In this document: one piece after another, positions 1 through 55,360 of the stretch
Layout of the letters: each line of letters begins with the position of its first letter
Numbering within the stretch: the first letter of the stretch is position 1
From: Gaiellaceae bacterium
Lineage (GTDB): Bacteria > Actinomycetota > Thermoleophilia > Gaiellales > Gaiellaceae
Direction of reading: 5' to 3'
Assembly: GCA_036558065.1 (NCBI GenBank)
Contig: DATBGG010000035.1
Span: 1-55,360, forward strand
Length of the DNA: 55,360 nt
Program-made: the position numbers and the translations under genes
The notes under the pieces: model-generated
What the model was told of the DNA's origin: nothing
The model's database searches: none
The model's input: only the letters and a program-made list of their open reading frames with translations

Positions 1-13
1 GAAACTTGGCGGC

Positions 14-1345
14 ATGAGCACGATTACGCAGCCCGAGCTCGAGTTCGAAGAGCTGCGTCCACCGCTCGGAGACACGGAGGCCGTGGTCGAGGCCGACCGC
101 TGTCTCGAGTGCGGCGGGCCCCACGCCCCCGCTCCCTGCGCTCTCGCCTGCCCGGCCGAGGTCGACGTGCCCGGGTTCATCGTTCAGATCGCCGAAGGAA
201 ACCCCGGAGCGGCCGCCTCCACGATCTTCGAGGAGAACATCCTCGGAGGGACGTGCGCGCGCGTCTGCCCGGTCGAAGTCCTGTGCGAGGCCGCCTGCGT
301 GCTCGACCGCGAAGGCCGTCGGCCGATCGCGATCGGCGCGCTGCAGCGCTACGCGACCGATCGGTTCTTCGAGCACGGCACGGCGATCCGCGCGAAGGCG
401 GCGCCGAACGGCCGCCGAGTCGTCGTGATCGGCGCGGGGCCGTCCGGGCTCACCTGTGCAGCGGAGCTCGCCGCGCGTGGCTACGCCGTCACCGTCTTCG
501 ACGAGCGCGAGGAAATCGGCGGGCTCGTCCGCTACGCGATCGCTCCCTACCGCCAGGTTCGCGATCCCCTTCCCGACGAGGAGCGCGCCCTCACCGAGCT
601 CGGGGTCGAGCTTCGGCTCGGAACGAGGGTCGAGAGCCGGGAGCAGCTCCAGGCGCTGGCCGACGGCGCGGACGCGGTGTTCCTCGGAGTCGGTCTCGGC
701 GCGGACACCAAGATTTCGTACCCGGGCGACGACCTGCACGGCGTGTGGGAGTCGCTTCCCTTCATCGAGGCGATCAAGACCGGGCGGGCGCCGCGCGTCG
801 GGCGCCGGGTGGTTGTGATCGGAGGCGGTAACACCGCGATCGACGTCGCGCGCGAGGCGGTCCGGCTCGGCGCGGACGACGTGACGATCCTCTACCGGCG
901 CACCGAGAGCGAGATGCCCGCCTACCCGCACGAGATCGACGAGGCGCGCGAAGAGGGCGTCGGGTTCCGCTTCCTCGCGGCTCCGGTCGCGTTTCTCGGA
1001 GAGTCGCTCCTCGTCGAGGTGGAATGCCTGGAGATGGAGCTCGGCGAGCCGGACGACTCGGGGCGCCGCCGGCCCGTCCCACGCGACGGCTCCAGGTTCA
1101 CGATGCCGGCCGACACGGCCGTCAAGGCGATCGGCCAGGAGGCCCGCTCGGAGCTGGCCGCCTGGGTCGACGGGCTCGAGCTCGACCGGGGCAAGGTCGA
1201 GGTCGACGAGGACGGCCGGAGCGGCAATCGCAAGTTCTTCTGCGGCGGAGACGCGGTCAACGGCGGCGCGAGCGTCGTCGAAGCGGTACGCGACGGAAAG
1301 CGCGCGGCGCAGGCGATCGACCGGGAGCTCTCATGCCCGAGCTGA
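14..1345 (+). CDS. GltD/PreT-like NAD(P)H:FAD oxidoreductase with N-terminal Fe-S cysteine clusters (glutamate synthase small-subunit family)
   Basis: 443-aa ORF. Cys-rich N-terminus (CLECGG...CALACP; GGTCARVCPVEVLCEAAC). Two dinucleotide folds (VVVIGAGPSGL, VVVIGGGNTAID). Overlaps the next gene by 13 nt. Confidence 0.85.
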   Translation: MSTITQPELEFEELRPPLGDTEAVVEADRCLECGGPHAPAPCALACPAEVDVPGFIVQIAEGNPGAAASTIFEENILGGTCARVCPVEVLCEAACVLDREGRRPIAIGALQRYATDRFFEHGTAIRAKAAPNGRRVVVIGAGPSGLTCAAELAARGYAVTVFDEREEIGGLVRYAIAPYRQVRDPLPDEERALTELGVELRLGTRVESREQLQALADGADAVFLGVGLGADTKISYPGDDLHGVWESLPFIEAIKTGRAPRVGRRVVVIGGGNTAIDVAREAVRLGADDVTILYRRTESEMPAYPHEIDEAREEGVGFRFLAAPVAFLGESLLVEVECLEMELGEPDDSGRRRPVPRDGSRFTMPADTAVKAIGQEARSELAAWVDGLELDRGKVEVDEDGRSGNRKFFCGGDAVNGGASVVEAVRDGKRAAQAIDRELSCPS

Positions 1346-1869
1346 CCGAGATCCGCTGGCATGCGCGCGCCGGCCAGGGCGCGAAGACCGCCTCGCAGCT
1401 GCTCGCACTGGCCCTCCTTCGCTCCGGCCGGAACGCCCAGGCCTTCCCGGAGTACGGGCCCGAGCGCAGAGGCGCGCCGTTGCGCGCCTACACACGCGTC
1501 TCCGACCAGCCGATCCGGCGCCACGACGCGATCGAGCATCCCGACGTCGTCGTCGTGCTCGAGCCATCGCTCGTCGGCGAGTCGGGCGTGAGCGAAGGGC
1601 TCGACTCCGAGAGCGTCGTCCTTCTGAACGCGGACACAGCGCCGGCCGAGCTCGCCGCGCGGCGCGTCCATTGCGTTCCCGCCTCGCGGATCGCGGCCCG
1701 GCAAGGCTCGAGCTTCGGCAACATCGTCATGGTCGGAGCGGTCGCCGCAGCGATCGGCGAGCCGCCGCTTCAAGAAGTGCAGGAGGCTGCTGTCGAGCTG
1801 CTCGGCAGGAAGCTGCCGCCCGCGTCAGTCCGGGAGGCCGTCGCGGAGGGCTACCGATGCCTGAGCTGA
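1333..1869 (+). CDS. porC: 2-oxoacid (pyruvate):ferredoxin oxidoreductase gamma subunit
   Basis: ATG at 1333 inside a longer ORF-track frame. 178 aa starting MPELTEIRWHARAGQGAKTASQLLA, typical of the OFOR gamma subunit. 13-nt overlaps on both sides. Confidence 0.85.
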   Translation: MPELTEIRWHARAGQGAKTASQLLALALLRSGRNAQAFPEYGPERRGAPLRAYTRVSDQPIRRHDAIEHPDVVVVLEPSLVGESGVSEGLDSESVVLLNADTAPAELAARRVHCVPASRIAARQGSSFGNIVMVGAVAAAIGEPPLQEVQEAAVELLGRKLPPASVREAVAEGYRCLS

Positions 1870-2147
1870 GCGGCTGGAACGAGCTGCCGGTAGGCGGCGT
1901 CGTCGTCCCGGACGAGTCGTCACGCCCGCGAACCGGGGGTTGGCGAACGGGCGTCAAGCCTGAGGTCGACCTCTCGAAGTGCGTGAACTGCCTGCTCTGC
2001 TGGCTCTACTGCCCGGACTCGGCCGTCGAGCTCGACGGGACGACGTTCACCGGATTCGACCTCACCTATTGCAAGGGCTGCGAAATCTGCGCCGAGGTCT
2101 GCCCCGTCGACGCCGTGACCATGGTCCCCGAGGAGGCCGCGTCATGA
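1857..2147 (+). CDS. porD: 2-oxoacid:ferredoxin oxidoreductase delta subunit (2x[4Fe-4S] ferredoxin-like)
   Basis: 96 aa from ATG 1857. Two CxxCxxCxxxCP motifs (CVNCLLCWLYCP, CKGCEICAEVCP). Confidence 0.85.
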   Translation: MPELSGWNELPVGGVVVPDESSRPRTGGWRTGVKPEVDLSKCVNCLLCWLYCPDSAVELDGTTFTGFDLTYCKGCEICAEVCPVDAVTMVPEEAAS

Positions 2148-3304
2148 TCGAGACGCCGCTGAGGCTGATGACGGGCGGCGAGGCTGTCGCCGAAGCGATG
2201 CGACAGATCGACCCGGACGTCGTCCCCGTCTATCCGATCACGCCGCAGACCCCGATCATCCAGGGCTTCGCGAAATTCGTCGCAGAAGGCAGGGCGCACG
2301 CGGAGCTCGTCAACGTCGAGTCCGAGCACTCCGCGATGAGCGCCGCGATCGGCGCCGCGCTCGCCGGCGGCCGGACGATGACCGCCACGTCCTCGCAGGG
2401 CCTGGCGCTGATGGCCGAGGTCGTCTACATCGCCGCGAGCATGCGCGCCCCGATCGTGATGGCGGTCGGCAACCGGGCGCTCTCCGGGCCGATCAACATC
2501 CACTGCGACCACTCGGACTCGATGCTCGTTCGCGACTCGGGCGTCGTCCAGCTCTTCGCCGAGAACGCGCAGGAAGCGTACGACCTGACGGTGATCGCGC
2601 CGCGGCTCGCCGAGCACCCCGACGTGCTCCTGCCGGTGCTCGTCTGCCAGGACGGCTTCACGATCACGCACTCCGCCGAGCCGGTCTCGCTGCTCGAGGA
2701 CGACGAAGTCTCCCGGTTCGTCGGCGGCTACGACCTGCCTCGACGCATGCTCGACACGCAGTCTCCGACGACCCAGGGGCCGTTCGCGATGCCGGACTAC
2801 TACTTCGAGCTGCGCCGCCAGCAGACGCGCGCGCTCGAGCTCGCGCTCGACGTCTTCGCCGAGCTCGCCATGGAGTACGAGGAGCTGTCGGGCCGCGCCT
2901 ACGGCCCCCTTGACGCGTATCGGGTCGACGGCGCGGACCGCGCGATCGTGTCGCTCGGCTCGTCGGGCGGAACGATCAAGGACGTGGTCGACGAGCTGCG
3001 GGACGAGGGCGAGGCGACCGGACTGCTCGAGATCGTCTCGTTCCGGCCGTTCCCACACGAGCGGGTGGCCGCCCTGCTCCAGGACGCTAGCTCCGTGATC
3101 GTGCTCGACCGCGCTGATTCCCCGGGTGGAGCCGCGCCGCTCTACGCCGAGGTGGCCGCGGCACTCCACGACACCGGTGTCGCGCTCACCGGGCACGTCT
3201 ACGGCCTGGGCGGCCGCGACCTGCACCCCGAGGATGTCCGCCGAATCTTTGCGGGCCACGCCGAGCGCTACGTCGGTCTGCGAGGTGAGCCGTGTCCCGT
3301 CTGA
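2144..3304 (+). CDS. porA: 2-oxoacid:ferredoxin oxidoreductase alpha subunit
   Basis: 386 aa from ATG 2144 (ATGA overlap with the porD stop). Contains VYPITPQTPI and NVESEHSAMSA, typical of OFOR alpha. Confidence 0.9.
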   Translation: MIETPLRLMTGGEAVAEAMRQIDPDVVPVYPITPQTPIIQGFAKFVAEGRAHAELVNVESEHSAMSAAIGAALAGGRTMTATSSQGLALMAEVVYIAASMRAPIVMAVGNRALSGPINIHCDHSDSMLVRDSGVVQLFAENAQEAYDLTVIAPRLAEHPDVLLPVLVCQDGFTITHSAEPVSLLEDDEVSRFVGGYDLPRRMLDTQSPTTQGPFAMPDYYFELRRQQTRALELALDVFAELAMEYEELSGRAYGPLDAYRVDGADRAIVSLGSSGGTIKDVVDELRDEGEATGLLEIVSFRPFPHERVAALLQDASSVIVLDRADSPGGAAPLYAEVAAALHDTGVALTGHVYGLGGRDLHPEDVRRIFAGHAERYVGLRGEPCPV

Positions 3305-4239
3305 AGACACTCGTCCGCAACGAAGCCGGCGTGCCGCCGCTCGCCGGAGGGCACGCCCTCTGCCAGGGCTGCGGCGTCCCGCTCGTCGTGCGCACGGTGC
3401 TGAACACGTTCACGCGGCCGGTGGTCGTCGTGAACGCGACGGGATGCCTCGAGGTCGCCACGACGCGCTACCCCGCGACTGCGTGGAACGTCCCCTGGCT
3501 GCACGTCGCCTTCGAGAACGCGGCGGCGGTCGCGAGCGGTGTCGAGAGTGCCCAGCGCGCACTGCGCAAGCGGCACGCGCTTCCGGCCGACGAGGAGGTC
3601 GCGATCGTCGTGTTCGCCGGCGACGGCGGCACCTACGACATCGGGCTCCAGGCGCTCTCGGGAGCGCTCGAGCGCGGCCACCGGTTCCTCTTCGTCTGCT
3701 ACGACAACGAGGCCTACATGAACACCGGCATCCAGCGCTCCGGCGCGACGCCCTTCGCAGCCGCAACGACCACGAGCCCGGCCGGCGACGCGAGCTTCGG
3801 CAAGGCCCAGCAACGCAAGGACATGACCGCGGTCGCGGTCGCACACCACGTGCCCTACGCGGCGCAGGCCGCCGCGTCGCACTGGCACGACCTGAGCGTC
3901 AAGGTCGAGCGGGCCGCGGCCGCCGACGGCCCCGCCTTCCTGAACGTGCTCACGGACTGCCCGGTGGGCTGGGGCCACGAGCCGCGCCTGTCCCTTCGAG
4001 TCCTGAACGCCGCGGTCGACAGCCTCTTCTGGCCTCTGTACGAGGTCGTCGACGGCCGCTATCGCCTGACCTATCAACCGGACGCCGTCGTTCCGATCGA
4101 GGACTGGCTCCGCCCGCAGAAGCGCTTTGCGCACCTGCTCGGCCCCGAGCGCCGCGGGCTCGTCGAGGAGATCCAGCGACGCGTCGACGCGGACTGGGAA
4201 GACCTGCTCCGCCGCTGCCAAGGAGGTGATCCGACGTGA
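3292..4239 (+). CDS. porB: 2-oxoacid:ferredoxin oxidoreductase beta subunit (TPP-binding)
   Basis: 315 aa, GTG start. CQGCG near the N-terminus and a TPP motif (FAGDGGTYDIG...CYDNEAYMNTG). Confidence 0.9.
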   Translation: MSRLKTLVRNEAGVPPLAGGHALCQGCGVPLVVRTVLNTFTRPVVVVNATGCLEVATTRYPATAWNVPWLHVAFENAAAVASGVESAQRALRKRHALPADEEVAIVVFAGDGGTYDIGLQALSGALERGHRFLFVCYDNEAYMNTGIQRSGATPFAAATTTSPAGDASFGKAQQRKDMTAVAVAHHVPYAAQAAASHWHDLSVKVERAAAADGPAFLNVLTDCPVGWGHEPRLSLRVLNAAVDSLFWPLYEVVDGRYRLTYQPDAVVPIEDWLRPQKRFAHLLGPERRGLVEEIQRRVDADWEDLLRRCQGGDPT

Positions 4240-4445
4240 CCCGAACGCTGGTCGTCACCTGCCCGGTTCCCTGCGACGACCTCGCCAGGCTCGAGCTGAA
4301 CCCGCTCGACCACACGATCGAGGTCGTCGGCCCGGGCGGCTTCCGGCACGATCTCGAGCTGCCACTCGACGCCGACATGTCCCATCTGCACGTCGAGGTG
4401 TACCGGGGCGTCCTGGAAGTCCGCGCGCCGCGACGAGCTACGTAG
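4236..4445 (+). CDS. Small (69 aa) protein, possibly a minimal alpha-crystallin/Hsp20-like beta-sandwich
   Basis: GTG start in a GTGA overlap with the porB stop. AGGAGG at 4221-4226, 9 nt upstream. Very high GC3. C-terminal HVEVYRGVLEVRAP resembles the last strand of ACD proteins. Confidence 0.5.
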   Translation: MTRTLVVTCPVPCDDLARLELNPLDHTIEVVGPGGFRHDLELPLDADMSHLHVEVYRGVLEVRAPRRAT

Positions 4446-5241
4446 AGAGGTCGCGGCGGGAGAAGAGCCAGGGGGCGAGCGCCGTCGCGGCGACCGCGAT
4501 CGCGAGGAGCACCGCCAGGTGACCCGGCGCGAGGCCGTGCCGGAGCGGGTCTCCGGCAGCGTAGTAGTAGAAGGGCGAGAGCTTCTGCGGCCCCTCGAGC
4601 GCGTGAACGAGCGGCGCGAGACCGTTGACGAGGTACGCCGCGACCCCGAGCGCGGCCGTCACGCCGATCGTCAGGCTCCGCCGCCCGCTCGCAGCGCCGA
4701 CGAGCACCGCGATCGCGCCGTATGCGATCGCGAGGAGGACCGCTGCGAGCGTCGCCGCCGCCAGGTGCCCTGCCGAGACGTCCATGCCCACCGTCAGCGC
4801 CCCGATCTCCAGCGCCAGCCACAGCACGAGCCCGAGGCCGGCGATCTCGATCGCGAGCGCCAGCGACTTCTCGAGCACGACGCGGGCTCGCGACACCGGG
4901 TTCGCGAGGAGCATCTCGAGCGTCCCGCGCTCCTCCTCCCCGGCGATCGTCCCGGCTCCCGTGGCGATCGCCGCGACGAGGAAGAGGAGCGGCACCATCA
5001 GCGAGAAGAGCTCGATCCCGAGGAACCCGGCCGCGGAGGCGTAGTCGACCTGGCCGCCGAAGGCGATGAACGCCTGGAGCGCCCTCGGGTAGTCCTCGGC
5101 CAGCCGCTTCAGCGCAGGGTTCGAGTGCACGGTCGGATACACGGAGACGATCAGCGCCACGAAGCCCGCGAGCCCGAGGCTCCACCAGAGGAACCCTCTC
5201 CGCACGTCCCGCAGGCTCTTCAGCGCGACGTTACGGAGCAT
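4438..5241 (-). CDS. ABC-2 type transporter permease
   Basis: Start taken at MLRNVALKSL (ATG 5241), overlapping the ATPase stop by 11 nt. Multi-TM protein typical of ABC-2 permeases. Confidence 0.75.
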   Translation of the reverse strand: MLRNVALKSLRDVRRGFLWWSLGLAGFVALIVSVYPTVHSNPALKRLAEDYPRALQAFIAFGGQVDYASAAGFLGIELFSLMVPLLFLVAAIATGAGTIAGEEERGTLEMLLANPVSRARVVLEKSLALAIEIAGLGLVLWLALEIGALTVGMDVSAGHLAAATLAAVLLAIAYGAIAVLVGAASGRRSLTIGVTAALGVAAYLVNGLAPLVHALEGPQKLSPFYYYAAGDPLRHGLAPGHLAVLLAIAVAATALAPWLFSRRDLST

Positions 5242-6130
5242 CCGCGCCAGCCCCTCGGTAAAGCGCCATGAAGACGTCCTCCAGGTCTGCCTCGTGCACG
5301 TCGAGCGCACGCACGTGAAAGCGCGCGAGCGTCTTGAGCAGCGGGTCGATCTCGCCTTCGAGCGACAGGCGGACGACGTCGCCGTGGCGGTCCAGCTCGT
5401 TCACGCCCGGGACCCCCGCGAAGGCGTCACGCGGAGGGGGCTCGGCGAAGGTCGCCTCGACGTGCGTGAACGAGCGGGCGCGCAGGTTCTCGACCGTGTC
5501 GACGAGGTCGAGGCGGCCCTCGCGGATCAGTCCGACCCGGTCTGCCACGTGTTGCACTTCGGAGAGGACGTGGGAGGAGAGGAAGACGGTTCCGCCGCGC
5601 CCCGTCGCCTCGGCGACCAGCTCGTAGAAGGTCTCCTGGACGAGCGGGTCGAGCCCGCTCGTGGGCTCGTCGAGCACGAGCAGGTCCGGGTCGTGCATGA
5701 AGGCCTGGACCAGGCCGATCTTCTGCCGGTTGCCGCGCGAGAGCTCCTTGACCCGGCGGTCGAGGTCGAGGTCGAGGCGCCGCGCCAGCTCGTCGCCCTT
5801 GCCTCGGGCACTGCGCAGGTGAGCGAAGAACTCGAGCAGCTCACGGCCCGTCATCCGCTCGTACAGGCGAAGGTCGCCCGGCAGGTAGCCGAGACGGCGC
5901 CGGATGGCCACGCTGTCGCGCCGGGAGTCGAGGCCGAACACGCTCAACCGGCCGCTCGTGGGGCGGATCAGGTCGAGGACCAGGCGAATCGTCGTCGTCT
6001 TGCCGGCGCCGTTCGGCCCGAGGAAGCCGAACACCTCTCCGGTCTCGACCGAGAAGTCGACGTCGACGATGCCGCGGTTCTGTCCGTAGCTCTTCGTCAG
6101 CTGCTCGGCGCGGATGACCTCCGCCACCAA
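5231..6130 (-). CDS. ABC transporter ATP-binding protein
   Basis: Walker A GPNGAGKTT, signature LSRGNRQK, Walker B LLVLDEPTSGLD. TTG/GTG start at 6130/6127. Confidence 0.9.
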   Translation of the reverse strand: MVAEVIRAEQLTKSYGQNRGIVDVDFSVETGEVFGFLGPNGAGKTTTIRLVLDLIRPTSGRLSVFGLDSRRDSVAIRRRLGYLPGDLRLYERMTGRELLEFFAHLRSARGKGDELARRLDLDLDRRVKELSRGNRQKIGLVQAFMHDPDLLVLDEPTSGLDPLVQETFYELVAEATGRGGTVFLSSHVLSEVQHVADRVGLIREGRLDLVDTVENLRARSFTHVEATFAEPPPRDAFAGVPGVNELDRHGDVVRLSLEGEIDPLLKTLARFHVRALDVHEADLEDVFMALYRGAGADAP

Positions 6131-6148
6131 GACAGCATCACACGATCG

Positions 6149-7231
6149 TCATGCAGCCGCGGCCACCTCCAGCCTCAACCCGCCCATCGCGGCCGGCTGG
6201 TTCGAGGCGAGCGCCGCGACGAGCTTCCCTCCGCGCGCCCGATAACGCGCGATGAACGACTCGTGCGTGCCCTCGAGCTCGACCTCGTCCGCATGGGTCG
6301 TGTCGCCGACGAGCTGCAGCCGTAGCCCGAACTGGTCGGACCAGAAGAACGGCGGCTGCTCCGGGAGCGGATCGAGCTCGAGGATCCTCCTCGCCACACC
6401 GACCGCTTCGGCCGCGGCACCGGTCCAGTGACCCCGGCTGCCCGCGTTGTCGCCGCACGCGTAGATCGGCGGCTCGACCTCGGCGCCGAGCTCGTGGGCC
6501 GGTTGCACACCGACGGCGACGAGGACGACGTCCGACTCGACGACGCCGCCGTCCGCGAGCTGGACACCCTGCACGCGGCCGCCGGGCAGCGAGCGGAAAG
6601 CCGCCGCGGCCGTCTCCGTCTTGATGTCGACGCCGTGGTCGATATACCGCTCGGCGAGCCTGGCCCCGAGCTCGGGCCCGAGCGCCCGCTCGAAGGGCGC
6701 AGAGCCGGCCTCGAGGAGCGTCACGTCGACTCCGAGCTTGCTGGCAGTCGACGCGACCTCGGCGCCGACGAACCCGCCGCCGACGATCGCGAGCCGCACG
6801 CCCGGAAGAAGCTCTCGCCGAAGCGCATACGCGTCGGCGAGCGTCCGCAGCACGTGCACTCCGGACGGCGTGTCGAACGGAAGCCGGCGTGCGCGGGCGC
6901 CGGTGGCAAGCACGAGCGCGTCCCAGCGGAGGACCCGGCCGGAGCTCGTCGTCGCGGTCTGCCGCTCACGGTCGACCGAGGCGACCCGCTGGCCGAGGAG
7001 GAGCTCGATCTGTTGCTCCGTCCAGAAGGAGCCGGGCCGCAGGAAGAGCTTCGATGCGCTCTTCTCTCCTGACAGGAACTCCTTCGAGAGCGCCGGACGC
7101 TCGTAAGGAGCGAACGGCTCCTCGCCGACGAGGACGAGCTCGCCGTCGTAGCCCTCCGCGCGGAGCGTCTCGGCGCAGCGGGCGCCGGCGAGGCCGGCGC
7201 CCACGACGAGGATGGAGCGCGGCTCGCTCAT
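6149..7231 (-). CDS. FAD-dependent NAD(P)H:ferredoxin reductase (putidaredoxin/rhodocoxin reductase type)
   Basis: 360 aa. ILVVGAGLAGARCAETLR and LAIVGGGFVGAEVA dinucleotide folds. ATGA overlap with the ferredoxin stop. Confidence 0.85.
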   Translation of the reverse strand: MSEPRSILVVGAGLAGARCAETLRAEGYDGELVLVGEEPFAPYERPALSKEFLSGEKSASKLFLRPGSFWTEQQIELLLGQRVASVDRERQTATTSSGRVLRWDALVLATGARARRLPFDTPSGVHVLRTLADAYALRRELLPGVRLAIVGGGFVGAEVASTASKLGVDVTLLEAGSAPFERALGPELGARLAERYIDHGVDIKTETAAAAFRSLPGGRVQGVQLADGGVVESDVVLVAVGVQPAHELGAEVEPPIYACGDNAGSRGHWTGAAAEAVGVARRILELDPLPEQPPFFWSDQFGLRLQLVGDTTHADEVELEGTHESFIARYRARGGKLVAALASNQPAAMGGLRLEVAAAA

Positions 7232-7425
7232 GCCGCTTCCTCCTCGACGATCAGGATCGCGGCCATGGGGCAGGCCGCGGCAGCATCGAGCACTGCGGGG
7301 TCGTCGGACGTGCCGACGCGAGCTGTGGCGTTGCCGCTCTCGTCGAGCTCGATGACGTCCGGAGCAAGCTCGGCACAGGCGCCGAAGCCGCTACACAGCG
7401 ACCGGTCGATCTGGATTCGGTACAC
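7228..7425 (-). CDS. Small single-cluster ferredoxin
   Basis: 65 aa from GTG 7425, preceded by AAGGAGG. YRIQIDRSLCSGFGACAELAP...ACPMAAI is typical of actinobacterial 3Fe/4Fe ferredoxins. Confidence 0.8.
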   Translation of the reverse strand: MYRIQIDRSLCSGFGACAELAPDVIELDESGNATARVGTSDDPAVLDAAAACPMAAILIVEEEAA

Positions 7426-7978
7426 GGTTTCCTCCTTGTTTCGGGGTTGGTCGAACGGGACGGTTGAGCGCGCGCCAGGCGGTCGCGAAGACGACCGCGC
7501 CGACGGCGCCGACGTACAGCGAGAAAACCCACGGCGTCGGCGTGTCGGTGCCGGCCGCAAGGCCGTGGAGCGTGGCCAGCCCGAAGATGGCGTAGGTCGC
7601 CCAGTGCAACTTGCGCCACGCTTTCATCCCGATCCGCTTGCGCAGCGGGAACGAGAGGATGACGAGCATCATCAGGTCGAGGGCGAGCACCCCGAGCGCG
7701 GTCCACAACGGCCGATACGGCGCAAGCCCGGGGACCAGGAGCGCGGTGGGGCTGATCCGGACCGTCGAGTCGAGCACGAGCGTCATGCCGTGGAGCGCGA
7801 CGGCGCCGAGACCGAGGGTGGCGAGAAAGCGGTGCGTGTCGGTGACAGCGCCGGCGCTGAGCGCCCGGCCGAACGGGCGCGCCTTGAGGACGAGCCCGGC
7901 GAGCACCGAGAGCGTCAGCAGGAAGTACGCGGTGAGACCGCTGGCGCGCGCGAGGATCCAGAAGGTCGGGTCTCTCAT
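7391..7978 (-). CDS. Ferric-reductase-domain (MsrQ/YedZ/NOX-like) heme b membrane protein
   Basis: 195 aa, about 6 TM segments. His pairs H-x13-H (HRFLATLGLGAVALH) and H-x12-H (HWATYAIFGLATLH). ATGA overlap with the ApbE stop. Confidence 0.75.
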   Translation of the reverse strand: MRDPTFWILARASGLTAYFLLTLSVLAGLVLKARPFGRALSAGAVTDTHRFLATLGLGAVALHGMTLVLDSTVRISPTALLVPGLAPYRPLWTALGVLALDLMMLVILSFPLRKRIGMKAWRKLHWATYAIFGLATLHGLAAGTDTPTPWVFSLYVGAVGAVVFATAWRALNRPVRPTPKQGGNRVPNPDRPVAV

Positions 7979-8823
7979 GCGAGGCCTCCCACCAGGCGCG
8001 TCCGGCCGTCGGCCGTAACGAGGACGCCCGGCAGCCCACGCATGTCGGCTTCGAGAGCGGCTTCCTCCTCGCCGGCGATGTAGAGCGCCTTCGCCCAGAC
8101 CTCCGCCTCGACCGCGTTGGAGGCGACGACCGTGACCCGGAGCAGGTCGCTCGGCGAGGGAGAGCCCGTCGCCGGGTCGATGAGATGGTGAAGCTCCTTC
8201 CCGTTGCGCCGCCAGCGCCGGCGGTCGCGGCCGGAGGTAGCGAGACCGCCATCCGTCAGCTCGAGGGTCAGGTCGCCGCCGGGCCTCTCGACTCCGACGG
8301 GCCAGGTTCCGCCCTTGACGGCGACGTCCCCGCCCGCGTTGACGAGCGCCGGCCCTGCTGCCGACAGGAGATCTGCGGCACGGGCCGCCGCGTATCCCTT
8401 GCCGATCCCGCCGAGATCGAGGCGCACGCCCGGATCGAGCTCGATGCGGGAGCCCTCGATCCGGACCGCGCCGCCGCAGACGGAGCCGACGATGACAGCG
8501 GTGCCGTCCTGGGGAAGCTCGTCGAAGGACCGGTCGTAGCCGGCCCCGACCACTGCGTCGTGGACGGTCGGGTCGAAGCGGCCGTCGGTGCGCGCGCGCG
8601 CGGCGAGGGCGAGCTCGACCACCTCGCGCAGCTCGGGGCCGGTCTCGAGCGACCCCGCCTCGTTCAGGCGGGACAGCTCGGACCGGGGCCGGAAGCGGGT
8701 GAGGATCGCCTCGAGCCGGTGGAACTCGCTCTCAGCGGCCGCGAGGGCCTCATCCGCTCCAATCGCGTCCACGAGCAGCTCGATCTCCGTGCCCATCGCC
8801 CGGAAGCGCCGCGACTCGATCAC
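7975..8823 (-). CDS. apbE: ApbE-family FAD:protein FMN transferase
   Basis: RAMGTEIELLV, SELSRLN, GGIGKGYAA and HHLIDPATG motifs. Start taken at GTG 8823 (GTGA overlap with the upstream stop). No evident signal peptide. Confidence 0.85.
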   Translation of the reverse strand: MIESRRFRAMGTEIELLVDAIGADEALAAAESEFHRLEAILTRFRPRSELSRLNEAGSLETGPELREVVELALAARARTDGRFDPTVHDAVVGAGYDRSFDELPQDGTAVIVGSVCGGAVRIEGSRIELDPGVRLDLGGIGKGYAAARAADLLSAAGPALVNAGGDVAVKGGTWPVGVERPGGDLTLELTDGGLATSGRDRRRWRRNGKELHHLIDPATGSPSPSDLLRVTVVASNAVEAEVWAKALYIAGEEEAALEADMRGLPGVLVTADGRTRLVGGLA

Positions 8824-9155
8824 GACGTCCTCGTCGTGGTCAGCGGCGGCAGGTTCACGACGCGTACCGGCGGGGCGGCGGCGATCGCCTGGGCCTGGGC
8901 CTGCTTGGCCGCGGCGATCCGCGACTGCCGCTTGCGGAGCTGGGCGCGGTAGACGGCCCAGCGGTGCTTGACGAGCCGCTGGACGGCGGCGCTCTCGACC
9001 CGCAGCCGCTGCTCGCGCTTCGCCAGCGCGACCAGGCGCGAATCCTGGGCCGACGGGCTCGCTGCCCAAGGTCGTGCTCCGATCGCGACCCACATCAGGA
9101 AGAAGACGAAGAGGCCGGCGGCGATCGAGTAGAGGCGGCCGACGTGGTTAGTCAT
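8820..9155 (-). CDS. Hypothetical membrane-anchored coiled-coil protein
   Basis: 111 aa from ATG 9155, with GGAGGTG upstream. One N-terminal TM segment (LYSIAAGLFVFFLMWVAIG), then an Arg/Gln-rich helix and a Pro-rich tail. Confidence 0.6.
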   Translation of the reverse strand: MTNHVGRLYSIAAGLFVFFLMWVAIGARPWAASPSAQDSRLVALAKREQRLRVESAAVQRLVKHRWAVYRAQLRKRQSRIAAAKQAQAQAIAAAPPVRVVNLPPLTTTRTS

Positions 9156-9525
9156 CGTCGCTCTCACCTCCGTGACCGTGGCCGCCATGATCGTCGTCGT
9201 GCTCGTCTTCCGACTCGTGACTTCCGCTGCCCGCCGCTACGACGACGACGGGTGCCGGGCGCCGGACGACGACGGCCTGCCGCTGAGCCGGCGGCGACCG
9301 TCGCGCCGCGGGGACCGCAGGCAGCGCCGGCGGCTTGTCGCGTCGCGCGCGCGAGATCTGGCGCTCGACCTTGTCCAGCTGCTTGGCGCGAGCCGCGACG
9401 GCCGCATCCGAGACGCCTCCCGTGGCCGGAGCACGAAGCCCCGCGGTCCGGGTCGCCGCTGCGACGCCGAGCGCGCCGGATGCTCCGAGGATCAGCGCTA
9501 CGACTGTGGCGTGAATCTTGTTCAT
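9148..9525 (-). CDS. Hypothetical exported protein with an acidic, His-rich C-terminal tail
   Basis: 125 aa from ATG 9525, with GGAGG upstream. Signal-like MNKIHATVVALILGASGALGVAAA. The tail is SGSHESEDEHDDDHGGHGHGGESDDD. 8-nt overlap with the next gene. Confidence 0.6.
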   Translation of the reverse strand: MNKIHATVVALILGASGALGVAAATRTAGLRAPATGGVSDAAVAARAKQLDKVERQISRARRDKPPALPAVPAARRSPPAQRQAVVVRRPAPVVVVAAGSGSHESEDEHDDDHGGHGHGGESDDD

Positions 9526-9746
9526 CTCGACCTCCAGTGCTTGACGTCGTGAAGGTAGGCGGGCCTCGGTAAGGCCCGGGTCAGCCGAAGGCAAGGATTC
9601 GGTAGGGCCAGGCAAAGCTTCGGAAAAGCCGAAAAACCGGCTCAGGAGGTCATCCGTATTCGCCCACAGCGCAGATCGGCAGGTCGTCCGATGCGCGTGG
9701 CGGATCCCCGATCGATGATGTGCAGGTCAGCGAAAGGGAGGCGAGC

Positions 9747-10166
9747 ATGACCACGCTCACCCGATGGATGCCTCTCTCCGAGTTCCCGATCGAGCGCCGG
9801 ATGCGACGCATGCTCGACGACATCGGCTTCGGGCCGTTCACCGTTCCCGCAGCCGATTTCTACGAGACCGATCGCGACTTCGTGATCGAGGTCGAAGCTC
9901 CCGGCTTCGACGAGAAGGAGCTCGGAATCGAGGTTTCCGATCACACGCTGACGATCGAGGGCGAGCGGAAGACCGAGACCCGCGACGAGCCGGAGAAGAC
10001 GTTCCGGTTCCACGAACGTCTGGAGACGACGTTCGAGCGGCAGTTCTATCTTCCGCCGGAGGCCGACACGCACAACGTCGAGGCGACGTTCACGAAGGGT
10101 GTGCTCGAAGTGCACGTCCCGAAGGTCGCCGAGGCGAAGCCTCTGAAGGTCCCGATCGGCACGTGA
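9747..10166 (+). CDS. Hsp20/alpha-crystallin small heat-shock protein
   Basis: 139 aa from ATG 9747 (GGGAGG upstream). The ACD core runs FVIEVEAPGF...LTIEGER...GVLEVHVPK. Confidence 0.9.
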   Translation: MTTLTRWMPLSEFPIERRMRRMLDDIGFGPFTVPAADFYETDRDFVIEVEAPGFDEKELGIEVSDHTLTIEGERKTETRDEPEKTFRFHERLETTFERQFYLPPEADTHNVEATFTKGVLEVHVPKVAEAKPLKVPIGT

Positions 10167-10188
10167 ATCCAGGCGACTGCGCGGCGGC

Positions 10189-10213
10189 GGCGAGCGCCGT
10201 CGCCGCGCTCGCC
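10189..10213 (+). terminator. Possible hairpin terminator after hsp20
   Basis: ggcgagcgc (10189-10197) pairs with gcgctcgcc (10205-10213) across a 7-nt loop. No U-tract. Confidence 0.3.
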
Positions 10214-10308
10214 CAACCCTGCGGAAAACCCGCACGCTGATCCGCCCAGGCACTGATGCCCCACCCCGCTCCCCGAGCGACAGTCAGGACATCGACAGGA
10301 GGTTCCCA

Positions 10309-10767
10309 ATGAGCATCACGAAGGATTTCCGGTATCACGTCGGCGTCGCCTGGGAAGGCGGTCGCATCACGAACGTCAACTCACCGGACAAGCCGGACCT
10401 CACGGTCGCTACGCCGCCCGAGTTCAAGAACGGTGTCCCCGGTGTCTGGTCTCCCGAGGACCTGCTCGTCGCCTCGGTCGCCTCCTGCTACACGGTGACC
10501 CTGGCTGCGGTCGCGGAGCGCCGGGATCTGCCGCTCTTCCAGCTCGAGGTAAGCGGGACGGGTCACGTGACCAAGCGCGACGACGGCCGGTTCGGCTTCG
10601 TCGCGATCGAGCTCACGGCGCTGATCTGGACGGCCGAGGCCTCGGTCGACGCGATGGAGCGAACGGCGCACTACGCCGAGCGCGCATGCATGGTCGCGAT
10701 GGCGCTCGACGTTCCCGTGCACCTCGACATCGTCGTTCGACCTGGGGTCGAGCTGGTCGCCGTCTGA
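10309..10767 (+). CDS. OsmC/Ohr-family peroxiredoxin-like protein
   Basis: 152 aa. WSPEDLLVASVASCY and AERACMVA motifs carry the two conserved Cys. Confidence 0.85.
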   Translation: MSITKDFRYHVGVAWEGGRITNVNSPDKPDLTVATPPEFKNGVPGVWSPEDLLVASVASCYTVTLAAVAERRDLPLFQLEVSGTGHVTKRDDGRFGFVAIELTALIWTAEASVDAMERTAHYAERACMVAMALDVPVHLDIVVRPGVELVAV

Positions 10768-10793
10768 TCAAGGCTCGACCGGGGGCCGGACGA

Positions 10794-11489
10794 TTGAGCA
10801 GACGGACGTACGCAGCAGTCGGCGCGATCGCCTTGCTCGTGGCGGCGGCGCTGATCTCCGCAAGCCTGATCGGCGCCCGGGGCGGTCAGCCCGCCCGGGC
10901 CGAGCAGCTCTCGAAGGACGACTCCTCCATCCTGCTGCGGGGTATCCCCCAGTCCGGACCGATCCTTGGGCTCCCGGACGCGCCGGTGACGCTCGTCGAG
11001 TTCGCCGACCCCCAGTGCCCGTACTGCGCCCAGTGGTCGCAGCAGGCATTCCCCGAGCTGGTCCGCGACTACGTGCGACCCGGCAAGGTACGGATCGTCT
11101 TCGCAGGACTGGCGTTCATCGGCCCGGACTCCGACGAGGCTCTTCGCTTCGTGCTCGCCGCGGGCCGCCAGGGCAAGCTCTGGCCGGTCGTCGACCTCCT
11201 GTACAAGAACCAGGGCGCGGAGAACTCGGGCTGGGTCAGCGACGGCTTGCTCCGCGAGGTCGGTGACGCCGTTCCGGGGCTCGACGTCGAGCGGGCTCTC
11301 CGCGAGAACCACTCGCCGCCGGTGGAGCGCGAGCTGGCTGCAGCAAGGGATCTCCAGGCTCGGCTCGGCGTCCGCTCGACGCCCGCCTTTGCTGCGTCGG
11401 GTGCAGGCGGCACGCTTGCTCCCGTGCAGATCACGAGCCTCGACGCCGGCGGTATCCGACCGGCTCTCGACACCCTGCTCGCTCGGTGA
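10794..11489 (+). CDS. DsbA-family thiol:disulfide oxidoreductase, membrane-anchored
   Basis: CPYC active site in VTLVEFADPQCPYCAQW, with an N-terminal TM anchor. Start is uncertain: TTG 10794, or CTG 10764 overlapping the osmC stop. Confidence 0.8.
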   Translation: MSRRTYAAVGAIALLVAAALISASLIGARGGQPARAEQLSKDDSSILLRGIPQSGPILGLPDAPVTLVEFADPQCPYCAQWSQQAFPELVRDYVRPGKVRIVFAGLAFIGPDSDEALRFVLAAGRQGKLWPVVDLLYKNQGAENSGWVSDGLLREVGDAVPGLDVERALRENHSPPVERELAAARDLQARLGVRSTPAFAASGAGGTLAPVQITSLDAGGIRPALDTLLAR

Positions 11490-11887
11490 GCGATCGCCGG
11501 CTGCGCCTCGCAGTAGGCGTGCTCTCGACCGCAGGGGCGGCCGTGGCGGGTTACCTCGTGTACGCCCGCTACACCGACACGACGCTCGCGTGCGTCACGG
11601 GAGGCTGCGAGACCGTCCAGCGCTCCGACTACGCGGTGCTCGCCGGGGTGCCCGTCGCCGTGCTTGGGCTCGTGGCCTACCTCGTCCTCCTGGCGACGGC
11701 GTTCTCGACGAGTGAGCTCGCTCGCCTCGTGGGCGCCGTCGTCGCCGTGTCCGGCGCGCTCTTCGCCGCCTACCTGCTCTATGCACAGATCGTCGTCATC
11801 GACGCGGTCTGCCAGTGGTGTGTCACCAGCGACGTCCTGATTGCGCTGCTCGCGGTGACGTGCGTGCTGCGGCTGCGCTCAGGCTAG
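11486..11887 (+). CDS. Vitamin K epoxide reductase (VKOR) family protein
   Basis: 133 aa, 4 TM segments. Loop Cys pair (CVTGGC) and CQWC redox motif. GTGA overlap with the dsbA-like stop. Confidence 0.85.
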   Translation: MSDRRLRLAVGVLSTAGAAVAGYLVYARYTDTTLACVTGGCETVQRSDYAVLAGVPVAVLGLVAYLVLLATAFSTSELARLVGAVVAVSGALFAAYLLYAQIVVIDAVCQWCVTSDVLIALLAVTCVLRLRSG

Positions 11888-13534
11888 GCCGACGATCCGG
11901 CCGCCCGCGTCGAGGTCCATGCGCTCGGCCGCGGAGTGAGGGGGAAGCCCGGGCATCGTCTGCGTCTCGCCGCAGACCGCGACGAGCCAGCCCGCTCCCG
12001 TGTACGCCCGCAGCTCACGGACCGGGAGCACGAAGCCGGTTGGCGCCCCGACGAGCTCCGGGTCGTGCGACAGGGAGAGATGGGTCTTCGCGACACAGAC
12101 GGGAACCTCGTGCAGCTCGGCCGGCAGCCGCTCGAGCGTTTCCCGCGCTGCGGCTGAGAGCTCGACTCCTTCGCCTCCGTAGATCTTCCTGGCCAGCGCG
12201 TCGAGCTTCGTCTCGACCGGGTCGGCGAGGTCGTAGGCGAAGCTCGCCTCGGCCCCGCGACTCGCCGCTTCGGCGACGAGCTCCGCGAGCGCGGCCGCTC
12301 CCTCGCCTCCGTGCGCGTAGGCGTCGTTGATCGCGACCCCGAAGGCGCCGTGCTCGAGCGCGAGAGCCGAGACGGCTTCGAGCTCGACCAGCGCGTCACC
12401 GGGGAATTTGTTCACGGCGACGACCGCGTGGAATCCCAGCTCCTCGACGATCCTCAGGTGCGCGGCGAGATTCTGCGCGCCGCGCTCCAGCGCCGGGAGG
12501 CCTCCGTCGGGATCGCCTCCATGGCGCTTCAGCGCCTGCGTTGTCGCGACGAGGACGACCGCGTCCGGCGAGAGGCCGGCCTGGCGACAGACGATGTGTA
12601 TGAACTTCTCGAACCCCAGGTCGCTGCCGAAGCCGCCTTCGGTGATCACGTAGTCGGCGAGCTTGAGCCCGACGAGGTCGCCCACGAGCGAGCTGTTGCC
12701 ATGCGCGATGTTCGCGAACGGCCCCGCGTGGACGAGGGCCGGCTGGCCCTCGACGGTTTGCACGAGGTTGGGCTTGATCGCGTCCTTGAGCAGGACGGCC
12801 ATGGCGCCGGCGACCTCGAGCTCCTCGGCGGTGACCGCTGCTCCGTCGAACGTGGTCGCGACCGTGATCGCTCCGAGGCGGTGCCTCAGGTCGTCGCGGT
12901 CGCGCGCCATCGCGAGGAGCGCCATCACCTCCGACGCGGCTGTGATGTCGAACCCGCACTCGCGCGGGAACGGCGCGTCCTCGCCCAGCCCGACGGCGAT
13001 CCGCCGCAGCATTCGGTCTTCGATGTCCAGACAGCGGCGCCACGTGATCGTGGCCGGGTCGATGCCCAGCTCGTTGCCGTGGACGAGGTGCGCGTCGATC
13101 GCCGACGCGAGCAGGTTGTTCGCCGCGGCAATCGCGTGCAGGTCGCCGGTGAAGTGGAGGTTGATGTCCTCGCCGGGGACGACCTGAGCGAGCCCGGCGC
13201 CTGTTCCGCCGCCCTTCGCGCCGAGCGTCGGGCCGACCGACGGCTCGCGGAGGCAGACGAGCGAGCTCTCGCCGATGTGGCCGAGGCCCTCCGTGAGGGA
13301 GATCGCGGTCGTCGTCTTGCCTTCGCCGGCCTTGGTCGGCGTGATCGCCGTGACGGCGATCAGCTTTCCGTTGGGCCGGGTGGCGAGCCGATCGAGCACG
13401 CCGAGGCCGATCTTGGCCTTGTCGCGGCCGAAGAGCTCGACCTCGTCGAGATCGAGGTCGACAGCCGCCGCAACCTCGGAGATCGGCCGCAGCTCCGTCG
13501 CGGGCTGCGCATCGACTCGAGTTTCCAAAGCCAT
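11879..13534 (-). CDS. fhs: Formate--tetrahydrofolate ligase
   Basis: 551 aa. TPTKAGEGKTTT P-loop and overall colinearity with remembered Fhs sequences. Confidence 0.95.
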   Translation of the reverse strand: MALETRVDAQPATELRPISEVAAAVDLDLDEVELFGRDKAKIGLGVLDRLATRPNGKLIAVTAITPTKAGEGKTTTAISLTEGLGHIGESSLVCLREPSVGPTLGAKGGGTGAGLAQVVPGEDINLHFTGDLHAIAAANNLLASAIDAHLVHGNELGIDPATITWRRCLDIEDRMLRRIAVGLGEDAPFPRECGFDITAASEVMALLAMARDRDDLRHRLGAITVATTFDGAAVTAEELEVAGAMAVLLKDAIKPNLVQTVEGQPALVHAGPFANIAHGNSSLVGDLVGLKLADYVITEGGFGSDLGFEKFIHIVCRQAGLSPDAVVLVATTQALKRHGGDPDGGLPALERGAQNLAAHLRIVEELGFHAVVAVNKFPGDALVELEAVSALALEHGAFGVAINDAYAHGGEGAAALAELVAEAASRGAEASFAYDLADPVETKLDALARKIYGGEGVELSAAARETLERLPAELHEVPVCVAKTHLSLSHDPELVGAPTGFVLPVRELRAYTGAGWLVAVCGETQTMPGLPPHSAAERMDLDAGGRIVGLA

Positions 13535-13675
13535 GGCTCAACCATGCGCTGTGCGGGAGGCCGTGGCATCAGTGCCGACCCTGAGCCGGCCACGGGTAAC
13601 CCGAAACGTCCTTCGGTGCGTCCTCCGATGCCGTCAGCTGCGCTCGGCCGGACCATCTGGTCGAAAGGAGGAGTG

Positions 13676-14824
13676 ATGACAACTCCAACAAGCACTGTGC
13701 GTGCGCGGCCGGACACCTCGCGCCTGCACCGCGTCGCAGCGGCTGACGCGATGCACCGCGGTGTGCTCAGCGTGCCGTTCGACACTCCGCTGACGAAGGT
13801 CGCTCAGATGATGGCCCGCTACCGGATGCATTGCGTCGTGGCGCTCGAGGAGCACGGCGAGTACCAGACGCGCTACTGGGGCCTGATTCCCACGGCCGAG
13901 GTCGTTCGGATCGCCACCGACCACGATCTCGAGGACCGCACGGCAGGTGGAAGCATCATGTCGCCCGTCTACACCGTCGAGCCTGCCGACTCCCTCCACG
14001 AAGCCGCCGAGCTGATGAGAGACCACGAGGTCGAGCATGTGATCGTGGTCGACCCCGTCTCGGATCGGCCTCTGGGCGTCATCTCGACGCTCGACGTGGT
14101 GCAAGTCCTCGCCGGCGAGACGCATCCCCGGCCGCGAGGCGCGTACCGGGTCGCTCAGATCATGACCAGGAACGTGCTGACCGTCACCCCGGACACACCG
14201 CTCCGCAACGTCGCCCGGCTCATGACCGAGCAGGGCATCTCCGGCGTCCCCGTCGTGGAGAAAGGCAGCGTGCTCGGGATCGTCTCCGAGTCCGACATCG
14301 TCGCCAAGGGACGAGGGCCCGCAGCTCCGCAGGGGCGCATCAAGAGATGGCTCGCCCGCAAGCCGAGGCGTGCAGAAGCCGAACGGCTCGAGGCGCGGAC
14401 GGCAGGCGAGGCCATGACGGCGCCTGCGATCACGATCGAGTCGTGGCGGACCGCGTCGGACGCGGCCGGGCTGATGCTCGACCGGCGCGTCCATCGCGTG
14501 CCGGTGCTCGAGCACGGCAAGCTCGTCGGGATCGTCACGCGAGCCGACCTCGTGAGCGCGTTCTCTCGCTCCGACGAGGAGATCGCGCACGACATCCGCG
14601 ACGACGTGCTTCTCGGGACGTTCTGGATCACCCCGGGAGACGTGGACGCGACCATCCGTCACGGAGAGGTCACCCTGAGGGGAACGGTCGAGTCGGATCT
14701 CCTCACGGAGCTCGTCCCGGAGGCCGTCCAGCGAGTGCCGGGGGTCGTCCGGGTGAAGTCCAGGCTCGTCGCACGGCCGATCGATACGACGCCGGCCGAC
14801 GTCGGGCTGTTCCGGAGAATCTGA
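13676..14824 (+). CDS. CBS-domain protein (four CBS repeats) with C-terminal BON-like domain
   Basis: 382 aa from ATG 13676 (AAGGAGG upstream). Repeated CBS blocks (e.g. GVISTLDVV, GIVSESDIV, GIVTRADLV). C-terminal GEVTLRGTVES...VPGVVRVKSRL. Confidence 0.85.
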   Translation: MTTPTSTVRARPDTSRLHRVAAADAMHRGVLSVPFDTPLTKVAQMMARYRMHCVVALEEHGEYQTRYWGLIPTAEVVRIATDHDLEDRTAGGSIMSPVYTVEPADSLHEAAELMRDHEVEHVIVVDPVSDRPLGVISTLDVVQVLAGETHPRPRGAYRVAQIMTRNVLTVTPDTPLRNVARLMTEQGISGVPVVEKGSVLGIVSESDIVAKGRGPAAPQGRIKRWLARKPRRAEAERLEARTAGEAMTAPAITIESWRTASDAAGLMLDRRVHRVPVLEHGKLVGIVTRADLVSAFSRSDEEIAHDIRDDVLLGTFWITPGDVDATIRHGEVTLRGTVESDLLTELVPEAVQRVPGVVRVKSRLVARPIDTTPADVGLFRRI

Positions 14825-14840
14825 TACCAGGCTCGCGCGC

Positions 14841-14867
14841 GGCCTATCCCGTACCCGCGGGTAGGCC
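14841..14867. terminator. Possible bidirectional hairpin at the convergent junction
   Basis: ggccta (14841-14846) pairs with taggcc (14862-14867), enclosing the palindrome acccgcgggt. It overlaps the last codons of the minus-strand gene. Confidence 0.3.
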
Positions 14868-15602
14868 GCCTGCGGCCCGGTTGACCGCATTGAGCGCCTG
14901 CGCGGTGGAGTCGAGCAACCTTCGCGCCCGGTGGCCCGTCATTCGCTCGCAGACGAAGTCCCAGTGCAGCGACACCCAGTCGCCGGGCTGCAGGGTCTCC
15001 GCGAACGCCAGCCCGTCCGCGCGCCAGTGCACCTCGCGAGGCGCCCACGGGCCGAGTCGAAGCTCGCTCCCGCTCCAGGCAAGAAGGGGTGCGAGCACCT
15101 CGGCCCGGTCTCCTTCGACGGACAGCACCCGCCCCGGCGTCGTCCGGCACTGATCGAGGACGCGCAACGGCTCGTCGACGATCCCGGTGCGCATGAGCCC
15201 GAGCCAGGGGTAGACCGCGAAGACGTGGAACGAATGGTGCGGAACCGCGCCCGCCGCGACCGTGTCGAGGATCTCCCGCCAGCCACGACCCACTCGGCCG
15301 CGGAACCTGTCCTCGACGTGTCGCGCGAGCGAGTCGGGCCCGACCTCGTCCAGCAGGCCGTTCCCGACCCAGTACGCGTCCACGACCCGGGGGTCGAGCG
15401 GGTCGTCGATCCGGTTCGCGGCCGCGATCAGCTCCAGGTACGGCCACGCCCCTTCGAAGGTGCGGGCGAGCTCGGAGAGACCGCGGTCGGAGGCCCGCGC
15501 GTCCCCGTACTCGAGCAGCGTGCGCGGCTCGTCCGCTCCGCAGTAGCCGAGCGCGTTCGGCGCGTAGGCGTAGCGCGCGAAGAGGAGCGGGCCGGCGATC
15601 AT
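14844..15602 (-). CDS. Conserved hypothetical protein with an internal HypC/HupF-like module (last gene of the hydrogenase operon)
   Basis: 252 aa from ATG 15602 (ATGA overlap with the EamA stop). The C-terminal part, CRTTPGRVLSVEGDRAEV...PGDWVSLHWDFVCERM, parallels the HypC motifs C-x3-PG-x-V and GDWVLVHVGFA. Confidence 0.7.
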   Translation of the reverse strand: MIAGPLLFARYAYAPNALGYCGADEPRTLLEYGDARASDRGLSELARTFEGAWPYLELIAAANRIDDPLDPRVVDAYWVGNGLLDEVGPDSLARHVEDRFRGRVGRGWREILDTVAAGAVPHHSFHVFAVYPWLGLMRTGIVDEPLRVLDQCRTTPGRVLSVEGDRAEVLAPLLAWSGSELRLGPWAPREVHWRADGLAFAETLQPGDWVSLHWDFVCERMTGHRARRLLDSTAQALNAVNRAAGGLPAGTG

Positions 15603-16498
15603 GCGGGCGCCGGCGAGACGCGTCTTCGCGCCGGGAGCGCGACGAGAATCGCGCCGGCCGTGATCAGGACCGCGCCGCCCAGGTCGAAGGCCACTCCGTC
15701 GGCCACGCGCGAGAGCACGGCCGTGACGACGGCGCCGAAGACGAGGACGGCGGTCACATCGACCGCCTGCGCCCGGGCGAGCGCCGCGAACCAGGTCGCC
15801 ACGTAGCCGGCCAGGATCAGGCCGGTCAGCAACACCCAGCTCCACTGGTCGCCCGACAGCGAGAAGAGCTGGTCGGCACGCCCCGAGACCACGACCCAGC
15901 CGAGCAGCACGGCCGTTCCGAGCGTCATGCGCGCCATCCCGAGGAGCCGGGAGTCGAGGTCCGCGAGCAGCTTCTTCGCGACGATGATCTCGACCGCCCA
16001 GAGCAGCGTCGCCGCGAAGATCATCGCCTCGCCGGAGCCGAAGGCGACCGTGCCTGCATCACCCACGAGCCAGGCCTGCCCGGCGACGAGCAGCGCGATG
16101 GCGGCCAGATGCGGCCACCCGAGGCGCTCGTGCAGGAGCGGCACCGCGATCAGCGCGACCCACACGACCAGCGTCTTCTGAATGAACGCCGCCTGCGTCG
16201 CCTCCGCGCGCGCGAGCCCCTCGAAGAAGAGCACGAACGGCACGCTGCCGCCGATGACGGCGATCGCGAGCAAGCCGAGCCGGTGCTTGCGGATGCTCGG
16301 GAGCTCGCTGCGCGGGCCTCCGAGCAGCGGTGCCGCGAGCGCGAGCAGGAGGACGCCCGCCACGGCGTTCTTCGCGGTGGTGTAGACGGTCGCGTCGCCG
16401 AAGTGCTTCACCGCATGGCCGTTGACGAAGATCGCGACGCCGCTGATCAGCGCGGTCACGAACGCAAGGGCGACTCCGGTCGCGCGGGTCGAGCTCAT
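15599..16498 (-). CDS. EamA/DMT-superfamily transporter
   Basis: 299 aa, about 10 TM segments, two-repeat EamA-like organisation. ATGA overlaps at both ends. Confidence 0.85.
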   Translation of the reverse strand: MSSTRATGVALAFVTALISGVAIFVNGHAVKHFGDATVYTTAKNAVAGVLLLALAAPLLGGPRSELPSIRKHRLGLLAIAVIGGSVPFVLFFEGLARAEATQAAFIQKTLVVWVALIAVPLLHERLGWPHLAAIALLVAGQAWLVGDAGTVAFGSGEAMIFAATLLWAVEIIVAKKLLADLDSRLLGMARMTLGTAVLLGWVVVSGRADQLFSLSGDQWSWVLLTGLILAGYVATWFAALARAQAVDVTAVLVFGAVVTAVLSRVADGVAFDLGGAVLITAGAILVALPARRRVSPAPA

Positions 16499-16713
16499 TC
16501 AACGCCTCCTTCGCTTCGCAATGCCATGGCTTCCTGGGCCGCTTCGGGATCGAGAACCTCGACGGGCACGCCCAGATGGACGAGCACGTGGTCGCCGTCC
16601 CGCGCGTCCGGGACGAACGCGAGCGGGACGACCTTGCCGCAGCCGAGCCGTCCGACGCGGGCGTCGCCGTCCTCCCAGGACTCGGCCAGCACGTCGATCG
16701 AGCCGAGGCACAT
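16495..16713 (-). CDS. hypC: HypC/HybG/HupF-family hydrogenase assembly chaperone
   Basis: 72 aa, with N-terminal MCLG and GDHVLVHLG motifs. Confidence 0.9.
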   Translation of the reverse strand: MCLGSIDVLAESWEDGDARVGRLGCGKVVPLAFVPDARDGDHVLVHLGVPVEVLDPEAAQEAMALRSEGGVE

Positions 16714-16982
16714 CAGGCTGCCTCCTCGACCTCGACGCTCTCCAGCACGACGCCCTGCGCGTGCTCACCGGTCGTGTCGTCGTCGAGCACGGCTTCGACC
16801 TCGGCGCCCTCGGCGATCGTGCCGCGTGCGGCGTCGCGGTAGTGCTCGCGGAAATGCTCGGGCGTGAAGTGCGAGAGGGCGCCGAGGCGAACCGAGACTC
16901 GGGTGACGCCTCTCGCACCTTCCGTCTCGGCAACGGACACGATCTGGGAGATCAGGTCCCGCATCAGCGCCTGCTCGTGCAT
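16713..16982 (-). CDS. hypA: HypA-like nickel metallochaperone lacking the zinc-finger domain
   Basis: 89 aa from ATG 16982. N-terminal MHE nickel motif. Colinear with remembered HypA, but it contains no cysteine at all. Confidence 0.7.
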   Translation of the reverse strand: MHEQALMRDLISQIVSVAETEGARGVTRVSVRLGALSHFTPEHFREHYRDAARGTIAEGAEVEAVLDDDTTGEHAQGVVLESVEVEEAA

Positions 16983-17428
16983 CCGGCCTCCTCGAGGACG
17001 AGCTCGACGGCGCGCTCGACACCCGCCTGCGCGCCCGGGCTGAGGTCCGTGCCCGACCCGAAGACCTCGCCCTCGATCCCGAAGACGACGATTTGCTCCG
17101 GCAGGCGCCCGAGCGCGCGGGCGAGCTCGATCGTCTCGCCGATCCCGAGCGCGTGCGTGGACGAGCGGAACTCGCGGCTCGGCAGTGCCTCGCGGGTGGC
17201 ATCGAAGCGGTGGACGGTCCCCGGCTCGGCACCGGATGCGACAGCGTCGACCACGAGCGCCGCCTGCGCCCCGTCCCAGGCGTCGATCAGGCGGGTCGGC
17301 TCCAGCTCGCACACGACGACGTCGAGCTCGTCCGACACGCGGTCCTGGACGAGGCGGGCGACCTCGCGGCCGGCTCCGTCGTCGCCCCGGTACGCGTTGC
17401 CGACCCCGATCACGACGGTGCGGCTCAC
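16964..17428 (-). CDS. Hydrogenase maturation endopeptidase (HycI/HoxW-type)
   Basis: 154 aa from GTG 17428 (GTGA overlap with the large-subunit stop). [16 protein letters not shown] and HALGIGE motifs. Confidence 0.85.
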
Positions 17429-18723
17429 CCGCGGACGATCTCCAGGTCGAGGAAGTGCGTGGCGCACGAGATGCAGGGGTCGTAGTTGCGGATCGCCTGC
17501 TCGCAGACGTGCTTCAGCTCGTCGTCGGCGAGCTCGTGGTAGCGGTCGACGACCTGCCGCAGGTCCTCCTCGATCGCGAGCTGGTTCTGGGAGGTCGGCG
17601 GGACGATCTTCGCGTCGAGGATCGTGCCGTCGGAGTCGAGCTCGTAGCGGTGGTAAAGGAGCCCGCGCGGCGCCTCGGTCGCACCGTGGCCCACGCCCGC
17701 GCGCGGCTCGACCTCGGCCGCCGGCGCGTCCGGCTCCTCGTAGGTGTCGATCAGGCGCAGCGCCTCGTCACACGCGTAGACCAGCTCGACGCTGCGAACG
17801 ACGATGCTGCGGAAGGCGTCTCGGCAGGGCGCCTCGAGGCCGACCTCGGCAGCCACCTCGCGGCTGAGCGGGGACAGGCGATCGGCGCCCAGCGCGTAGC
17901 GCGCGAGCGGGCCGCAGAGGTAGGTGCTGCCGTCGCTGCGCCTGGAGTGGAGCGCGTTCGAGCGCGCGACGTGCTCCTCGTAGAAGTGGTCACCGTACTT
18001 CTGGACGGGGGCGTCGAGCCCCTGGTCGGAGACGACCCGGCCCCCCTCGATCGCGTACGTGTCGGGCTCGGAGAGCGCGACCAGCTCGCACTCGACCGCG
18101 CGCTCGGGGAAGTCGAACCCGGCCGTCCAGCGCACGGTCTCGACGGCGGCCTCGCGCGCCCGCTCCAGCGGCTCGACGAGCGCCTGCAGCTCTCTTCGCG
18201 TCGGCGCGCGGTAGAAGCCGCCGACCCTGACGTTGACCGGGTGGATCTCGCGGCCTCCGATCACGATCATCAACTCGTTGCCGGTCTTCTTCAGCTGAAG
18301 CCCGCGCTGCACGACGTCCGGGTGCTCGCGCGCCATCTCGACCGCGCCCTCGTAGCCGAGGAAGTCGGGGGCGTGAAGCATGTACACGTGGAGCGCGTGG
18401 CTCTCGATCCACTCGCCGCAGTAGAGAAGCCGCCGCAGCTGCCGGATCGGGTCGCTCACCTCGACGCCGCACAGATCCTCCATCGCGTTGATCGAGCTCA
18501 TCTGGTACGCGACGGGGCAGATGCCGCAGATGCGCGACGTGATGTCGGGGGCCTCGAGGAACGATCGTCCGCGCAGGAGCGCCTCGAAGAAGCGCGGCGG
18601 CTCGAAGATCCGGAGCTCGACCTCGTCCACCTTGCCGTCCACGAGCCGGACCGACATCGCGCCTTCGCCCTCGACGCGGGCGAGGTAGTCAGTCTTGATC
18701 GTGCGTCGCTTCGGCTCGCTCAC
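17425..18723 (-). CDS. hyhL: [NiFe]-hydrogenase large subunit, group 3b (HyhL / sulfhydrogenase alpha)
   Basis: L1 motif [10 protein letters not shown] and C-terminal L2 motif DPCISCATH. Start taken at GTG 18723 (GGAGG upstream). An ATG at 18789 is an alternative. Confidence 0.9.
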
Positions 18724-19471
18724 GCTGCCTCCGGAAGGCTTCCACGTTAAACGTCGCGAGCGCCCGCTGTAACCCCTTCTCGTCGACACCGAGGTTGCGC
18801 CACCACGCCTCGAGCGAGGCGAGGTTCGGCGTCTCGGCCGGCCCGAAGCAGCCGAAGCACCCTCGGTTGTAGGCGGGGCAGAGCGCGCCGCAGCCGGCCT
18901 GCGTGACCGGGCCCAGGCAGGGGATGCCGTGCGTGACCATCACGCACGGGATGCCGCGGCTCTTGCACTCGACGCACACCGAGTGCGTGGCGATGCTCGG
19001 CTTGCGCCGCTGGAGCATCGCCGCCACGAGCTCCAGCAGCTGGTTCTTGTTGATCGGGCAGCCGCGGAGCTCGAAGTCGACGTCGACGTGGTCGGCGATC
19101 GGCGTCGAGGTCGCGAGCGTGGAGATGTACTCGGGGCTCGCGTAGACGGCTGCGACGTAGTCGTCGATGTCGGCGTAGTTGCGGAGCGCCTGGATGCCGC
19201 CGGCCGTGGCGCAGGCACCGATCGTCACGAGCGCGTGCGACGCGGCGCGGACCTCCTTGATCCGCTCCGCCTCCTCGGGGGTCGTGATCGAGCCCTCGAC
19301 GAGGGAGACGTCGTACGGGCCTTCGACGATCGCGCTCGAGGCCTCGAGGAAATGCGCGATCTGGACGCGGTCGGCGATCGCGAGCAGCTCGTCCTCGACG
19401 TCGAGCAGGCTCAGCTGGCAACCGTCGCAGGAGCTGAACTTCCAGACCGCGAGTGTCGGCCGGGCTTCCAT
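18689..19471 (-). CDS. hyhS: [NiFe]-hydrogenase small subunit, group 3b (HyhS / delta)
   Basis: 260 aa. [16 protein letters not shown] and C-terminal Cys clusters ([11 protein letters not shown]..., [15 protein letters not shown]). Confidence 0.9.
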
Positions 19472-20323
19472 CTAGAGCTCCCTCACCGTGAGCAGGCCAC
19501 CGACCTCGTCCCAGGTGAAGACCGGGCCGTCGCGACAGATCAGGAGCGTTCCCAGCTGGCAGTGGCCGCAATGGCCGATGCCGCAGCTCATGCTGCGCTC
19601 GAGCGAGACGTAGATGCGCTCGGCGGGGACGCCGCGCTGAAGGAGCGCGCCGACGGTGACCCGCATCATCACCTCGGGCCCGCAGACGAGCGCGACCGCC
19701 GGCTCGTCGAGCGTGACGTCGTCGAGCAGAGCCGAGACGAAGCCGACCCGGTCGAGCCATGATCGCGTCCCCGCGTCGACGGTCAGGCGGACGTCCAGCC
19801 CCTCCGTGCGCCAGTCCTCGAGCTGCTGCGGATAGAGCAGGTCGCCCGGAGTGCGCGCGCCGTAGAGCAGGTACGCCCGGCCGTACGCGTCGAGCTGGGC
19901 CAGCACGCCCTCGACCGCGGGCCTGAGCGGCGCCAGGCCGAGCCCGCCGGCGAGCACTACGACATCCCCGCCGAGCGCTTCCTCGAGCGGCCAGGTCGTC
20001 CCGAACGGCCCGCGGACGCCGATCGTCCCGCCGCGAGGGATGCGGCAGAGCTCGGCGGTGACCGCGCCGACGTCGCGAATCGTGTGGATCAGCGAGCCGC
20101 CGGCTCCGCGGCCGCTCAGCGAGATCGGGACCTCGCCGACGCCGTAGGCGGTGAGCATCGCGAACTGCCCCGGCTCCGGATCGATCGGCTGTCCGGCGAG
20201 CGGCTCCAGCTCGATCGTCCACGTGTCGGCCGTCTCGCGGCCGCGGCTGCGGACGGTGTACGGCACCGGCACCATCGGGCCCGGCGAGAGCTGAAGAGGC
20301 TCAACCGCCACGTCCGCCTCCAT
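19472..20323 (-). CDS. hyhG: Sulfhydrogenase gamma-type FAD/NAD(P)-binding [2Fe-2S] subunit (HyhG)
   Basis: 283 aa. Ferredoxin-NADP-reductase-like fold signatures and a C-terminal [10 protein letters not shown] cluster. Confidence 0.85.
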
Positions 20324-20768
20324 AGAGGTCGGCGAGCCTCAGCCGCGTCGCGTTCAGGCGCTCGAGGAGCACCGCCGAGAAGCGCGTCATCAGCTCGTAG
20401 CCCAGCAGCGGGTCGGCCTCGCACTTCGTGCGCAGACAGGCTCCGTTCACCACGATCGCGCGCACTGGGGCGACCGCCCGCGCGTCGAAGTGCCACGTAT
20501 GCGGCGGGAAGAGCCACGACCAGCCGACGACGTCGCCGGCCTCGATCGTCTCGATCGTCATTGCGCCACGACCGGGGACGTAGAGCTCGAGGGCGACGCG
20601 TCCCTTGCGCAGGATGTAGAAGACGTCCGCCGGCTCTCCTTCACGGAACAGGGTCTCGCCGGCTTCGAACCCGATCGTCTTCGAGCAGCCCGCGAGCTGC
20701 TCGGGGCACCCTTCGCAGAGCCCGGCGAACAAAGGTGAGTCGAGCACGACCTGGTCAAGCGTTTTCAT
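20301..20768 (-). CDS. Cyclic-nucleotide-binding-like (CAP effector) domain protein without a DNA-binding domain
   Basis: 155 aa. [21 protein letters not shown] beta-roll signature. Overlaps hyhB by 14 nt and hyhG by 23 nt. Confidence 0.8.
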
Positions 20769-21945
20769 CGCCGGCTCCTTCCCGGACGCGGACCGCAGCC
20801 GCCTCCTCGGTGATGTCGATCCCGACCGGGCACCACGCGATGCAGCGCCCGCAGCCGACGCAGCCGCTCGTCCCGAACTGGTCGTGCCAGGTCGCGAGCT
20901 TGTGCGTCATCCACTGGCGGTAGCGCGAGCGCCCGCTCTGGCGGACGCTGCCGCCGGCCACGTACGAGTGGTCGAGCGAGAAGCAGCTGTTCCAGACACG
21001 ATCGCGCTCCACGACCTCGCCGGTCAGGTCGGCAGTGTCCTCGACCCCGACGCAGAAGCAGGTCGGGCAGACGAGCGTGCAGTTCCCGCAGGACAGGCAG
21101 CGGTCGGCGACCTCGTCCCAGCGTGGGTGCTCGAGGTTCTGGAGGATGTCCTCCTTCAAGCCTTCGGTGTCGAGCGTTCGGCCCATGCTCGCGCGCGCGT
21201 TGTCGACGAGCGCCTCTCTCGCGTCCTGATCCGGAGAGCCGGCGGCTTCGTGCGGGACCTCGGCCATGACCTCAGCGCCGCGCTCGCTTCCGATCCGGAC
21301 GAGGAAGCGGTGCTCACCGTTCATCAGCTCGGTGAGCGCGAGGTCGAAGCCGCTCTCAGCCGACGGGCCGGTGCCCATCGAGTCGCAGAAGCAGAGCCGG
21401 CCCGGCTCGGCGCAGTCGACGACGACGACGAAGATTCCTTCGCGCCGCGCCGCGTAGTCGTGGTCGACATAGCGGCCGCCCGTGAGCACACGGTCCTGGA
21501 TCCCGATCGCGGCCAGGTCGCAGCTGCGCACGCCGAAGAAGGCGAACGGCTTCTCCGGCGGGGGCTCTTCCTCGACTTCGGGGGCGCCGCCGTTCAGCCG
21601 CGCTCGCCAGAGACGGATGCGAGGCGGCAGCAGGAACTGCTTCCACGAGTGCGGCCCGACCGCGAAGCCGAAGCGTGCCTCGTCGTCGCGGCGCTCGACC
21701 CTGTAGGAGCCTGGGGCGTGAATCTCGGTGTAGCCCGAGGGAAGGTCGTCGGCGGACTCGAGCTCGTCGTAGAGGATCGCACCGTCCCGCAACTTCGGCC
21801 CCACGACCTGGTAGCCGCGGCCCCGAAGCGCATCGACGAGGCTGCTCAGCCCGTCGAGCGTGATCAAAACGTCGCTGCTCGGCTGCACGCTCACTCCTGC
21901 GACAATCGTTCCGGAAGAGCGTAACCCCTGCTTCAGGGCAGACAC
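20755..21945 (-). CDS. hyhB: Sulfhydrogenase beta-type 4Fe-4S subunit (HyhB)
   Basis: 396 aa. [16 protein letters not shown] and [12 protein letters not shown] motifs. An alternative GTG start lies at 21888, after a GGAG. Confidence 0.85.
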
Positions 21946-21989
21946 CCACCCTTCATGCGGATTTTCCCGTAGAGAGGAGGCAGAGCGAG

Positions 21990-22382
21990 GTGTTGGGCTG
22001 GATCGGAGACATCGAGCGCGAGACGCTCGACAACACGAGCTTTCGGACCGTGATCTTCACGGGCGAGCACACGCAGCTGACCGTGATGAGCATCGAGCCG
22101 GGCGACGACATCGGGCGGGAGGTGCACCCCGATCACGACCAGTTCCTGCGGGTCGAGCAGGGGACCGCGCGGGTCGAGCTCTCGCGCAGCGAGGACGCTG
22201 TCGAGGAGACTCACGACGCGCGGGCGGACTGGGCGATCATCATCCCGGCGGGCGTCTGGCACAACGTCGTCAATACGGGCGACGGGACGCTCAAGGTCTA
22301 CTCGCTCTACTCGCCGCCCGAGCATCCGGACGGGACTGTTCATCGCACGAAGGCGGACGCGATGGCTGCAGAGCAGAGCTAG
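21990..22382 (+). CDS. Cupin-domain protein
   Basis: 130 aa, GTG start. GREVHPDHDQFLRVEQG...IPAGVWHNVVN cupin motifs. Confidence 0.8.
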   Translation: MLGWIGDIERETLDNTSFRTVIFTGEHTQLTVMSIEPGDDIGREVHPDHDQFLRVEQGTARVELSRSEDAVEETHDARADWAIIIPAGVWHNVVNTGDGTLKVYSLYSPPEHPDGTVHRTKADAMAAEQS

Positions 22383-22918
22383 GCGGCTTGCAGGAAGCGG
22401 CGGTACCGCTCGCGCCAGTCCGCGGTCTCACCGAGAGCAACGCGGATCGGCGCCGGGTAGAGCGGTACAGCTGCGGAGGTGAGGCCGGCGGTCGAGGCGG
22501 CGCTGCTCCAGGGCCAGTCGAACGGGGTCTCCGCGAGGCCGGCGCGGACCGGATTGTACGCCAGGTACCGGCAGACGTTGAGCAGATCGGCATCGCTCGC
22601 AACCTCCCGGAAGAAGGAGTGGGCCCGGAACAGATGCGCCGCGCGGCCGTGCGCTTTGTTGTGGCGCCTCGCATGCCGTGTGTGCAGTCGTTGGAGCGCA
22701 CTCGGGATGCGCCCGCCCGGGGTGTAGACGACCACGTGGTAGTGCGTGCTCATCAATGTGTAGGCGACAAGGCCTAGCTCGAAGTCGTCGGCCAGTCTCG
22801 CGAGAGTGTCGAGGAAGCCGCGGCGTTCGCCATCGTCACTGAAGAGGCGGCGCGTGTCGCTGGCTCGCGGGGCGAGGTGGTAGAGCCCTTCGAAGAAGTC
22901 GCGCCGTCGCCGTGGCAC
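22379..22918 (-). CDS. IS200/IS605-like Y1 (HUH) transposase family protein, REP-associated tyrosine transposase (RAYT)-like
   Basis: HUH motif (THYHVVVY) and catalytic Tyr helix (CRYLAYNPVRAGL). Start is uncertain: GTG 22918 gives VPRRRRDFFEGLYH, like family N-termini, and TTG 23002 is also possible. Confidence 0.7.
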   Translation of the reverse strand: MPRRRRDFFEGLYHLAPRASDTRRLFSDDGERRGFLDTLARLADDFELGLVAYTLMSTHYHVVVYTPGGRIPSALQRLHTRHARRHNKAHGRAAHLFRAHSFFREVASDADLLNVCRYLAYNPVRAGLAETPFDWPWSSAASTAGLTSAAVPLYPAPIRVALGETADWRERYRRFLQAA

Positions 22919-23003
22919 GCGTCCGAGAGTAGACGCAGCGCCAGGAACGAGGGGCCCCACAACGCAGATTGCGACACTCTTGACACACCTCCCCCTTGAC
23001 AAC

Positions 23004-23024
23004 CCCCGGAGTCGGACTCCGGGG
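23004..23024. promoter_or_regulatory. Perfect 10-1-10 palindrome between the RAYT-like gene and sqr
   Basis: ccccggagtc g gactccgggg. It is preceded by two cttgaca repeats (22978-22984 and 22995-23001) and followed by gggtag. Confidence 0.4.
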
Positions 23025-23101
23025 TGGGGCGGGTAGTTGCCCGTACTCGTGTCCGCGGAAGCCCGGATGGCCCACGCTTCGCTTCGGGGCAACCTGTGTC
23101 C

Positions 23102-24355
23102 ATGGCGCGCAAGCAGATCGTCATCCTCGGCGGCGGCACCGGCGGCACGATGGTCGCCAACCGCCTGCGCCGGCGCTTCGACGCCGACGAGGCGGAGATC
23201 CACGTCGTCGACCGTGACGATCGCCACGTGTACCAGCCGGGGCTGCTCTTCGTCCCCTTCGGGCTGACCTCGCTCGACGAGATCGTCCGGCCGCGCGCGC
23301 GCCAGCTACGCGACGGGATCGTCTTCCACGAGCGAGAGATCGACGCGGTCTGGATCGAGCGGGACGAGCTCCTGCTCGACGACGGCACCACCCTCCCCTA
23401 CGACGTGCTCGTCGTCGCCACCGGATCGCGTCTCCAGCCCGAGGAGACGGAGGGGCTCACCGGCCCCGGCTGGAACGAGCGCGCCTTCACCTTCTACACG
23501 CCGGAGGGCGCTGCGGCACTGGGCGACGCGCTCGGGCGCTTCGACGGCGGACGACTGGTCGTGAACCTCGTCGACATGCCGATCAAGTGCCCGGTCGCGC
23601 CGCTCGAGTTCGCCTTTCTGGCCGAGTGGCACCTGCGGGAGCGCGGCATCCGTGACCGCGTCGAGCTCGTCTACGCGACACCGCTCGACGGAGCCTTCAC
23701 CAAGCCGGTCGCCTCCGAGCATCTCGCGGGCCTGCTCGAGGAAAAGAGGATCGAGCTCGTGACGGAGTTCAATACGGGCGAGGTCGACTCGAACCGCGGC
23801 AAGCTCGTCTCCTACGACGGCCGCGAGCTCGACTTCGACCTGCTCGTGACGGTGCCGGCCCACGGCGGCGCCGCGTTCGTCGAGCGCTCCCCCGGCCTCG
23901 GCGACGCGCTCGGGTTCGTGCCCGCGGACCGGCGGACGCTGCAGTCGACGGCACGGCCGAACGTCTTCGCCCTCGGCGACGCGACCGACCTCCCGACCTC
24001 GAAGGCAGGCTCGGTGACGCACTTCGAAGCCGAGGTGCTGACGGAGAACGTCGCCCACTTCCTGGCCGGCGAGGAGCTCGAGCCCGGCTACGACGGCCAC
24101 GCGAACTGCTTCGTGGAGACCGGCTTCCACAAGGCCCTGCTCATCGACTTCAACTACGAGACCGAGCCGCTCCCGGGGCACTTCCCGACCGCGCTCGGCC
24201 TGCCGCTCCTACGCGAGTCGCGCGTCAACCATCTCGGGAAGCTCATGTTCCAGTGGATCTACTGGCACGCCCTGCTCCCCGGGCGCGACCTGCCCCTGAT
24301 CGGGCCGGCGATGCCGACCGCGGGGAAGCGGCGCGAACTGTCGGCAACGACCTGA
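23102..24355 (+). CDS. sqr: Sulfide:quinone oxidoreductase-like FAD-dependent oxidoreductase
   Basis: 417 aa from ATG 23102. IVILGGGTGG fold. Conserved Cys contexts PIKCPVAP and GHANCFVE. GDATDLPTSKAG motif. Confidence 0.8.
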   Translation: MARKQIVILGGGTGGTMVANRLRRRFDADEAEIHVVDRDDRHVYQPGLLFVPFGLTSLDEIVRPRARQLRDGIVFHEREIDAVWIERDELLLDDGTTLPYDVLVVATGSRLQPEETEGLTGPGWNERAFTFYTPEGAAALGDALGRFDGGRLVVNLVDMPIKCPVAPLEFAFLAEWHLRERGIRDRVELVYATPLDGAFTKPVASEHLAGLLEEKRIELVTEFNTGEVDSNRGKLVSYDGRELDFDLLVTVPAHGGAAFVERSPGLGDALGFVPADRRTLQSTARPNVFALGDATDLPTSKAGSVTHFEAEVLTENVAHFLAGEELEPGYDGHANCFVETGFHKALLIDFNYETEPLPGHFPTALGLPLLRESRVNHLGKLMFQWIYWHALLPGRDLPLIGPAMPTAGKRRELSATT

Positions 24356-24366
24356 AGGAGGACGAG

Positions 24367-24684
24367 ATGACCACGATGCTGATCGCCGACGCCCCGGTCG
24401 ACGTCGACGCCGAGGGCTTCCTCACGAGCCCCGAGCAGTGGAACGAGCCGATCGCCGAGGCGATCGCGCGCGAGAACGGCATCGCCGAGCTCACCGACCG
24501 CCACTGGCTGGTCGTGAAGTTCATGCGCGAGCGCTACCTGTCGACCGGAAGCGCGCCCTCGATCCGCGCGCTGGGCAAGGAATCCGGCGTTCCGGTCAAG
24601 GAGCTCTACGCGCTCTTCCCCACGGGCCCCGCAAAGCTCGCCGCGAAGATCGGCGGGATTCCCAAGCCCAAGGGCTGCATCTAG
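24367..24684 (+). CDS. tusE: TusE/DsrC-family sulfur relay protein (single C-terminal Cys)
   Basis: 105 aa. HWLVVKFMRERY motif and a C-terminal ...IPKPKGCI with a penultimate Cys only. Confidence 0.85.
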   Translation: MTTMLIADAPVDVDAEGFLTSPEQWNEPIAEAIARENGIAELTDRHWLVVKFMRERYLSTGSAPSIRALGKESGVPVKELYALFPTGPAKLAAKIGGIPKPKGCI

Positions 24685-24693
24685 GAGGACGAC

Positions 24694-25209
24694 ATGACCA
24701 CGATCCCGTACACACCTGACCACCTGGAGCTCGAGTGGCCGAAGGCCGAGCCGATCCAGAAGGTCTCGATCGTCGTCTCGAAAGGCTCACTGGAGGGCGT
24801 CTACCCGGGCTTGATCATGGCCAACGGCGCCCGCATGGAGGGAATCGAGGCCGACCTCTTCTTCACCTTCTTCGGCCTGGACGCGATCCGCAAGGACCGC
24901 TTCGAGCACATCAAGGTGGCGACCGTCGGCAACCCCGGCCTGCACATGCCGACGCTCCTGGGCGCGATCCCCGGCTTCTCGGCGCTCGTCACCAAGATGA
25001 TGAGCCGCCAGATGGAGAAGATCGACATCCCGCCGATCCCGGAGTTCATGGAGCTCGTCGCCGACTCGGGCGTCAACCTCTACGCCTGCAAGGCCACGGT
25101 CGACATGTTCGGCCTGGCGATGGACGACTTCATCCCCCAGGTCGAGGACATCATCAGCGTCGGCGAGTTCTACGAGAAGGCCGCCGGCGGTGAGATCATC
25201 TTCACCTAG
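24694..25209 (+). CDS. DsrE/DsrF-like sulfur-transfer family protein
   Basis: 171 aa, AGGAGG upstream. VSIVVSKGSLEGVYPGLIMANG and LYACKATVDMFG (single Cys) are typical of the DsrE-like fold. Confidence 0.8.
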   Translation: MTTIPYTPDHLELEWPKAEPIQKVSIVVSKGSLEGVYPGLIMANGARMEGIEADLFFTFFGLDAIRKDRFEHIKVATVGNPGLHMPTLLGAIPGFSALVTKMMSRQMEKIDIPPIPEFMELVADSGVNLYACKATVDMFGLAMDDFIPQVEDIISVGEFYEKAAGGEIIFT

Positions 25210-25227
25210 GCCGTGCAGAGCACAAAT

Positions 25228-25257
25228 AAAGGGCCCGCTCTTGGCGGGCCCTTTTCG
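25228..25257. terminator. Intrinsic, apparently bidirectional terminator
   Basis: 11-bp stem aaagggcccgc / gcgggcccttt with loop tcttg. Followed by ttttcg on the plus strand and tttatttgtg on the minus strand. Confidence 0.75.
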
Positions 25258-25489
25258 TGACCTTCGTGGAGCCGGTTCCGTTTTCGTCTGCTCTTCGTCG
25301 AAGGCTTTCGGGGGGTTTCTTCCTACTACGCCTTCTTCTTGGAGCTTCTCCCTACTGGGGAACCGTTCTCTGCGCAATCGCATCGTCGCGAAGAGCCCGG
25401 TCCGCGGCATCGGTGGACACGCTGACGGCGCCCCGTAGTTCCCCGCAACGGCGTTCAGCCGATGTGCCGATGGCGAAGACGGCGCGCTG

Positions 25490-27025
25490 ATGCAGGTTGA
25501 GCACATGACCTTCGACGGACAGCGCGCGACGTGGCTACGAGCCCGGTTGATCCATGCGATCCACCCCGACGGCCATCCTGCGCTTCATCCCTCCGCGTCC
25601 TTCAGCGCGACGATGCGCGTCCGTCTGGAGAACCATCCCGGCGCGTTCGCCCAGCTCGCCGAGGCGATCGGAGACGCCGGCGGCCTGCTCGGCGCGATCG
25701 ACCTGGTGCGCGTCGGCCGCGGCCACAAGGTCCGAGACGTCACCTTCCTCGCCTCCGACGCCGCACATGTCGAGCGGATCCTCACGGCGGTCACCAACCT
25801 CCACGGGGTCGAGGTCGAGCACGTGTCCGACCGCACCTTCCTCGCGCATCTCGGCGGCAAGCTCGAAGTGACGTCGAAGGCGCCGCTCAAGACTCGCGAC
25901 GACCTCTCGATCGCCTACACGCCCGGCGTCGGGCGGGTCTCCTCGGCGATCGCCCAGGACCCGGCCAAGGTCTGGTCGCTCACGATCAAGCAGAACACCG
26001 TGGCGGTCGTCAGCGACGGAACGGCGGTGCTCGGCCTCGGCGACATCGGCCCCGAGGGAGCCCTGCCGGTCATGGAAGGGAAGGCCGTCCTGTTCAAGGA
26101 GTTCGGCGGGATCGACGCCTGGCCCATCTGCCTCGCGACGAAGGACCCTGACGAGATCGTCCAGACCGTGACGGCGATCGCGCCGGTCTTCGGCGGGATC
26201 AACCTCGAGGACATCTCCGCGCCGCGCTGCTTCGAGATCGAGCGCCGGCTGCGGCAGACACTCGACATCCCGGTCTTCCACGACGACCAGCACGGCACGG
26301 CGATCGTCGTCCTGGCGTCCCTGCTGAACGCGCTCAGGGTCGTCGACAAGGAGCTCGCGGACGTCCGCATCGTCCTGACCGGCGCCGGCGCCGCGGGCAC
26401 AGCGGTCACGAAGACGCTCCTTGCCGCAGGCGCATGCGACATCGTGGGCTGCGATCGCGAGGGCGCGATCCATCGCGACCGCCCCGGCCTCACTCCCGCC
26501 AAGGCCGAGTACGCGCTGCTGACGAACCCGCGCGGCTTCCAGGGGTCGGCCGACGACGCGCTCGACGGAGCCGACGTCTTCATCGGGCTCTCCGCTCCCG
26601 GAGCGGTGAGCGCAGCCGCGATTCGCCGCATGGCGGATCGCTCGATCGTCTTCGCGATGGCCAACCCGATTCCCGAGGTGATGCCGGAGGAGATCGAGTC
26701 GGACGTCGAGGTCATCGCCACCGGCCGCTCCGACTACCCGAACCAGATCAACAACGTGCTCGCGTTCCCCGGTGTCTTCCGTGGAGCGCTCGACGTGCGC
26801 GCGCGAGAGATCACCACCGAGATGGAGGTCGCGGCGGCGCGAGCGCTGGCGGAGGTCGTCGCGCCGGACGAGCTCGAGGCCGACTACATCGTGCCGAGCG
26901 TCTTCAACCGCCAGGTCGCGCCTGCGGTCGCCGAGGCCGTTGCCGAGGCCGCCGAGCGATCGGGCGTCGCGCGCCGCAGCACCCGCGAGCTTTCGCGGGA
27001 TCCTTCGGAGCTGCCGGTCGGATGA
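25490..27025 (+). CDS. NAD(P)-dependent malic enzyme with N-terminal ACT domain
   Basis: SIAYTPGV, VVSDGTAVLGLGDIGP, FGGINLEDI and FHDDQHGTAIV motifs. Start is uncertain (ATG 25490, 25505 or 25613). Confidence 0.9.
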   Translation: MQVEHMTFDGQRATWLRARLIHAIHPDGHPALHPSASFSATMRVRLENHPGAFAQLAEAIGDAGGLLGAIDLVRVGRGHKVRDVTFLASDAAHVERILTAVTNLHGVEVEHVSDRTFLAHLGGKLEVTSKAPLKTRDDLSIAYTPGVGRVSSAIAQDPAKVWSLTIKQNTVAVVSDGTAVLGLGDIGPEGALPVMEGKAVLFKEFGGIDAWPICLATKDPDEIVQTVTAIAPVFGGINLEDISAPRCFEIERRLRQTLDIPVFHDDQHGTAIVVLASLLNALRVVDKELADVRIVLTGAGAAGTAVTKTLLAAGACDIVGCDREGAIHRDRPGLTPAKAEYALLTNPRGFQGSADDALDGADVFIGLSAPGAVSAAAIRRMADRSIVFAMANPIPEVMPEEIESDVEVIATGRSDYPNQINNVLAFPGVFRGALDVRAREITTEMEVAAARALAEVVAPDELEADYIVPSVFNRQVAPAVAEAVAEAAERSGVARRSTRELSRDPSELPVG

Positions 27026-28410
27026 GCGCGGCGCAGCCACCTCCCTGGAAGATCAAGGTCGTCGAGCCGATCGCGCTCGCCGGCCCGGAGGCGCGGCGCA
27101 CGGCCCTCGAACGAGCGGGCTTCAACACGTTCCTGCTGCGCTCGGAGGACGTCTTCGTCGACCTGCTGACGGACAGCGGCACGTCCGCGCTCTCGCAGGA
27201 GCAGCGAGCCGCGATGGAGCTCGGCGACGAGGCCTACGCGGGCTCGCGCAGCTTCTTCCGGCTCGAGCAGGCCGTGCGCGACGTCTACGGCTACCGGCAC
27301 ATCATCCCCACGCACCAGGGCCGCGGTGCGGAGCACCTGCTCGCGCGCATCCTCGTCGAGCCGGGCCAGATCGTGCCTTCCAACCTCTACTTCACGACGT
27401 CGCGGGAGCACGTCGAGCTCGCGGGCGGAATCTGGGTCGACGTCGCCGTGCCCGAGGCGACCGACCCGGGCGCGAACCTGCCCTTCAAGGGCAACATCGA
27501 CCTCGCAGCCCTCGACAAGGCCCTGCGATCGGCAGCCCCGGGCGGCGTTGCCTACGTACGCCAGGAGGCCTGCGTGAACATGGCCGGCGGGCAGCCGTTC
27601 TCGGTCAACAACCTGGCTGAGGTACACCGCTTGGCCCACGGCCACGGCGTGCCGCTGATCCTCGATGCGACCCGGATCTCGGAGAACGCGCTCTTCGTCA
27701 AGGACCGCGAGCGTGGCTGGGGCACCTGGCCGCTCCCGCAGATCATCGGAGCGATCGCAGAGCTCAGCGACGGCGCGATCTTCTCGTCGAAGAAGGATCA
27801 CTTCGTCCCGATCGGCGGGCTCCTCGCGCTGAACGACGACGAGCTGGCCGAGCGCGCGCGCGAGCTCGTGGTCGTCTATGAGGGCTTCCCGCACTACGGC
27901 GGCCTGGCGGGTCACGACATGGAGGCGCTCGCCCAGGGCATCCGCGAGTCGGCGGACGAGCCCATCGTGCGCCACTACGTCTCGCAGGCGGCCTACCTCG
28001 GCGGATTGCTCGAGGAGGCGGGCGTCCCGATCGTGATCCCGGTCGGCGCGCACGGCGTGTTCCTGGACGCGAAGGAGTTCCTGCCGCACATCCCGCAGGA
28101 GCAGTTCCCCGCGCAGGCGCTCGCGGCGGCGATCTACCTCGCCGGCGGCGTGCGCTCGATGGAGCGCGGGATCGTCTCCGGCCAGCACGGCTCCGAGCCG
28201 TACGACGGGCTCGAGCTCGTCCGGCTCACGATCCCCCGGCGCGTCTACACGCAGGAGCACCTCGCGTATGTGGCCGAGGTGATCACGAACCTCTACGAGC
28301 AGGCCGACCAGGTGCCCGGGCTGCGAATGACGTACGAGCCGGAGCACCTGCGCTTCTTCCAGGCCCGCTTCGAGCCGCTCGCGCCCGTCCTGGTTCCGGC
28401 TCACGCCTGA
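27022..28410 (+). CDS. tnaA: Tryptophanase-like beta-eliminating lyase (TnaA/TPL family)
   Basis: 462 aa, ATGA overlap with the previous stop. DLLTDSGT, IPTHQGRGAE and the PLP-lysine context SSKKDHFVPIGGLL are closer to remembered TnaA than to TPL. Confidence 0.85.
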   Translation: MSAAQPPPWKIKVVEPIALAGPEARRTALERAGFNTFLLRSEDVFVDLLTDSGTSALSQEQRAAMELGDEAYAGSRSFFRLEQAVRDVYGYRHIIPTHQGRGAEHLLARILVEPGQIVPSNLYFTTSREHVELAGGIWVDVAVPEATDPGANLPFKGNIDLAALDKALRSAAPGGVAYVRQEACVNMAGGQPFSVNNLAEVHRLAHGHGVPLILDATRISENALFVKDRERGWGTWPLPQIIGAIAELSDGAIFSSKKDHFVPIGGLLALNDDELAERARELVVVYEGFPHYGGLAGHDMEALAQGIRESADEPIVRHYVSQAAYLGGLLEEAGVPIVIPVGAHGVFLDAKEFLPHIPQEQFPAQALAAAIYLAGGVRSMERGIVSGQHGSEPYDGLELVRLTIPRRVYTQEHLAYVAEVITNLYEQADQVPGLRMTYEPEHLRFFQARFEPLAPVLVPAHA

Positions 28411-28411
28411 G

Positions 28412-29134
28412 ATGAACACGCGTGGACCTCGCACGGTTCGCCGCTTCGTGCTCGGTTCCGTCGCGGTCTCGCTCTCCGCGACCGCGCTGCTCGCGATCGT
28501 CATCCTCCTCTTCGGCAACTTCGGCGAGACCGAGAGTCGGATCCTCCAGACGACTGCGCTGCTGGCTTCCTTCGGCCTCGTTTCGCTGCCCGCCGGCATC
28601 CTGCTCGACCAGGCCCGGCTGACCGCGCTCGCTGCCGCGATCCTCGGGCTGGCGGCCACCGGCCTCGTGCTCAGCCTGTTCAGCGTGTGGTCGGGCGGCT
28701 CCTCGGCGGTGGTCGGGAAGACCGTCCTGACCGCGACGGTGTTCGCACTAGCCGCCTCGCAGACCGGCACGCTCGCGGCACGCAGGCGTGACGGGGACCC
28801 GACCTCCGTCCGCGTGCTCTTCGCGCTCTCCTGCGCAACCGCGCCTGCCCTCGCGACGCTGGCGGCGGTCGCGGCATGGGCTGAGATCGAGAGCTCGGCC
28901 TACTTCCGGGCGCTCGGAGCGCTGGCCGTGCTCGACGTGCTCGTCGTCCTCCTCCAGCCGTTGCTCGCTCTGAGGCGCCCCCGCGGCGACGTCTATCACC
29001 TGCGCCTCGCGCTCGAGCGCGGCGGGGAGCTCGACACCGACGTGGAGGCCGGCGACTTTGCAGCCGCGGCAGCCCGGGCGATCCGCGAGGCCGAGCGGAC
29101 CGGGCAGCGTGTGCGCCGGGTCGCCAGGGTCTAG
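28412..29134 (+). CDS. Hypothetical 6-TM membrane protein with a ~50-aa cytoplasmic tail
   Basis: 240 aa, starting 1 nt after the tnaA stop. Ala/Leu-rich TM segments. No family recognised. Confidence 0.6.
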   Translation: MNTRGPRTVRRFVLGSVAVSLSATALLAIVILLFGNFGETESRILQTTALLASFGLVSLPAGILLDQARLTALAAAILGLAATGLVLSLFSVWSGGSSAVVGKTVLTATVFALAASQTGTLAARRRDGDPTSVRVLFALSCATAPALATLAAVAAWAEIESSAYFRALGALAVLDVLVVLLQPLLALRRPRGDVYHLRLALERGGELDTDVEAGDFAAAAARAIREAERTGQRVRRVARV

Positions 29135-30333
29135 GCCCTGGTGACCAGGAGGCCGGCTTCCCGGCCAACCTTCTCGAACGCAGCGAGCGCGCGGTCGAGG
29201 TGCTCGGGCTCCAGCGCGGCGGACATCTGGACGCGGACTCGCGCTGCACCCTCCGGCACGACCGGGTAGCCGAACCCGGTCACGAACACGCCCTCCTCGA
29301 GCAGCCGGCGGCTGACCTCGATCGCGAAGGCCGTGTCGCCGACGATGATCGGGATGATCGCGGCCTCGCCCGGGAGCGGCTGGAAGCCGGCCTCCGCGAG
29401 TTGCGTCCGGAAGGTAGCGGTGCTCGCATGGAGCTTCTGGACGAGATCCGGCTGCGAGCGAAGCGTCCGCACCGCGGCGAGCGCGCCGCAGGCGACCGGA
29501 GGTGGGATCGCGTTCGAGAAGAGCTGTGGCCGGGAGCGCTGCGAGAGGAGATCGCACACGTCGCCGCTCGAGGCGACGAAGCCGCCCGCCGCTCCGCCGA
29601 GAGCCTTGCCGAGCGTGCTCGTGATCACGTCGATCTCCCCGAGCAGGCCGTAGTGCTCCGCGACGCCTCGCCCGGTGGCCCCCATGACGCCCGTACCGTG
29701 CGAGTCGTCGACGATCACGACCGCGTCGTGCTCCCGTGCCAGCTCGACGATCTCGGGCAGCCGGGCCAGGTCGCCCTCCATGCTGAAGACGCCGTCGGTG
29801 ACGACGATCTTCCGCTGCCCGGGGTCGCAGGAGCGCAGCGCCTCGCGCAGCTCATCCATGTCGGAGTGCGCGTAGACGACCTTGCGGGCCGGCTTCGCGA
29901 GCCGCATCGCGTCGACGATGCTCGCGTGGTTCAGCTCGTCCGAGATGAGGACGGTTCGCTCGTCGGTCAGGGTCGGGATCACGGCCTCGTTCGCGTTCCA
30001 GCACGAGGCATACGTCAGCGCCGCTTCCGTGCCGACAAGATCCGCGAGCTCGGCCTCGAGCTCGAGGTGCGGCTCGAACGTGCCGCAGATGAAGCGCACC
30101 GAGGCCGTGCCGGCCCCGTACCGGTCGAGTCCGTCCTTCGTCGCCTCGATCACGGCCGCATGAGCCGCGAGGCCGAGGTAGTTGTTCGACGAGAGGACGA
30201 TCACCTCGCCGCGCCCCTCCATCTCGACGACGGGCCCCTGCGACGAGCGGAGCGTCAAGAACGACTTGTACGTGTTCGCCTCGCGCAACGCGTCGAGCTC
30301 CGCGGAGACGTTCTCGCGCAAGCGCTCGTTCAC
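29131..30333 (-). CDS. kbl: Glycine C-acetyltransferase (2-amino-3-ketobutyrate CoA ligase)
   Basis: 400 aa from GTG 30333 (GTGA overlap with the tdh stop). SNNYLGL, DELNHASI and the STLGKALGG PLP-lysine motif. Confidence 0.9.
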   Translation of the reverse strand: MNERLRENVSAELDALREANTYKSFLTLRSSQGPVVEMEGRGEVIVLSSNNYLGLAAHAAVIEATKDGLDRYGAGTASVRFICGTFEPHLELEAELADLVGTEAALTYASCWNANEAVIPTLTDERTVLISDELNHASIVDAMRLAKPARKVVYAHSDMDELREALRSCDPGQRKIVVTDGVFSMEGDLARLPEIVELAREHDAVVIVDDSHGTGVMGATGRGVAEHYGLLGEIDVITSTLGKALGGAAGGFVASSGDVCDLLSQRSRPQLFSNAIPPPVACGALAAVRTLRSQPDLVQKLHASTATFRTQLAEAGFQPLPGEAAIIPIIVGDTAFAIEVSRRLLEEGVFVTGFGYPVVPEGAARVRVQMSAALEPEHLDRALAAFEKVGREAGLLVTRA

Positions 30334-31427
30334 GCGACGACCTGCTCCTCGACGATCGCGCTGTCGGCCGCCTCGGCCCCGTTCGGGAAGAGCACGACCT
30401 TGCACGCCTGGCCCGCGTCGAGCCGCTCGAGCCCGTGCTCGAAGGCCGAGAGCGGCAGGCGGTGGGTGATCAGCGGTCGCAGGTCGACGACACCGTGCTC
30501 GAGCAGCCAGCGCGTCTTGTACCAGGTGGCGAAGATCCGGCGGCCGCTGACCGCCGTCACGGTCAGGTTCTTGAAGATCAGCGACTCCGCGACGTCCACC
30601 TCCACGGGACGCGACGGAATCCCGAACAGGATCACGTGCCCCCCGTTGCGGACGATCCGGAACGCGTCTCCGATCGCGGCCGGGGCACCGGACATCTCGA
30701 ACACGACGTCGAGATGCTCGCCCTCGTTGCGGTCGAGGAACCAGGCCGGCGCATCGGTGATCTCGTGCACGTTCGCAACTTCGGTGGCGCCCATCTCGGT
30801 GGCAAGGCCGAGCCGGTACGAGACGACGTCCGAGGCGAGCAGCCGCCCGACTCCGGAAGCGCGGGCGATGGCGATGCTGAAGAGGCCGACCGGCCCGCAG
30901 CCGAGGATCCCGACCGTCTGGCCGGCGAGATCTGCGTGGCTCGTCGCGAAGACGGCGTTTCCGAACGGCTCCTGGAGCGTCGCGATCTCGGGCGGAAGCT
31001 TCGCACGGTCGTTGTGCCAGACCACCGACTCGGGAACGGCGACGTACTCTGCAAAGGCGCCGTCGCGATCGACTCCGAGGATCTGCGTGCGCTCGCACAT
31101 GTGCGCCTGCCCGGTGCGGCAGTGGAAGCACATGCCGCAGGTGACGTGGCTCTCGGCCGAGACGTAGTCGCCGGCCTCGACGTGGCGGACGTTGCGTCCG
31201 GTCTCGACCACGGTTCCGGCGAACTCGTGCCCGAGGGTGAGCGGCGGCCGGATCCGGTGCGAGGCCCAGTCGTCCCAGTGGAAGATGTGCAGGTCGGTGC
31301 CGCAGAGGCTCGCGGCCTCGACGCGGACGAGCACGTCCTCGTCCCCGACGTCCGGAACCGGGGCCTCGTCCAGAACGAGGCCGGGCTCGGGTCGAAGCTT
31401 CCGCACCGCCCACATCGTCTCGGCCAC
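30330..31427 (-). CDS. tdh: L-threonine 3-dehydrogenase (zinc ADH family)
   Basis: CGTDLH, GHEFAG and CGMCFHCRTG zinc motifs, plus GCGPVG. GTG 31427 lies 7 nt after GAGGAG. ATG 31415 is an alternative. Confidence 0.9.
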   Translation of the reverse strand: MAETMWAVRKLRPEPGLVLDEAPVPDVGDEDVLVRVEAASLCGTDLHIFHWDDWASHRIRPPLTLGHEFAGTVVETGRNVRHVEAGDYVSAESHVTCGMCFHCRTGQAHMCERTQILGVDRDGAFAEYVAVPESVVWHNDRAKLPPEIATLQEPFGNAVFATSHADLAGQTVGILGCGPVGLFSIAIARASGVGRLLASDVVSYRLGLATEMGATEVANVHEITDAPAWFLDRNEGEHLDVVFEMSGAPAAIGDAFRIVRNGGHVILFGIPSRPVEVDVAESLIFKNLTVTAVSGRRIFATWYKTRWLLEHGVVDLRPLITHRLPLSAFEHGLERLDAGQACKVVLFPNGAEAADSAIVEEQVVA

Positions 31428-31431
31428 GAGA

Positions 31432-32967
31432 CTACTCCTCGTCGAGCTGGACCACGTCGCTGAGCGGGCGGCGCGGCGTCGGCTTGACCGGCGGGCCGTA
31501 CCCCATGCGGAGCACGATCTGCGGAACTCCGATGCGAGCGAGCTCCGAGACCGGTGCGCGGAGCTCGGCGACTTCGATCGGCTGGTTCAGGAACGAGGCC
31601 GAGACGCCGTCCTGCGCGGCCCGCAGGAGCAGCCGTGCAAGCGCCTGGCCGGCGATCAGCCAGTCGCGAGGCTCGTCGCCAGGCGTGCCGAGGACGGCGA
31701 GAACAGGAGAACCGTCGGCGATCTTGCGGTCGTGCGCGGCCACGCCCCTTCCGACGTCGAAGGTGCGGACCACAAAAGGCGCGATGGGGTCGATCGGTTT
31801 TGGAATGTGGAGGCTCTCGATTGGCATCCCGTCCCGCGAGCGGCGCCGGGAGCGGTGCATCCAGGCGGCGAGCTCCCGGCGGAAGCTCCCGTCGGCGAAC
31901 TGCCGCTTGTCCGCCTCGGCGACGAGGTCGGCAAGCCGACGGCGGTCCTCGTCGTGCTCGAAGATCTTGACCTGCGCGCCCTCCTCCTCGACCGCCAGCC
32001 GCAACTCGGCGAGGAGCTCCTCGGGAACCGGGCGCGGCTCGAACGCGTTTCGATTCGTCTGGCGTGCCGAGATCGCCCAGAAGAGAAGCCGGTCGGCGCG
32101 AGCCGGCGGGCGCCGTTCTCCGAGCCGGACGCGGGCCAGCAGGTCGGGATCGCTTCCGTCGGGAAGGAGCTCGACCTCCGGCATGAGGCCGTGTTGGCGA
32201 ATCGCCGCCCTCAGCGTGAGGAGCGCTGCGCCGCAGCTCATCGTGAGCTCGCGGTCGTCCGGATCGACGACCGGCAGCGCGCGACTGCGGTCGGCCAGGA
32301 GCTCGACCGCATCGTCCCTGAGCCGGAAGCGCCAGGGCTGGCTGTTGTGGCTCGACGGCGCCAGCACCGCGTACTGAAGGAGATAGGCGAGCTTCTCGGC
32401 GGGAAGCCCGCGCCGTGGAAAATCCCGCGCCTCGAGATCGATGTCCGGGCGGACGTCGTGCACGGGCTCACCGAGCTCGTACCGAGCCATCGACTGGGCA
32501 ATCGAGGCAACCGAGCTCGACTCGTACTCGTACTCGAGCATCGGGAGGTAGACCTCCTCCTCTTTCCGGAAGTGGATCTCGAGCGTCGTGTAGATCCTGA
32601 ACAGGAGCTCCTGCACCGCCGGCACGTCGTCGAGCTCCGCGGCTTCGAGCGCCTCGACCTGTTCCTCCAGCAGGCGATGGTCGAACGCCATTCCCGCCAG
32701 CGAGAACGGATGTCGGAGCTGAAGCGCGATCTCGGGGTAGAGCCACGCCTCCTCGGCCTCGGCATGGAGCCGGAGCTCGCCGCGCAGGAAGCCGGCGAGC
32801 TCGGCCACGACGGCCTTGCGCTCCGCTGGCTCCAGCGAGGGCAGCTCGCGTGCGACTTCCGCGATGCGCCCGACCTTCGGCCACAGGCTCTCGTGCCTGC
32901 GGCGGAGGGGCTCTGTCAGCTGCTGCGCCATCGTCTTCAGGTTCTCCTCCGAAGCGGCGCGCGGCAT
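31432..32967 (-). CDS. Hemerythrin (HHE cation-binding) domain fused to an Acg-type double nitroreductase
   Basis: The N-terminal ~150 aa carries H, HxxxE, HxxxE and HxxxEE spacing (RRRHESL, LHAEAEE, DHRLLEE, IHFRKEEE). The C-terminal part has APSSHNSQPW and the nitroreductase fold twice. Start is ATG 32967 or 32931. Confidence 0.8.
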   Translation of the reverse strand: MPRAASEENLKTMAQQLTEPLRRRHESLWPKVGRIAEVARELPSLEPAERKAVVAELAGFLRGELRLHAEAEEAWLYPEIALQLRHPFSLAGMAFDHRLLEEQVEALEAAELDDVPAVQELLFRIYTTLEIHFRKEEEVYLPMLEYEYESSSVASIAQSMARYELGEPVHDVRPDIDLEARDFPRRGLPAEKLAYLLQYAVLAPSSHNSQPWRFRLRDDAVELLADRSRALPVVDPDDRELTMSCGAALLTLRAAIRQHGLMPEVELLPDGSDPDLLARVRLGERRPPARADRLLFWAISARQTNRNAFEPRPVPEELLAELRLAVEEEGAQVKIFEHDEDRRRLADLVAEADKRQFADGSFRRELAAWMHRSRRRSRDGMPIESLHIPKPIDPIAPFVVRTFDVGRGVAAHDRKIADGSPVLAVLGTPGDEPRDWLIAGQALARLLLRAAQDGVSASFLNQPIEVAELRAPVSELARIGVPQIVLRMGYGPPVKPTPRRPLSDVVQLDEE

Positions 32968-32985
32968 CCGTGACCACCCGCGTTC

Positions 32986-33014
32986 GAGTACGGGGTTTTC
33001 CGAACTCCGTACTT
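32986..33014. promoter_or_regulatory. Imperfect 12-bp-arm inverted repeat in the divergent intergenic region
   Basis: gagtacggggtt - ttccg - aactccgtactt. Arms pair with two G-T positions. Lies between starts 32967(-) and 33079(+). Confidence 0.35.
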
Positions 33015-33078
33015 GCCCGAAGAGTCGATCGGCGGCGCTTCGGATGCCGGTTCGCGCGCCACTCGCGACGATGGGCCC

Positions 33079-33984
33079 ATGAGACCCGCCGCGACGGTTC
33101 CCGCAGGACCGAAGCTCCTCGAACGCGCCGCTCCGAGCGCGATCGTCGCAATCGTGGGCGGGGCCCAGCAGACCAATCTCGACCTGGCCGAGGCCTGGTA
33201 CCGCCGGGGCGTTCCCGCCGCGCTCCTCTCGCCGCACGACGCGGGGGAGATGCTCGCTGCGGGTGACATCGCCGTCCTGCGGCTCGACGTCCTCCCCACC
33301 CTCGACGGAATCGAGGACGGCCTGGAGGAGCTCGCCGGCCTTCCCTGGCGCGGAGCCCGCGTCGTCAACCCGCCCTCGGCCCTCGTCGCCACGCACGACA
33401 AGCTTCGAACCGCCTGGTGCCTGACGGCGGCGCGCATCTCCCATCCCAAGACCGTGCATCTCCCACGCGCGGGCGCGCCGCTCGGGCTCCGGCCGCCCTT
33501 CGTCCTCAAGCCGCGTTTCGGGAGCTGGGGCGAGGACGTCTTCCGCTGCCTCGACAAGCGCGACGTCGACGCCGTGCTGAGCATCGTTCAGACCCGCCGC
33601 TGGTTCCGGAGGCACGGAGCCCTTCTCCAGGAGCTCGTCCCCTCGCAGGGGCGTGACTTCCGACTGATCGTCGCCGGCGGACGGATTGTCGGCGCGGTGC
33701 AGCGCGTCGCTCCGGAGGGCGAGTGGAGGACGAACGTCTCGCGAGGCGCGGCTCGATTGCCGCTGGAGCCGTCTCCGGAACTTTGCCGCCTCGCGCTTGC
33801 CGCCGCCGCTGCCGTCGACGGGGATTTCGTCGGCGTCGACGTGCTGCCGCTGGACGGCGGCTACACGGTGATCGAGGTCAACGGGGCGGTCGAGTTCGAC
33901 CGTATCTACGACCTCGCTGGGCGCGACGTGTACACGGAGCTCGTCGACGCTCTCGGCCTTCCGCGCACGCTGGTGAGGATCTGA
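33079..33984 (+). CDS. RimK-family ATP-grasp ligase
   Basis: 301 aa from ATG 33079. FVLKPRFGSWGEDV, DFRLIVAGGRIVGAVQR, EWRTNVSRGA and VGVDVLP...VIEVNG resemble RimK/LysX-type ligases. Confidence 0.8.
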   Translation: MRPAATVPAGPKLLERAAPSAIVAIVGGAQQTNLDLAEAWYRRGVPAALLSPHDAGEMLAAGDIAVLRLDVLPTLDGIEDGLEELAGLPWRGARVVNPPSALVATHDKLRTAWCLTAARISHPKTVHLPRAGAPLGLRPPFVLKPRFGSWGEDVFRCLDKRDVDAVLSIVQTRRWFRRHGALLQELVPSQGRDFRLIVAGGRIVGAVQRVAPEGEWRTNVSRGAARLPLEPSPELCRLALAAAAAVDGDFVGVDVLPLDGGYTVIEVNGAVEFDRIYDLAGRDVYTELVDALGLPRTLVRI

Positions 33985-34616
33985 TGCCGGCGACACAGGA
34001 GAGCCTCTTCCCGACGTCGTCCGAGTTCGAGACGGTGACGCGCGAGCTTGCGGTGGAGACGTTCTGGCAGCGAGTGTTCAGCGTCGCGCCGCTCGTGATC
34101 GTCGGCTCGAAGGACACCGACGGCACGTACGACCTCGCTCCGAAGCACATGGCGATGCCCCTCGGCTGGCGCGACGGGTACGGGTTCGTCTGCACCCCGC
34201 GCCACCGGACCTACCGGAACATCGAGCGGCACGGGGTCTTCACCGTCAGCTTCCCGCGCTCGTTCCAGATCGTCCAGGCCGCTCTCGCCGCCACCAGCAG
34301 GGAGCCCGACGGCACGAAGCCGGCGCTCGCCGCGCTCCCGACGTTCCTCGCCACGCGGGTCGACGGCGTGCTCGTCCACGGCTGCTACGCCTTCCTCGAA
34401 TGTGAGCTCGACCGCTTCGTCGAGATCGACGACGCCTCACTCGTGATCGGGCGCATCGTCGCCGCAGCGGCCGTCGAGGAAGCGATCCGCGACCCGGATC
34501 GTGACGACGCCGAGCTTCTCCGTCATGTCGCCCCGCTGGCCTACCTGAGCCCGTCGCGCTTCGCGACCGTCGACCACTCCCAGTCGTTCCCGTTTCCGTC
34601 CTCGTTCCGACGATGA
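33984..34616 (+). CDS. Flavin reductase-like (FMN-binding split-barrel) protein
   Basis: 210 aa, TGATG junction with the previous gene. VIVGSKDTDGTYDLAP...VFTVSF pattern. Confidence 0.7.
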   Translation: MPATQESLFPTSSEFETVTRELAVETFWQRVFSVAPLVIVGSKDTDGTYDLAPKHMAMPLGWRDGYGFVCTPRHRTYRNIERHGVFTVSFPRSFQIVQAALAATSREPDGTKPALAALPTFLATRVDGVLVHGCYAFLECELDRFVEIDDASLVIGRIVAAAAVEEAIRDPDRDDAELLRHVAPLAYLSPSRFATVDHSQSFPFPSSFRR

Positions 34617-35773
34617 CGGCGCCGGCGGCTGCGGCCCCGACCGTGCTCGCGTGGACGAGGGAGCGCGAGACGTCGATGGCCGGGCTGCTCTCGCGGCTGG
34701 TCGAGGCCGAATCGCCGTCGCTCGTCCCCGGCTCCGTTCAGGCAGCGCTCGAGCTGCTCGCCGCCGAGCTCGAGAGCGCGGGCCTGCGCACCCGGCTCGT
34801 CGGAGGCGAGGGAGCGGGACGTCACCTCCTGGCCCGCCCGCGCATCCGCGGCGAGCGCCGCGGCTACCAGCTGCTCCTCGGCCACGCCGACACCGTCTGG
34901 CCCGTGGGGACGTTGCGCGACATGCCGGCGCGCCGCGCCGACGGGAGTTTCTTCGGGCCCGGCTGTTACGACATGAAGGGCGGGCTCGTCCAGCTCGTCT
35001 TCGCCGTGGCCGCTCTCCACGACCTCGGGCTCGAGCCGAGGCTCGCTCCGGTCGTCTTCGTCAACTCGGACGAGGAGATCGGCAGCGTTCGTTCGGCCCG
35101 CTACATCAGGCGTCTCGCGAGAAGCGCGGCGCGCGCCTTCGTGCTCGAGCCGCCCGCAGGCCCGGCCGGGATGCTCAAGACCGGGCGCAAGGGAGTCGAG
35201 CGCTTCGAGATCGTCGTCAAGGGCCGGGCCGCGCACGCTGGGACGAGCCCCGAGGCGGGCGCGAGCGCCATCCTCGAGCTGTCGCGACAGGTGCAGGAGC
35301 TCTTTGCGCTGAGCGACCCGGAGCACGGCGTCACGGTCAACGTCGGCACGATCGACGGCGGCCTGCGAGCCAACGTCGTCGCGCCGGAAGCCTCTGCGCT
35401 GGTCGACGTCCGCGCGCCGAACGCTGCGGCCGCGACGGCTGTCGCACACGCGATCCGCTCGCTCCGGCCGATGGGCCCGGGAACCACGATCACGGTCCAA
35501 AGCGACGCGGGCCGCCCGCCGATGCCCGCCACGGATCGCAACCGGGCGCTCTTCCGGCGCGCGCAGCGGATCGCGCGCGAGCTGGGCCTCGACATCGACG
35601 AAGCTCCACAGGTCGGCGGAGCGTCGGACGCGAATCTCACGAGCGACCTGACGGCGACACTCGACGGGCTCGGCGCCGTCGGAGACGGTGCGCATTCCGC
35701 GGACGAGCACGTCATCGTCTCGGCGCTGCCGGTACGGGCTGCCCTCCTCGCCTTGCTCCTGCTGGACGACTGA
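34613..35773 (+). CDS. M20-family metallopeptidase (carboxypeptidase G2 / glutamate carboxypeptidase-like)
   Basis: 386 aa, ATGA overlap. GHADTVWP, YDMKGG, NSDEEIGS and GAHSADE motifs. Confidence 0.85.
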   Translation: MTAPAAAAPTVLAWTRERETSMAGLLSRLVEAESPSLVPGSVQAALELLAAELESAGLRTRLVGGEGAGRHLLARPRIRGERRGYQLLLGHADTVWPVGTLRDMPARRADGSFFGPGCYDMKGGLVQLVFAVAALHDLGLEPRLAPVVFVNSDEEIGSVRSARYIRRLARSAARAFVLEPPAGPAGMLKTGRKGVERFEIVVKGRAAHAGTSPEAGASAILELSRQVQELFALSDPEHGVTVNVGTIDGGLRANVVAPEASALVDVRAPNAAAATAVAHAIRSLRPMGPGTTITVQSDAGRPPMPATDRNRALFRRAQRIARELGLDIDEAPQVGGASDANLTSDLTATLDGLGAVGDGAHSADEHVIVSALPVRAALLALLLLDD

Positions 35774-35876
35774 GCGATCCGTAGTTTCCACGGCCGCCGA
35801 ATCGCGGTCGTCGCCGATGTCACAGGCGCTCTGGTCGGCCAACCTGCGGGGTGACCCAACCGAAAAGGGGTGACAC

Positions 35877-36638
35877 ATGGCTGTCGACGTCGTAACCCGA
35901 CCGAGAGCGAGACCCGCCCCGCCCGACGCGCCCCTGCCGCGCGAGTCGATCGTCGAAGCGCGCGAAGTCGTGAAGACCTACGACACGGGCAAGGTCCAGG
36001 TGCACGCGCTCCGCGGGGTCTCGTTCGGCGTGAGCCGGGGCGAGATGGTGGCGATCATGGGGCCGAGCGGCTCCGGCAAGACGACGCTGCTCAACTGCCT
36101 GTCCGGCCTCGACTCGATCAACCAGGGGAACGTCCTGATCGAGGGCGTCTCACTTGCGGAGATGTCCGACCGCGAACGAACGGACTACCGGGCGAGGCGC
36201 ATGGGCTTCGTCTTCCAGTTCTACAACCTGATGCCGGTTCTGAGCGCGGTCGAGAACGTCGAGCTGCCCCTGCTCGTCGCGGGCGTCTCGGCGAAGGTGG
36301 CGCGGAGCAAGGCGCTCGATGCGCTGGAGCTCGTGGGCCTGCGCGACTGGGCGGAGCACGTGCCCGACGAGCTCTCCGGCGGGCAGCGCCAGCGGGTGAC
36401 GATCGCCCGCGCCCTGGTCAACGACCCGGCGATCGTCTGGGCGGACGAGCCGACCGGCGACCTCGACAGCGAGAACGCCGACGAGATCGTCGCGCTCATG
36501 CGAGAGCTGAACCGAGAGCACGACCTGACCTTCCTGATCGTCACCCACGACATCGGCGTCGGCCGCAAGACCGACCGCATCGTGCGGATGGTGGACGGCC
36601 AGATCGTCAGCGAAGAGATTCTGGAGGTAGCCCGATGA
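35877..36638 (+). CDS. ABC transporter ATP-binding protein (MacB/LolD-type)
   Basis: [17 protein letters not shown] and [10 protein letters not shown] motifs. Confidence 0.9.
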
Positions 36639-36955
36639 TCGCGCGCGCGACAATGGCTGAGATCGATCCCATCCGGATGAGCGTGGACCAGGCCGTCGAG
36701 GTCTTCCGCGACTCCGTCCTCCCGGCACTGCACGAGCAGGCCGGGTACGAGGGAGTGCTCGTCCTCGTCTCGCCGGACGGACAGGCGCTCGTCCTGACGT
36801 TCTGGGACAGCGAGAAGGCGGCCGACGAGGGCCTCGCAGGGAGCCGCAGCTTCTACGCCGAGCAGGTGGAGAAGTTCGTGACGCTCTACAAGGCTCCGCC
36901 CGGTCGCGAGACGTATCAGGTCGTGCTCGCCGAAGAGCCGGCCGTGCTCGTCTAG
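36635..36955 (+). CDS. Small dimeric alpha/beta-barrel (ABM-like) protein
   Basis: 106 aa, ATGA overlap, GGAGG 7 nt upstream. [27 protein letters not shown] resembles the ABM/Dabb fold. Confidence 0.55.
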
Positions 36956-36965
36956 GAGGCCCGTC

Positions 36966-39900
36966 GTGAAAGAGCTGTTCGGCATACCGATGGACACGCT
37001 GGCGGCGGTCCTCGCGATCCTGGTCGCGGTTCTCGCCGGCTCTCTCGGAGCGCTCGCGCTTCGCCACCGCGTCCTCTTGAAGCTCGGCGTCCGCAACCTG
37101 GGCCGCCGCCGCGCCCGCTCCGCCCTGATCGTCGTCGGGCTGATGCTCGGCACGACGATCATCGCGGCCGCGCTCGCCACCGGCGACACCATGACCCACA
37201 CGATTCGCGCCACCACGACTCAGGCGCTGGGCGAGACGGACGAGATCGTGGCCGCGAAAGGCGCTGCAGACGACATCTCCGGCGAGCTGGGAGCGGCTTC
37301 CGGCACCGGGTACTTCGACCAGCGGGTGGTCGCCGACGTCGAGCGCGCCCTTGCAGGCAAGAGCCTGACCGACGGCGTGATGGGCGCGATCGTCGAAGAC
37401 GTCGCCGTTCAGGCCCCACTCCAGCGTCAGACCGAGCCGAGCGTCACGCTCTTCGCGCCCGACCCCGCCGCGATGGGCTCGTTCGCCCCGATCCGCCGCG
37501 TGGACGGAGGAACCGTCTCGCTCGACGAGCTGAGCGGCAACCAGGCCTATCTGAACAAGAAGGCGGCGGATGCGCTCCATGTCCGCACCGGCGATCCGCT
37601 GATCGTGTACGTCGGCGGCAAGCCGGTTCGGATGCGAATCCGCGACGTCGTTCGCTTCAAAGGAGCGACGACCGCCGACACCGCGATGCTGCTCCCGCTG
37701 CGCGAGGCTCAGCGCCTGTACGGCCAGGAGGGCCGGATCAAGGGCATCGCGATCTCCAACCGCGGCCGTGGCGAGGCAGGCGTCGGGCTCTCGGACGACG
37801 TTGTCTCGACCCTGAAGCCGATCGTCACTCCGCTGGGCCTCGAGACCTCGACGAGCAAGGCCGACGCGATCGACCTGGCCGACGAGCTCGGCAACGCCTT
37901 CATGTCGTTGTTCACGACGTTCGGCACCTTCTCGATCTCCGCCGGGATCCTGCTCATCTTCCTGATCTTCGTGATGCTCGCGACCGAGCGGCGCGGCGAG
38001 CTGGGCATCGCCCGCGCGGTCGGGACGCGCCGCGGGCACCTCGTCCAGATGTTCACCTTCGAGGGCGCCGCGTACGACCTCATCGCCGCAGCCGTCGGCG
38101 CGATCCTCGGCGCGGGGATCGCCTACCTGATGGTGCTCGCGATCGCGAGCGCGTTCGGCGCCGCCGACGAGGACGCCGGGATCCAGGTCCACTACGCGGT
38201 CACCTCTCGCAGCCTGTTCGTCGCCTTTTCGATCGGAGCGCTGCTGACCCTCCTCGTCGTGGCCTTCTCGGCCTGGCGTGTGAGCGTGATGACGATCGCG
38301 ACCGCGATCCGCAACCTTCCCGAGCCGAAGCTCCCGCGACGCCGGCGCAGGCTCGTCCTCGCGCTCGTCAGCATCGGCCTCGGCGCGCTCCTCACTGCGA
38401 GCGGCGCCGGCTCGGCCTCGGCCACCCCGCTCATGCTCGGCGTCTGCCTGGTCTTGATCGGTCTCGTCCCCGTCCTGCGCCTGGTCGGAGTCTCCGAGCG
38501 ACTCGCCTACACCAGCTGCGGCCTTGCGATCTCCGTCGCGATGCTCCTGCCCTGGAGCGTCTGGGAGTCGGTCTTCGGTCAGATCTCGATGAACTTCACG
38601 ACGTGGATCGTCGCCGGCCTGATGACCGTGATCGGCGCGGTCTGGGTGCTCGTCTACAACGCCGACCTCCTCCTGCGGGCGATCTCGTTCGCGCTCTCGC
38701 CCTTCGGGAGGGTGGCTCCGGTCGCGAAGATGGCCATCACCTATCCGCTGCGGGCCCGCTTCCGGACGGGCGCGACGCTGGCGATGTTCACGCTCGTCGT
38801 CTTCACCCTCGTCACCGGCACGGCGTCGTCCGGCTCGTTCGAGAAGGCCTTCGGCACGGTCGACGAGTTCGGCGGCGGCTTCCAGGTGCGCGCCGGCACG
38901 TCGGCGACCGCGCCGATCGACAACATGGAGCAGGCGCTGCAGCACGCTCGCGGCATCGATTCACGCGACTTCCTCGGAGTCGGGAGCCAGTCGGTGCTGT
39001 CGGTGAAGGCTCGGCAGCTCCGCACCGGGCGGCCGGCCGAGAGCTACGTCGCGCGCGGGCTCGACGACGACTTCCTCGTGCACACGACGTTCGGGCTCGG
39101 AGCCATGGCTCGCGGCTACGGGAGCGCTCCACAGGTCTGGCGCGCGCTCGCCGAGGAGCCCGGCCTCGCGGTCGTCGACGCGACGGTGGCGCCGCACCGC
39201 GACAACTTCAACTTCGCGGTTCTCCCGGACTTCCAGCTCAGCGGCTTCTCCGTCGAGGACGGCGTCTTCGACCCGATCCCGCTCTCGGTGCGCGACCCGC
39301 AGACGGGCCGGCAGCTCCAGCTGAAGGTGATCGGGATCCTGAAGGACTCGGCGCCGGAGGAGATGGTCGGCATCTCCAGCTCGCAGGCCACGTACCAGCA
39401 CGCCTTCCCGGGCCGCTTCGACCCGACGATCCACTACTTCGCGCTCGCGCCGGGCGTCGACCCGGAGACGACTGCGACGAAGCTGGAGTCGGCCTTCCTC
39501 GCCAACGGCATGCAGGCCGAATCGATCCAGAGCGTCGTCGACGACGCCGTCGCATCGAGCCGCACGTTCAACCGGCTGATCCAGGGATTCATGATGCTCG
39601 GCCTCGTCGTCGGCGTGGCTGCGCTGGGCGTGATCAGCGCACGGGCCGTGGTCGAGCGACGCCAGCAGATCGGCGTGCTACGCGCGATCGGGTTCCGGCA
39701 AGGGATGGTCCAGGCCGTCTTCTTGCTCGAGTCCTCGTTCATCGCCCTGACCTCGATCGTCGCGGGGACGGTGCTCGGGCTGATCCTCGCCCAGAACATC
39801 GTCCACGACTCCGCGCAGCAGCCGAGCTGGGAGAACCTGACGCTCGTCGTCCCGTGGGGGAACTTCGCCGTCATCTTCCTGCTCGTCTACGCGGTCGCGG

Positions 39901-39971
39901 TCGCGGCGACGCTGGCGCCCGCCGTGCGGGCCTCGAGGATCAGGCCGGCCGAGGCGCTGCGCTACCAGTAG
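36966..39971 (+). CDS. Large FtsX-domain ABC transporter permease (two FtsX repeats)
   Basis: 1001 aa, GTG start after AGGAGG. Two 4-TM FtsX-like blocks, each preceded by a large extracytoplasmic domain. Confidence 0.85.
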   Translation: MKELFGIPMDTLAAVLAILVAVLAGSLGALALRHRVLLKLGVRNLGRRRARSALIVVGLMLGTTIIAAALATGDTMTHTIRATTTQALGETDEIVAAKGAADDISGELGAASGTGYFDQRVVADVERALAGKSLTDGVMGAIVEDVAVQAPLQRQTEPSVTLFAPDPAAMGSFAPIRRVDGGTVSLDELSGNQAYLNKKAADALHVRTGDPLIVYVGGKPVRMRIRDVVRFKGATTADTAMLLPLREAQRLYGQEGRIKGIAISNRGRGEAGVGLSDDVVSTLKPIVTPLGLETSTSKADAIDLADELGNAFMSLFTTFGTFSISAGILLIFLIFVMLATERRGELGIARAVGTRRGHLVQMFTFEGAAYDLIAAAVGAILGAGIAYLMVLAIASAFGAADEDAGIQVHYAVTSRSLFVAFSIGALLTLLVVAFSAWRVSVMTIATAIRNLPEPKLPRRRRRLVLALVSIGLGALLTASGAGSASATPLMLGVCLVLIGLVPVLRLVGVSERLAYTSCGLAISVAMLLPWSVWESVFGQISMNFTTWIVAGLMTVIGAVWVLVYNADLLLRAISFALSPFGRVAPVAKMAITYPLRARFRTGATLAMFTLVVFTLVTGTASSGSFEKAFGTVDEFGGGFQVRAGTSATAPIDNMEQALQHARGIDSRDFLGVGSQSVLSVKARQLRTGRPAESYVARGLDDDFLVHTTFGLGAMARGYGSAPQVWRALAEEPGLAVVDATVAPHRDNFNFAVLPDFQLSGFSVEDGVFDPIPLSVRDPQTGRQLQLKVIGILKDSAPEEMVGISSSQATYQHAFPGRFDPTIHYFALAPGVDPETTATKLESAFLANGMQAESIQSVVDDAVASSRTFNRLIQGFMMLGLVVGVAALGVISARAVVERRQQIGVLRAIGFRQGMVQAVFLLESSFIALTSIVAGTVLGLILAQNIVHDSAQQPSWENLTLVVPWGNFAVIFLLVYAVAVAATLAPAVRASRIRPAEALRYQ

Positions 39972-40706
39972 CTACGGCGTTCTTCTCCGGAGAGTGGCCG
40001 CCCCCAGGGCGAGGGCGGCGCCCGTCGCGGCGAGGACGATCGTGACGTCGAAGGCCAGGCGCGCGTCGAAGATGTCCTGGCCGACTCGCTGCAGGGCGTC
40101 GTAGGCGTACGTCAACGGCAGGAAGGCGGCCGCGATCTCGAGGGCGCGCGCCATCTGATCGCGAGGGACGATCAGCCCGCAGAGCAGGATCTGCGGGAGC
40201 ACGAAGGCGGGCATGAACTGCACGGCCTGGAACTCCGTCCGCGCGAAGGCGCTCAGGAAGAGGCCGAACGCCATCCCGAGAATCGCATTCGAGACTGCGA
40301 GGAGCACGACGACCCAGCGGGGGCCGGACGAATCGAGGCCGAGCAGGCCGAACGCGACCACCGAGACGAGTGTCGCCTGGACGGCCGCGACCGCTCCGAA
40401 CGCGATGCCGTAGCCGGCGAGGAGGTCGAGCTTGGCCATCGGCATCGCCATCAGCCGCTCGAGCGTCCCGGTCGTTCGCTCGCGCAGCATCGTGATCGAC
40501 GTGATCAGGAACATCGTCACGAAGGGGAAGAGCCCGAGCAGCGGCGTCCCGATCCGGTCGAACAGAGCCGGCTCGTCGACGAACATGTACTTCAGGAGCG
40601 TGATCAGCCCGACGGGAACGAGCATCAGGAGCGCAACCGTCCGCGGGTCGCGGCGCAGCTGGGCGAAGACCCTGAGCGCCGTCGCGCCGACCGCCTTCAG
40701 GCTCAC
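39972..40706 (-). CDS. ABC-2 type transporter permease
   Basis: 244 aa, 6 TM segments. ERTTGTLERLMAMP motif. GTGA overlap with the ATPase stop. Confidence 0.8.
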   Translation of the reverse strand: MSLKAVGATALRVFAQLRRDPRTVALLMLVPVGLITLLKYMFVDEPALFDRIGTPLLGLFPFVTMFLITSITMLRERTTGTLERLMAMPMAKLDLLAGYGIAFGAVAAVQATLVSVVAFGLLGLDSSGPRWVVVLLAVSNAILGMAFGLFLSAFARTEFQAVQFMPAFVLPQILLCGLIVPRDQMARALEIAAAFLPLTYAYDALQRVGQDIFDARLAFDVTIVLAATGAALALGAATLRRRTP

Positions 40707-41425
40707 GTCCTCGCCTCCTCGATCAGGCGGAGGAAGCCGTCCTCGAGGTCGTCGGCGCCGGTGCGCTCACGAAGCTCTTGCGGCGATCCGGACGCGAGCT
40801 GTCTCCCCTCGTGGAGCAGCAGAAGCTCGTCGCAGTGGCGCGCTTCGTCCATGACATGACTGGAGACGAGAACCGTTGCGCCGCCCCCCGCAATCGTGTG
40901 GAACAGCTCCCAGAGCTCCTTCCGAAGCACGGGATCGAGCCCCACCGTCGGCTCGTCGAGCGCGAGCAGCCGAGGCTGGCCGATCAGCGCGGCGGCGAGC
41001 GAGACGCGAGCCCGCTGGCCTCCTGAGAGCCGGTCGACCGGGCGGCCCTGCTCCGCGGTCAGGTGGACTTCTTCGACCACCTCGTCCACACGCCGCCGCG
41101 GAACGCCGAGCACCCTGGCGAAGTAGAGGAGGTTCTCCTCGACCGTCAGGTCGCCGTACACCGAAGGCGCCTGCGTCATGTAGCCGATCTGAGCCCGCAG
41201 CCTCGGGCTCCCAGCGGGCAGGTCGAGCACGCTCAGCGCTCCGGACGCGATCACCTGCACCCCGACGATCGACCGCATCAACGTCGACTTGCCGCTCCCG
41301 TTCGGCCCGAGCAGCCCGGTGACGCAGCCGGCGCGAACGGTGGCCGTGAAGTCGTCGAGCGCGTTGCGCCCGCCTCGCACCACCCGCAGGCGATCGCTGA
41401 CGACTGCGTGCTCGGTGGGCATCAT
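40703..41425 (-). CDS. ABC transporter ATP-binding protein
   Basis: Start taken at MMPTEHAV (41425). [18 protein letters not shown] and [12 protein letters not shown] motifs. Confidence 0.9.
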
Positions 41426-41462
41426 GCGGTTTCTAACCCATGAGGGCCGGTATGGTCGAAAC

Positions 41463-43859
41463 ATGGGCACGGCGAGCAAGGTCGACACGGAGACCCGACC
41501 GCTGGCCGACGACGAGCTCCAGCTCCTCGACGCGTACTGGCGCGCGGCGAACTACCTCTCGGTCGGCCAGATCTACCTGCTCGAGAACCCTCTGCTCCGA
41601 GAGCCGCTCGCGCCCGAGCACATCAAGCCGCGACTGCTCGGCCACTTCGGGACGACCCCTGGACTGAACCTGGTCTACGCCCACCTGAATCGAGAGATCA
41701 AGGCCCGCGAGCTGAGCGTCCTCTACGTCACGGGCCCGGGACACGGAGGTCCCGGGCTGGTCGCGAACGCCTACCTCGAGGGCACGTACAGCGAGGTCTA
41801 CCCCGACATCGGGCTCGACGAGGACGGGCTCCGAAAGCTCTTCCGGCAGTTCTCGTTTCCGGGCGGGATCCCGAGCCACGTGGCCCCGGAGACGCCCGGC
41901 TCGATCCACGAGGGCGGCGAGCTCGGGTACGCGCTCGTTCACGCCTATGGCGCAGCGTTCGACAATCCGGAGCTCGTGGTCGCGTGCATCGTCGGCGACG
42001 GGGAGGCGGAGACGGGGCCGCTCGCCGCGAGCTGGCACTCGAACAAGTTCCTGAACCCGCGAACTGACGGCGCGGTCCTTCCGATCCTGCATCTCAACGG
42101 CTACAAGATCGCCAACCCGACCGTCCTGGCCCGGATCTCGGACGAGGAGCTCGTCGCGCTATTCGAGGGCTACGGGTACCGACCCGTGGTGGTGGAAGGC
42201 GGTTTCGACGGCGAGGAGCCGGCCGCGGTGCATCAGCGCTTCGCCGCCGCACTCGGCGACGCGCTCGACGAGATCGCACGCATCCAGAGCGACGCTCGCC
42301 GGGAGGGCGCGAAGCCCACACGTCCGCGCTGGCCGATGATCGTCCTGCGCACACCGAAGGGCTGGACCGGCCCGAAGGAGGTGGATGGGCTTCCGGTGGA
42401 GGGGACATGGCGCTCGCACCAGGTGCCGATGACCGACGTGCGGGAGAACGCCGATCACCTGCGGATTCTCGAGGACTGGATGCGGAGCTACCGCCCGGAG
42501 GAGCTCTTCGACGACGACGGCCGGCTCGTCCCAGAGCTGGCCGAACTGCCTCCGCACGGGCGGCTCCGGATGAGCGCGACCCCGCACGCGAACGGAGGGG
42601 AGCTGCTCCGCGACCTGGCTCTTCCCGACTTCCGCGACTACGCGGTCGACGTGCAAAAGCCGGGCACCACCTTCAGCGAGGCGACCCGAGCCCTCGGCGC
42701 TTTCCTCCGCGACGTCATCGAGCGCAACTCGGACAACTTCCTGCTCGTCGGGCCCGACGAGACGGCCTCGAACCGCCTCGGCGACGTGTTCGACATCACC
42801 GCCCGCAGGTGGCTCGGCGAGAACGCTGCCACGGACGAGGGCCTGGCCCCCGACGGCCGCGTGCTCGAGGTTCTCTCGGAGCATCTGTGCCAGGGCTGGC
42901 TCGAGGGCTACCTCCTGACGGGTCGCCACGGCCTCTTCAACTGCTACGAGGCGTTCATCCACATCGTCGACTCGATGTTCAACCAGCACGCGAAGTGGCT
43001 GAAGGTGACGCGCCACATCCCGTGGCGGCGCCCGATCGCCTCCCTCAACTACCTCCTCAGCTCGCACGTGTGGCGCCAGGACCACAACGGCTTCTCGCAC
43101 CAGGACCCGGGCTTCATCGATCATGTCGTGAACAAGAAGGCGGAGATCATCCGCGTCTACCTGCCGCCCGACGCGAACACGCTCCTGTCCGTCGCCGACC
43201 ATTGCCTGCGCAGCCGCGACTACGTGAACGTCGTCGTGGCGGGCAAGCAGCCCGCGCTGAACTACCTGCCGATGGAGGAAGCGATCCTCCACTGCACGCG
43301 TGGGCTCGGGATCTGGGAATGGGCCTCGAACGACGATGGCGGCGAGCCGGACGTCGTGCTCGGCTGCGCGGGCGACATCCCGACCCTCGAGACGCTCGCT
43401 GCCGCTGCGATCCTGCGTGAACGGCTCCCCGACCTGAAGATGCGGGTCGTCAACGTCGTCGACCTGATGCGCCTGCAGCCCGAGAGCGAGCACCCGCACG
43501 GCCTGCCCGACAGCGAGTTCGACGCCCTGTTCACGACCGGCCGGCCGATCGTCTTCGCCTACCACGGCTACCCATGGCTGATCCATCGCCTGACGTACCG
43601 GAGGGCCGGCCACGAGAACCTGCACGTGCGCGGCTACAAGGAGGAGGGCACGACCACGACGCCGTTCGACATGGTCATGCTCAACGACCTCGATCGCTTC
43701 CACCTCGCCATGGACGTGATCGACCGTGTCCCCGGCCTCGCGACCGAAGCGGCCGGCCTTCGACAGCAGCTCGCGGACGAGCGGCTGCGGCTCCGGGCCT
43801 GGACGCGCGAGCACGGCGAGGACCATCCGGACGTCGCCGACTGGACCTGGCCGTACTGA
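41463..43859 (+). CDS. xfp: Xylulose-5-phosphate/fructose-6-phosphate phosphoketolase
   Basis: 798 aa. [25 protein letters not shown] and EGGELGY motifs. Confidence 0.95.
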
Positions 43860-44752
43860 TCCTGACCGTCAACGCCGGTTCGACCAGCCTCAAGCTGCAC
43901 ATGGTCGACGGCGATACGTCTCGGCCGGTCGAATCCTTCGAGCCGGCCGACGCCGTCGGGCACCGCGTCGTCCACGGCGGCCCGAGATTCGTCGCACCCG
44001 TCCGGATCGACGACGAGGTGGAGCAGGCGATCGACGACCTCTCGGAGATCGCGCCGCTCCACAACGCCCCCGCGCTGCGCGGGATCCGCGAGGCCCGCGC
44101 AGCCTTGCCGGACGTGCCTCATGTGGCCGTGTTCGACACGGCCTTTCACGCGACGATCCCGGCCGAGGCGGCCACGTACGCGATCCCTCGAGCCTGGCGC
44201 CGGGACTGGGGGATTCGCCGCTACGGCTTCCACGGCCTGGCCGTCGAGTCGGTCGTCGCCCGGCTGAACGCGCAGCGCATCGTCGCGTGCCACCTCGGCG
44301 GCGGCTGCTCGGTGACCGCCGTGCTCGAAGGGCGCTCGGTCGACACGACGATGGGTTTCACGCCGCTCGAGGGCGTCCCGATGGCGACGCGCTCCGGGTC
44401 TGTCGATCCGGGAGCGCTGATCCACCTCCTCCGGGAGCGGGGCCTGACCGTCGACGAGCTGGATCGGGCGCTCGAGACCGAGTCCGGCCTTGCAGCACTC
44501 GGCGGGCTGGACGACTCGCTTGGCTTCGGCGTGTACACGTACCGAATCGCCGCTGCGGTCGCCCAAATGGCGGCTGCGCTCGCCGGCATCGACGTGCTCG
44601 CGTTCTCCGGCGGAGTCGGCGAAAACCGACCTGACGTGCGGGACGCGATCGCGAAGCGGTTGGCGTTCCTCGGATCGTTCGAGACCACCGCCGTGCCCGC
44701 CCGAGAAGACTTGGCGATCGCGCACGGCGTCCGCAAGCTGCTCGCAGGCTGA
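43856..44752 (+). CDS. ackA: Acetate kinase (compact, ~298 aa), probable non-canonical start
   Basis: [40 protein letters not shown] and SGGVGEN motifs. The first motif lies upstream of the first in-gene ATG. CTG 43856 overlaps the xfp TGA. Confidence 0.8.
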
Positions 44753-44783
44753 GTGCGAGAGCCCGGCGCCTGGGCTCTCGCAC
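44753..44783. terminator. Hairpin between convergent ackA and the PepSY gene
   Basis: Perfect 12-bp stem gtgcgagagccc / gggctctcgcac with a 7-nt loop. No U-tract. Confidence 0.5.
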
Positions 44784-44797
44784 GTGAGCGGGTGGTG

Positions 44798-45178
44798 CTA
44801 CGGGCCGTTCTCGGTGCTGACGACCTCGAACGACTTGTTCACGTACACGGTCACGCGCGACCCGTCGCTGCGGGTCATGTGCGCCTCGTACGCGGCATGG
44901 CCGTCCGCATCGGTCTCGACCCGTTCGATCGTGCCGCCGCTCACCTCTGCAAGCGCGGCCGCTCGGACCTTCGCCGCGGTGTCACCGGTGAGAAGCGTCT
45001 CGTCTGGACGCTGGGGCGGCATGCCCGCCGCCGGCCGGTCCGGCCGGGACGACGAGCTTCCGTCGCCGCTGTTCGACCCGCTCCCGCCGGATGCGGCTCC
45101 GGCGAGCGCCGACCCTCCGAGTGCGAGGGCCGTGATCGACAGGACGATCAACAGAACGTTCTTGACTCTGTCCGTCAT
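44798..45178 (-). CDS. PepSY-domain exported protein
   Basis: 126 aa from ATG 45178 (AAAGGAG upstream). Signal/TM segment, a Gly/Ser linker, then AAKVRAAALAEVSGGTIERVETDADGHAAYEAHMTRSDGSRVTVYV. Confidence 0.7.
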   Translation of the reverse strand: MTDRVKNVLLIVLSITALALGGSALAGAASGGSGSNSGDGSSSSRPDRPAAGMPPQRPDETLLTGDTAAKVRAAALAEVSGGTIERVETDADGHAAYEAHMTRSDGSRVTVYVNKSFEVVSTENGP

Positions 45179-45288
45179 AGATCTCCTTTCTCGTGGGGGT
45201 ACGGACACCCTCAGGAGACCAGCGCGACGTGAAAGCGGGCTAAGCCCGGCCTAAGACCTTCCTCTGAATCCGATTAGGGTCATGTGAA

Positions 45289-46320
45289 GTGAGGCGCACG
45301 CTGACAGAACGCGAGCTGAACCGCGCCCTGCTCGCCCGCCAGCTCTTGCTCGAGCGGGCGAAGACGCCGCTGCCCCGTGCGCTGGAGCGGATCGGAGGGA
45401 TCCAGGCGCAGTACGCCCCCTCGATGTACGTCGGGCTCTGGACGCGGCTCCACGGCTTCGAGCGCGAGCAACTGACGCGGGCGCTCGGCCGCAAGACCGT
45501 CGTGCAGGGAACGCTGATGCGGACGACGATCCACCTCGTCTCCCGCGGCGACTACTGGCCGTTCGTCGTCGGGATCCGGCGATGTCGCCGTGAGCAGTGG
45601 GTGAAGGCGCACAAGGCGGATCGGCGGAAAATCGAGGCGGCCGCCCGCAAGGCCAGGCCGCACCTCGCGAAGGGGCCGGTCTCGCAGGCCGAGCTGGACG
45701 CCGCCTTGAAAGCGGACGCCGCGACCCGGAACGGCGTCGGGCTCTTTCTCGACCTGGTGCGCGTGCCGCCTTCGGGAACCTGGGAGCGACGCCGCGCCGA
45801 CATCTACGCGCTGGCCGAGGACTGGGTCGGCCCGGAGGACGCGACGGAAGCCGAAGGGCTCGAGCTCCTGATCCGCCGCTATCTCTCCGGCTTCGGCCCG
45901 GCGCGGCCGGACGAGATCGCGAACTGGGCCGGCGTCTCGAAGCCGGACATCGCGGGTGCGCTCGACGGAATCGAGCTCCGGCGATTCCAGGACGAGCAGG
46001 GCAAGGAGCTGATCGACCTGCCGCGGCTGCCGCTGCCCGATGCGGACACGCCCGCCCCGGTGCGGTTCCTGCCGGTCTGGGACGCGACGCTCCTCGCCCA
46101 TGCGCGCCGCACGCAGATCCTTCCCGAGAAGTACCGCGCGCGAGTCTTCAACGTCAGGACACCCCAATCCGTGAACGCATTCCTCGTCGACGGCCAGGTC
46201 GCGGGAACGTGGAGGCACGACAAGGGCAAGGTGAAGATCGAGCCGTTCGGTCGGCTGCCGAAGGGCACGCGCGCGGAGCTGGACGAGGAAGCCGCGCGGC
46301 TGGCCGAGTTCCACTCGTAG
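45289..46320 (+). CDS. Winged-helix YcaQ/AlkZ-family (HTH_42) DNA glycosylase-like protein
   Basis: 343 aa. N-terminal LLARQLL...IGGIQAQYAPS with a Q-A-Q motif at residues 39-41. C-terminal FLVDGQVAGTWR. Confidence 0.75.
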   Translation: MRRTLTERELNRALLARQLLLERAKTPLPRALERIGGIQAQYAPSMYVGLWTRLHGFEREQLTRALGRKTVVQGTLMRTTIHLVSRGDYWPFVVGIRRCRREQWVKAHKADRRKIEAAARKARPHLAKGPVSQAELDAALKADAATRNGVGLFLDLVRVPPSGTWERRRADIYALAEDWVGPEDATEAEGLELLIRRYLSGFGPARPDEIANWAGVSKPDIAGALDGIELRRFQDEQGKELIDLPRLPLPDADTPAPVRFLPVWDATLLAHARRTQILPEKYRARVFNVRTPQSVNAFLVDGQVAGTWRHDKGKVKIEPFGRLPKGTRAELDEEAARLAEFHS

Positions 46321-46360
46321 TGGTGTCAAGTCGCGCCTCTGCCAGGCCGACGCACTGAGG

Positions 46361-46828
46361 ATGGCCGCAGCTGCTCTGGTCGGCGGGATCTTCCTGCTCG
46401 CGCTCGTCGCCGGGTTCCTCCCGTTCATCTCCGTCGAGCTCGCGCTCCTCGCCTCTGCGGCGACCCACGGCTCGATCGGCCTGCTGCTCGCTCTGGCGGT
46501 CGCAGCGGCAGCCGGGATGATGATCGGCAAGAGCTGCTTCTTCCTGGGAGGCCGGAGCGCGCTCGCCTGGGCTCGGTGCCGGCCTCGGCGCCGACGCGTC
46601 CGCCTCCCCGGGTTCGTCAACCGTGCGACGAACCGCCCTCAGGTCGCTGCCGCAACCGTGTTCGTCTCGGCGGCGACGGGAGTTCCGCCGTTCGCCGTCG
46701 TCTCGCCGCTCGCAGGCAGCTGGCGCCTACGGCTCTCGTCGTTCCTCGTGGTCGGCTTCGCCGGGAAGTCGGCGCGCTTCGCCGGGCTCGTCCTCGTTCC
46801 CGGGCTGCTAGCTGCGCTCCACCCGTGA
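46361..46828 (+). CDS. Hypothetical membrane protein
   Basis: 155 aa, about 4 hydrophobic segments. No family recognised. Confidence 0.5.
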   Translation: MAAAALVGGIFLLALVAGFLPFISVELALLASAATHGSIGLLLALAVAAAAGMMIGKSCFFLGGRSALAWARCRPRRRRVRLPGFVNRATNRPQVAAATVFVSAATGVPPFAVVSPLAGSWRLRLSSFLVVGFAGKSARFAGLVLVPGLLAALHP

Positions 46829-47467
46829 GCCGCCGACGATCGCCTCGCGGCCGTCGGCGAGCCTGACGAGCAGCTTGCCCTTCCCGTCGTAGTCGGGCGA
46901 GTCGACGACGATCGTCGCCTCCTCGCCGCCGACGCGGCAGCGATCGCCGACCTCGTCGTCGAGCCCGCGCCAGTAGCGGACGAACGCGTTCTGCTCCCAC
47001 TCGCGCCCGATCGTCGTCTCGTCGGTGTGACCGGGCAGCACGCGGAGCTCGTGCGGGAGCGCCATCAGGACGTCCATCACCGAGCGCTTGATCGCCGGCA
47101 CGTCCCGCCCGCCGCCGACCGCGTCCCTGAACAGGATGTCGCCCGAGAAACAGAGCTCGCCGTTGACGACGAACGCGAGGTGGTCGGACGAGTGCCCCGG
47201 AGTGGGCAGCGCCTCGACGTGGAGGCCGCCGGTGTCGAACGAGCGCGTGACGACGGGGAGGCCGAGCTCCGCCTCGTGCGCCACGTGGTCGGGATCCGCG
47301 TGCGTACGCAGGACGTGTCCCGGCCGCACGTTCCAGCGGTCCGCCGCCTCGAGCAAGGGCTCCATCGGCGCTCCCGAGTCGACGAAGACGGCCGTGCCGC
47401 CCTCCTCGTCCGCCAGGAGGTAGGCGTTCGACAGCCAGCCCGGGTCCATGCTCCGCTCGACCAACAT
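46808..47467 (-). CDS. MBL-fold metallo-hydrolase with a short C-terminal extra domain
   Basis: 219 aa. AYLLADEEGGTAVFVDSG, THADPDH and TPGHSSDH motifs. Confidence 0.8.
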   Translation of the reverse strand: MLVERSMDPGWLSNAYLLADEEGGTAVFVDSGAPMEPLLEAADRWNVRPGHVLRTHADPDHVAHEAELGLPVVTRSFDTGGLHVEALPTPGHSSDHLAFVVNGELCFSGDILFRDAVGGGRDVPAIKRSVMDVLMALPHELRVLPGHTDETTIGREWEQNAFVRYWRGLDDEVGDRCRVGGEEATIVVDSPDYDGKGKLLVRLADGREAIVGGSRVERS

Positions 47468-47506
47468 CGCTCGTTAGGCTACTGGCGAAGCGACGAGGAG
47501 GAACAC

Positions 47507-48238
47507 GTGGCAAGCCTGTGGGACCGAACGATGACCGTCATCAAGTCCAAGTGGAACAAGATGCTGAACCGGGCCGAGAACCCGAACGAGACGCTCGACT
47601 ACTCGTACGAGAAGCAGCTCGAGCTGCTCCAGAACGTGAAGCGCGGCGTCGCGGACGTGGTGACCGCGAAGAAGCGGCTCCAGCTCCAGTCGGACAAGCT
47701 CGAGGCGAGCGTGCCGAAGCTCGAAGGGCAGGCTCGCGAGGCGCTGGCCGCGAATCGCGAGGATCTCGCCCGGATGGCGCTCGAGCGGAAGACCGCGGCG
47801 CAGGCGCAGCTGCAGGATCTCGACCGGCAGGTCGGCGAGCTCGAGCAGCAGCAGGCGAAGCTCGAGGCGAACGAGAAGGCGCTCGCGACCAAGGTCGAGA
47901 GCTTCCGCAGCCAGAAGGAAGTGATGAAGGCCCAGTACTCGGCCGCGGAGGCCTCCGTGCGGATCGGCGAGGCGTCGACGGGGATCGGCGACCAGATGGC
48001 CGACGCAGGTGCCGCGATCGAGCGCGCGCGCGACAAGACCGAGGAGATGCAGGCGCGCGCATCCGCGATGGACGAGCTGATCGCCTCCGGCACGCTCGAG
48101 GACTACACCTCCGGCGGAGAGACGCAGCTCGATCGTGAGCTCGCGCAGCTGACGTCGAAGTCGAAGGTGGACGACGAGCTGGAGAAGATGAAGGCCGAGA
48201 TCGGCACCGGGTCGGGCCAGAAGGAGCTCGAGCAGTAG
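47507..48238 (+). CDS. pspA: PspA/IM30-family protein
   Basis: 243 aa from GTG 47507 (GAGGAGG upstream). N-terminal amphipathic helix plus NRAENPNETLDYSYEKQ, then a long coiled coil. Confidence 0.9.
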   Translation: MASLWDRTMTVIKSKWNKMLNRAENPNETLDYSYEKQLELLQNVKRGVADVVTAKKRLQLQSDKLEASVPKLEGQAREALAANREDLARMALERKTAAQAQLQDLDRQVGELEQQQAKLEANEKALATKVESFRSQKEVMKAQYSAAEASVRIGEASTGIGDQMADAGAAIERARDKTEEMQARASAMDELIASGTLEDYTSGGETQLDRELAQLTSKSKVDDELEKMKAEIGTGSGQKELEQ

Positions 48239-48291
48239 AGCACGTCTCCCACTGGGACGACGTCGAGGCCATCCGCCGCGAGAAAGGCGAG

Positions 48292-49140
48292 ATGGCCGCG
48301 ACGTGGCAGCGTCTCGGCGACGCGGTCGGGTGCACGACGGTCGGGGTCAACCGTGTCCGGATCGAGCCGGGGCGACTCTCGACTCCTCCCCACTCGCACG
48401 GCGCCTCCGAGGAGCTCGTCTTCGTGCTGGGCGGTTCGGGCCTGTCCTGGCAGGACGAGCAGGTCTACGAGCTTCGGCCCGGGGACTGCATCGTCCATCT
48501 CGCCGACCACGAGGAGCACACGCTGCACGGCGGCCCCGACGGGCTCGAGGTGCTGATCTGCGGCACGCGCCATCCGACGGAGCTCGGCTGGCTGCCGCGC
48601 TCGAAGGCGATCCGGCTCGGGTGGCCGTGGGTCGAGGGACGCACGGATGACCCGTGGGAGATCGAGGCCGAGGCGCCCCCGCTCGAGCTCGGCGATCCGG
48701 CTCCTCGCCCGACGAACATCGTCAACGTCGACGACGCCGAGCCGCTCGCGCTCGCGAGAGGCGACTCGGAGCTCGAGATCCGCTACCTCGCGCGTGAAGC
48801 TGGTGCAAGCCGCACGGGCATGCGCCACTACACGATCGCGGCGGGCAAGCTCGACGGCGAGCCGCACTGCCACGCGTCCGAGGTCGAGTTCTTCCTCGTG
48901 CTCGACGGCGACGGAGCGGTGCTACTCGGAGAGGACGAGATCCCGTTGCGACCCGGCTCGTTCGTCGGCCGTCCGCCGGGCACGGGCGTGGCGCACGCCT
49001 TCCGCGGCCCGCTGACGCTGATCACCTACGGGACGAACGAGCCGGGCGAGGTCTGCTACTACCCGCGTTCCGGGAAGCTCAAGTTCTGGGGCGTCGACGC
49101 GCAAATCGACGCTGAGCCTCTCACCCGGTTCTGGGACTAG
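48292..49140 (+). CDS. Bicupin protein (the true start may lie upstream)
   Basis: Two cupin repeats (PPHSHGASEELVFVLGGSG; PHCHASEVEFFLVLDGDG). The frame is open from 48139 and encodes family-like HVSHWDDVE before the first ATG. Confidence 0.75.
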   Translation: MAATWQRLGDAVGCTTVGVNRVRIEPGRLSTPPHSHGASEELVFVLGGSGLSWQDEQVYELRPGDCIVHLADHEEHTLHGGPDGLEVLICGTRHPTELGWLPRSKAIRLGWPWVEGRTDDPWEIEAEAPPLELGDPAPRPTNIVNVDDAEPLALARGDSELEIRYLAREAGASRTGMRHYTIAAGKLDGEPHCHASEVEFFLVLDGDGAVLLGEDEIPLRPGSFVGRPPGTGVAHAFRGPLTLITYGTNEPGEVCYYPRSGKLKFWGVDAQIDAEPLTRFWD

Positions 49141-49934
49141 CGCTGTGCGGACTCGATCGCGGCCGCGATCGACGCCGTGTCGGTCAGCGACGGCATGGAC
49201 ACCTTGCTCAACGCGCCGCCTGACTTGCCGACGAGGATCGTCGGCGTCTCCCTGACGTCGTCCTGCTCAGCCTGGGCGTCCAGGGCTCGAGCCTGCGTGC
49301 TGACCGTCGAGGAGCCCCGTGCGCTGAGCAACCGCGGCACGTCGAGGCCCGGGATGCTCGCCGCAGCGGACTTGACCATGGCGTCGTCCAGCCAGCCTGA
49401 GTTCTCCACGCCCTGGTTGAAGTAGAGGAGCTGGCTGAAGTTGAAGAAGCGGTTCTGCTGCGCCGCGGCCAGGGCAGCGGAGCGGCCTCGCTCCGAGTCG
49501 GGCCCGATAAACGCGATCGGCCTCGCCTCGACCTTCACCTTGCCCGTGCGCACGTAGCGCCTGATCAGGCTCGGCATCGCCTGCGTCTCGAAGACCTGGC
49601 AGGCCGGGCACTGCAGGTCGATGTACTCGACCAGCGTGGCCGCCGCGTTCGGCGAGCCGAGGACCCTGCCGTTCTGGGGAATGCCCTTCAGGAGGCTGTT
49701 CACGTCCGTGGCGCCCGGCAGGGCGCTCTCCAGGGAGCCCCGTGCGGGTGTCGAGCTCGACGACGACCCACCGGTGAGCACGAAGCCGAGCACGATGGCC
49801 AGCACGATCAGCGCGACGACGACAGCCGCTCCGATCAAGACCTTCGGAGAAGCACGGCGCCGTCCGCCCACAGGCGGCGGCGTCGGGGCTCGCGCCTCGC
49901 GGCGCTTGCGCTTGGTCGCGCGGGCGCTCGTCAT
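49137..49934 (-). CDS. DsbA-family thiol:disulfide oxidoreductase, membrane-anchored
   Basis: 265 aa. Basic N-terminus plus a TM segment. CPAC active site in TLVEYIDLQCPACQVF. Paralogous to 10794-11489. Confidence 0.85.
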   Translation of the reverse strand: MTSARATKRKRREARAPTPPPVGGRRRASPKVLIGAAVVVALIVLAIVLGFVLTGGSSSSSTPARGSLESALPGATDVNSLLKGIPQNGRVLGSPNAAATLVEYIDLQCPACQVFETQAMPSLIRRYVRTGKVKVEARPIAFIGPDSERGRSAALAAAQQNRFFNFSQLLYFNQGVENSGWLDDAMVKSAAASIPGLDVPRLLSARGSSTVSTQARALDAQAEQDDVRETPTILVGKSGGALSKVSMPSLTDTASIAAAIESAQR

Positions 49935-50491
49935 TCTCGTTCAGAGGGTAGCCGTGGGTCGAAGACCGCGAGCAGGAGAAACGAGAAGACGAGGCCGAAG
50001 GCGGTGAGGGCGAGCGTCGGGATCGTGACGTAGCCGAATTCGTCGACCCAGCGGACCGCGCACCCGCCCGGAGCCGAGAGCTGACAGCCCTGGCTCTCCC
50101 GCACGACGCCGTTCTCGACCAGGAGGTGGTAGGCGGAGAAGCCGGCGCCGATCACGGGAAGCGGCAGCAGGTAGCGGGCGATCCGATGGTCGTCGGCGAG
50201 CGCCGCGAGGAACGTCAGCAGCGCGAGCGGGTACATGAAGATGCGCTGGAACCAGCAGAGCTCACACGGCACGAAGTGGGCCACCTCCGAGAAGAAGAGA
50301 CTTCCGGCGGTCGCGGTCCCGGCCACCAGGAACGCCAGCCACAGCTCGTAGCCCCACACCAGGCTTCGGAACCTGGCCAGCGGCTTGGAAGCCCCGAACA
50401 GAGCGAGCAAGCCGAGAACGAGCAGCAGGCCGAGGAGCACCTGGCCGACGACGCCGAGCGCCGCGAGGCCGACGGTGACCGCGTGCGTCAT
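49931..50491 (-). CDS. dsbB: DsbB/BdbC-type disulfide bond formation protein B
   Basis: 186 aa. [13 protein letters not shown] motif and a second Cys pair (CQLSAPGGC). ATGA overlap with the dsbA-like start. Confidence 0.85.
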
Positions 50492-50494
50492 CCG

Positions 50495-51064
50495 CTAGAT
50501 CGGAGCGTCGAAGAGGGCCAGCCAGCGCGAGAGGTCTTGCTCGATCGGGAGCTCCTTCTCGAGCTTCGCCTTCAGCTCAAGCTCCTCGGCGTTGTCGCGC
50601 TCCTTGCCCTCGCCCGTGGGGACGAACGGCCAGTAGGCGCCGCGCTTGAAGCCGTAGATGAAGTAGACCGGGTGCTCGCCGCCCCTGAACTTGAACGCGG
50701 CGGCGAGCAGCTGCTCACCGAACCCGTGCGCGACGAGCTCCGACGCGACGAGGTGCACACCGGCGACGAGCTCCTCGAAGTCGTTGTCGCGCACGATCAG
50801 CCACTCGAACCCGAACTCGTCGCCGCGCCGCTCGACCTTCGAGTGCGACTCCTGCGCGACGGTGTCGAGGAGCTCCTGAAGCTCGTTCTCGGCGCGGACG
50901 AACTCGGCCGCCGAGAGTGGCTTGAAGACCACGGCCGCGTCCCCGGTCGGCTTCAGCCCAAGCTCGGTCTCGAGCGTGATCCGCGCCGTCGAGATCGCGA
51001 AGAGCTTCTCCTGCTGCGCCTTGGGGAGCTTCTTCCGACCGAACAGGACGTCGGTCAATCCCAA
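50495..51064 (-). CDS. Conserved hypothetical soluble acidic protein co-transcribed with htpX
   Basis: 189 aa, no TM segment, starting 1 nt after the htpX stop. No motif I can name. Confidence 0.65.
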   Translation of the reverse strand: MGLTDVLFGRKKLPKAQQEKLFAISTARITLETELGLKPTGDAAVVFKPLSAAEFVRAENELQELLDTVAQESHSKVERRGDEFGFEWLIVRDNDFEELVAGVHLVASELVAHGFGEQLLAAAFKFRGGEHPVYFIYGFKRGAYWPFVPTGEGKERDNAEELELKAKLEKELPIEQDLSRWLALFDAPI

Positions 51065-51065
51065 G

Positions 51066-51989
51066 CTAGAACGTGCCTGGGTCGACCGGGCGGCCCATCT
51101 CGCGCGAGATCTCGGCGAGGCGGGCGAGGCGCTTCTCCAGCGGCGGGTGCGTCATGAACAGCTCGGACCCGGCCTTCTTCCATCCCGCCGGGACGATGAA
51201 GAAGGCGTTCATGCCTGCCACCTCGCGCAGGTCCTGCTGCGGGATCTGCGTGATCCGGCTCGCGATCTTCTGGAGCGCCGACATCAGGTTCTCGGGAGCG
51301 CCCGTGATCAGCGCGGAGCCTCGATCTGCCGCGTACTCCCGGTAGCGCGAGATCATCATGATCAGCATCCAGCTGATCACGTACGTGAGAAGCGAGACCG
51401 CGAACATGATCAGCCAGACGGGCGCGCCGGAGTTCCGGTCGCGATCGCCGCCGCTGAACATTCCGCCCCAGAGCCCGAAGCGCGCGAGCATCGCAGCGAC
51501 CATCGAGAAGAAGCTCGCGATCGTCATCACGGCCACGTCCCGGTTGGCCACGTGCGTCAGCTCGTGGGCGAGGACGCCCTCGACCTCCTGCGGCTCGAGC
51601 CGGTTCCAGAGGCCCTGGGTGACCGCGACGACCGCGTGCTTCTGGTTGCGGCCGGTCGCGAACGCGTTCGGCACCTCGGTCGGGATCACCGCCACGCGCG
51701 GCTTCGGCAGGTCGGCCATCGCAGCCAGCCGCTCGACCATCGCGTGCAGCTCGGGTGCTTCGTCAGGCCCGACGACCTTCGCGCCCGAGGCCATCAACGC
51801 GATCTTGTCAGACGTGAAGTACTGCAGGAAGGCGAGCCCGCCCATGATCAGGACGACGACGAAGATCCCCACGTTGAGGACGTTCACCATTACGACGAAG
51901 AACACGATGTAGAGCAGGCCGAGCGTGAACATCGTCAGGAACATGCGGCTCGAGAGGCCGAAGTCGCGTCCGTACGCCTTGCGTTTCAT
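51066..51989 (-). CDS. htpX: HtpX-type M48 zinc metalloprotease
   Basis: 307 aa. HELTHV zinc motif, N-terminal TM pair, EYAADRG. Confidence 0.95.
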   Translation of the reverse strand: MKRKAYGRDFGLSSRMFLTMFTLGLLYIVFFVVMVNVLNVGIFVVVLIMGGLAFLQYFTSDKIALMASGAKVVGPDEAPELHAMVERLAAMADLPKPRVAVIPTEVPNAFATGRNQKHAVVAVTQGLWNRLEPQEVEGVLAHELTHVANRDVAVMTIASFFSMVAAMLARFGLWGGMFSGGDRDRNSGAPVWLIMFAVSLLTYVISWMLIMMISRYREYAADRGSALITGAPENLMSALQKIASRITQIPQQDLREVAGMNAFFIVPAGWKKAGSELFMTHPPLEKRLARLAEISREMGRPVDPGTF

Positions 51990-52004
51990 CGAGAATCGCG
52001 CTCC

Positions 52005-53435
52005 TTGAAGCGGTTGGGAACCAGAATTCTAGCCGCCGGCCTGCTCGTAGCCGCGCTTGCTATCGCCGGGCCGGCGCGCGCGGAGCGCGCCCGCGTCATC
52101 GTGGCCCGGCCTCCTGCCAACGCAGCGATCGGGCTGCTCGTCGCGGGCCGCGGGAAGACCGTCAGCGGCGCCAAGGCGGCCGAGGTGCTCTCCAAAGTGC
52201 CCCGGGAGGCGTGTCCGTGCCCGGTCACGATCTACGTCACCCTGCCCGGCCCCGAGGAGCACAACGTCCGTCGCTTTCGCATCGGGATCGCCGGCGGCGG
52301 CTACCAGGGCTTGCTCGTCTCCGACCGCACAAAGGTTCCCGGGCTCGTCTCGCTGTACGACATCGAGCCGACGGTGAAGGCGCTCGAGCGCGGCGGGACA
52401 CCGCCCGTCACCTCGCGCGCCGCCGACGATCCGGAGCAGACGCTCCTGGCGCTCGACCGCCGGCTGGCGGACGCGCACGACTCGCGCGGCCCGGCGGCCT
52501 ACGTCGTCTTCGGGCTCGGCGTGCTCTTCGCGCTGCTCGCGCTGACACTGCGTTCGGAGCTCTGGGGACGAGGCGCGCTCCTCGTCGGGCCGGTGGCGCT
52601 CGCGTCGGCGCTGGCGCTGAGCGCGCTCGAGGTGACGCGACCGCGGAACGTCGGCCTCTCCCTGCTCCTGCTGGTCGGAGCGGGTGCGCCTGCCCTCGCC
52701 GCTCTCACGCGCTCGCGACTCGTCTTGGCGGGAGCGCTGCTCGCGGTCTTCGTCGGCTACGGGCTCGTCCTGGCCTTCACGACCGAGACGAGCTCGCTGG
52801 CCGCGTTCGGCCCGCACCCGGACGGCGGCGTGCGCTTCTACGGGATCTCGAACCAGGTGGAGACGCTGCTGCTCGTGCCCGGGCTCCTCGGCGCTGCTCT
52901 GCTCGGCTCGGCGCTCCTCCCGGTCGTCGCGGTCCCCGTCCTGGTCGTCGTGGGCGCGAGCGGCCTCGGCGCCGACGGAGGCGGCGTGCTCGTCTTCGCG
53001 GCGGGCTACCTCTTCCTCTGGCTCCGGCTTCGGCGCGTGCCGCTCAGGGCGAGGAACGTCGCGCTCGCGGCGGGGGGAGCGGTCGTCGCGGGGCTCGTGC
53101 TCGTGGGGCTCGACGCGGCGCTCGGCGGATCGAGCCACGTCACACGCACACTTGGCGACGGCCCCGGGGCGCTGGCCGGGGAGGTGGCGCACCGCTGGAG
53201 CGTGTCGCTCGACGGCTATGTGTCGTCGTGGCAGGCGACCGTGATCATCACGGCGGGGCTCGCGACCCTCGTCTGGCTCGGCCTGCGCAAGCCGCGGTAT
53301 GCCGTCGTCGACGCGACGCTCGTCGCGCTGGCCGTCTCGCTCGTCGTCAACGACTCGCCGCGCGATGTCGTCTCGTACGGCGCGATCTCGTGCGCGGCCC
53401 TGCGGTTCTGGAACGAGGCGCGACGGGTTCAGTAG
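52005..53435 (+). CDS. Hypothetical polytopic membrane protein with an N-terminal extracytoplasmic domain
   Basis: About 476 aa. Start is uncertain (TTG 52005 or 52014). Signal-like ILAAGLLVAALAIAGPARA, then about 10 Ala/Leu/Gly-rich TM segments. Confidence 0.6.
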   Translation: MKRLGTRILAAGLLVAALAIAGPARAERARVIVARPPANAAIGLLVAGRGKTVSGAKAAEVLSKVPREACPCPVTIYVTLPGPEEHNVRRFRIGIAGGGYQGLLVSDRTKVPGLVSLYDIEPTVKALERGGTPPVTSRAADDPEQTLLALDRRLADAHDSRGPAAYVVFGLGVLFALLALTLRSELWGRGALLVGPVALASALALSALEVTRPRNVGLSLLLLVGAGAPALAALTRSRLVLAGALLAVFVGYGLVLAFTTETSSLAAFGPHPDGGVRFYGISNQVETLLLVPGLLGAALLGSALLPVVAVPVLVVVGASGLGADGGGVLVFAAGYLFLWLRLRRVPLRARNVALAAGGAVVAGLVLVGLDAALGGSSHVTRTLGDGPGALAGEVAHRWSVSLDGYVSSWQATVIITAGLATLVWLGLRKPRYAVVDATLVALAVSLVVNDSPRDVVSYGAISCAALRFWNEARRVQ

Positions 53436-53446
53436 ACTCGCCGTTC

Positions 53447-53836
53447 GTGGCCCGCGCACTGCTCATCGTCCTCGGAGCGCTCCTGCTCGCCGGCTGCGGA
53501 GGCGAGAAGACCGTGTCGCCGACCGGTCCCGTCGAGGGGACGCTTCCGAAGGCCCAGCCCGCGAATCCGGCCGAGGGCAAGAAGGTCTTCGACTCGAACG
53601 GCTGCGGGAGCTGCCACACGCTCGCCGCTGCGAACGCGACGGGCAAGGTCGGTCCGGACCTCGACGACGCGCTCAAGGGGAAGGACGACGCGTTCATCAA
53701 GGAGTCGGTGACCGACCCGAACGCCGAGATCGCCCAGGGCTTCTCGCCGGGGATCATGCCCCAGAGCTACGGCTCGCAGCTCACGTCGCAGCAGCTGAAC
53801 GATCTCGTCGCGTTCCTCAAGACCTCGACGCAGTGA
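53447..53836 (+). CDS. Lipoprotein class I cytochrome c
   Basis: 129 aa from GTG 53447. Lipobox LLAGC, heme motif CGSCH, and distal Met in GIMPQ. Confidence 0.85.
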   Translation: MARALLIVLGALLLAGCGGEKTVSPTGPVEGTLPKAQPANPAEGKKVFDSNGCGSCHTLAAANATGKVGPDLDDALKGKDDAFIKESVTDPNAEIAQGFSPGIMPQSYGSQLTSQQLNDLVAFLKTSTQ

Positions 53837-55032
53837 TCGACCTCAAGGCTGCGCGGGCGGAGCCGGAGCGCTTCCGGGCGGCCGTCGCGCGCAAGGGCGC
53901 CGGCGAGGCGTTCGACAAGCTGCTCGAAGCGGACGCGCAGTGGCGTGAGCTCGTGCCGCAGGTGGACGAGCTTCGCGGGCGTCAGAAGATCCAGGGCAAG
54001 CCGACGCCGGAACAAGTGGAGGGGCTGAAGCAGGTCAAGGAGGATCTACGACGGCTCGAGGACGCGCTCGCGGCGGCCGAGGCGGCTCGCGACGAGCTTC
54101 TGCAGCAGGTGCCGAACCCGCCGCACGAGTCCGTGCCGGACGCTGAGGAAGAAGACTCCGAAGGTCACATCGAACGGGTCGTCGGCGACCCGACGCCTCC
54201 CGGCCCGGAGCATCTCGAGCTCGGCCGGTTCGACATGGAGCGCGCGGCGCGCGTCTCGGGGGCGCGCTTCGGCTACGTCATCGGCGACACGGCGCTCCTC
54301 TCCCTGGCGCTCTACCGCTGGGCGTTGGATCGCGCCGTCGCGGCCGGCTTCAAGCCCGTGTTGCCGCCCGTGCTCGTCCGCGAAGAGGCGATGTACGGCA
54401 CCGGCTTCTTCCCGGCCGAGAAGAACGAGTACTACGAGATCGGCGAGGACGGCCTCTACCTGACGGGCACGTCCGAGGTGGCCCTGGCGGGACTGCACAT
54501 GGGCGAGATCATCGAGTCGGAGTCGCTACCGCTCCGGTACACGGCGTTCTCGACGAACTTCCGGCGCGAGGCCGGCGCGGCCGGTCGTGACACACGCGGG
54601 ATGTTTCGCGTTCACCAGTTCAACAAGGTGGAGCTGTTCGCGTACATGCTTCCCGACGAGTCGTGGGACGAGTTCGAACGCATCCTCGGGCTCGAGGAGG
54701 CGAACGTGCAGGAGCTCGGCCTTCCGTACCGCGTCGTCAACATCGCGGCCGGCGACCTGAGCTCGGCAGCGGCGAAGCGGTACGACATCGAGGCGTGGTT
54801 CCCGAGTCAGGAGCGCTACCGCGAGCTGACGTCGGCCTCGAACACGACGGACTTCCAGGCCCGCCGCCTGGGCATCCGCTACCGCCGGAACGGCTCGATC
54901 GAGCAGGTGCACACGCTGAACGGCACGGCCGTGACGGACCGGTGGGCACTGGCGATCCTGGAGAACTTCCAGGGCGACGTCCCCGAGGTCTTGCGGCAGT
55001 ACGGCGCGCCCGCAAAGGTCGCCGCCGACTAA
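53833..55032 (+). CDS. serS: Seryl-tRNA synthetase
   Basis: 399 aa, GTG start in a GTGA overlap with the cytochrome c stop. Class II motifs (FRREAGAAG, TLNGTAV) and an N-terminal coiled-coil arm. Confidence 0.95.
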   Translation: MIDLKAARAEPERFRAAVARKGAGEAFDKLLEADAQWRELVPQVDELRGRQKIQGKPTPEQVEGLKQVKEDLRRLEDALAAAEAARDELLQQVPNPPHESVPDAEEEDSEGHIERVVGDPTPPGPEHLELGRFDMERAARVSGARFGYVIGDTALLSLALYRWALDRAVAAGFKPVLPPVLVREEAMYGTGFFPAEKNEYYEIGEDGLYLTGTSEVALAGLHMGEIIESESLPLRYTAFSTNFRREAGAAGRDTRGMFRVHQFNKVELFAYMLPDESWDEFERILGLEEANVQELGLPYRVVNIAAGDLSSAAAKRYDIEAWFPSQERYRELTSASNTTDFQARRLGIRYRRNGSIEQVHTLNGTAVTDRWALAILENFQGDVPEVLRQYGAPAKVAAD

Positions 55033-55047
55033 CTACGATGGCTGTCC

Positions 55048-55134
55048 GGCGGGGTGCCGGAGCGGTCGAACGGGGCAGTCTTGAAAACTGTTGGCCCTTC
55101 ACGGGGCCCGTGAGTTCGAATCTCACCCCCGCCG
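55048..55134 (+). tRNA. tRNA-Ser (anticodon UGA), no encoded CCA
   Basis: Hand-folded. Acceptor ggcgggg/ccccgcc, D stem ccg/cgg, anticodon stem gcagt/actgt with loop cTTGAaa, long variable arm ggccc/gggcc, T arm gtgag-ttcgaat-ctcac, discriminator g. Confidence 0.9.
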
Positions 55135-55135
55135 C

Positions 55136-55360
55136 TCACGCCCACCAGATGAAGTAGCCGAGCAGGACCAGGCCCGCTAGGAGAAGTACGGTCGCGCTCC
55201 ATCGGACGAGTGCCGAGTCGAACGGGCCGGGTAGGACACGGACGACGAGCTGGTCCTCCGCGGGCTCGCCCATCACGCGGAGGCGAGTGCCGTCCTCGAC
55301 GCCGGGCGGGATCCGCACCTTGAGCACCCGGCTCCGCGTGACTGTTCCCGCGCCGGCGCA
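55136..55360 (-). CDS. Partial CDS (C-terminal end only): membrane-anchored protein with a DnaJ-C-like beta motif
   Basis: The frame is open to the window edge. VRIPPGVEDGTRLRV resembles a DnaJ C-terminal-domain strand, followed by one TM segment (LLLAGLVLLGYFIWW). Confidence 0.45.
   Translation of the reverse strand, partial: CAGAGTVTRSRVLKVRIPPGVEDGTRLRVMGEPAEDQLVVRVLPGPFDSALVRWSATVLLLAGLVLLGYFIWWA

Follow-up and report, generated by a model that had tools for sequence, protein, structure and literature searches.

How is a small membrane protein predicted to carry two hemes supplied with electrons when its gene lies among those for an ApbE-family protein, a ferredoxin and a ferredoxin reductase, and to what acceptor could these electrons pass? 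This question is raised by a putative electron-export cluster of Gaiellales, found in a soil actinobacterium, in which eight genes are tightly packed on the minus strand (9525-4438) of the window, the whole 55,360-nucleotide stretch of DNA analyzed here. The features below are in order of transcription, with gene coordinates and junctions taken from the open reading frame list and the sequence.

9590-9628, minus strand: three direct repeats, CTTTTCC-N4-CTTTGCC-N14-CCTTGCC, 5' of gene A
9552-9557, minus strand: -10-like hexamer TACCTT
9148-9525, minus strand: gene A, 125 aa, single-pass membrane protein anchored by its uncleaved N terminus
8820-9155, minus strand: gene B, 111-aa single-pass membrane protein
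7975-8823, minus strand: ApbE, 282 aa, with neither signal peptide nor lipobox
7391-7978, minus strand: FRD (ferric-reductase-domain protein), 195 aa, five transmembrane (TM) helices (h2-h6 of the FRD fold; h1 missing)
7228-7425, minus strand: ferredoxin (Fd), 65 aa, one [3Fe-4S]-type cluster, C11-x2-F/Y-x2-C17 … C52-P53
6149-7231, minus strand: FdR, 360-aa FAD-dependent ferredoxin-NAD(P)+ reductase
5231-6130, minus strand: ABC ATPase, 299 aa (Pfam ABC_tran)
4438-5241, minus strand: ABC-2 permease, 267 aa (Pfam ABC2_membrane_2); the pair spans 4438-6130

Gene order, conservation and regulation

Gene content, motifs, conservation and translational coupling can all be observed directly. Neighboring genes overlap by 8 nt (A/B), 4 nt (B/ApbE, GTGA; ApbE/FRD, ATGA; Fd/FdR), 35 nt (FRD/Fd) and 11 nt (ABC ATPase/permease), and an 18-nt gap separates FdR from the ABC ATPase. 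The original prediction had described start-stop overlaps and short gaps; the tight packing stands, but the FRD/Fd overlap is longer than that description implied. Comparison of 69 actinobacterial loci, mostly from Gaiellales and other Thermoleophilia, revealed a conserved unit of A, B, ApbE, FRD, ferredoxin and FdR, joined by 4-nt start/stop overlaps. B lies 5' of FRD in 65 of the 69 loci, as does A in 62 of the 64 with enough flank (family HMM); ApbE occurs between B and FRD in 52/69 and anywhere in the locus in 60/69, with none within 8 kb in L007, L008 and L016. On the 3' side of FRD, ferredoxin is present in 64/69 loci and FdR in 48/69, and seven loci have a ferredoxin with no FdR nearby. 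Overlaps at B/ApbE, ApbE/FRD, FRD/Fd and Fd/FdR recur in the relatives. The predicted gene order thus holds beyond the host genome, the FRD-ferredoxin-FdR order and its coupling (-4, -35 or -1 nt overlaps) being found in about 50 to 64 of the 69 loci, with the FRD/Fd and Fd/FdR overlaps kept in about 50, down to 58% FRD identity.

The eight genes do not, however, form one unit as had been supposed: the ABC-2 pair, though probably cotranscribed in the window, follows FdR only in the four closest relatives (L003, L004, L005 and L009) and is a lineage-specific appendix outside the conserved system. Two actinobacterial loci (L062 and L063) carry A-B-ApbE-FRD without Fd and FdR, and a module of A-like, ApbE, FRD and two-component genes lacking ferredoxin and FdR is found in Chloroflexota and one Clostridia MAG, a new finding of this analysis. 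The evolutionary core is A-B-ApbE-FRD. Because this core also occurs without Fd and FdR, the latter are an add-on donor module and cannot be the sole donor route. ApbE and the two lineage-specific proteins A and B are partners of FRD at least as conserved as Fd and FdR. Searches against Pfam and NCBIfam, together with the neighborhood, detected no FMN_bind protein and no MsrP among the small ORFs or adjoining the cluster, in keeping with the original prediction. No DUF2271 or DUF3570 gene is present at the cluster, no P450 or oxygenase recurs in the neighborhood, and the cluster has no linked transporter for iron or copper.

The direct repeats 5' of A are conserved in an alignment of the A-upstream regions of 12 relatives. 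Chance alone would give 0.1 copies of CTTTGCC-N4-CTTTGCC in the 55-kb window, which has one. The repeats may be bound by a response regulator of the OmpR/PhoB type. An orthologous OmpR-type response regulator and histidine kinase pair adjoins the cluster next to A in about 45 relatives; this link, with the matching repeats 5' of A in the window, is likewise a new finding. Such a pair accompanies the FRD-ApbE module, in varied orientations, in three phyla, and the periplasmic sensor domain of its kinase, about 150 aa long, has no match in Pfam. In the window and its closest relatives both operon and repeats are retained, but no two-component system lies within 55 kb. A scan for the sigma-70 consensus found nothing; the TACCTT hexamer, a conserved column of the upstream alignment (TACCGT or TACGGT in relatives), is the probable operon promoter. 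The ATG of A follows this hexamer by 8-9 nt in L007, L008, L016 and L029, implying a leaderless transcript. In the window, a GGAGG ribosome-binding site precedes the ATG of A.

The component proteins

Profile searches with all eight products matched ApbE, Ferric_reduct, Fer4_15, FdR and ABC domains in Pfam, and none for A and B. In FRD, histidines at 49, 63, 125 and 138 give the H-x13-H and H-x12-H spacing, noted earlier as that of NOX/FRE ligands; all four are invariant in an alignment of 24 homologues, and from this pattern FRD is predicted to bind heme. Ferric_reduct (PF01794) matches all 24 family members (best 4e-8), the window protein scoring 2.5e-5 and 24.8 bits, just under the gathering score of 28. 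Homologues of the window FRD carry the JGI annotation YedZ/MsrQ. The AF2 model has five helices at low confidence (pLDDT 58), and its best Foldseek matches are SpNOX (8qq7) and STEAP1/2/4. Basic stretches in loops 32-45 and 113-121 and in the C-terminal tail are predicted to mark the cytoplasmic side, with the N terminus out and the C terminus in. The reference positions in Escherichia coli MsrQ are R77/R78/H91/H151/H164 (PMC12525009); H49 and the directly following R50 of FRD occupy the R77-R78 position, where NOX and DUOX have a heme-ligand His (comparison per PMC12525009). Since His-Arg stands where MsrQ has Arg77-Arg78, FRD appears to be of the NOX type, with two hemes, and an MsrQ-type, one-heme reading was rejected.

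The ApbE protein matches Pfam ApbE (4.7e-55) and the E. coli (4xgw/2o18) and Thermotoga maritima (1vrm) structures (~1e-22). Its N terminus, MIESRRFRAMGT, is directly the start of the mature domain, and the earlier remark that it has no obvious signal peptide proved correct not only for the window protein but for every orthologue; lacking such a peptide, it is likely to be cytoplasmic. Its start overlaps the stop of B by 4 nt in about 55 loci, with the N terminus reading MMERRxFRAMGT. The DLGGIxKG, ATSG and HHLIDP motifs are retained. At the Mg site, E…K (AExxAK) stands in place of the canonical D…T, with Glu in 61/61 and Lys in 55/61 aligned family members; the Chloroflexi and Clostridia copies share this change, and some clusters have a second paralogue with E…T. 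Given these altered Mg ligands, transferase activity is uncertain.

A ferredoxin and an NAD(P)H-dependent reductase do lie directly 3' of FRD. The former matches Fer4_15 (3e-12) and Fer4_13 (4e-8), its motif columns were counted in 62 orthologues, and its GTG start is preceded by an AAGGAGG ribosome-binding site. FdR matches Pyr_redox_2 (7.5e-53) and Reductase_C (6e-11) and resembles the HcaD (1e-68) and AndAa (1e-63) ferredoxin reductases, under the NCBIfam cutoffs of both. In most loci the start of its gene and the stop of the ferredoxin gene share 4 or 1 nt. The second Rossmann strand terminates in Glu (VTLLE), so that FdR probably prefers NADH.

A and B had been taken for two unclassifiable exported proteins. 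Unclassifiable they are, with no match in Pfam or NCBIfam, but both are single-pass membrane proteins and are not necessarily exported, as flanking charges do not settle their topology. Downstream of its anchor, A has a coiled coil, the motifs KPPALP and RVVYxRPAPxVV (the latter a strand motif) and a His/Asp/Glu-rich C-terminal tail ending in DD. B has an MT(S/N)HxxRLY N terminus, a TM helix, one long basic helix and an unstructured tail (AF2 model: helices 4-26 and 39-93, disordered 94-111) that ends in an invariant VRVVxLPPxTxTRTS-COOH; the invariant alignment positions are T2, H4, R7, L8, Y9, V97, V100, L102, P103, P104, T108, T110 and S111. A profile search with B retrieved 355 cluster representatives, all of them without annotation. 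The C-terminal residues are SSGSS or TQGS in divergent members, some distant homologues have extra residues beyond the tail, and Chloroflexi B-like proteins, which the B HMM does not detect (E = 0.5), end in (I/S)SGGS. The T-R-T-S of the tail does not fit the flavinylation motif D-x-x-[ST]-G-A-[ST]. The net charge is +13 after the TM helix of B, -9 for Fd, -12 for ApbE and -10 for FdR.

A proposed route for electrons and its alternatives

The originally proposed chain, from NAD(P)H through FdR, Fd and the hemes to the outside, is the most economical reading because the gene order is conserved, FMN_bind and MsrP are absent and the four-His pattern is present. It nevertheless leaves unexplained the role of the cytosolic ApbE, the most conserved partner of FRD, and it runs through Fd and FdR, which are only an add-on. 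We consider that there is about an even chance that the locus encodes a regulated, multisubunit NOX-type transmembrane electron-transfer system built of separate polypeptides. In the cytoplasm, FdR (FAD) would oxidize NAD(P)H, probably NADH, and reduce the acidic [3Fe-4S] ferredoxin, which would hand electrons one at a time to the five-TM FRD at its cytoplasmic face. Two bis-His hemes (H49/H125 inner, H63/H138 outer) would pass them to the outer face. ApbE might supply the flavin required beneath the inner heme of every NOX-type FRD, and the very basic helix of B could bring Fd, FdR and ApbE, all of them acidic, to the membrane. If A is anchored N-in/C-out, its His/Asp/Glu-rich tail would lie at the outer face, and on that account a bound metal ion (Fe3+ or Cu2+) would be the most likely acceptor, with O2 as an alternative. 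An OmpR-type two-component system would bind the repeats 5' of A and switch the operon on.

Two routes can be conceived by which ApbE might provide the flavin. It may be a true FMN transferase that covalently flavinylates the Ser/Thr-rich C-terminal tail of an N-out/C-in B, the tethered FMN acting as a swinging arm from ferredoxin to the inner heme in place of the FAD of the NOX dehydrogenase domain. The B/ApbE overlap, the invariant and disordered tail, the retained catalytic His and Ser of ApbE and the +13 charge of B, which fits a cytoplasmic location, are consistent with this, as are the endings of divergent and Chloroflexi members, which approach [ST]G[AGS][ST]; moreover, flavinylation of C-terminal tails is on record, and a flavin tag performs best at an end of the protein (PMC11334425; PMC12052999). 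In most members, however, Arg-Thr replaces the Gly-Ala of the motif and the upstream Asp is absent, and with the residues past the tail in distant homologues, the Lys in the Mg-site, the failure of the B HMM to reach the Chloroflexi proteins and a topology not fixed by charge, we regard this route as unlikely. Alternatively, ApbE may no longer be a transferase but a stable FAD-holding subunit docked on the cytoplasmic face of FRD, with B merely as its anchor and the exposed isoalloxazine replacing the dehydrogenase-domain flavin. ApbE indeed binds FAD with this ring exposed (PMC12052999), and its conservation with FRD over three phyla, always signal-less and with its gene abutting FRD, the systematic E…K change and the lack of a nearby canonical flavinylation substrate point the same way. 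The catalytic His (HHLIDP) and Ser (ATSG) are nonetheless kept, three loci have no nearby ApbE and the second paralogues have E…T; we also know of no precedent for a redox role of ApbE, and this possibility seems quite unlikely.

Other readings question the feeding line or the purpose of the whole module. Ferredoxins of this [3Fe-4S] type usually serve P450s, and Fd and FdR could be mere neighbors working with a P450 or oxygenase encoded elsewhere, while FRD draws on quinol or another donor, as once assumed for MsrQ. The core modules without Fd and FdR and the loci with ferredoxin but no FdR would fit such an arrangement, which we nevertheless hold to be distinctly unlikely in view of overlaps retained in about 50 loci and the want of a recurrent P450 or oxygenase in the neighborhood; recent work also argues against quinol as the MsrQ donor (PMC12525009). 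It appears very unlikely that the module serves the adjacent kinase as an accessory sensor of redox state or metal, the kinase reading the redox state of the FRD/ApbE/A/B complex, rather than acting as a bulk electron exporter. The linkage over three phyla and the uncharacterized sensor domain favor it, but the repeats resemble an ordinary regulator-target arrangement, the window and its closest relatives keep them without a two-component system, and a dedicated NADH-Fd line suggests real electron flux.

Comparison with known electron-transfer systems

A NOX-type system of separate polypeptides is not new as a concept, its precedents being E. coli Fre-MsrQ and the MsrQ-like flavinylation clusters (PMC8238504), which are common in Actinobacteria and linked to iron reduction (Méheust et al. 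2021, eLife; PMC8238504). Like the window cluster, the latter are mainly actinobacterial, have a PF01794 membrane cytochrome adjoining apbE and are proposed to carry electrons from a cytosolic donor to an extracytosolic acceptor, a link with iron reduction having been suggested for them. In those clusters an FMN_bind gene is present and ApbE is secreted or lipidated, whereas the window cluster has no FMN_bind gene and its ApbE is cytoplasmic with an altered metal site. Where they usually have a NuoF-like protein or a fused domain for NAD binding (PF00175), the window cluster has a separate [3Fe-4S] ferredoxin and FdR; it also has two obligatory, unannotated small membrane proteins. The published pipeline as described (PMC8238504) would miss the window cluster because it requires a signal peptide in one target gene.

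With the NOX proteins (SpNOX 8qq7, csNOX5 and NOX2), FRD shares the two predicted bis-His hemes, the H-x13-H/H-x12-H spacing and His-Arg at the inner site, and SpNOX is its best structural match. Unlike them, it has no fused FAD/NADPH dehydrogenase domain and lacks h1, electron input is split between FdR and ferredoxin, and O2 is only a candidate acceptor. The E. coli MsrQ-Fre/MsrPQ "two-component NOX-like system" similarly pairs an FRD-family membrane protein with a soluble NAD(P)H oxidoreductase that is a separate polypeptide and reduces it. MsrQ, however, has one heme and a noncovalent FMN held by R77/R78, where FRD has the NOX-type His49, and the window cluster has no MsrP molybdoenzyme, places a ferredoxin between reductase and membrane protein and adds ApbE, A and B. 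Cytosolic ApbEs are known from the literature: like the window protein, that of Klebsiella pneumoniae and the ApbE domains of trypanosomatid fumarate reductases have no export signal and act inside the cell, but their substrate is the canonical FMN_bind domain of a soluble fumarate reductase, and the window cluster encodes no such domain and has an E…K Mg-site. Finally, the class I P450-type chains of actinomycetes (FdR plus [3Fe-4S] ferredoxin) have the same FdR fold (Pyr_redox_2 plus Reductase_C) and a Fer4_15-type ferredoxin with the Cxx?xxC…CP motif, but in the window the terminal partner is predicted to be a membrane bis-heme FRD, to which the genes are translationally coupled.

Operon architecture and conservation

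Combining the ORF list with a base-by-base reading of positions 9720 to 7150 on the minus strand, we obtained the following layout for the operon.

Genes of the operon, with Pfam matches in parentheses
9525-9148, minus strand, A, small single-pass membrane protein of 125 aa (no Pfam match)
9155-8820, minus strand, B, small single-pass membrane protein of 111 aa (no Pfam match)
8823-7975, minus strand, ApbE (ApbE, 4.7e-55)
7978-7391, minus strand, FRD, ferric-reductase-domain membrane protein of 195 aa (Ferric_reduct, 2.5e-5, 24.8 bits)
7425-7228, minus strand, Fd, ferredoxin of 65 aa (Fer4_15, Fer4_13)
7231-6149, minus strand, FdR, ferredoxin reductase of 360 aa (Pyr_redox_2, 7.5e-53; Reductase_C, 6.4e-11)
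6130-5231, minus strand, ABC ATPase (ABC_tran)
5241-4438, minus strand, ABC-2 permease (ABC2_membrane_2)

The G+C content of the window is 70-71%, and the nearest matches of its proteins come from MAGs labelled Gaiellaceae or Thermoleophilia. A and B overlap by 8 nt, B and ApbE at a GTGA, ApbE and FRD at an ATGA, FRD and Fd by 35 nt, and Fd and FdR again at an ATGA; a gap of 18 nt separates FdR from the ATPase gene, which in turn overlaps the permease gene by 11 nt. A, B, and Fd each have a GGAGG-type ribosome-binding site ahead of the start. The gene content and tight packing of the original prediction stand, with the correction that the FRD/Fd overlap of 35 nt exceeds the start-stop overlap that it had described. 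The HMM family searches that it had called for, run on all eight products, recovered Ferric_reduct, ApbE, and Fer4 domains and no FMN_bind domain, and NCBIfam yielded generic resemblances only beyond Pfam.

A scan of GTDB species representatives gave 77 loci, mostly from MAGs and including some long-read assemblies with frameshifts, and we mapped the genes by tblastn and HMM over 69 actinobacterial loci, in which the identity of FRD ranges from 95% to 44%. B is found upstream of FRD in 65/69 loci, and A in 62 of the 64 with sufficient flank; counts by tblastn underdetect the low-complexity A. ApbE occurs anywhere in the locus in 60/69 cases and exactly between B and FRD in 52/69, with an overlap of the B stop and the ApbE start in about 55 loci. 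The gene order extends well beyond its own genome, as the ferredoxin lies downstream of FRD in 64/69 loci and FdR in 48/69; the FRD-to-Fd junction in these relatives is an overlap of 4 or 35 nt, and the Fd-to-FdR junction is one of 4 or 1 nt in nearly all loci. The ABC pair follows FdR at four loci (L003 to L005 and L009). When all neighboring ORFs were clustered, no family other than those from A to FdR reached more than about 14 loci, and across the 69 loci no conserved extracytoplasmic acceptor, MsrP, FMN_bind protein, VIT1, or metal transporter is linked to the cluster. Likewise, neither the cluster nor the scanned set of window proteins contains an MsrP/Oxidored_molyb protein, and none recurs in the 69 loci. 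The earlier reading that an FMN_bind or MsrP partner is lacking was thus borne out for both the small ORFs of the cluster and its recurrent neighbors. At the level of genomics, the finding is solid.

More distant loci depict a simpler arrangement. Two from Actinomycetota, L062 and L063 (FRD identity of 58% and 44%), carry an A-family ORF immediately followed by B-ApbE-FRD and are devoid of Fd and FdR; in L063, an ECF-sigma-like gene is located 3' of FRD. In Chloroflexota (L068 to L071), the order is an A-like protein with an anchor, a coiled coil, and a His/Asp/Glu tail, an ApbE with the motif AExxAK, a Pro-rich single-pass protein ending in '(I/S)SGGS', an FRD with six transmembrane (TM) helices, and a response regulator (RR) and histidine kinase (HK). 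A Clostridia MAG (L077) codes for a small acidic TM protein, an ApbE (AEVLAK), a 5-TM FRD, an RR, and an HK. Since HMMs of A and B gave no significant match to the small proteins from Chloroflexota or Clostridia, we regard the latter as analogues whose homology is not demonstrated. On the basis of these arrangements, we infer an old core of one or more small TM proteins, a signal-less ApbE with the E…K signature, FRD, and a two-component system, to which Fd and FdR were probably added, mainly in Thermoleophilia.

The ferric-reductase-domain protein and its ferredoxin line

FRD/NOX proteins are the main cellular route for moving single electrons across membranes and are used in superoxide production, iron or copper reduction, and periplasmic repair. 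The FRD match to PF01794 is slightly below the gathering score of 28, and the same domain was matched in 24/24 aligned homologues, at best with 4.1e-8. This 24-homologue alignment shows no variation at H49, H63, H125, or H138 and very little at R50; the histidines form an H-x13-H pair on helix h3 and an H-x12-H pair on h5. MsrQ and STEAP, whose inner site is occupied by a flavin, have an Arg at the R77 position (PMC12525009), which in NOX and DUOX is occupied by a heme-ligand His (PMC12525009; 2025 E. coli MsrQ study). By spacing, R77 to H91 of MsrQ (x13) corresponds to H49 to H63 of FRD and H151 to H164 (x12) corresponds to H125 to H138; the equivalents of MsrQ R77/R78 are His49-Arg50, and the Arg-Arg FMN site, which in MsrQ goes together with a single heme, is absent. 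The presence of His49-Arg50 at this position points to a NOX-type protein, which its predicted ligands would make bis-heme. It follows that the MsrQ/YedZ names given to FRD homologues at JGI are probably misassignments, and we flag the automated MsrQ/YedZ annotation of FRD-type proteins as probably wrong.

No match to PF00175, PF08022, or PF08030, which would represent a fused C-terminal FAD/NADPH dehydrogenase domain, was found in FRD with Pfam, and the protein ends 23 residues past its last TM helix. Five TM helices are predicted. FRD starts at what we take to be the 'DP' loop that comes after h1 in MsrQ, and hence h1 appears to be missing. Judged from two strongly basic loops (32-45 and 113-121) and the basic C-terminal tail, the N terminus is predicted to lie outside and the C terminus inside. 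The AF2 model from the 24-sequence alignment is of low confidence (pLDDT 58) and was used for a coarse fold search alone; its top Foldseek hits were SpNOX, a bacterial NADPH oxidase (probability 0.99, E = 0.077), and STEAP1/2/4 (TM about 0.53-0.55). The FRD profile retrieved no PDB sequence, even at E = 10. Two motifs on the predicted outer face, 'APYRPLWTGLG' and 'AG(T/S)D' (residues 83-96 and 143-145), are kept from Thermoleophilia to Chloroflexota and Clostridia and may form the site for the acceptor or for the heme propionates next to the outer heme.

The ferredoxin has C11, C17, C52, and P53 invariant in 62/62 sequences, in the form of a C-x2-X-x2-C … C-P motif whose fourth position X is Phe in 57/62 and Tyr in 5/62. 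With three invariant cysteines and an aromatic residue in place of the fourth, it is of the [3Fe-4S] single-cluster type (Fer4_15/Fer4_13). FdR displays the putidaredoxin-reductase-like pair of Pyr_redox_2 and Reductase_C domains and scores below the NCBIfam equivalog cutoffs for HcaD and AndAa; a Glu after its second Rossmann strand suggests NADH as the cofactor. In the mechanism that we propose, FdR would oxidize NAD(P)H and then reduce the [3Fe-4S] ferredoxin, from which electrons would pass to the inner heme of FRD, the outer heme, and the outside.

The window also harbors other redox systems. A four-subunit 2-oxoacid:ferredoxin oxidoreductase at 14-4239 (plus strand) converges on the FRD operon; it comprises POR gamma (~1331-1869), Fer4 delta (~1870-2147), POR_N alpha (~2141-3304), and TPP_C beta (3292-4239), with a Fer4_20 plus Pyr_redox_2 protein of the GltD/SudA type (14-1345) ahead of the POR genes. 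It is a possible second source of reduced ferredoxin, and a few relatives, e.g., L003 and L037, likewise carry its genes close to the cluster. A 69-aa ORF at 4236-4445 (plus strand), which converges on the permease end, looks by eye like a short Hsp20/alpha-crystallin fragment ('…HVEVYRGVLEVRAP') and is also present in 4 relatives. A NiFe-hydrogenase cluster at 16495-21945 (minus strand) codes for the large and small subunits as well as an NAD_binding_1/DHODB Fe-S subunit and one of the Fer4_22 type; it resembles a group 3 (bidirectional or sulfhydrogenase-type) enzyme and is accompanied by HypC-type chaperone-like and maturation endopeptidase-like ORFs, recognized by ORF reading only. L042 has a NiFe hydrogenase near the cluster, too. 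A Pyr_redox_2 flavoprotein at 23024-25209 (plus strand), by eye possibly a sulfide:quinone oxidoreductase, is followed by a DsrE/DsrF-like protein, and this pairing suggests a small sulfur-handling module. Two separate extracytoplasmic disulfide-bond-formation systems are present, namely, a DsbA-like thioredoxin with VKOR adjoining the operon (10686-11887, plus strand) and a DsbA-like protein with DsbB (49137-50491, minus strand) adjoining PspA-associated protein B (PspAB; 50495-51064).

The intracellular ApbE and the two small membrane proteins

In PDB sequence searches, ApbE matches E. coli ApbE (4xgw) and T. maritima TM1553 (1vrm) at ~1e-22. It retains the motifs DLGGIxKG, ATSG, and HHLIDP, including the catalytic His and Ser, in invariant columns. 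None of its orthologues has a signal peptide or lipobox; right after the B stop, all start with 'M(M)ERRxFRAMGT', which corresponds to the first strand of the mature domain. The canonical Mg2+-ligand pair Asp…Thr of (D)A-x-x-x-T ('EADAWDT' in E. coli ApbE and 'ADALST' in TM1553) is not kept in this clade, which has AExxAK (AEVWAK in the window), with the Glu in 61/61 aligned orthologues and the Lys in 55/61; we take these two to be Mg2+-ligand positions on the model of the T. pallidum Ftp structure. The 'GxY' after ATSG is changed to 'GRD'. Cytosolic ApbEs are known, e.g., in K. pneumoniae, where the substrates are canonical FMN_bind domains (review PMC12052999). Pfam found no FMN_bind, DUF2271, or DUF3570 substrate in A, B, the extra small proteins of relatives, or the Chloroflexi analogues. 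The canonical [ST]GA[ST] motif is likewise absent from the FRD loops, ferredoxin, FdR, A, and B; the only S-G-A in A sits in its N-terminal anchor and is followed by Leu.

L015- and L019-type loci have a second signal-less ApbE paralogue with Glu-x3-Thr (the Lys of AExxAK being replaced by Thr), adjoining an extra ~70-aa single-pass protein. PepSY-like proteins are another flavinylation-associated class, and the gene at 44798-45208 (minus strand), 35 kb from the operon, codes for a small anchored protein whose PepSY match is weak (8e-5, slightly under the cutoff).

In A, the N-terminal anchor leads into a coiled coil; then come the sequence 'KPPALP' and the strand motif 'RVVYxRPAPxVV', before a tail that is rich in His, Asp, and Glu and finishes with DD. 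The anchor is predicted to be uncleaved, as the -1 position is often Leu or Val. The invariant residues T2, H4, R7, L8, and Y9 of B precede its TM helix, after which a long basic helix and a variable linker of Ala and Pro lead to the invariant C terminus 'V-R-V-V-x-L-P-P-x-T-x-T-R-T-S'. In its AF2 model (pLDDT 81), residues 4-26 and 39-93 are helical and the tail is disordered. When 1.8 billion cluster representatives were searched with a profile, 355 clusters of the B family were recovered, all unannotated. Positive-inside and flanking-charge counts are ambiguous as to the topology of both A and B. The net charges are -9 for Fd, -12 for ApbE, -10 for FdR, and +13 for the post-TM part of B.

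Many of the long public B homologues, among them the metagenome proteins P0271, P0278, P0286, P0293, P0316, P0341, P0342, P0378, and P0388, are frameshift chimeras joining the A, B, and ApbE frames that could be mistaken for domain fusions. Homologues of 230-490 aa that appeared to be A-B or B-ApbE fusions were rejected as frameshift chimeras of metagenome gene calls, given their read-through in the ApbE upstream frame ('…DHEDVVMERR…'), and were dropped as evidence for topology. The in-frame A-B ORF of L019 is likely the same type of artifact. Many relatives encode extra ~70-aa single-pass proteins after Fd/FdR, with acidic ends ('…SDD', '…ADD', and '…WDD') as in A; examples are at L015 9885-11541, L019 8908-10288, L022 8780-8995, L037 8752-9018, and L042 8774-8998.

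A NOX-type core normally requires a flavin beneath the inner heme. Given this need, and the fact that the cytoplasmic ApbE is the only universally linked flavin-related protein, we propose that ApbE would supply the flavin below the inner heme of FRD, and two routes are conceivable. ApbE could possibly flavinylate the tail of B: FMN_red proteins are flavinylated on a C-terminal tail (PMC11334425), and flavin-tags work best at termini (PMC12052999). The noncanonical FMN site would then be the …T-x-T-R-T-S-COOH of the disordered tail, and flavinylated B would act as a membrane-tethered flavin arm coupling the soluble ferredoxin to the hemes. Alternatively, ApbE might itself be an FAD-holding subunit, which fits the loss of its Mg ligands. 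Both routes fall under our proposal that a cytoplasmic, metal-site-altered ApbE may install or hold a flavin at the inner face of a NOX-type protein; its most specific version, a covalent FMN on the terminal Ser/Thr of the B tail, is a reading of fairly low probability that we put forward tentatively. If true, this would make B the first ApbE substrate inside the cell that is not an FMN_bind protein and belongs to a transmembrane electron exporter, and the dehydrogenase domain of NOX would be replaceable by a posttranslationally attached cofactor.

Regulation, electron acceptor, and known systems

In about 45 relatives, A is adjoined by an orthologous OmpR/PhoB-type RR and a HAMP HK, either divergent or codirectional; no cognate RR/HK is present within the window. 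The NCBIfam matches of the linked RR and HK (OmpR/PhoB, CreBC, and BaeSR or heavy-metal-like) are generic and all below the cutoff, and the HK sensor domain has no Pfam match. Conserved upstream of A are CTTTGCC direct repeats, spaced first by 11 bp and then by about 21 bp, and a TAC(C/G)GT -10-like element; A is leaderless in some relatives. The repeats at 9590-9628 are the sole such site in the 55 kb. An Hsp20 gene (9720-10166, plus strand) is divergent from A, and the repeat site lies in their common 195-nt intergenic region. An Rfam scan of the window found tRNA only, and a scan for sigma-70 and terminator consensus sequences gave nothing useful.

Our best guess for the acceptor is a metal ion, Fe3+ or Cu2+, as suggested by the His/Asp/Glu tail of A, taken to face outward; O2 is also possible. 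With Fe(III) or Cu(II) in that role, an abundant lineage of soil bacteria would have a new reductive route for acquiring metal. In uncultured soil Thermoleophilia, we have a widespread arrangement in which a ferredoxin line appears to replace the dehydrogenase domain and FRD has an intracellular ApbE and members of two unannotated families as partners. The intracellular ApbE is the main source of interest. The locus offers a concrete candidate for one of the 'orphan ApbE' substrates left open by flavinylation surveys, as well as a natural test of the minimal parts for a NOX-type core.

Among described systems, the MsrQ-like flavinylation-associated clusters (Méheust 2021), of which there are 1797, mostly from Actinobacteria (PMC8238504), and the 'two-component NOX-like' Fre-MsrQ pair come closest. 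As in the former, a PF01794 gene is clustered with apbE, and as in the latter, the electron donor is split. Unlike the Méheust 2021 clusters, the present one is without an FMN_bind, DUF2271, or DUF3570 substrate gene, and its ApbE is not exported, having neither the signal peptide nor the lipobox for extracytosolic flavinylation; unlike the MsrQ-like clusters and MsrPQ, it has no fused NAD domain and no MsrP. What it adds to these known systems is the ferredoxin/FdR line, the altered metal site of ApbE, and two new protein families.

What the first reader, a model, noticed from the sequence alone, without database searches (positions are those of the whole stretch)
14844..15602. A 252-aa protein with an internal HypC-like module ends the hydrogenase operon
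The segment QCRTTPGRVLSVEGDRAEV ... LQPGDWVSLHWDFVCERM aligns by eye with E. coli HypC, which I recall as MCIGVPGQIRTIDGNQAKV ... VGQWVLVHVGFAMSV. The match includes the C-x3-PG-x-V signature. Here the cysteine is about 150 residues inside the protein rather than at position 2. In HypC the N-terminal Cys is essential for carrying the Fe(CN)2CO precursor. A canonical 72-aa HypC is also present in the same operon. This could be an uncharacterised maturation or scaffold factor. It might need processing to expose the Cys, or it might act as a HypC decoy or large-subunit chaperone in the way HupF does.
Basis: partly seen in the sequence, partly recalled or inferred. Interest (0 to 1): 0.65.

Follow-up and report, generated by a model that had tools for sequence, protein, structure and literature searches.

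The report
HypC-like domain inside hydrogenase accessory protein
The last gene of this nickel-iron hydrogenase operon encodes an uncharacterised but widespread protein (Pfam DUF6390) whose rear half is a copy of the iron-carrying chaperone HypC with its key cysteine and histidine kept, so it is probably an overlooked metal-handling helper or sensor for hydrogenase assembly.

Summary
Window 14844-15602 (-) is a real 252-aa gene, translationally coupled to the gene upstream, and the last gene of a HyhBGSL-type [NiFe]-hydrogenase operon. It is a full-length member of Pfam DUF6390 (E 3.7e-92), a family with no literature.

Residues 152-245 are a HypC-type OB barrel plus C-terminal helix. The support is a sub-threshold Pfam HupF_HypC hit, profile-profile P 1.6e-7 against shuffles of at least 0.13, HypC/HupF as the only PDB sequence hits, and T. 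kodakarensis HypC as the top Foldseek hit. Cys152 aligns with HypC Cys2 and His213 with HypC His51, and both are invariant. Cys21, His123, His126 and Cys218 are nearly so. The N-terminal helical domain matches no solved structure.

The gene sits in [NiFe]-hydrogenase or hyp clusters of several hydrogenase types in at least four phyla, usually as HypC-EamA-DUF6390. The domain also occurs fused to GntR, PadR, XRE and MarR DNA-binding domains and to the EamA transporter, often beside NikA-like or other ABC importers.

Best reading: a HypC-derived Cys/His metal-binding accessory and sensor module. Whether the ligand is iron or nickel is unresolved. It fails HypC membership because the Cys is internal and scores are below threshold. 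I found no evidence for processing.

The parts
14844..15602 (-). DUF6390 gene, 252 aa, the last gene of the operon
   Evidence: The ORF and its translation are. The codon-position GC pattern is coding-like. Pfam PF19927 matches residues 3-243 with E 3.7e-92. Soil metatranscriptome contigs lie on 14990-15353.
15150..15602 (-). N-terminal all-helical domain, residues 1-151. It carries Cys21 (15540-15542), His123 (15234-15236) and His126 (15225-15227).
   Evidence: AF2 models are. No PDB structure matches it (best E 1.4, probability 0.07). Conservation: C21 203/204, H123 203/204, H126 196/204.
14868..15149 (-). HypC-like module, residues 152-245: beta-barrel 155-221 plus C-terminal helix 223-245. 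It carries Cys152 (15147-15149), His213 (14964-14966) and Cys218 (14949-14951).
   Evidence: Sequence, profile and fold evidence are. Conservation: C152 254/254, H213 220/220, W214 220/220, C218 215/220.
15599..16498 (-). EamA/DMT-family membrane transporter. Its stop overlaps the DUF6390 start.
   Evidence: Pfam EamA, E 7.4e-27. It lies directly upstream of DUF6390 in 75 of 80 loci. Natural EamA-DUF6390 fusions exist.
16495..16713 (-). Canonical HypC, 72 aa, starting MC..., with the conserved His in VLVHLG
   Evidence: PF01455, E 4.6e-11, above the Pfam cutoff. A HypC-like ORF lies upstream of EamA/DUF6390 in 71 of 77 loci.
16713..16982 (-). Short HypA-like protein, 89 aa, starting MHE, with no Cys and so no zinc-finger part
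   Evidence: It matches only HypA profile positions 1-64 of 112.
16964..17467 (-). Hydrogenase maturation endopeptidase
   Evidence: Pfam HycI E 6.9e-15; TIGR00072 E 8.8e-35.
17425..18789 (-). [NiFe]-hydrogenase large subunit. This is the maximal ORF; the true start is probably later.
   Evidence: Pfam NiFeSe_Hases, E 2.4e-25.
18689..19471 (-). Hydrogenase small subunit
   Evidence: Pfam Oxidored_q6, E 2.5e-23.
19472..20323 (-). HyhG-type NAD(P)/FAD and Fe-S subunit
   Evidence: Pfam NAD_binding_1 plus DHODB_Fe-S_bind.
20301..20768 (-). Protein consisting only of a cyclic-nucleotide-binding domain
   Evidence: Pfam cNMP_binding, E 4.3e-15. Conserved at this position in 68 of 80 loci.
20755..21945 (-). 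HyhB-type 4Fe-4S subunit, the first gene of the operon
   Evidence: Pfam Fer4_22, E 8.9e-33.

Best explanation
**What it is.** The gene encodes a two-domain cytoplasmic accessory protein of [NiFe]-hydrogenase biogenesis. A novel helical domain (residues 1-151) is joined to a HypC-derived OB barrel with a C-terminal helix (residues 152-245).

**How it most likely works.**
- The barrel keeps the two residues that HypC uses to hold the iron of the Fe(CN)2CO group: Cys152 corresponds to Cys2, and His213 to His51.
- Together with Cys218 and with Cys21, His123 and His126 of the helical domain, these residues probably form an interdomain Cys/His metal site.
- I commit to iron as the most likely ligand, either an iron ion or an early Fe-ligand intermediate. 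The protein would hold it or hand it over to the co-encoded HypC, and from there to HypD.
- The EamA transporter acts in the same pathway. Its substrate is unknown.
- In other lineages the same domain is fused to DNA-binding domains. There, occupancy of the site is read out as transcription of metal importer and hydrogenase genes.

**Shown:** the fold, the conserved residues, the gene linkage and the fusions.

**Inferred:** that the conserved residues cluster into one site, that a metal is bound, which metal it is, and any contact with HypC or HypD.
For: **HypC fold and residue equivalence**
- Sequence, profile and fold comparisons all point to HypC, with clean controls.
- C152, H213 and W214 are invariant. 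C21, H123, H126 and C218 are 96-99.5% conserved, including in the fused forms.
- HypC C2 is essential. H51 is proposed to help coordinate the iron together with HypD C41 (PMC12134894).

**Gene context**
- The same operon order is found in about 68 of 80 genome loci across Thermoleophilia, Actinomycetes and Acidimicrobiia.
- A HypC gene lies directly upstream in 71 of 77 loci.
- HypC-DUF6390 pairs persist at 32-33% identity.
- The gene overlaps the stop of hypD on a Mycobacterium intracellulare plasmid. On a Sulfobacillus acidophilus plasmid it follows hypFCDE and tatA.
- In a Mycobacteriales MAG it lies between hypB and a hydrogenase small subunit. In Limnocylindrales it follows the protease and HypA.

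**Fusions that argue for ligand binding and a link to transport**
- GntR, PadR, XRE and MarR fusions, and EamA fusions, are each seen on several independent contigs or from several sources.
- A GntR fusion lies directly upstream of an ABC importer whose domain make-up I read as FbpABC-like. Nramp and SufE genes lie near other fusions.

**Expression**
- RNA-library contigs from soil lie on the gene and on the rest of the operon.
Against: - No coordinates were available from the model. That the six Cys/His residues cluster in space is therefore an inference.
- Formal HypC thresholds are not met. Only 6 of 68 family members give any Pfam HupF_HypC hit.
- HypC function is thought to need the Cys at the free N-terminus, which this protein lacks.
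- Two HTH fusions lie next to ABC importers whose binding proteins score best as NikA, although below the cutoff. HypA or HypB neighbours occur in some loci. Both points favour nickel over iron.
- The binding protein of the importer I read as FbpABC-like scored best as 2-aminoethylphosphonate-type, not iron-type.
- Fusion to DNA-binding domains is unusual for a pure chaperone.
- HypD, HypE and HypF are not within 10 kb in the group-3b-type loci.
- There is no experimental datum on any family member.
Confidence: 0.4

Rival explanations
1. Nickel handling. The Cys3His3 site binds Ni(II). The stand-alone protein would be a nickel chaperone or buffer that works with the EamA transporter and with HypA/HypB. 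The HTH-fused forms would be nickel-responsive regulators of Nik-type importers.
For: - PadR- and XRE-DUF6390 genes sit next to SBP_bac_5 ABC systems. The best NCBIfam match of their binding proteins is nickel_nikA (E 5.5e-44 and 1.8e-49).
- A short HypA with an MHE start lies in the same operon in the window.
- HypA or HypB neighbours occur in L068, L072 and L069.
- Mixed Cys/His sites are typical of nickel sensors and chaperones (own knowledge).
Against: - The NikA matches are far below the family cutoff (150-169 bits against 393). Peptide and opine binders score nearly as well.
- The residues kept from HypC are its iron ligands.
- The most frequent neighbour is HypC, not HypA or HypB.
- EamA/DMT carriers are not known to move bare Ni(II) (own knowledge).
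Confidence: 0.3
2. HypC mimic without a cofactor. The HypC-like barrel would dock on HypD, on the co-encoded HypC or on the large-subunit precursor. It would act as a specificity factor, holdase or decoy in the manner of HupF or HoxL. The conserved Cys/His residues would serve structure or redox chemistry.
For: It has the HypC fold with a C-terminal helix. It is adjacent to HypC or HypD in most contexts.
Against: This does not explain repeated fusion to four families of DNA-binding domains and to a transporter. It also does not explain the near-invariant Cys/His residues in the non-HypC domain.
Confidence: 0.12
3. Regulatory or substrate-binding partner of the EamA carrier for an organic molecule, for example a metallophore or another metabolite. 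The link to hydrogenase would then be indirect.
For: EamA and DUF6390 are adjacent in 75 of 80 loci and are fused in two clusters. HTH fusions fit a small-molecule sensor domain. CntA-type opine-binder models also hit the neighbouring binding proteins.
Against: Many DUF6390 genes have no EamA neighbour but still lie in hyp or hydrogenase clusters. The HypC iron ligands are conserved.
Confidence: 0.1
4. A precursor that is cleaved before Cys152, releasing a canonical HypC with an N-terminal Cys.
For: Only the collinear alignment of residues 152-245 with full-length HypC supports this.
Against: - The N-terminal domain is conserved with its own invariant Cys/His residues.
- The interdomain packing is predicted with confidence (pTM 0.92).
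- There is no conserved cleavage-like motif. Position 151 is variable.
- There is no internal start codon.
- A canonical HypC is already encoded next to it.
Confidence: 0.03

Closest known systems
HypC/HybG family chaperones (Pfam PF01455, TIGR00074), for example T. kodakarensis HypC (PDB 2z1c, 3vyr) and E. coli HypC (2ot2)
   Same: Both have an OB beta-barrel followed by a C-terminal helix. A Cys is followed by x3-[PW]-[GA]-x-V at the start of strand 1. A His sits in the G-D-W-V-x-x-H strand. Both are encoded in hydrogenase or hyp operons.
   Different: - The Cys is residue 152, not residue 2, so there is no free N-terminal Cys.
- A conserved 150-residue helical domain precedes the barrel.
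- The barrel has an extra conserved Trp214 and Cys218.
- The protein is 252 aa rather than 70-100 aa.
- Scores are below the family thresholds.
- The domain occurs fused to DNA-binding domains and to a transporter.
HupF/HoxL-type HypC paralogues, which are large-subunit-specific chaperones
   Same: It is a second HypC-fold protein encoded beside a canonical HypC in a hydrogenase cluster. A role specific to one enzyme is therefore plausible.
   Different: As far as I know, HupF and HoxL keep the N-terminal Cys and differ by C-terminal extensions (own knowledge). Here the extension is N-terminal and buries the Cys within the chain.
Pfam DUF6390 (PF19927), annotated by NCBI as 'DUF6390 family protein'
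   Same: The window protein is a typical full-length member (E 3.7e-92). There are more than 4,580 relatives in the 90%-identity clusters and 1,194 clusters at 50% identity.
   Different: Nothing differs; this is the family it belongs to. The family has no described function, and no paper in the searched library mentions it.
Mop/TOBE molybdate-binding OB domains (ModE, ModC, molbindins). This is an analogy of use, not homology.
   Same: A small OB-type ligand-binding module is found stand-alone, fused to DNA-binding domains, and attached to transporters of the same pathway (own knowledge for Mop/TOBE; for DUF6390).
   Different: No sequence or fold relationship was detected. The ligand chemistry differs: an oxyanion there, a presumed Cys/His-bound metal here.

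Membership tests
HypC/HybG/HupF (PF01455, TIGR00074) | Score at or above the curated family threshold | tested here: not met
   PF01455 gives 21.1 bits against a cutoff of 28.5. TIGR00074 gives 14.2 bits against 48. Only 6 of 68 family members give any hit at E below 0.01.
HypC/HybG/HupF (PF01455, TIGR00074) | The essential Cys is the first residue after the initiator Met (Cys2) | tested here: not met
   The aligned Cys is residue 152. The preceding codon is CAG (Gln), and position 151 is variable, so there is no internal start. That C2 is essential is stated in PMC12134894.
HypC/HybG/HupF (PF01455, TIGR00074) | OB-fold beta-barrel followed by a C-terminal alpha-helix | tested here: met
   The AF2 model (pLDDT 95.7) has strands at 155-221 and a helix at 223-245. 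The top Foldseek hit in the PDB is HypC 2z1c with probability 1.0 and target TM 0.66. E. coli HypC 2ot2 ranks ninth.
HypC/HybG/HupF (PF01455, TIGR00074) | A conserved His equivalent to E. coli His51 | tested here: met
   His213 aligns with the HypC His in 'GDWVIVHTGF'. It is invariant in 220 of 220 sequences.
HypC/HybG/HupF (PF01455, TIGR00074) | Small single-domain protein of about 70-100 aa | tested here: not met
   The protein is 252 aa with a conserved 150-residue N-terminal domain.
HypC/HybG/HupF (PF01455, TIGR00074) | Forms complexes with HypD and the large-subunit precursor, and carries Fe(CN)2CO | not testable with these tools
   This needs biochemistry. Only gene adjacency to HypC or HypD is shown here.
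DUF6390 (PF19927) | Full-length match above the Pfam gathering score | tested here: met
   308.7 bits against a cutoff of 25. Residues 3-243 cover profile positions 4-240 of 244.
DUF6390 (PF19927) | The family's invariant residues (C21, H123, H126, C152, H213, W214, C218) are present | tested here: met
   All are present in the window protein.
Group 3b (HyhBGSL-type) [NiFe]-hydrogenase operon, as context | Four structural subunits: a 4Fe-4S beta subunit, an NAD(P)/FAD gamma subunit, a small delta subunit and a large alpha subunit | tested here: met
   Fer4_22, NAD_binding_1 plus DHODB_Fe-S_bind, Oxidored_q6 and NiFeSe_Hases occur in that order.
Group 3b (HyhBGSL-type) [NiFe]-hydrogenase operon, as context | Phylogenetic placement of the large subunit in group 3b (HydDB-type classification) | not tested
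   No classifier or reference tree was available. The assignment rests on subunit architecture only.

The most novel reading that the evidence does not exclude
DUF6390 would be a previously unrecognised metal- or cofactor-sensing domain that evolved from HypC. It would be used in three ways: as a stand-alone factor in [NiFe]-cofactor assembly, as the input domain of GntR, PadR, XRE and MarR regulators that control nickel or iron import for hydrogenases, and as the cytosolic domain of a DMT transporter. If its ligand is iron or an Fe-ligand intermediate, it could be part of the still unresolved route that brings iron to the HypC-HypD scaffold in Actinomycetota and other aerobes.
Probability: 0.3. 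Interest if true: 0.8.

Novelty: new variant of a known kind. Interest (0 to 1): 0.6.

Why it matters
**Open questions it touches.** [NiFe]-hydrogenase maturation is described as needing six Hyp proteins, plus HypX in air. The source of the iron for the Fe(CN)2CO group is still described as unresolved (abstract of PMC10847431, listed). How soil Actinomycetota coordinate metal supply with hydrogenase synthesis is, to my knowledge, also poorly understood.

**What this family offers.**
- It has more than a thousand 50%-identity clusters.
- It is embedded in hydrogenase clusters of several hydrogenase types and phyla.
- It keeps HypC's iron ligands and is also used as a regulator input domain.
- It is therefore a concrete, testable candidate for an additional maturation or metal-sensing component. 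These bacteria include atmospheric-H2 oxidisers.

**Annotation consequence.** DUF6390 should be described as an N-terminal helical domain plus a HypC-like OB domain, hydrogenase-associated.

Tried and rejected
- **BLASTP against the operon's own HypC.** Not significant (E 0.14).
- **hhalign against a narrow HypC alignment (Gaiellales-type only).** Gave only 61% probability. A more diverse HypC profile was needed.
- **Pfam scan of 68 diverse members.** HupF_HypC was seen in only 6, so single-sequence HMM evidence alone is weak.
- **N-terminal domain.** A separate AF2 model (pLDDT 87) searched with Foldseek against the PDB found nothing (best E 1.4). hhalign against HypD gave P 0.39, so the idea of a single-chain HypC-HypD mimic has no homology support.
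- **Literature.** No paper mentions DUF6390. No paper combines 'HypC-like' with hydrogenase and Actinobacteria. The Frankia hydrogenase paper only mentions 'hypothetical' genes. M. smegmatis papers list only MSMEG_3927-3931 for Hyd3.
- **Internal start or processing.** No start codon precedes Cys152 and no conserved cleavage motif exists.
- **HypD, HypE and HypF.** None was found in the window or within 10 kb in the group-3b-type loci. Whether these genomes carry them elsewhere could not be checked.
- **Spatial clustering of the Cys/His residues.** Model coordinates are not exposed by the tools, so this could not be measured.
- **ABC importer next to the GntR fusion.** Its identity stayed ambiguous: the best hits were 2-aminoethylphosphonate-type models, far below the cutoffs.
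Full report
**1. The gene**

- Window 14844-15602 (-) is an ATG-started ORF of 252 aa. Its start overlaps the stop codon of the upstream EamA-family transporter gene (ATGA).
- The codon-position GC pattern is that of a real high-GC gene (0.75/0.52/0.90). The longer GTG-started ORF up to 15845 is not coding-like in its extra part.
- A convergent CBS/BON gene ends at 14824. The gene is therefore the last of a minus-strand operon with this order:
  - HyhB-like 4Fe-4S subunit (20755-21945)
  - cNMP-binding protein (20301-20768)
  - HyhG-like NAD/FAD subunit (19472-20323)
  - small subunit (18689-19471)
  - large subunit (17425-18789)
  - maturation protease (16964-17467)
  - a short HypA (16713-16982)
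  - HypC (16495-16713)
  - EamA (15599-16498)
  - this gene
- Short contigs from four soil metatranscriptome libraries lie on parts of the whole operon, including 14990-15353 inside this gene. This fits expression in situ. Contigs carry no strand information, and DNA carry-over cannot be excluded.

**2. Family**

- The protein is a full-length member of Pfam DUF6390 (PF19927, E 3.7e-92).
- The family is large. More than 4,580 proteins matched in the 90%-identity collection, with Gaiella and Gaiellaceae among the few named ones. There are 1,194 clusters at 50% identity.
- No paper in the searched library mentions DUF6390.

**3. The HypC-like module**

Evidence from single sequences is weak but consistent.
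- Pfam HupF_HypC gives E 3.6e-4, below the threshold.
- The two best PDB sequence hits are T. kodakarensis HypC, with E about 0.013. The operon's genuine HypC matches the same chains only at E about 3e-4.

Profile and fold evidence is stronger.
- A profile of 68 diverse family members (alignment A2, 31-85% identity) hits only three PDB sequences, all HypC/HupF. It aligns the family's 'CrirwGkV' with HypC 'CLAVPGKV'.
- hhalign of the C-terminal part against a diverse HypC profile gives 93.9% probability (P 1.6e-7) locally. In global mode it gives P 3.1e-7, with Cys152 placed on HypC Cys2.
- Controls: the N-terminal half gives P 0.28, the reversed alignment P 0.39, and 20 column shuffles P 0.13-0.91.
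- AlphaFold2 on A2 gives a confident model (pLDDT 95.7, pTM 0.92). It has ten helices in residues 4-152, five strands in 155-221 and a helix at 223-245.
- Foldseek against the PDB ranks HypC 2z1c first (probability 1.0, TM 0.66 on the target, 84 columns, 28% identity). Generic OB folds follow, and E. coli HypC 2ot2 ranks ninth.

**4. Conserved residues**

- Cys152, His213 and Trp214 are invariant. Counts are 254/254 for Cys152 and 220/220 each for His213 and Trp214.
- Cys21 (203/204), His123 (203/204), His126 (196/204) and Cys218 (215/220) are nearly invariant.
- Cys152 and His213 are the aligned equivalents of HypC Cys2 and His51. A 2025 review describes Cys2 as essential and His51 as possibly coordinating the iron together with HypD Cys41 (PMC12134894).
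The family motif is C-R-[TIV]-x-[PW]-[GA]-x-V.
- The N-terminal domain, modelled alone (pLDDT 87), has no significant match in the PDB (best E 1.4). It has no profile similarity to HypD.

**5. Genomic context**

- A scan of one genome per species returned 80 loci. tblastn with the window's proteins shows the same gene order, HyhB-cNMP-HyhG-HyhS-HyhL-protease-(HypA)-HypC-EamA-DUF6390, in about 68 of them. These span Thermoleophilia, several orders of Actinomycetes and Acidimicrobiia.
- Most exceptions are short contigs or decayed copies.
- The Actinomycete-type loci seemed at first to lack HypC. They do have an 'MCLGE...GDWVVCHSGFAL' gene in the gap. Overall, 71 of 77 evaluable loci have a HypC-like ORF just upstream.
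- The link is not limited to group 3b:
  - A Mycobacteriales MAG has hypB, then DUF6390, then hydrogenase small and large subunits of a different type.
  - Limnocylindrales contigs have protease-HypA-DUF6390.
  - A Mycobacterium intracellulare subsp. chimaera plasmid has hypF-hypC-...-hypE-hypC-hypD-DUF6390, with the DUF6390 start overlapping the hypD stop. This lies in a cluster with NifU, NHL-repeat and SIS genes, which is group-2a-like according to the description in PMC11879354.
  - A Sulfobacillus acidophilus plasmid has hypFCDE-tatA-DUF6390 upstream of a cytochrome-b-containing hydrogenase.
- Distant members at 32-33% identity keep HypC-EamA-DUF6390 or HypC-DUF6390.
- HypD, HypE and HypF are not within 10 kb in the group-3b-type loci, nor in the window.

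**6. Fusions**

Among the representatives, DUF6390 is fused to several other domains.
- **EamA (P0219).** Found in a Candidatus Kerfeldbacteria MAG and in an independent run, next to hydrogenase subunits and an Nramp gene.
- **GntR (P0134).** Found on 9 contigs, directly upstream of an ABC importer.
- **PadR (P0199).** The cluster has 15 members. The gene lies upstream of an SBP_bac_5 ABC system. A second PadR fusion, P0231, lies next to a HypC gene.
- **XRE-type HTH (P0249).** Sits between a HypC gene and Nik/Opp-type ABC systems, beside a hydrogenase cluster.
- **MarR, C-terminal (P0168).** The cluster has 17 members, including Pseudonocardiales MAGs. A HypC gene lies upstream.

The fused forms keep the Cys/His residues, apart from His126 in two of them. 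The neighbouring SBP_bac_5 proteins score best against the NikA model, but far below its cutoff.

Recruitment by four unrelated families of DNA-binding domains is the signature of a ligand-binding input domain. Fusion to the transporter that is otherwise its neighbour argues for a direct functional link.

**7. Interpretation**

- **Shown:** a HypC-fold module with HypC's two iron-ligand positions conserved, an unmatched helical domain with further invariant Cys/His residues, obligate residence in hydrogenase or hyp clusters, and use as a fusion partner of regulators and a DMT carrier.
- **Inferred:** the Cys/His residues form one metal site at the domain interface. The protein binds iron (my choice, because the retained residues are HypC's iron ligands and HypC or HypD are the commonest neighbours) or nickel (favoured by the NikA-like importers and HypA/HypB neighbours). 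It acts with HypC and EamA in metal supply to the enzyme. The fused forms report site occupancy to transcription.
- **Found wanting:**
  - Processing to expose the Cys is unsupported.
  - A pure decoy does not explain the fusions.
  - The protein fails HypC membership on the N-terminal Cys, on size and on thresholds, even though it may work partly like HypC.

**8. Verdict**

- The gene is an ordinary member of a catalogued but uncharacterised family.
- I found no description in the searched literature of its relation to HypC, its tight link to hydrogenase clusters, or its use as a regulator input domain. These three points make it a good experimental target.

Noticed in passing
window 16713-16982 (-): The operon's HypA is only 89 aa. 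It starts with the nickel-binding MHE motif but contains no cysteine, so it lacks the zinc-finger half of canonical HypA. It matches only HypA profile positions 1-64 of 112. The same short form recurs in about 43 Thermoleophilia-type loci.
   Followed up: partly
window 20301-20768 (-): A 155-aa protein consisting only of a cyclic-nucleotide-binding domain lies between the HyhB and HyhG genes. It is conserved at that position in 68 of 80 related loci. This insert in a hydrogenase structural operon is unexplained.
   Followed up: partly
window 11879-14824: Formate-tetrahydrofolate ligase (11879-13534, -) and a 4xCBS+BON protein (13700-14824, +) lie just downstream of the operon. They are found there only in the closest relatives (9-12 loci). 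N10-formyl-THF is the substrate from which HypX makes CO in aerobes (own knowledge), so the neighbourhood may be worth a look. It may also be mere synteny.
   Followed up: no
L098 10070-10780 (Mycobacterium intracellulare subsp. chimaera AH16 plasmid): A 236-aa protein is annotated as HypC/HybG/HupF, but its HypC match covers only residues 191-235, preceded by 'CVTCSDEGRLGEV'. It is a second kind of long protein with a C-terminal HypC-like module, in the same cluster as two normal HypC genes and DUF6390.
   Followed up: partly
L081 5324-5587, L090 4075-4326, L095 303-509: The HypC paralogues that sit next to distant DUF6390 genes lack the conserved His (for example GDWVLSLNNFAI and GDWGLVYLGMVV), whereas DUF6390 always keeps it.
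   Followed up: no
L093 8001-9692 (Candidatus Kerfeldbacteria MAG, MBI5465924.1): An EamA-DUF6390 fusion protein lies next to small and large [NiFe]-hydrogenase subunits and an Nramp transporter, in a Candidate Phyla Radiation genome.
   Followed up: partly
L087 2466-3650: A 394-aa protein with no Pfam or NCBIfam match lies between the PadR-DUF6390 regulator gene and a NikA-like ABC importer. It is conserved on several contigs.
   Followed up: no
window 15752-16991 in RNA runs X11 and X12: Metatranscriptome contigs show a joint that skips 1,238 bases (EamA, HypC and HypA), with 17 unmatched letters in between. It is probably a related strain or locus that lacks these genes, or an assembly chimera.
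   Followed up: no
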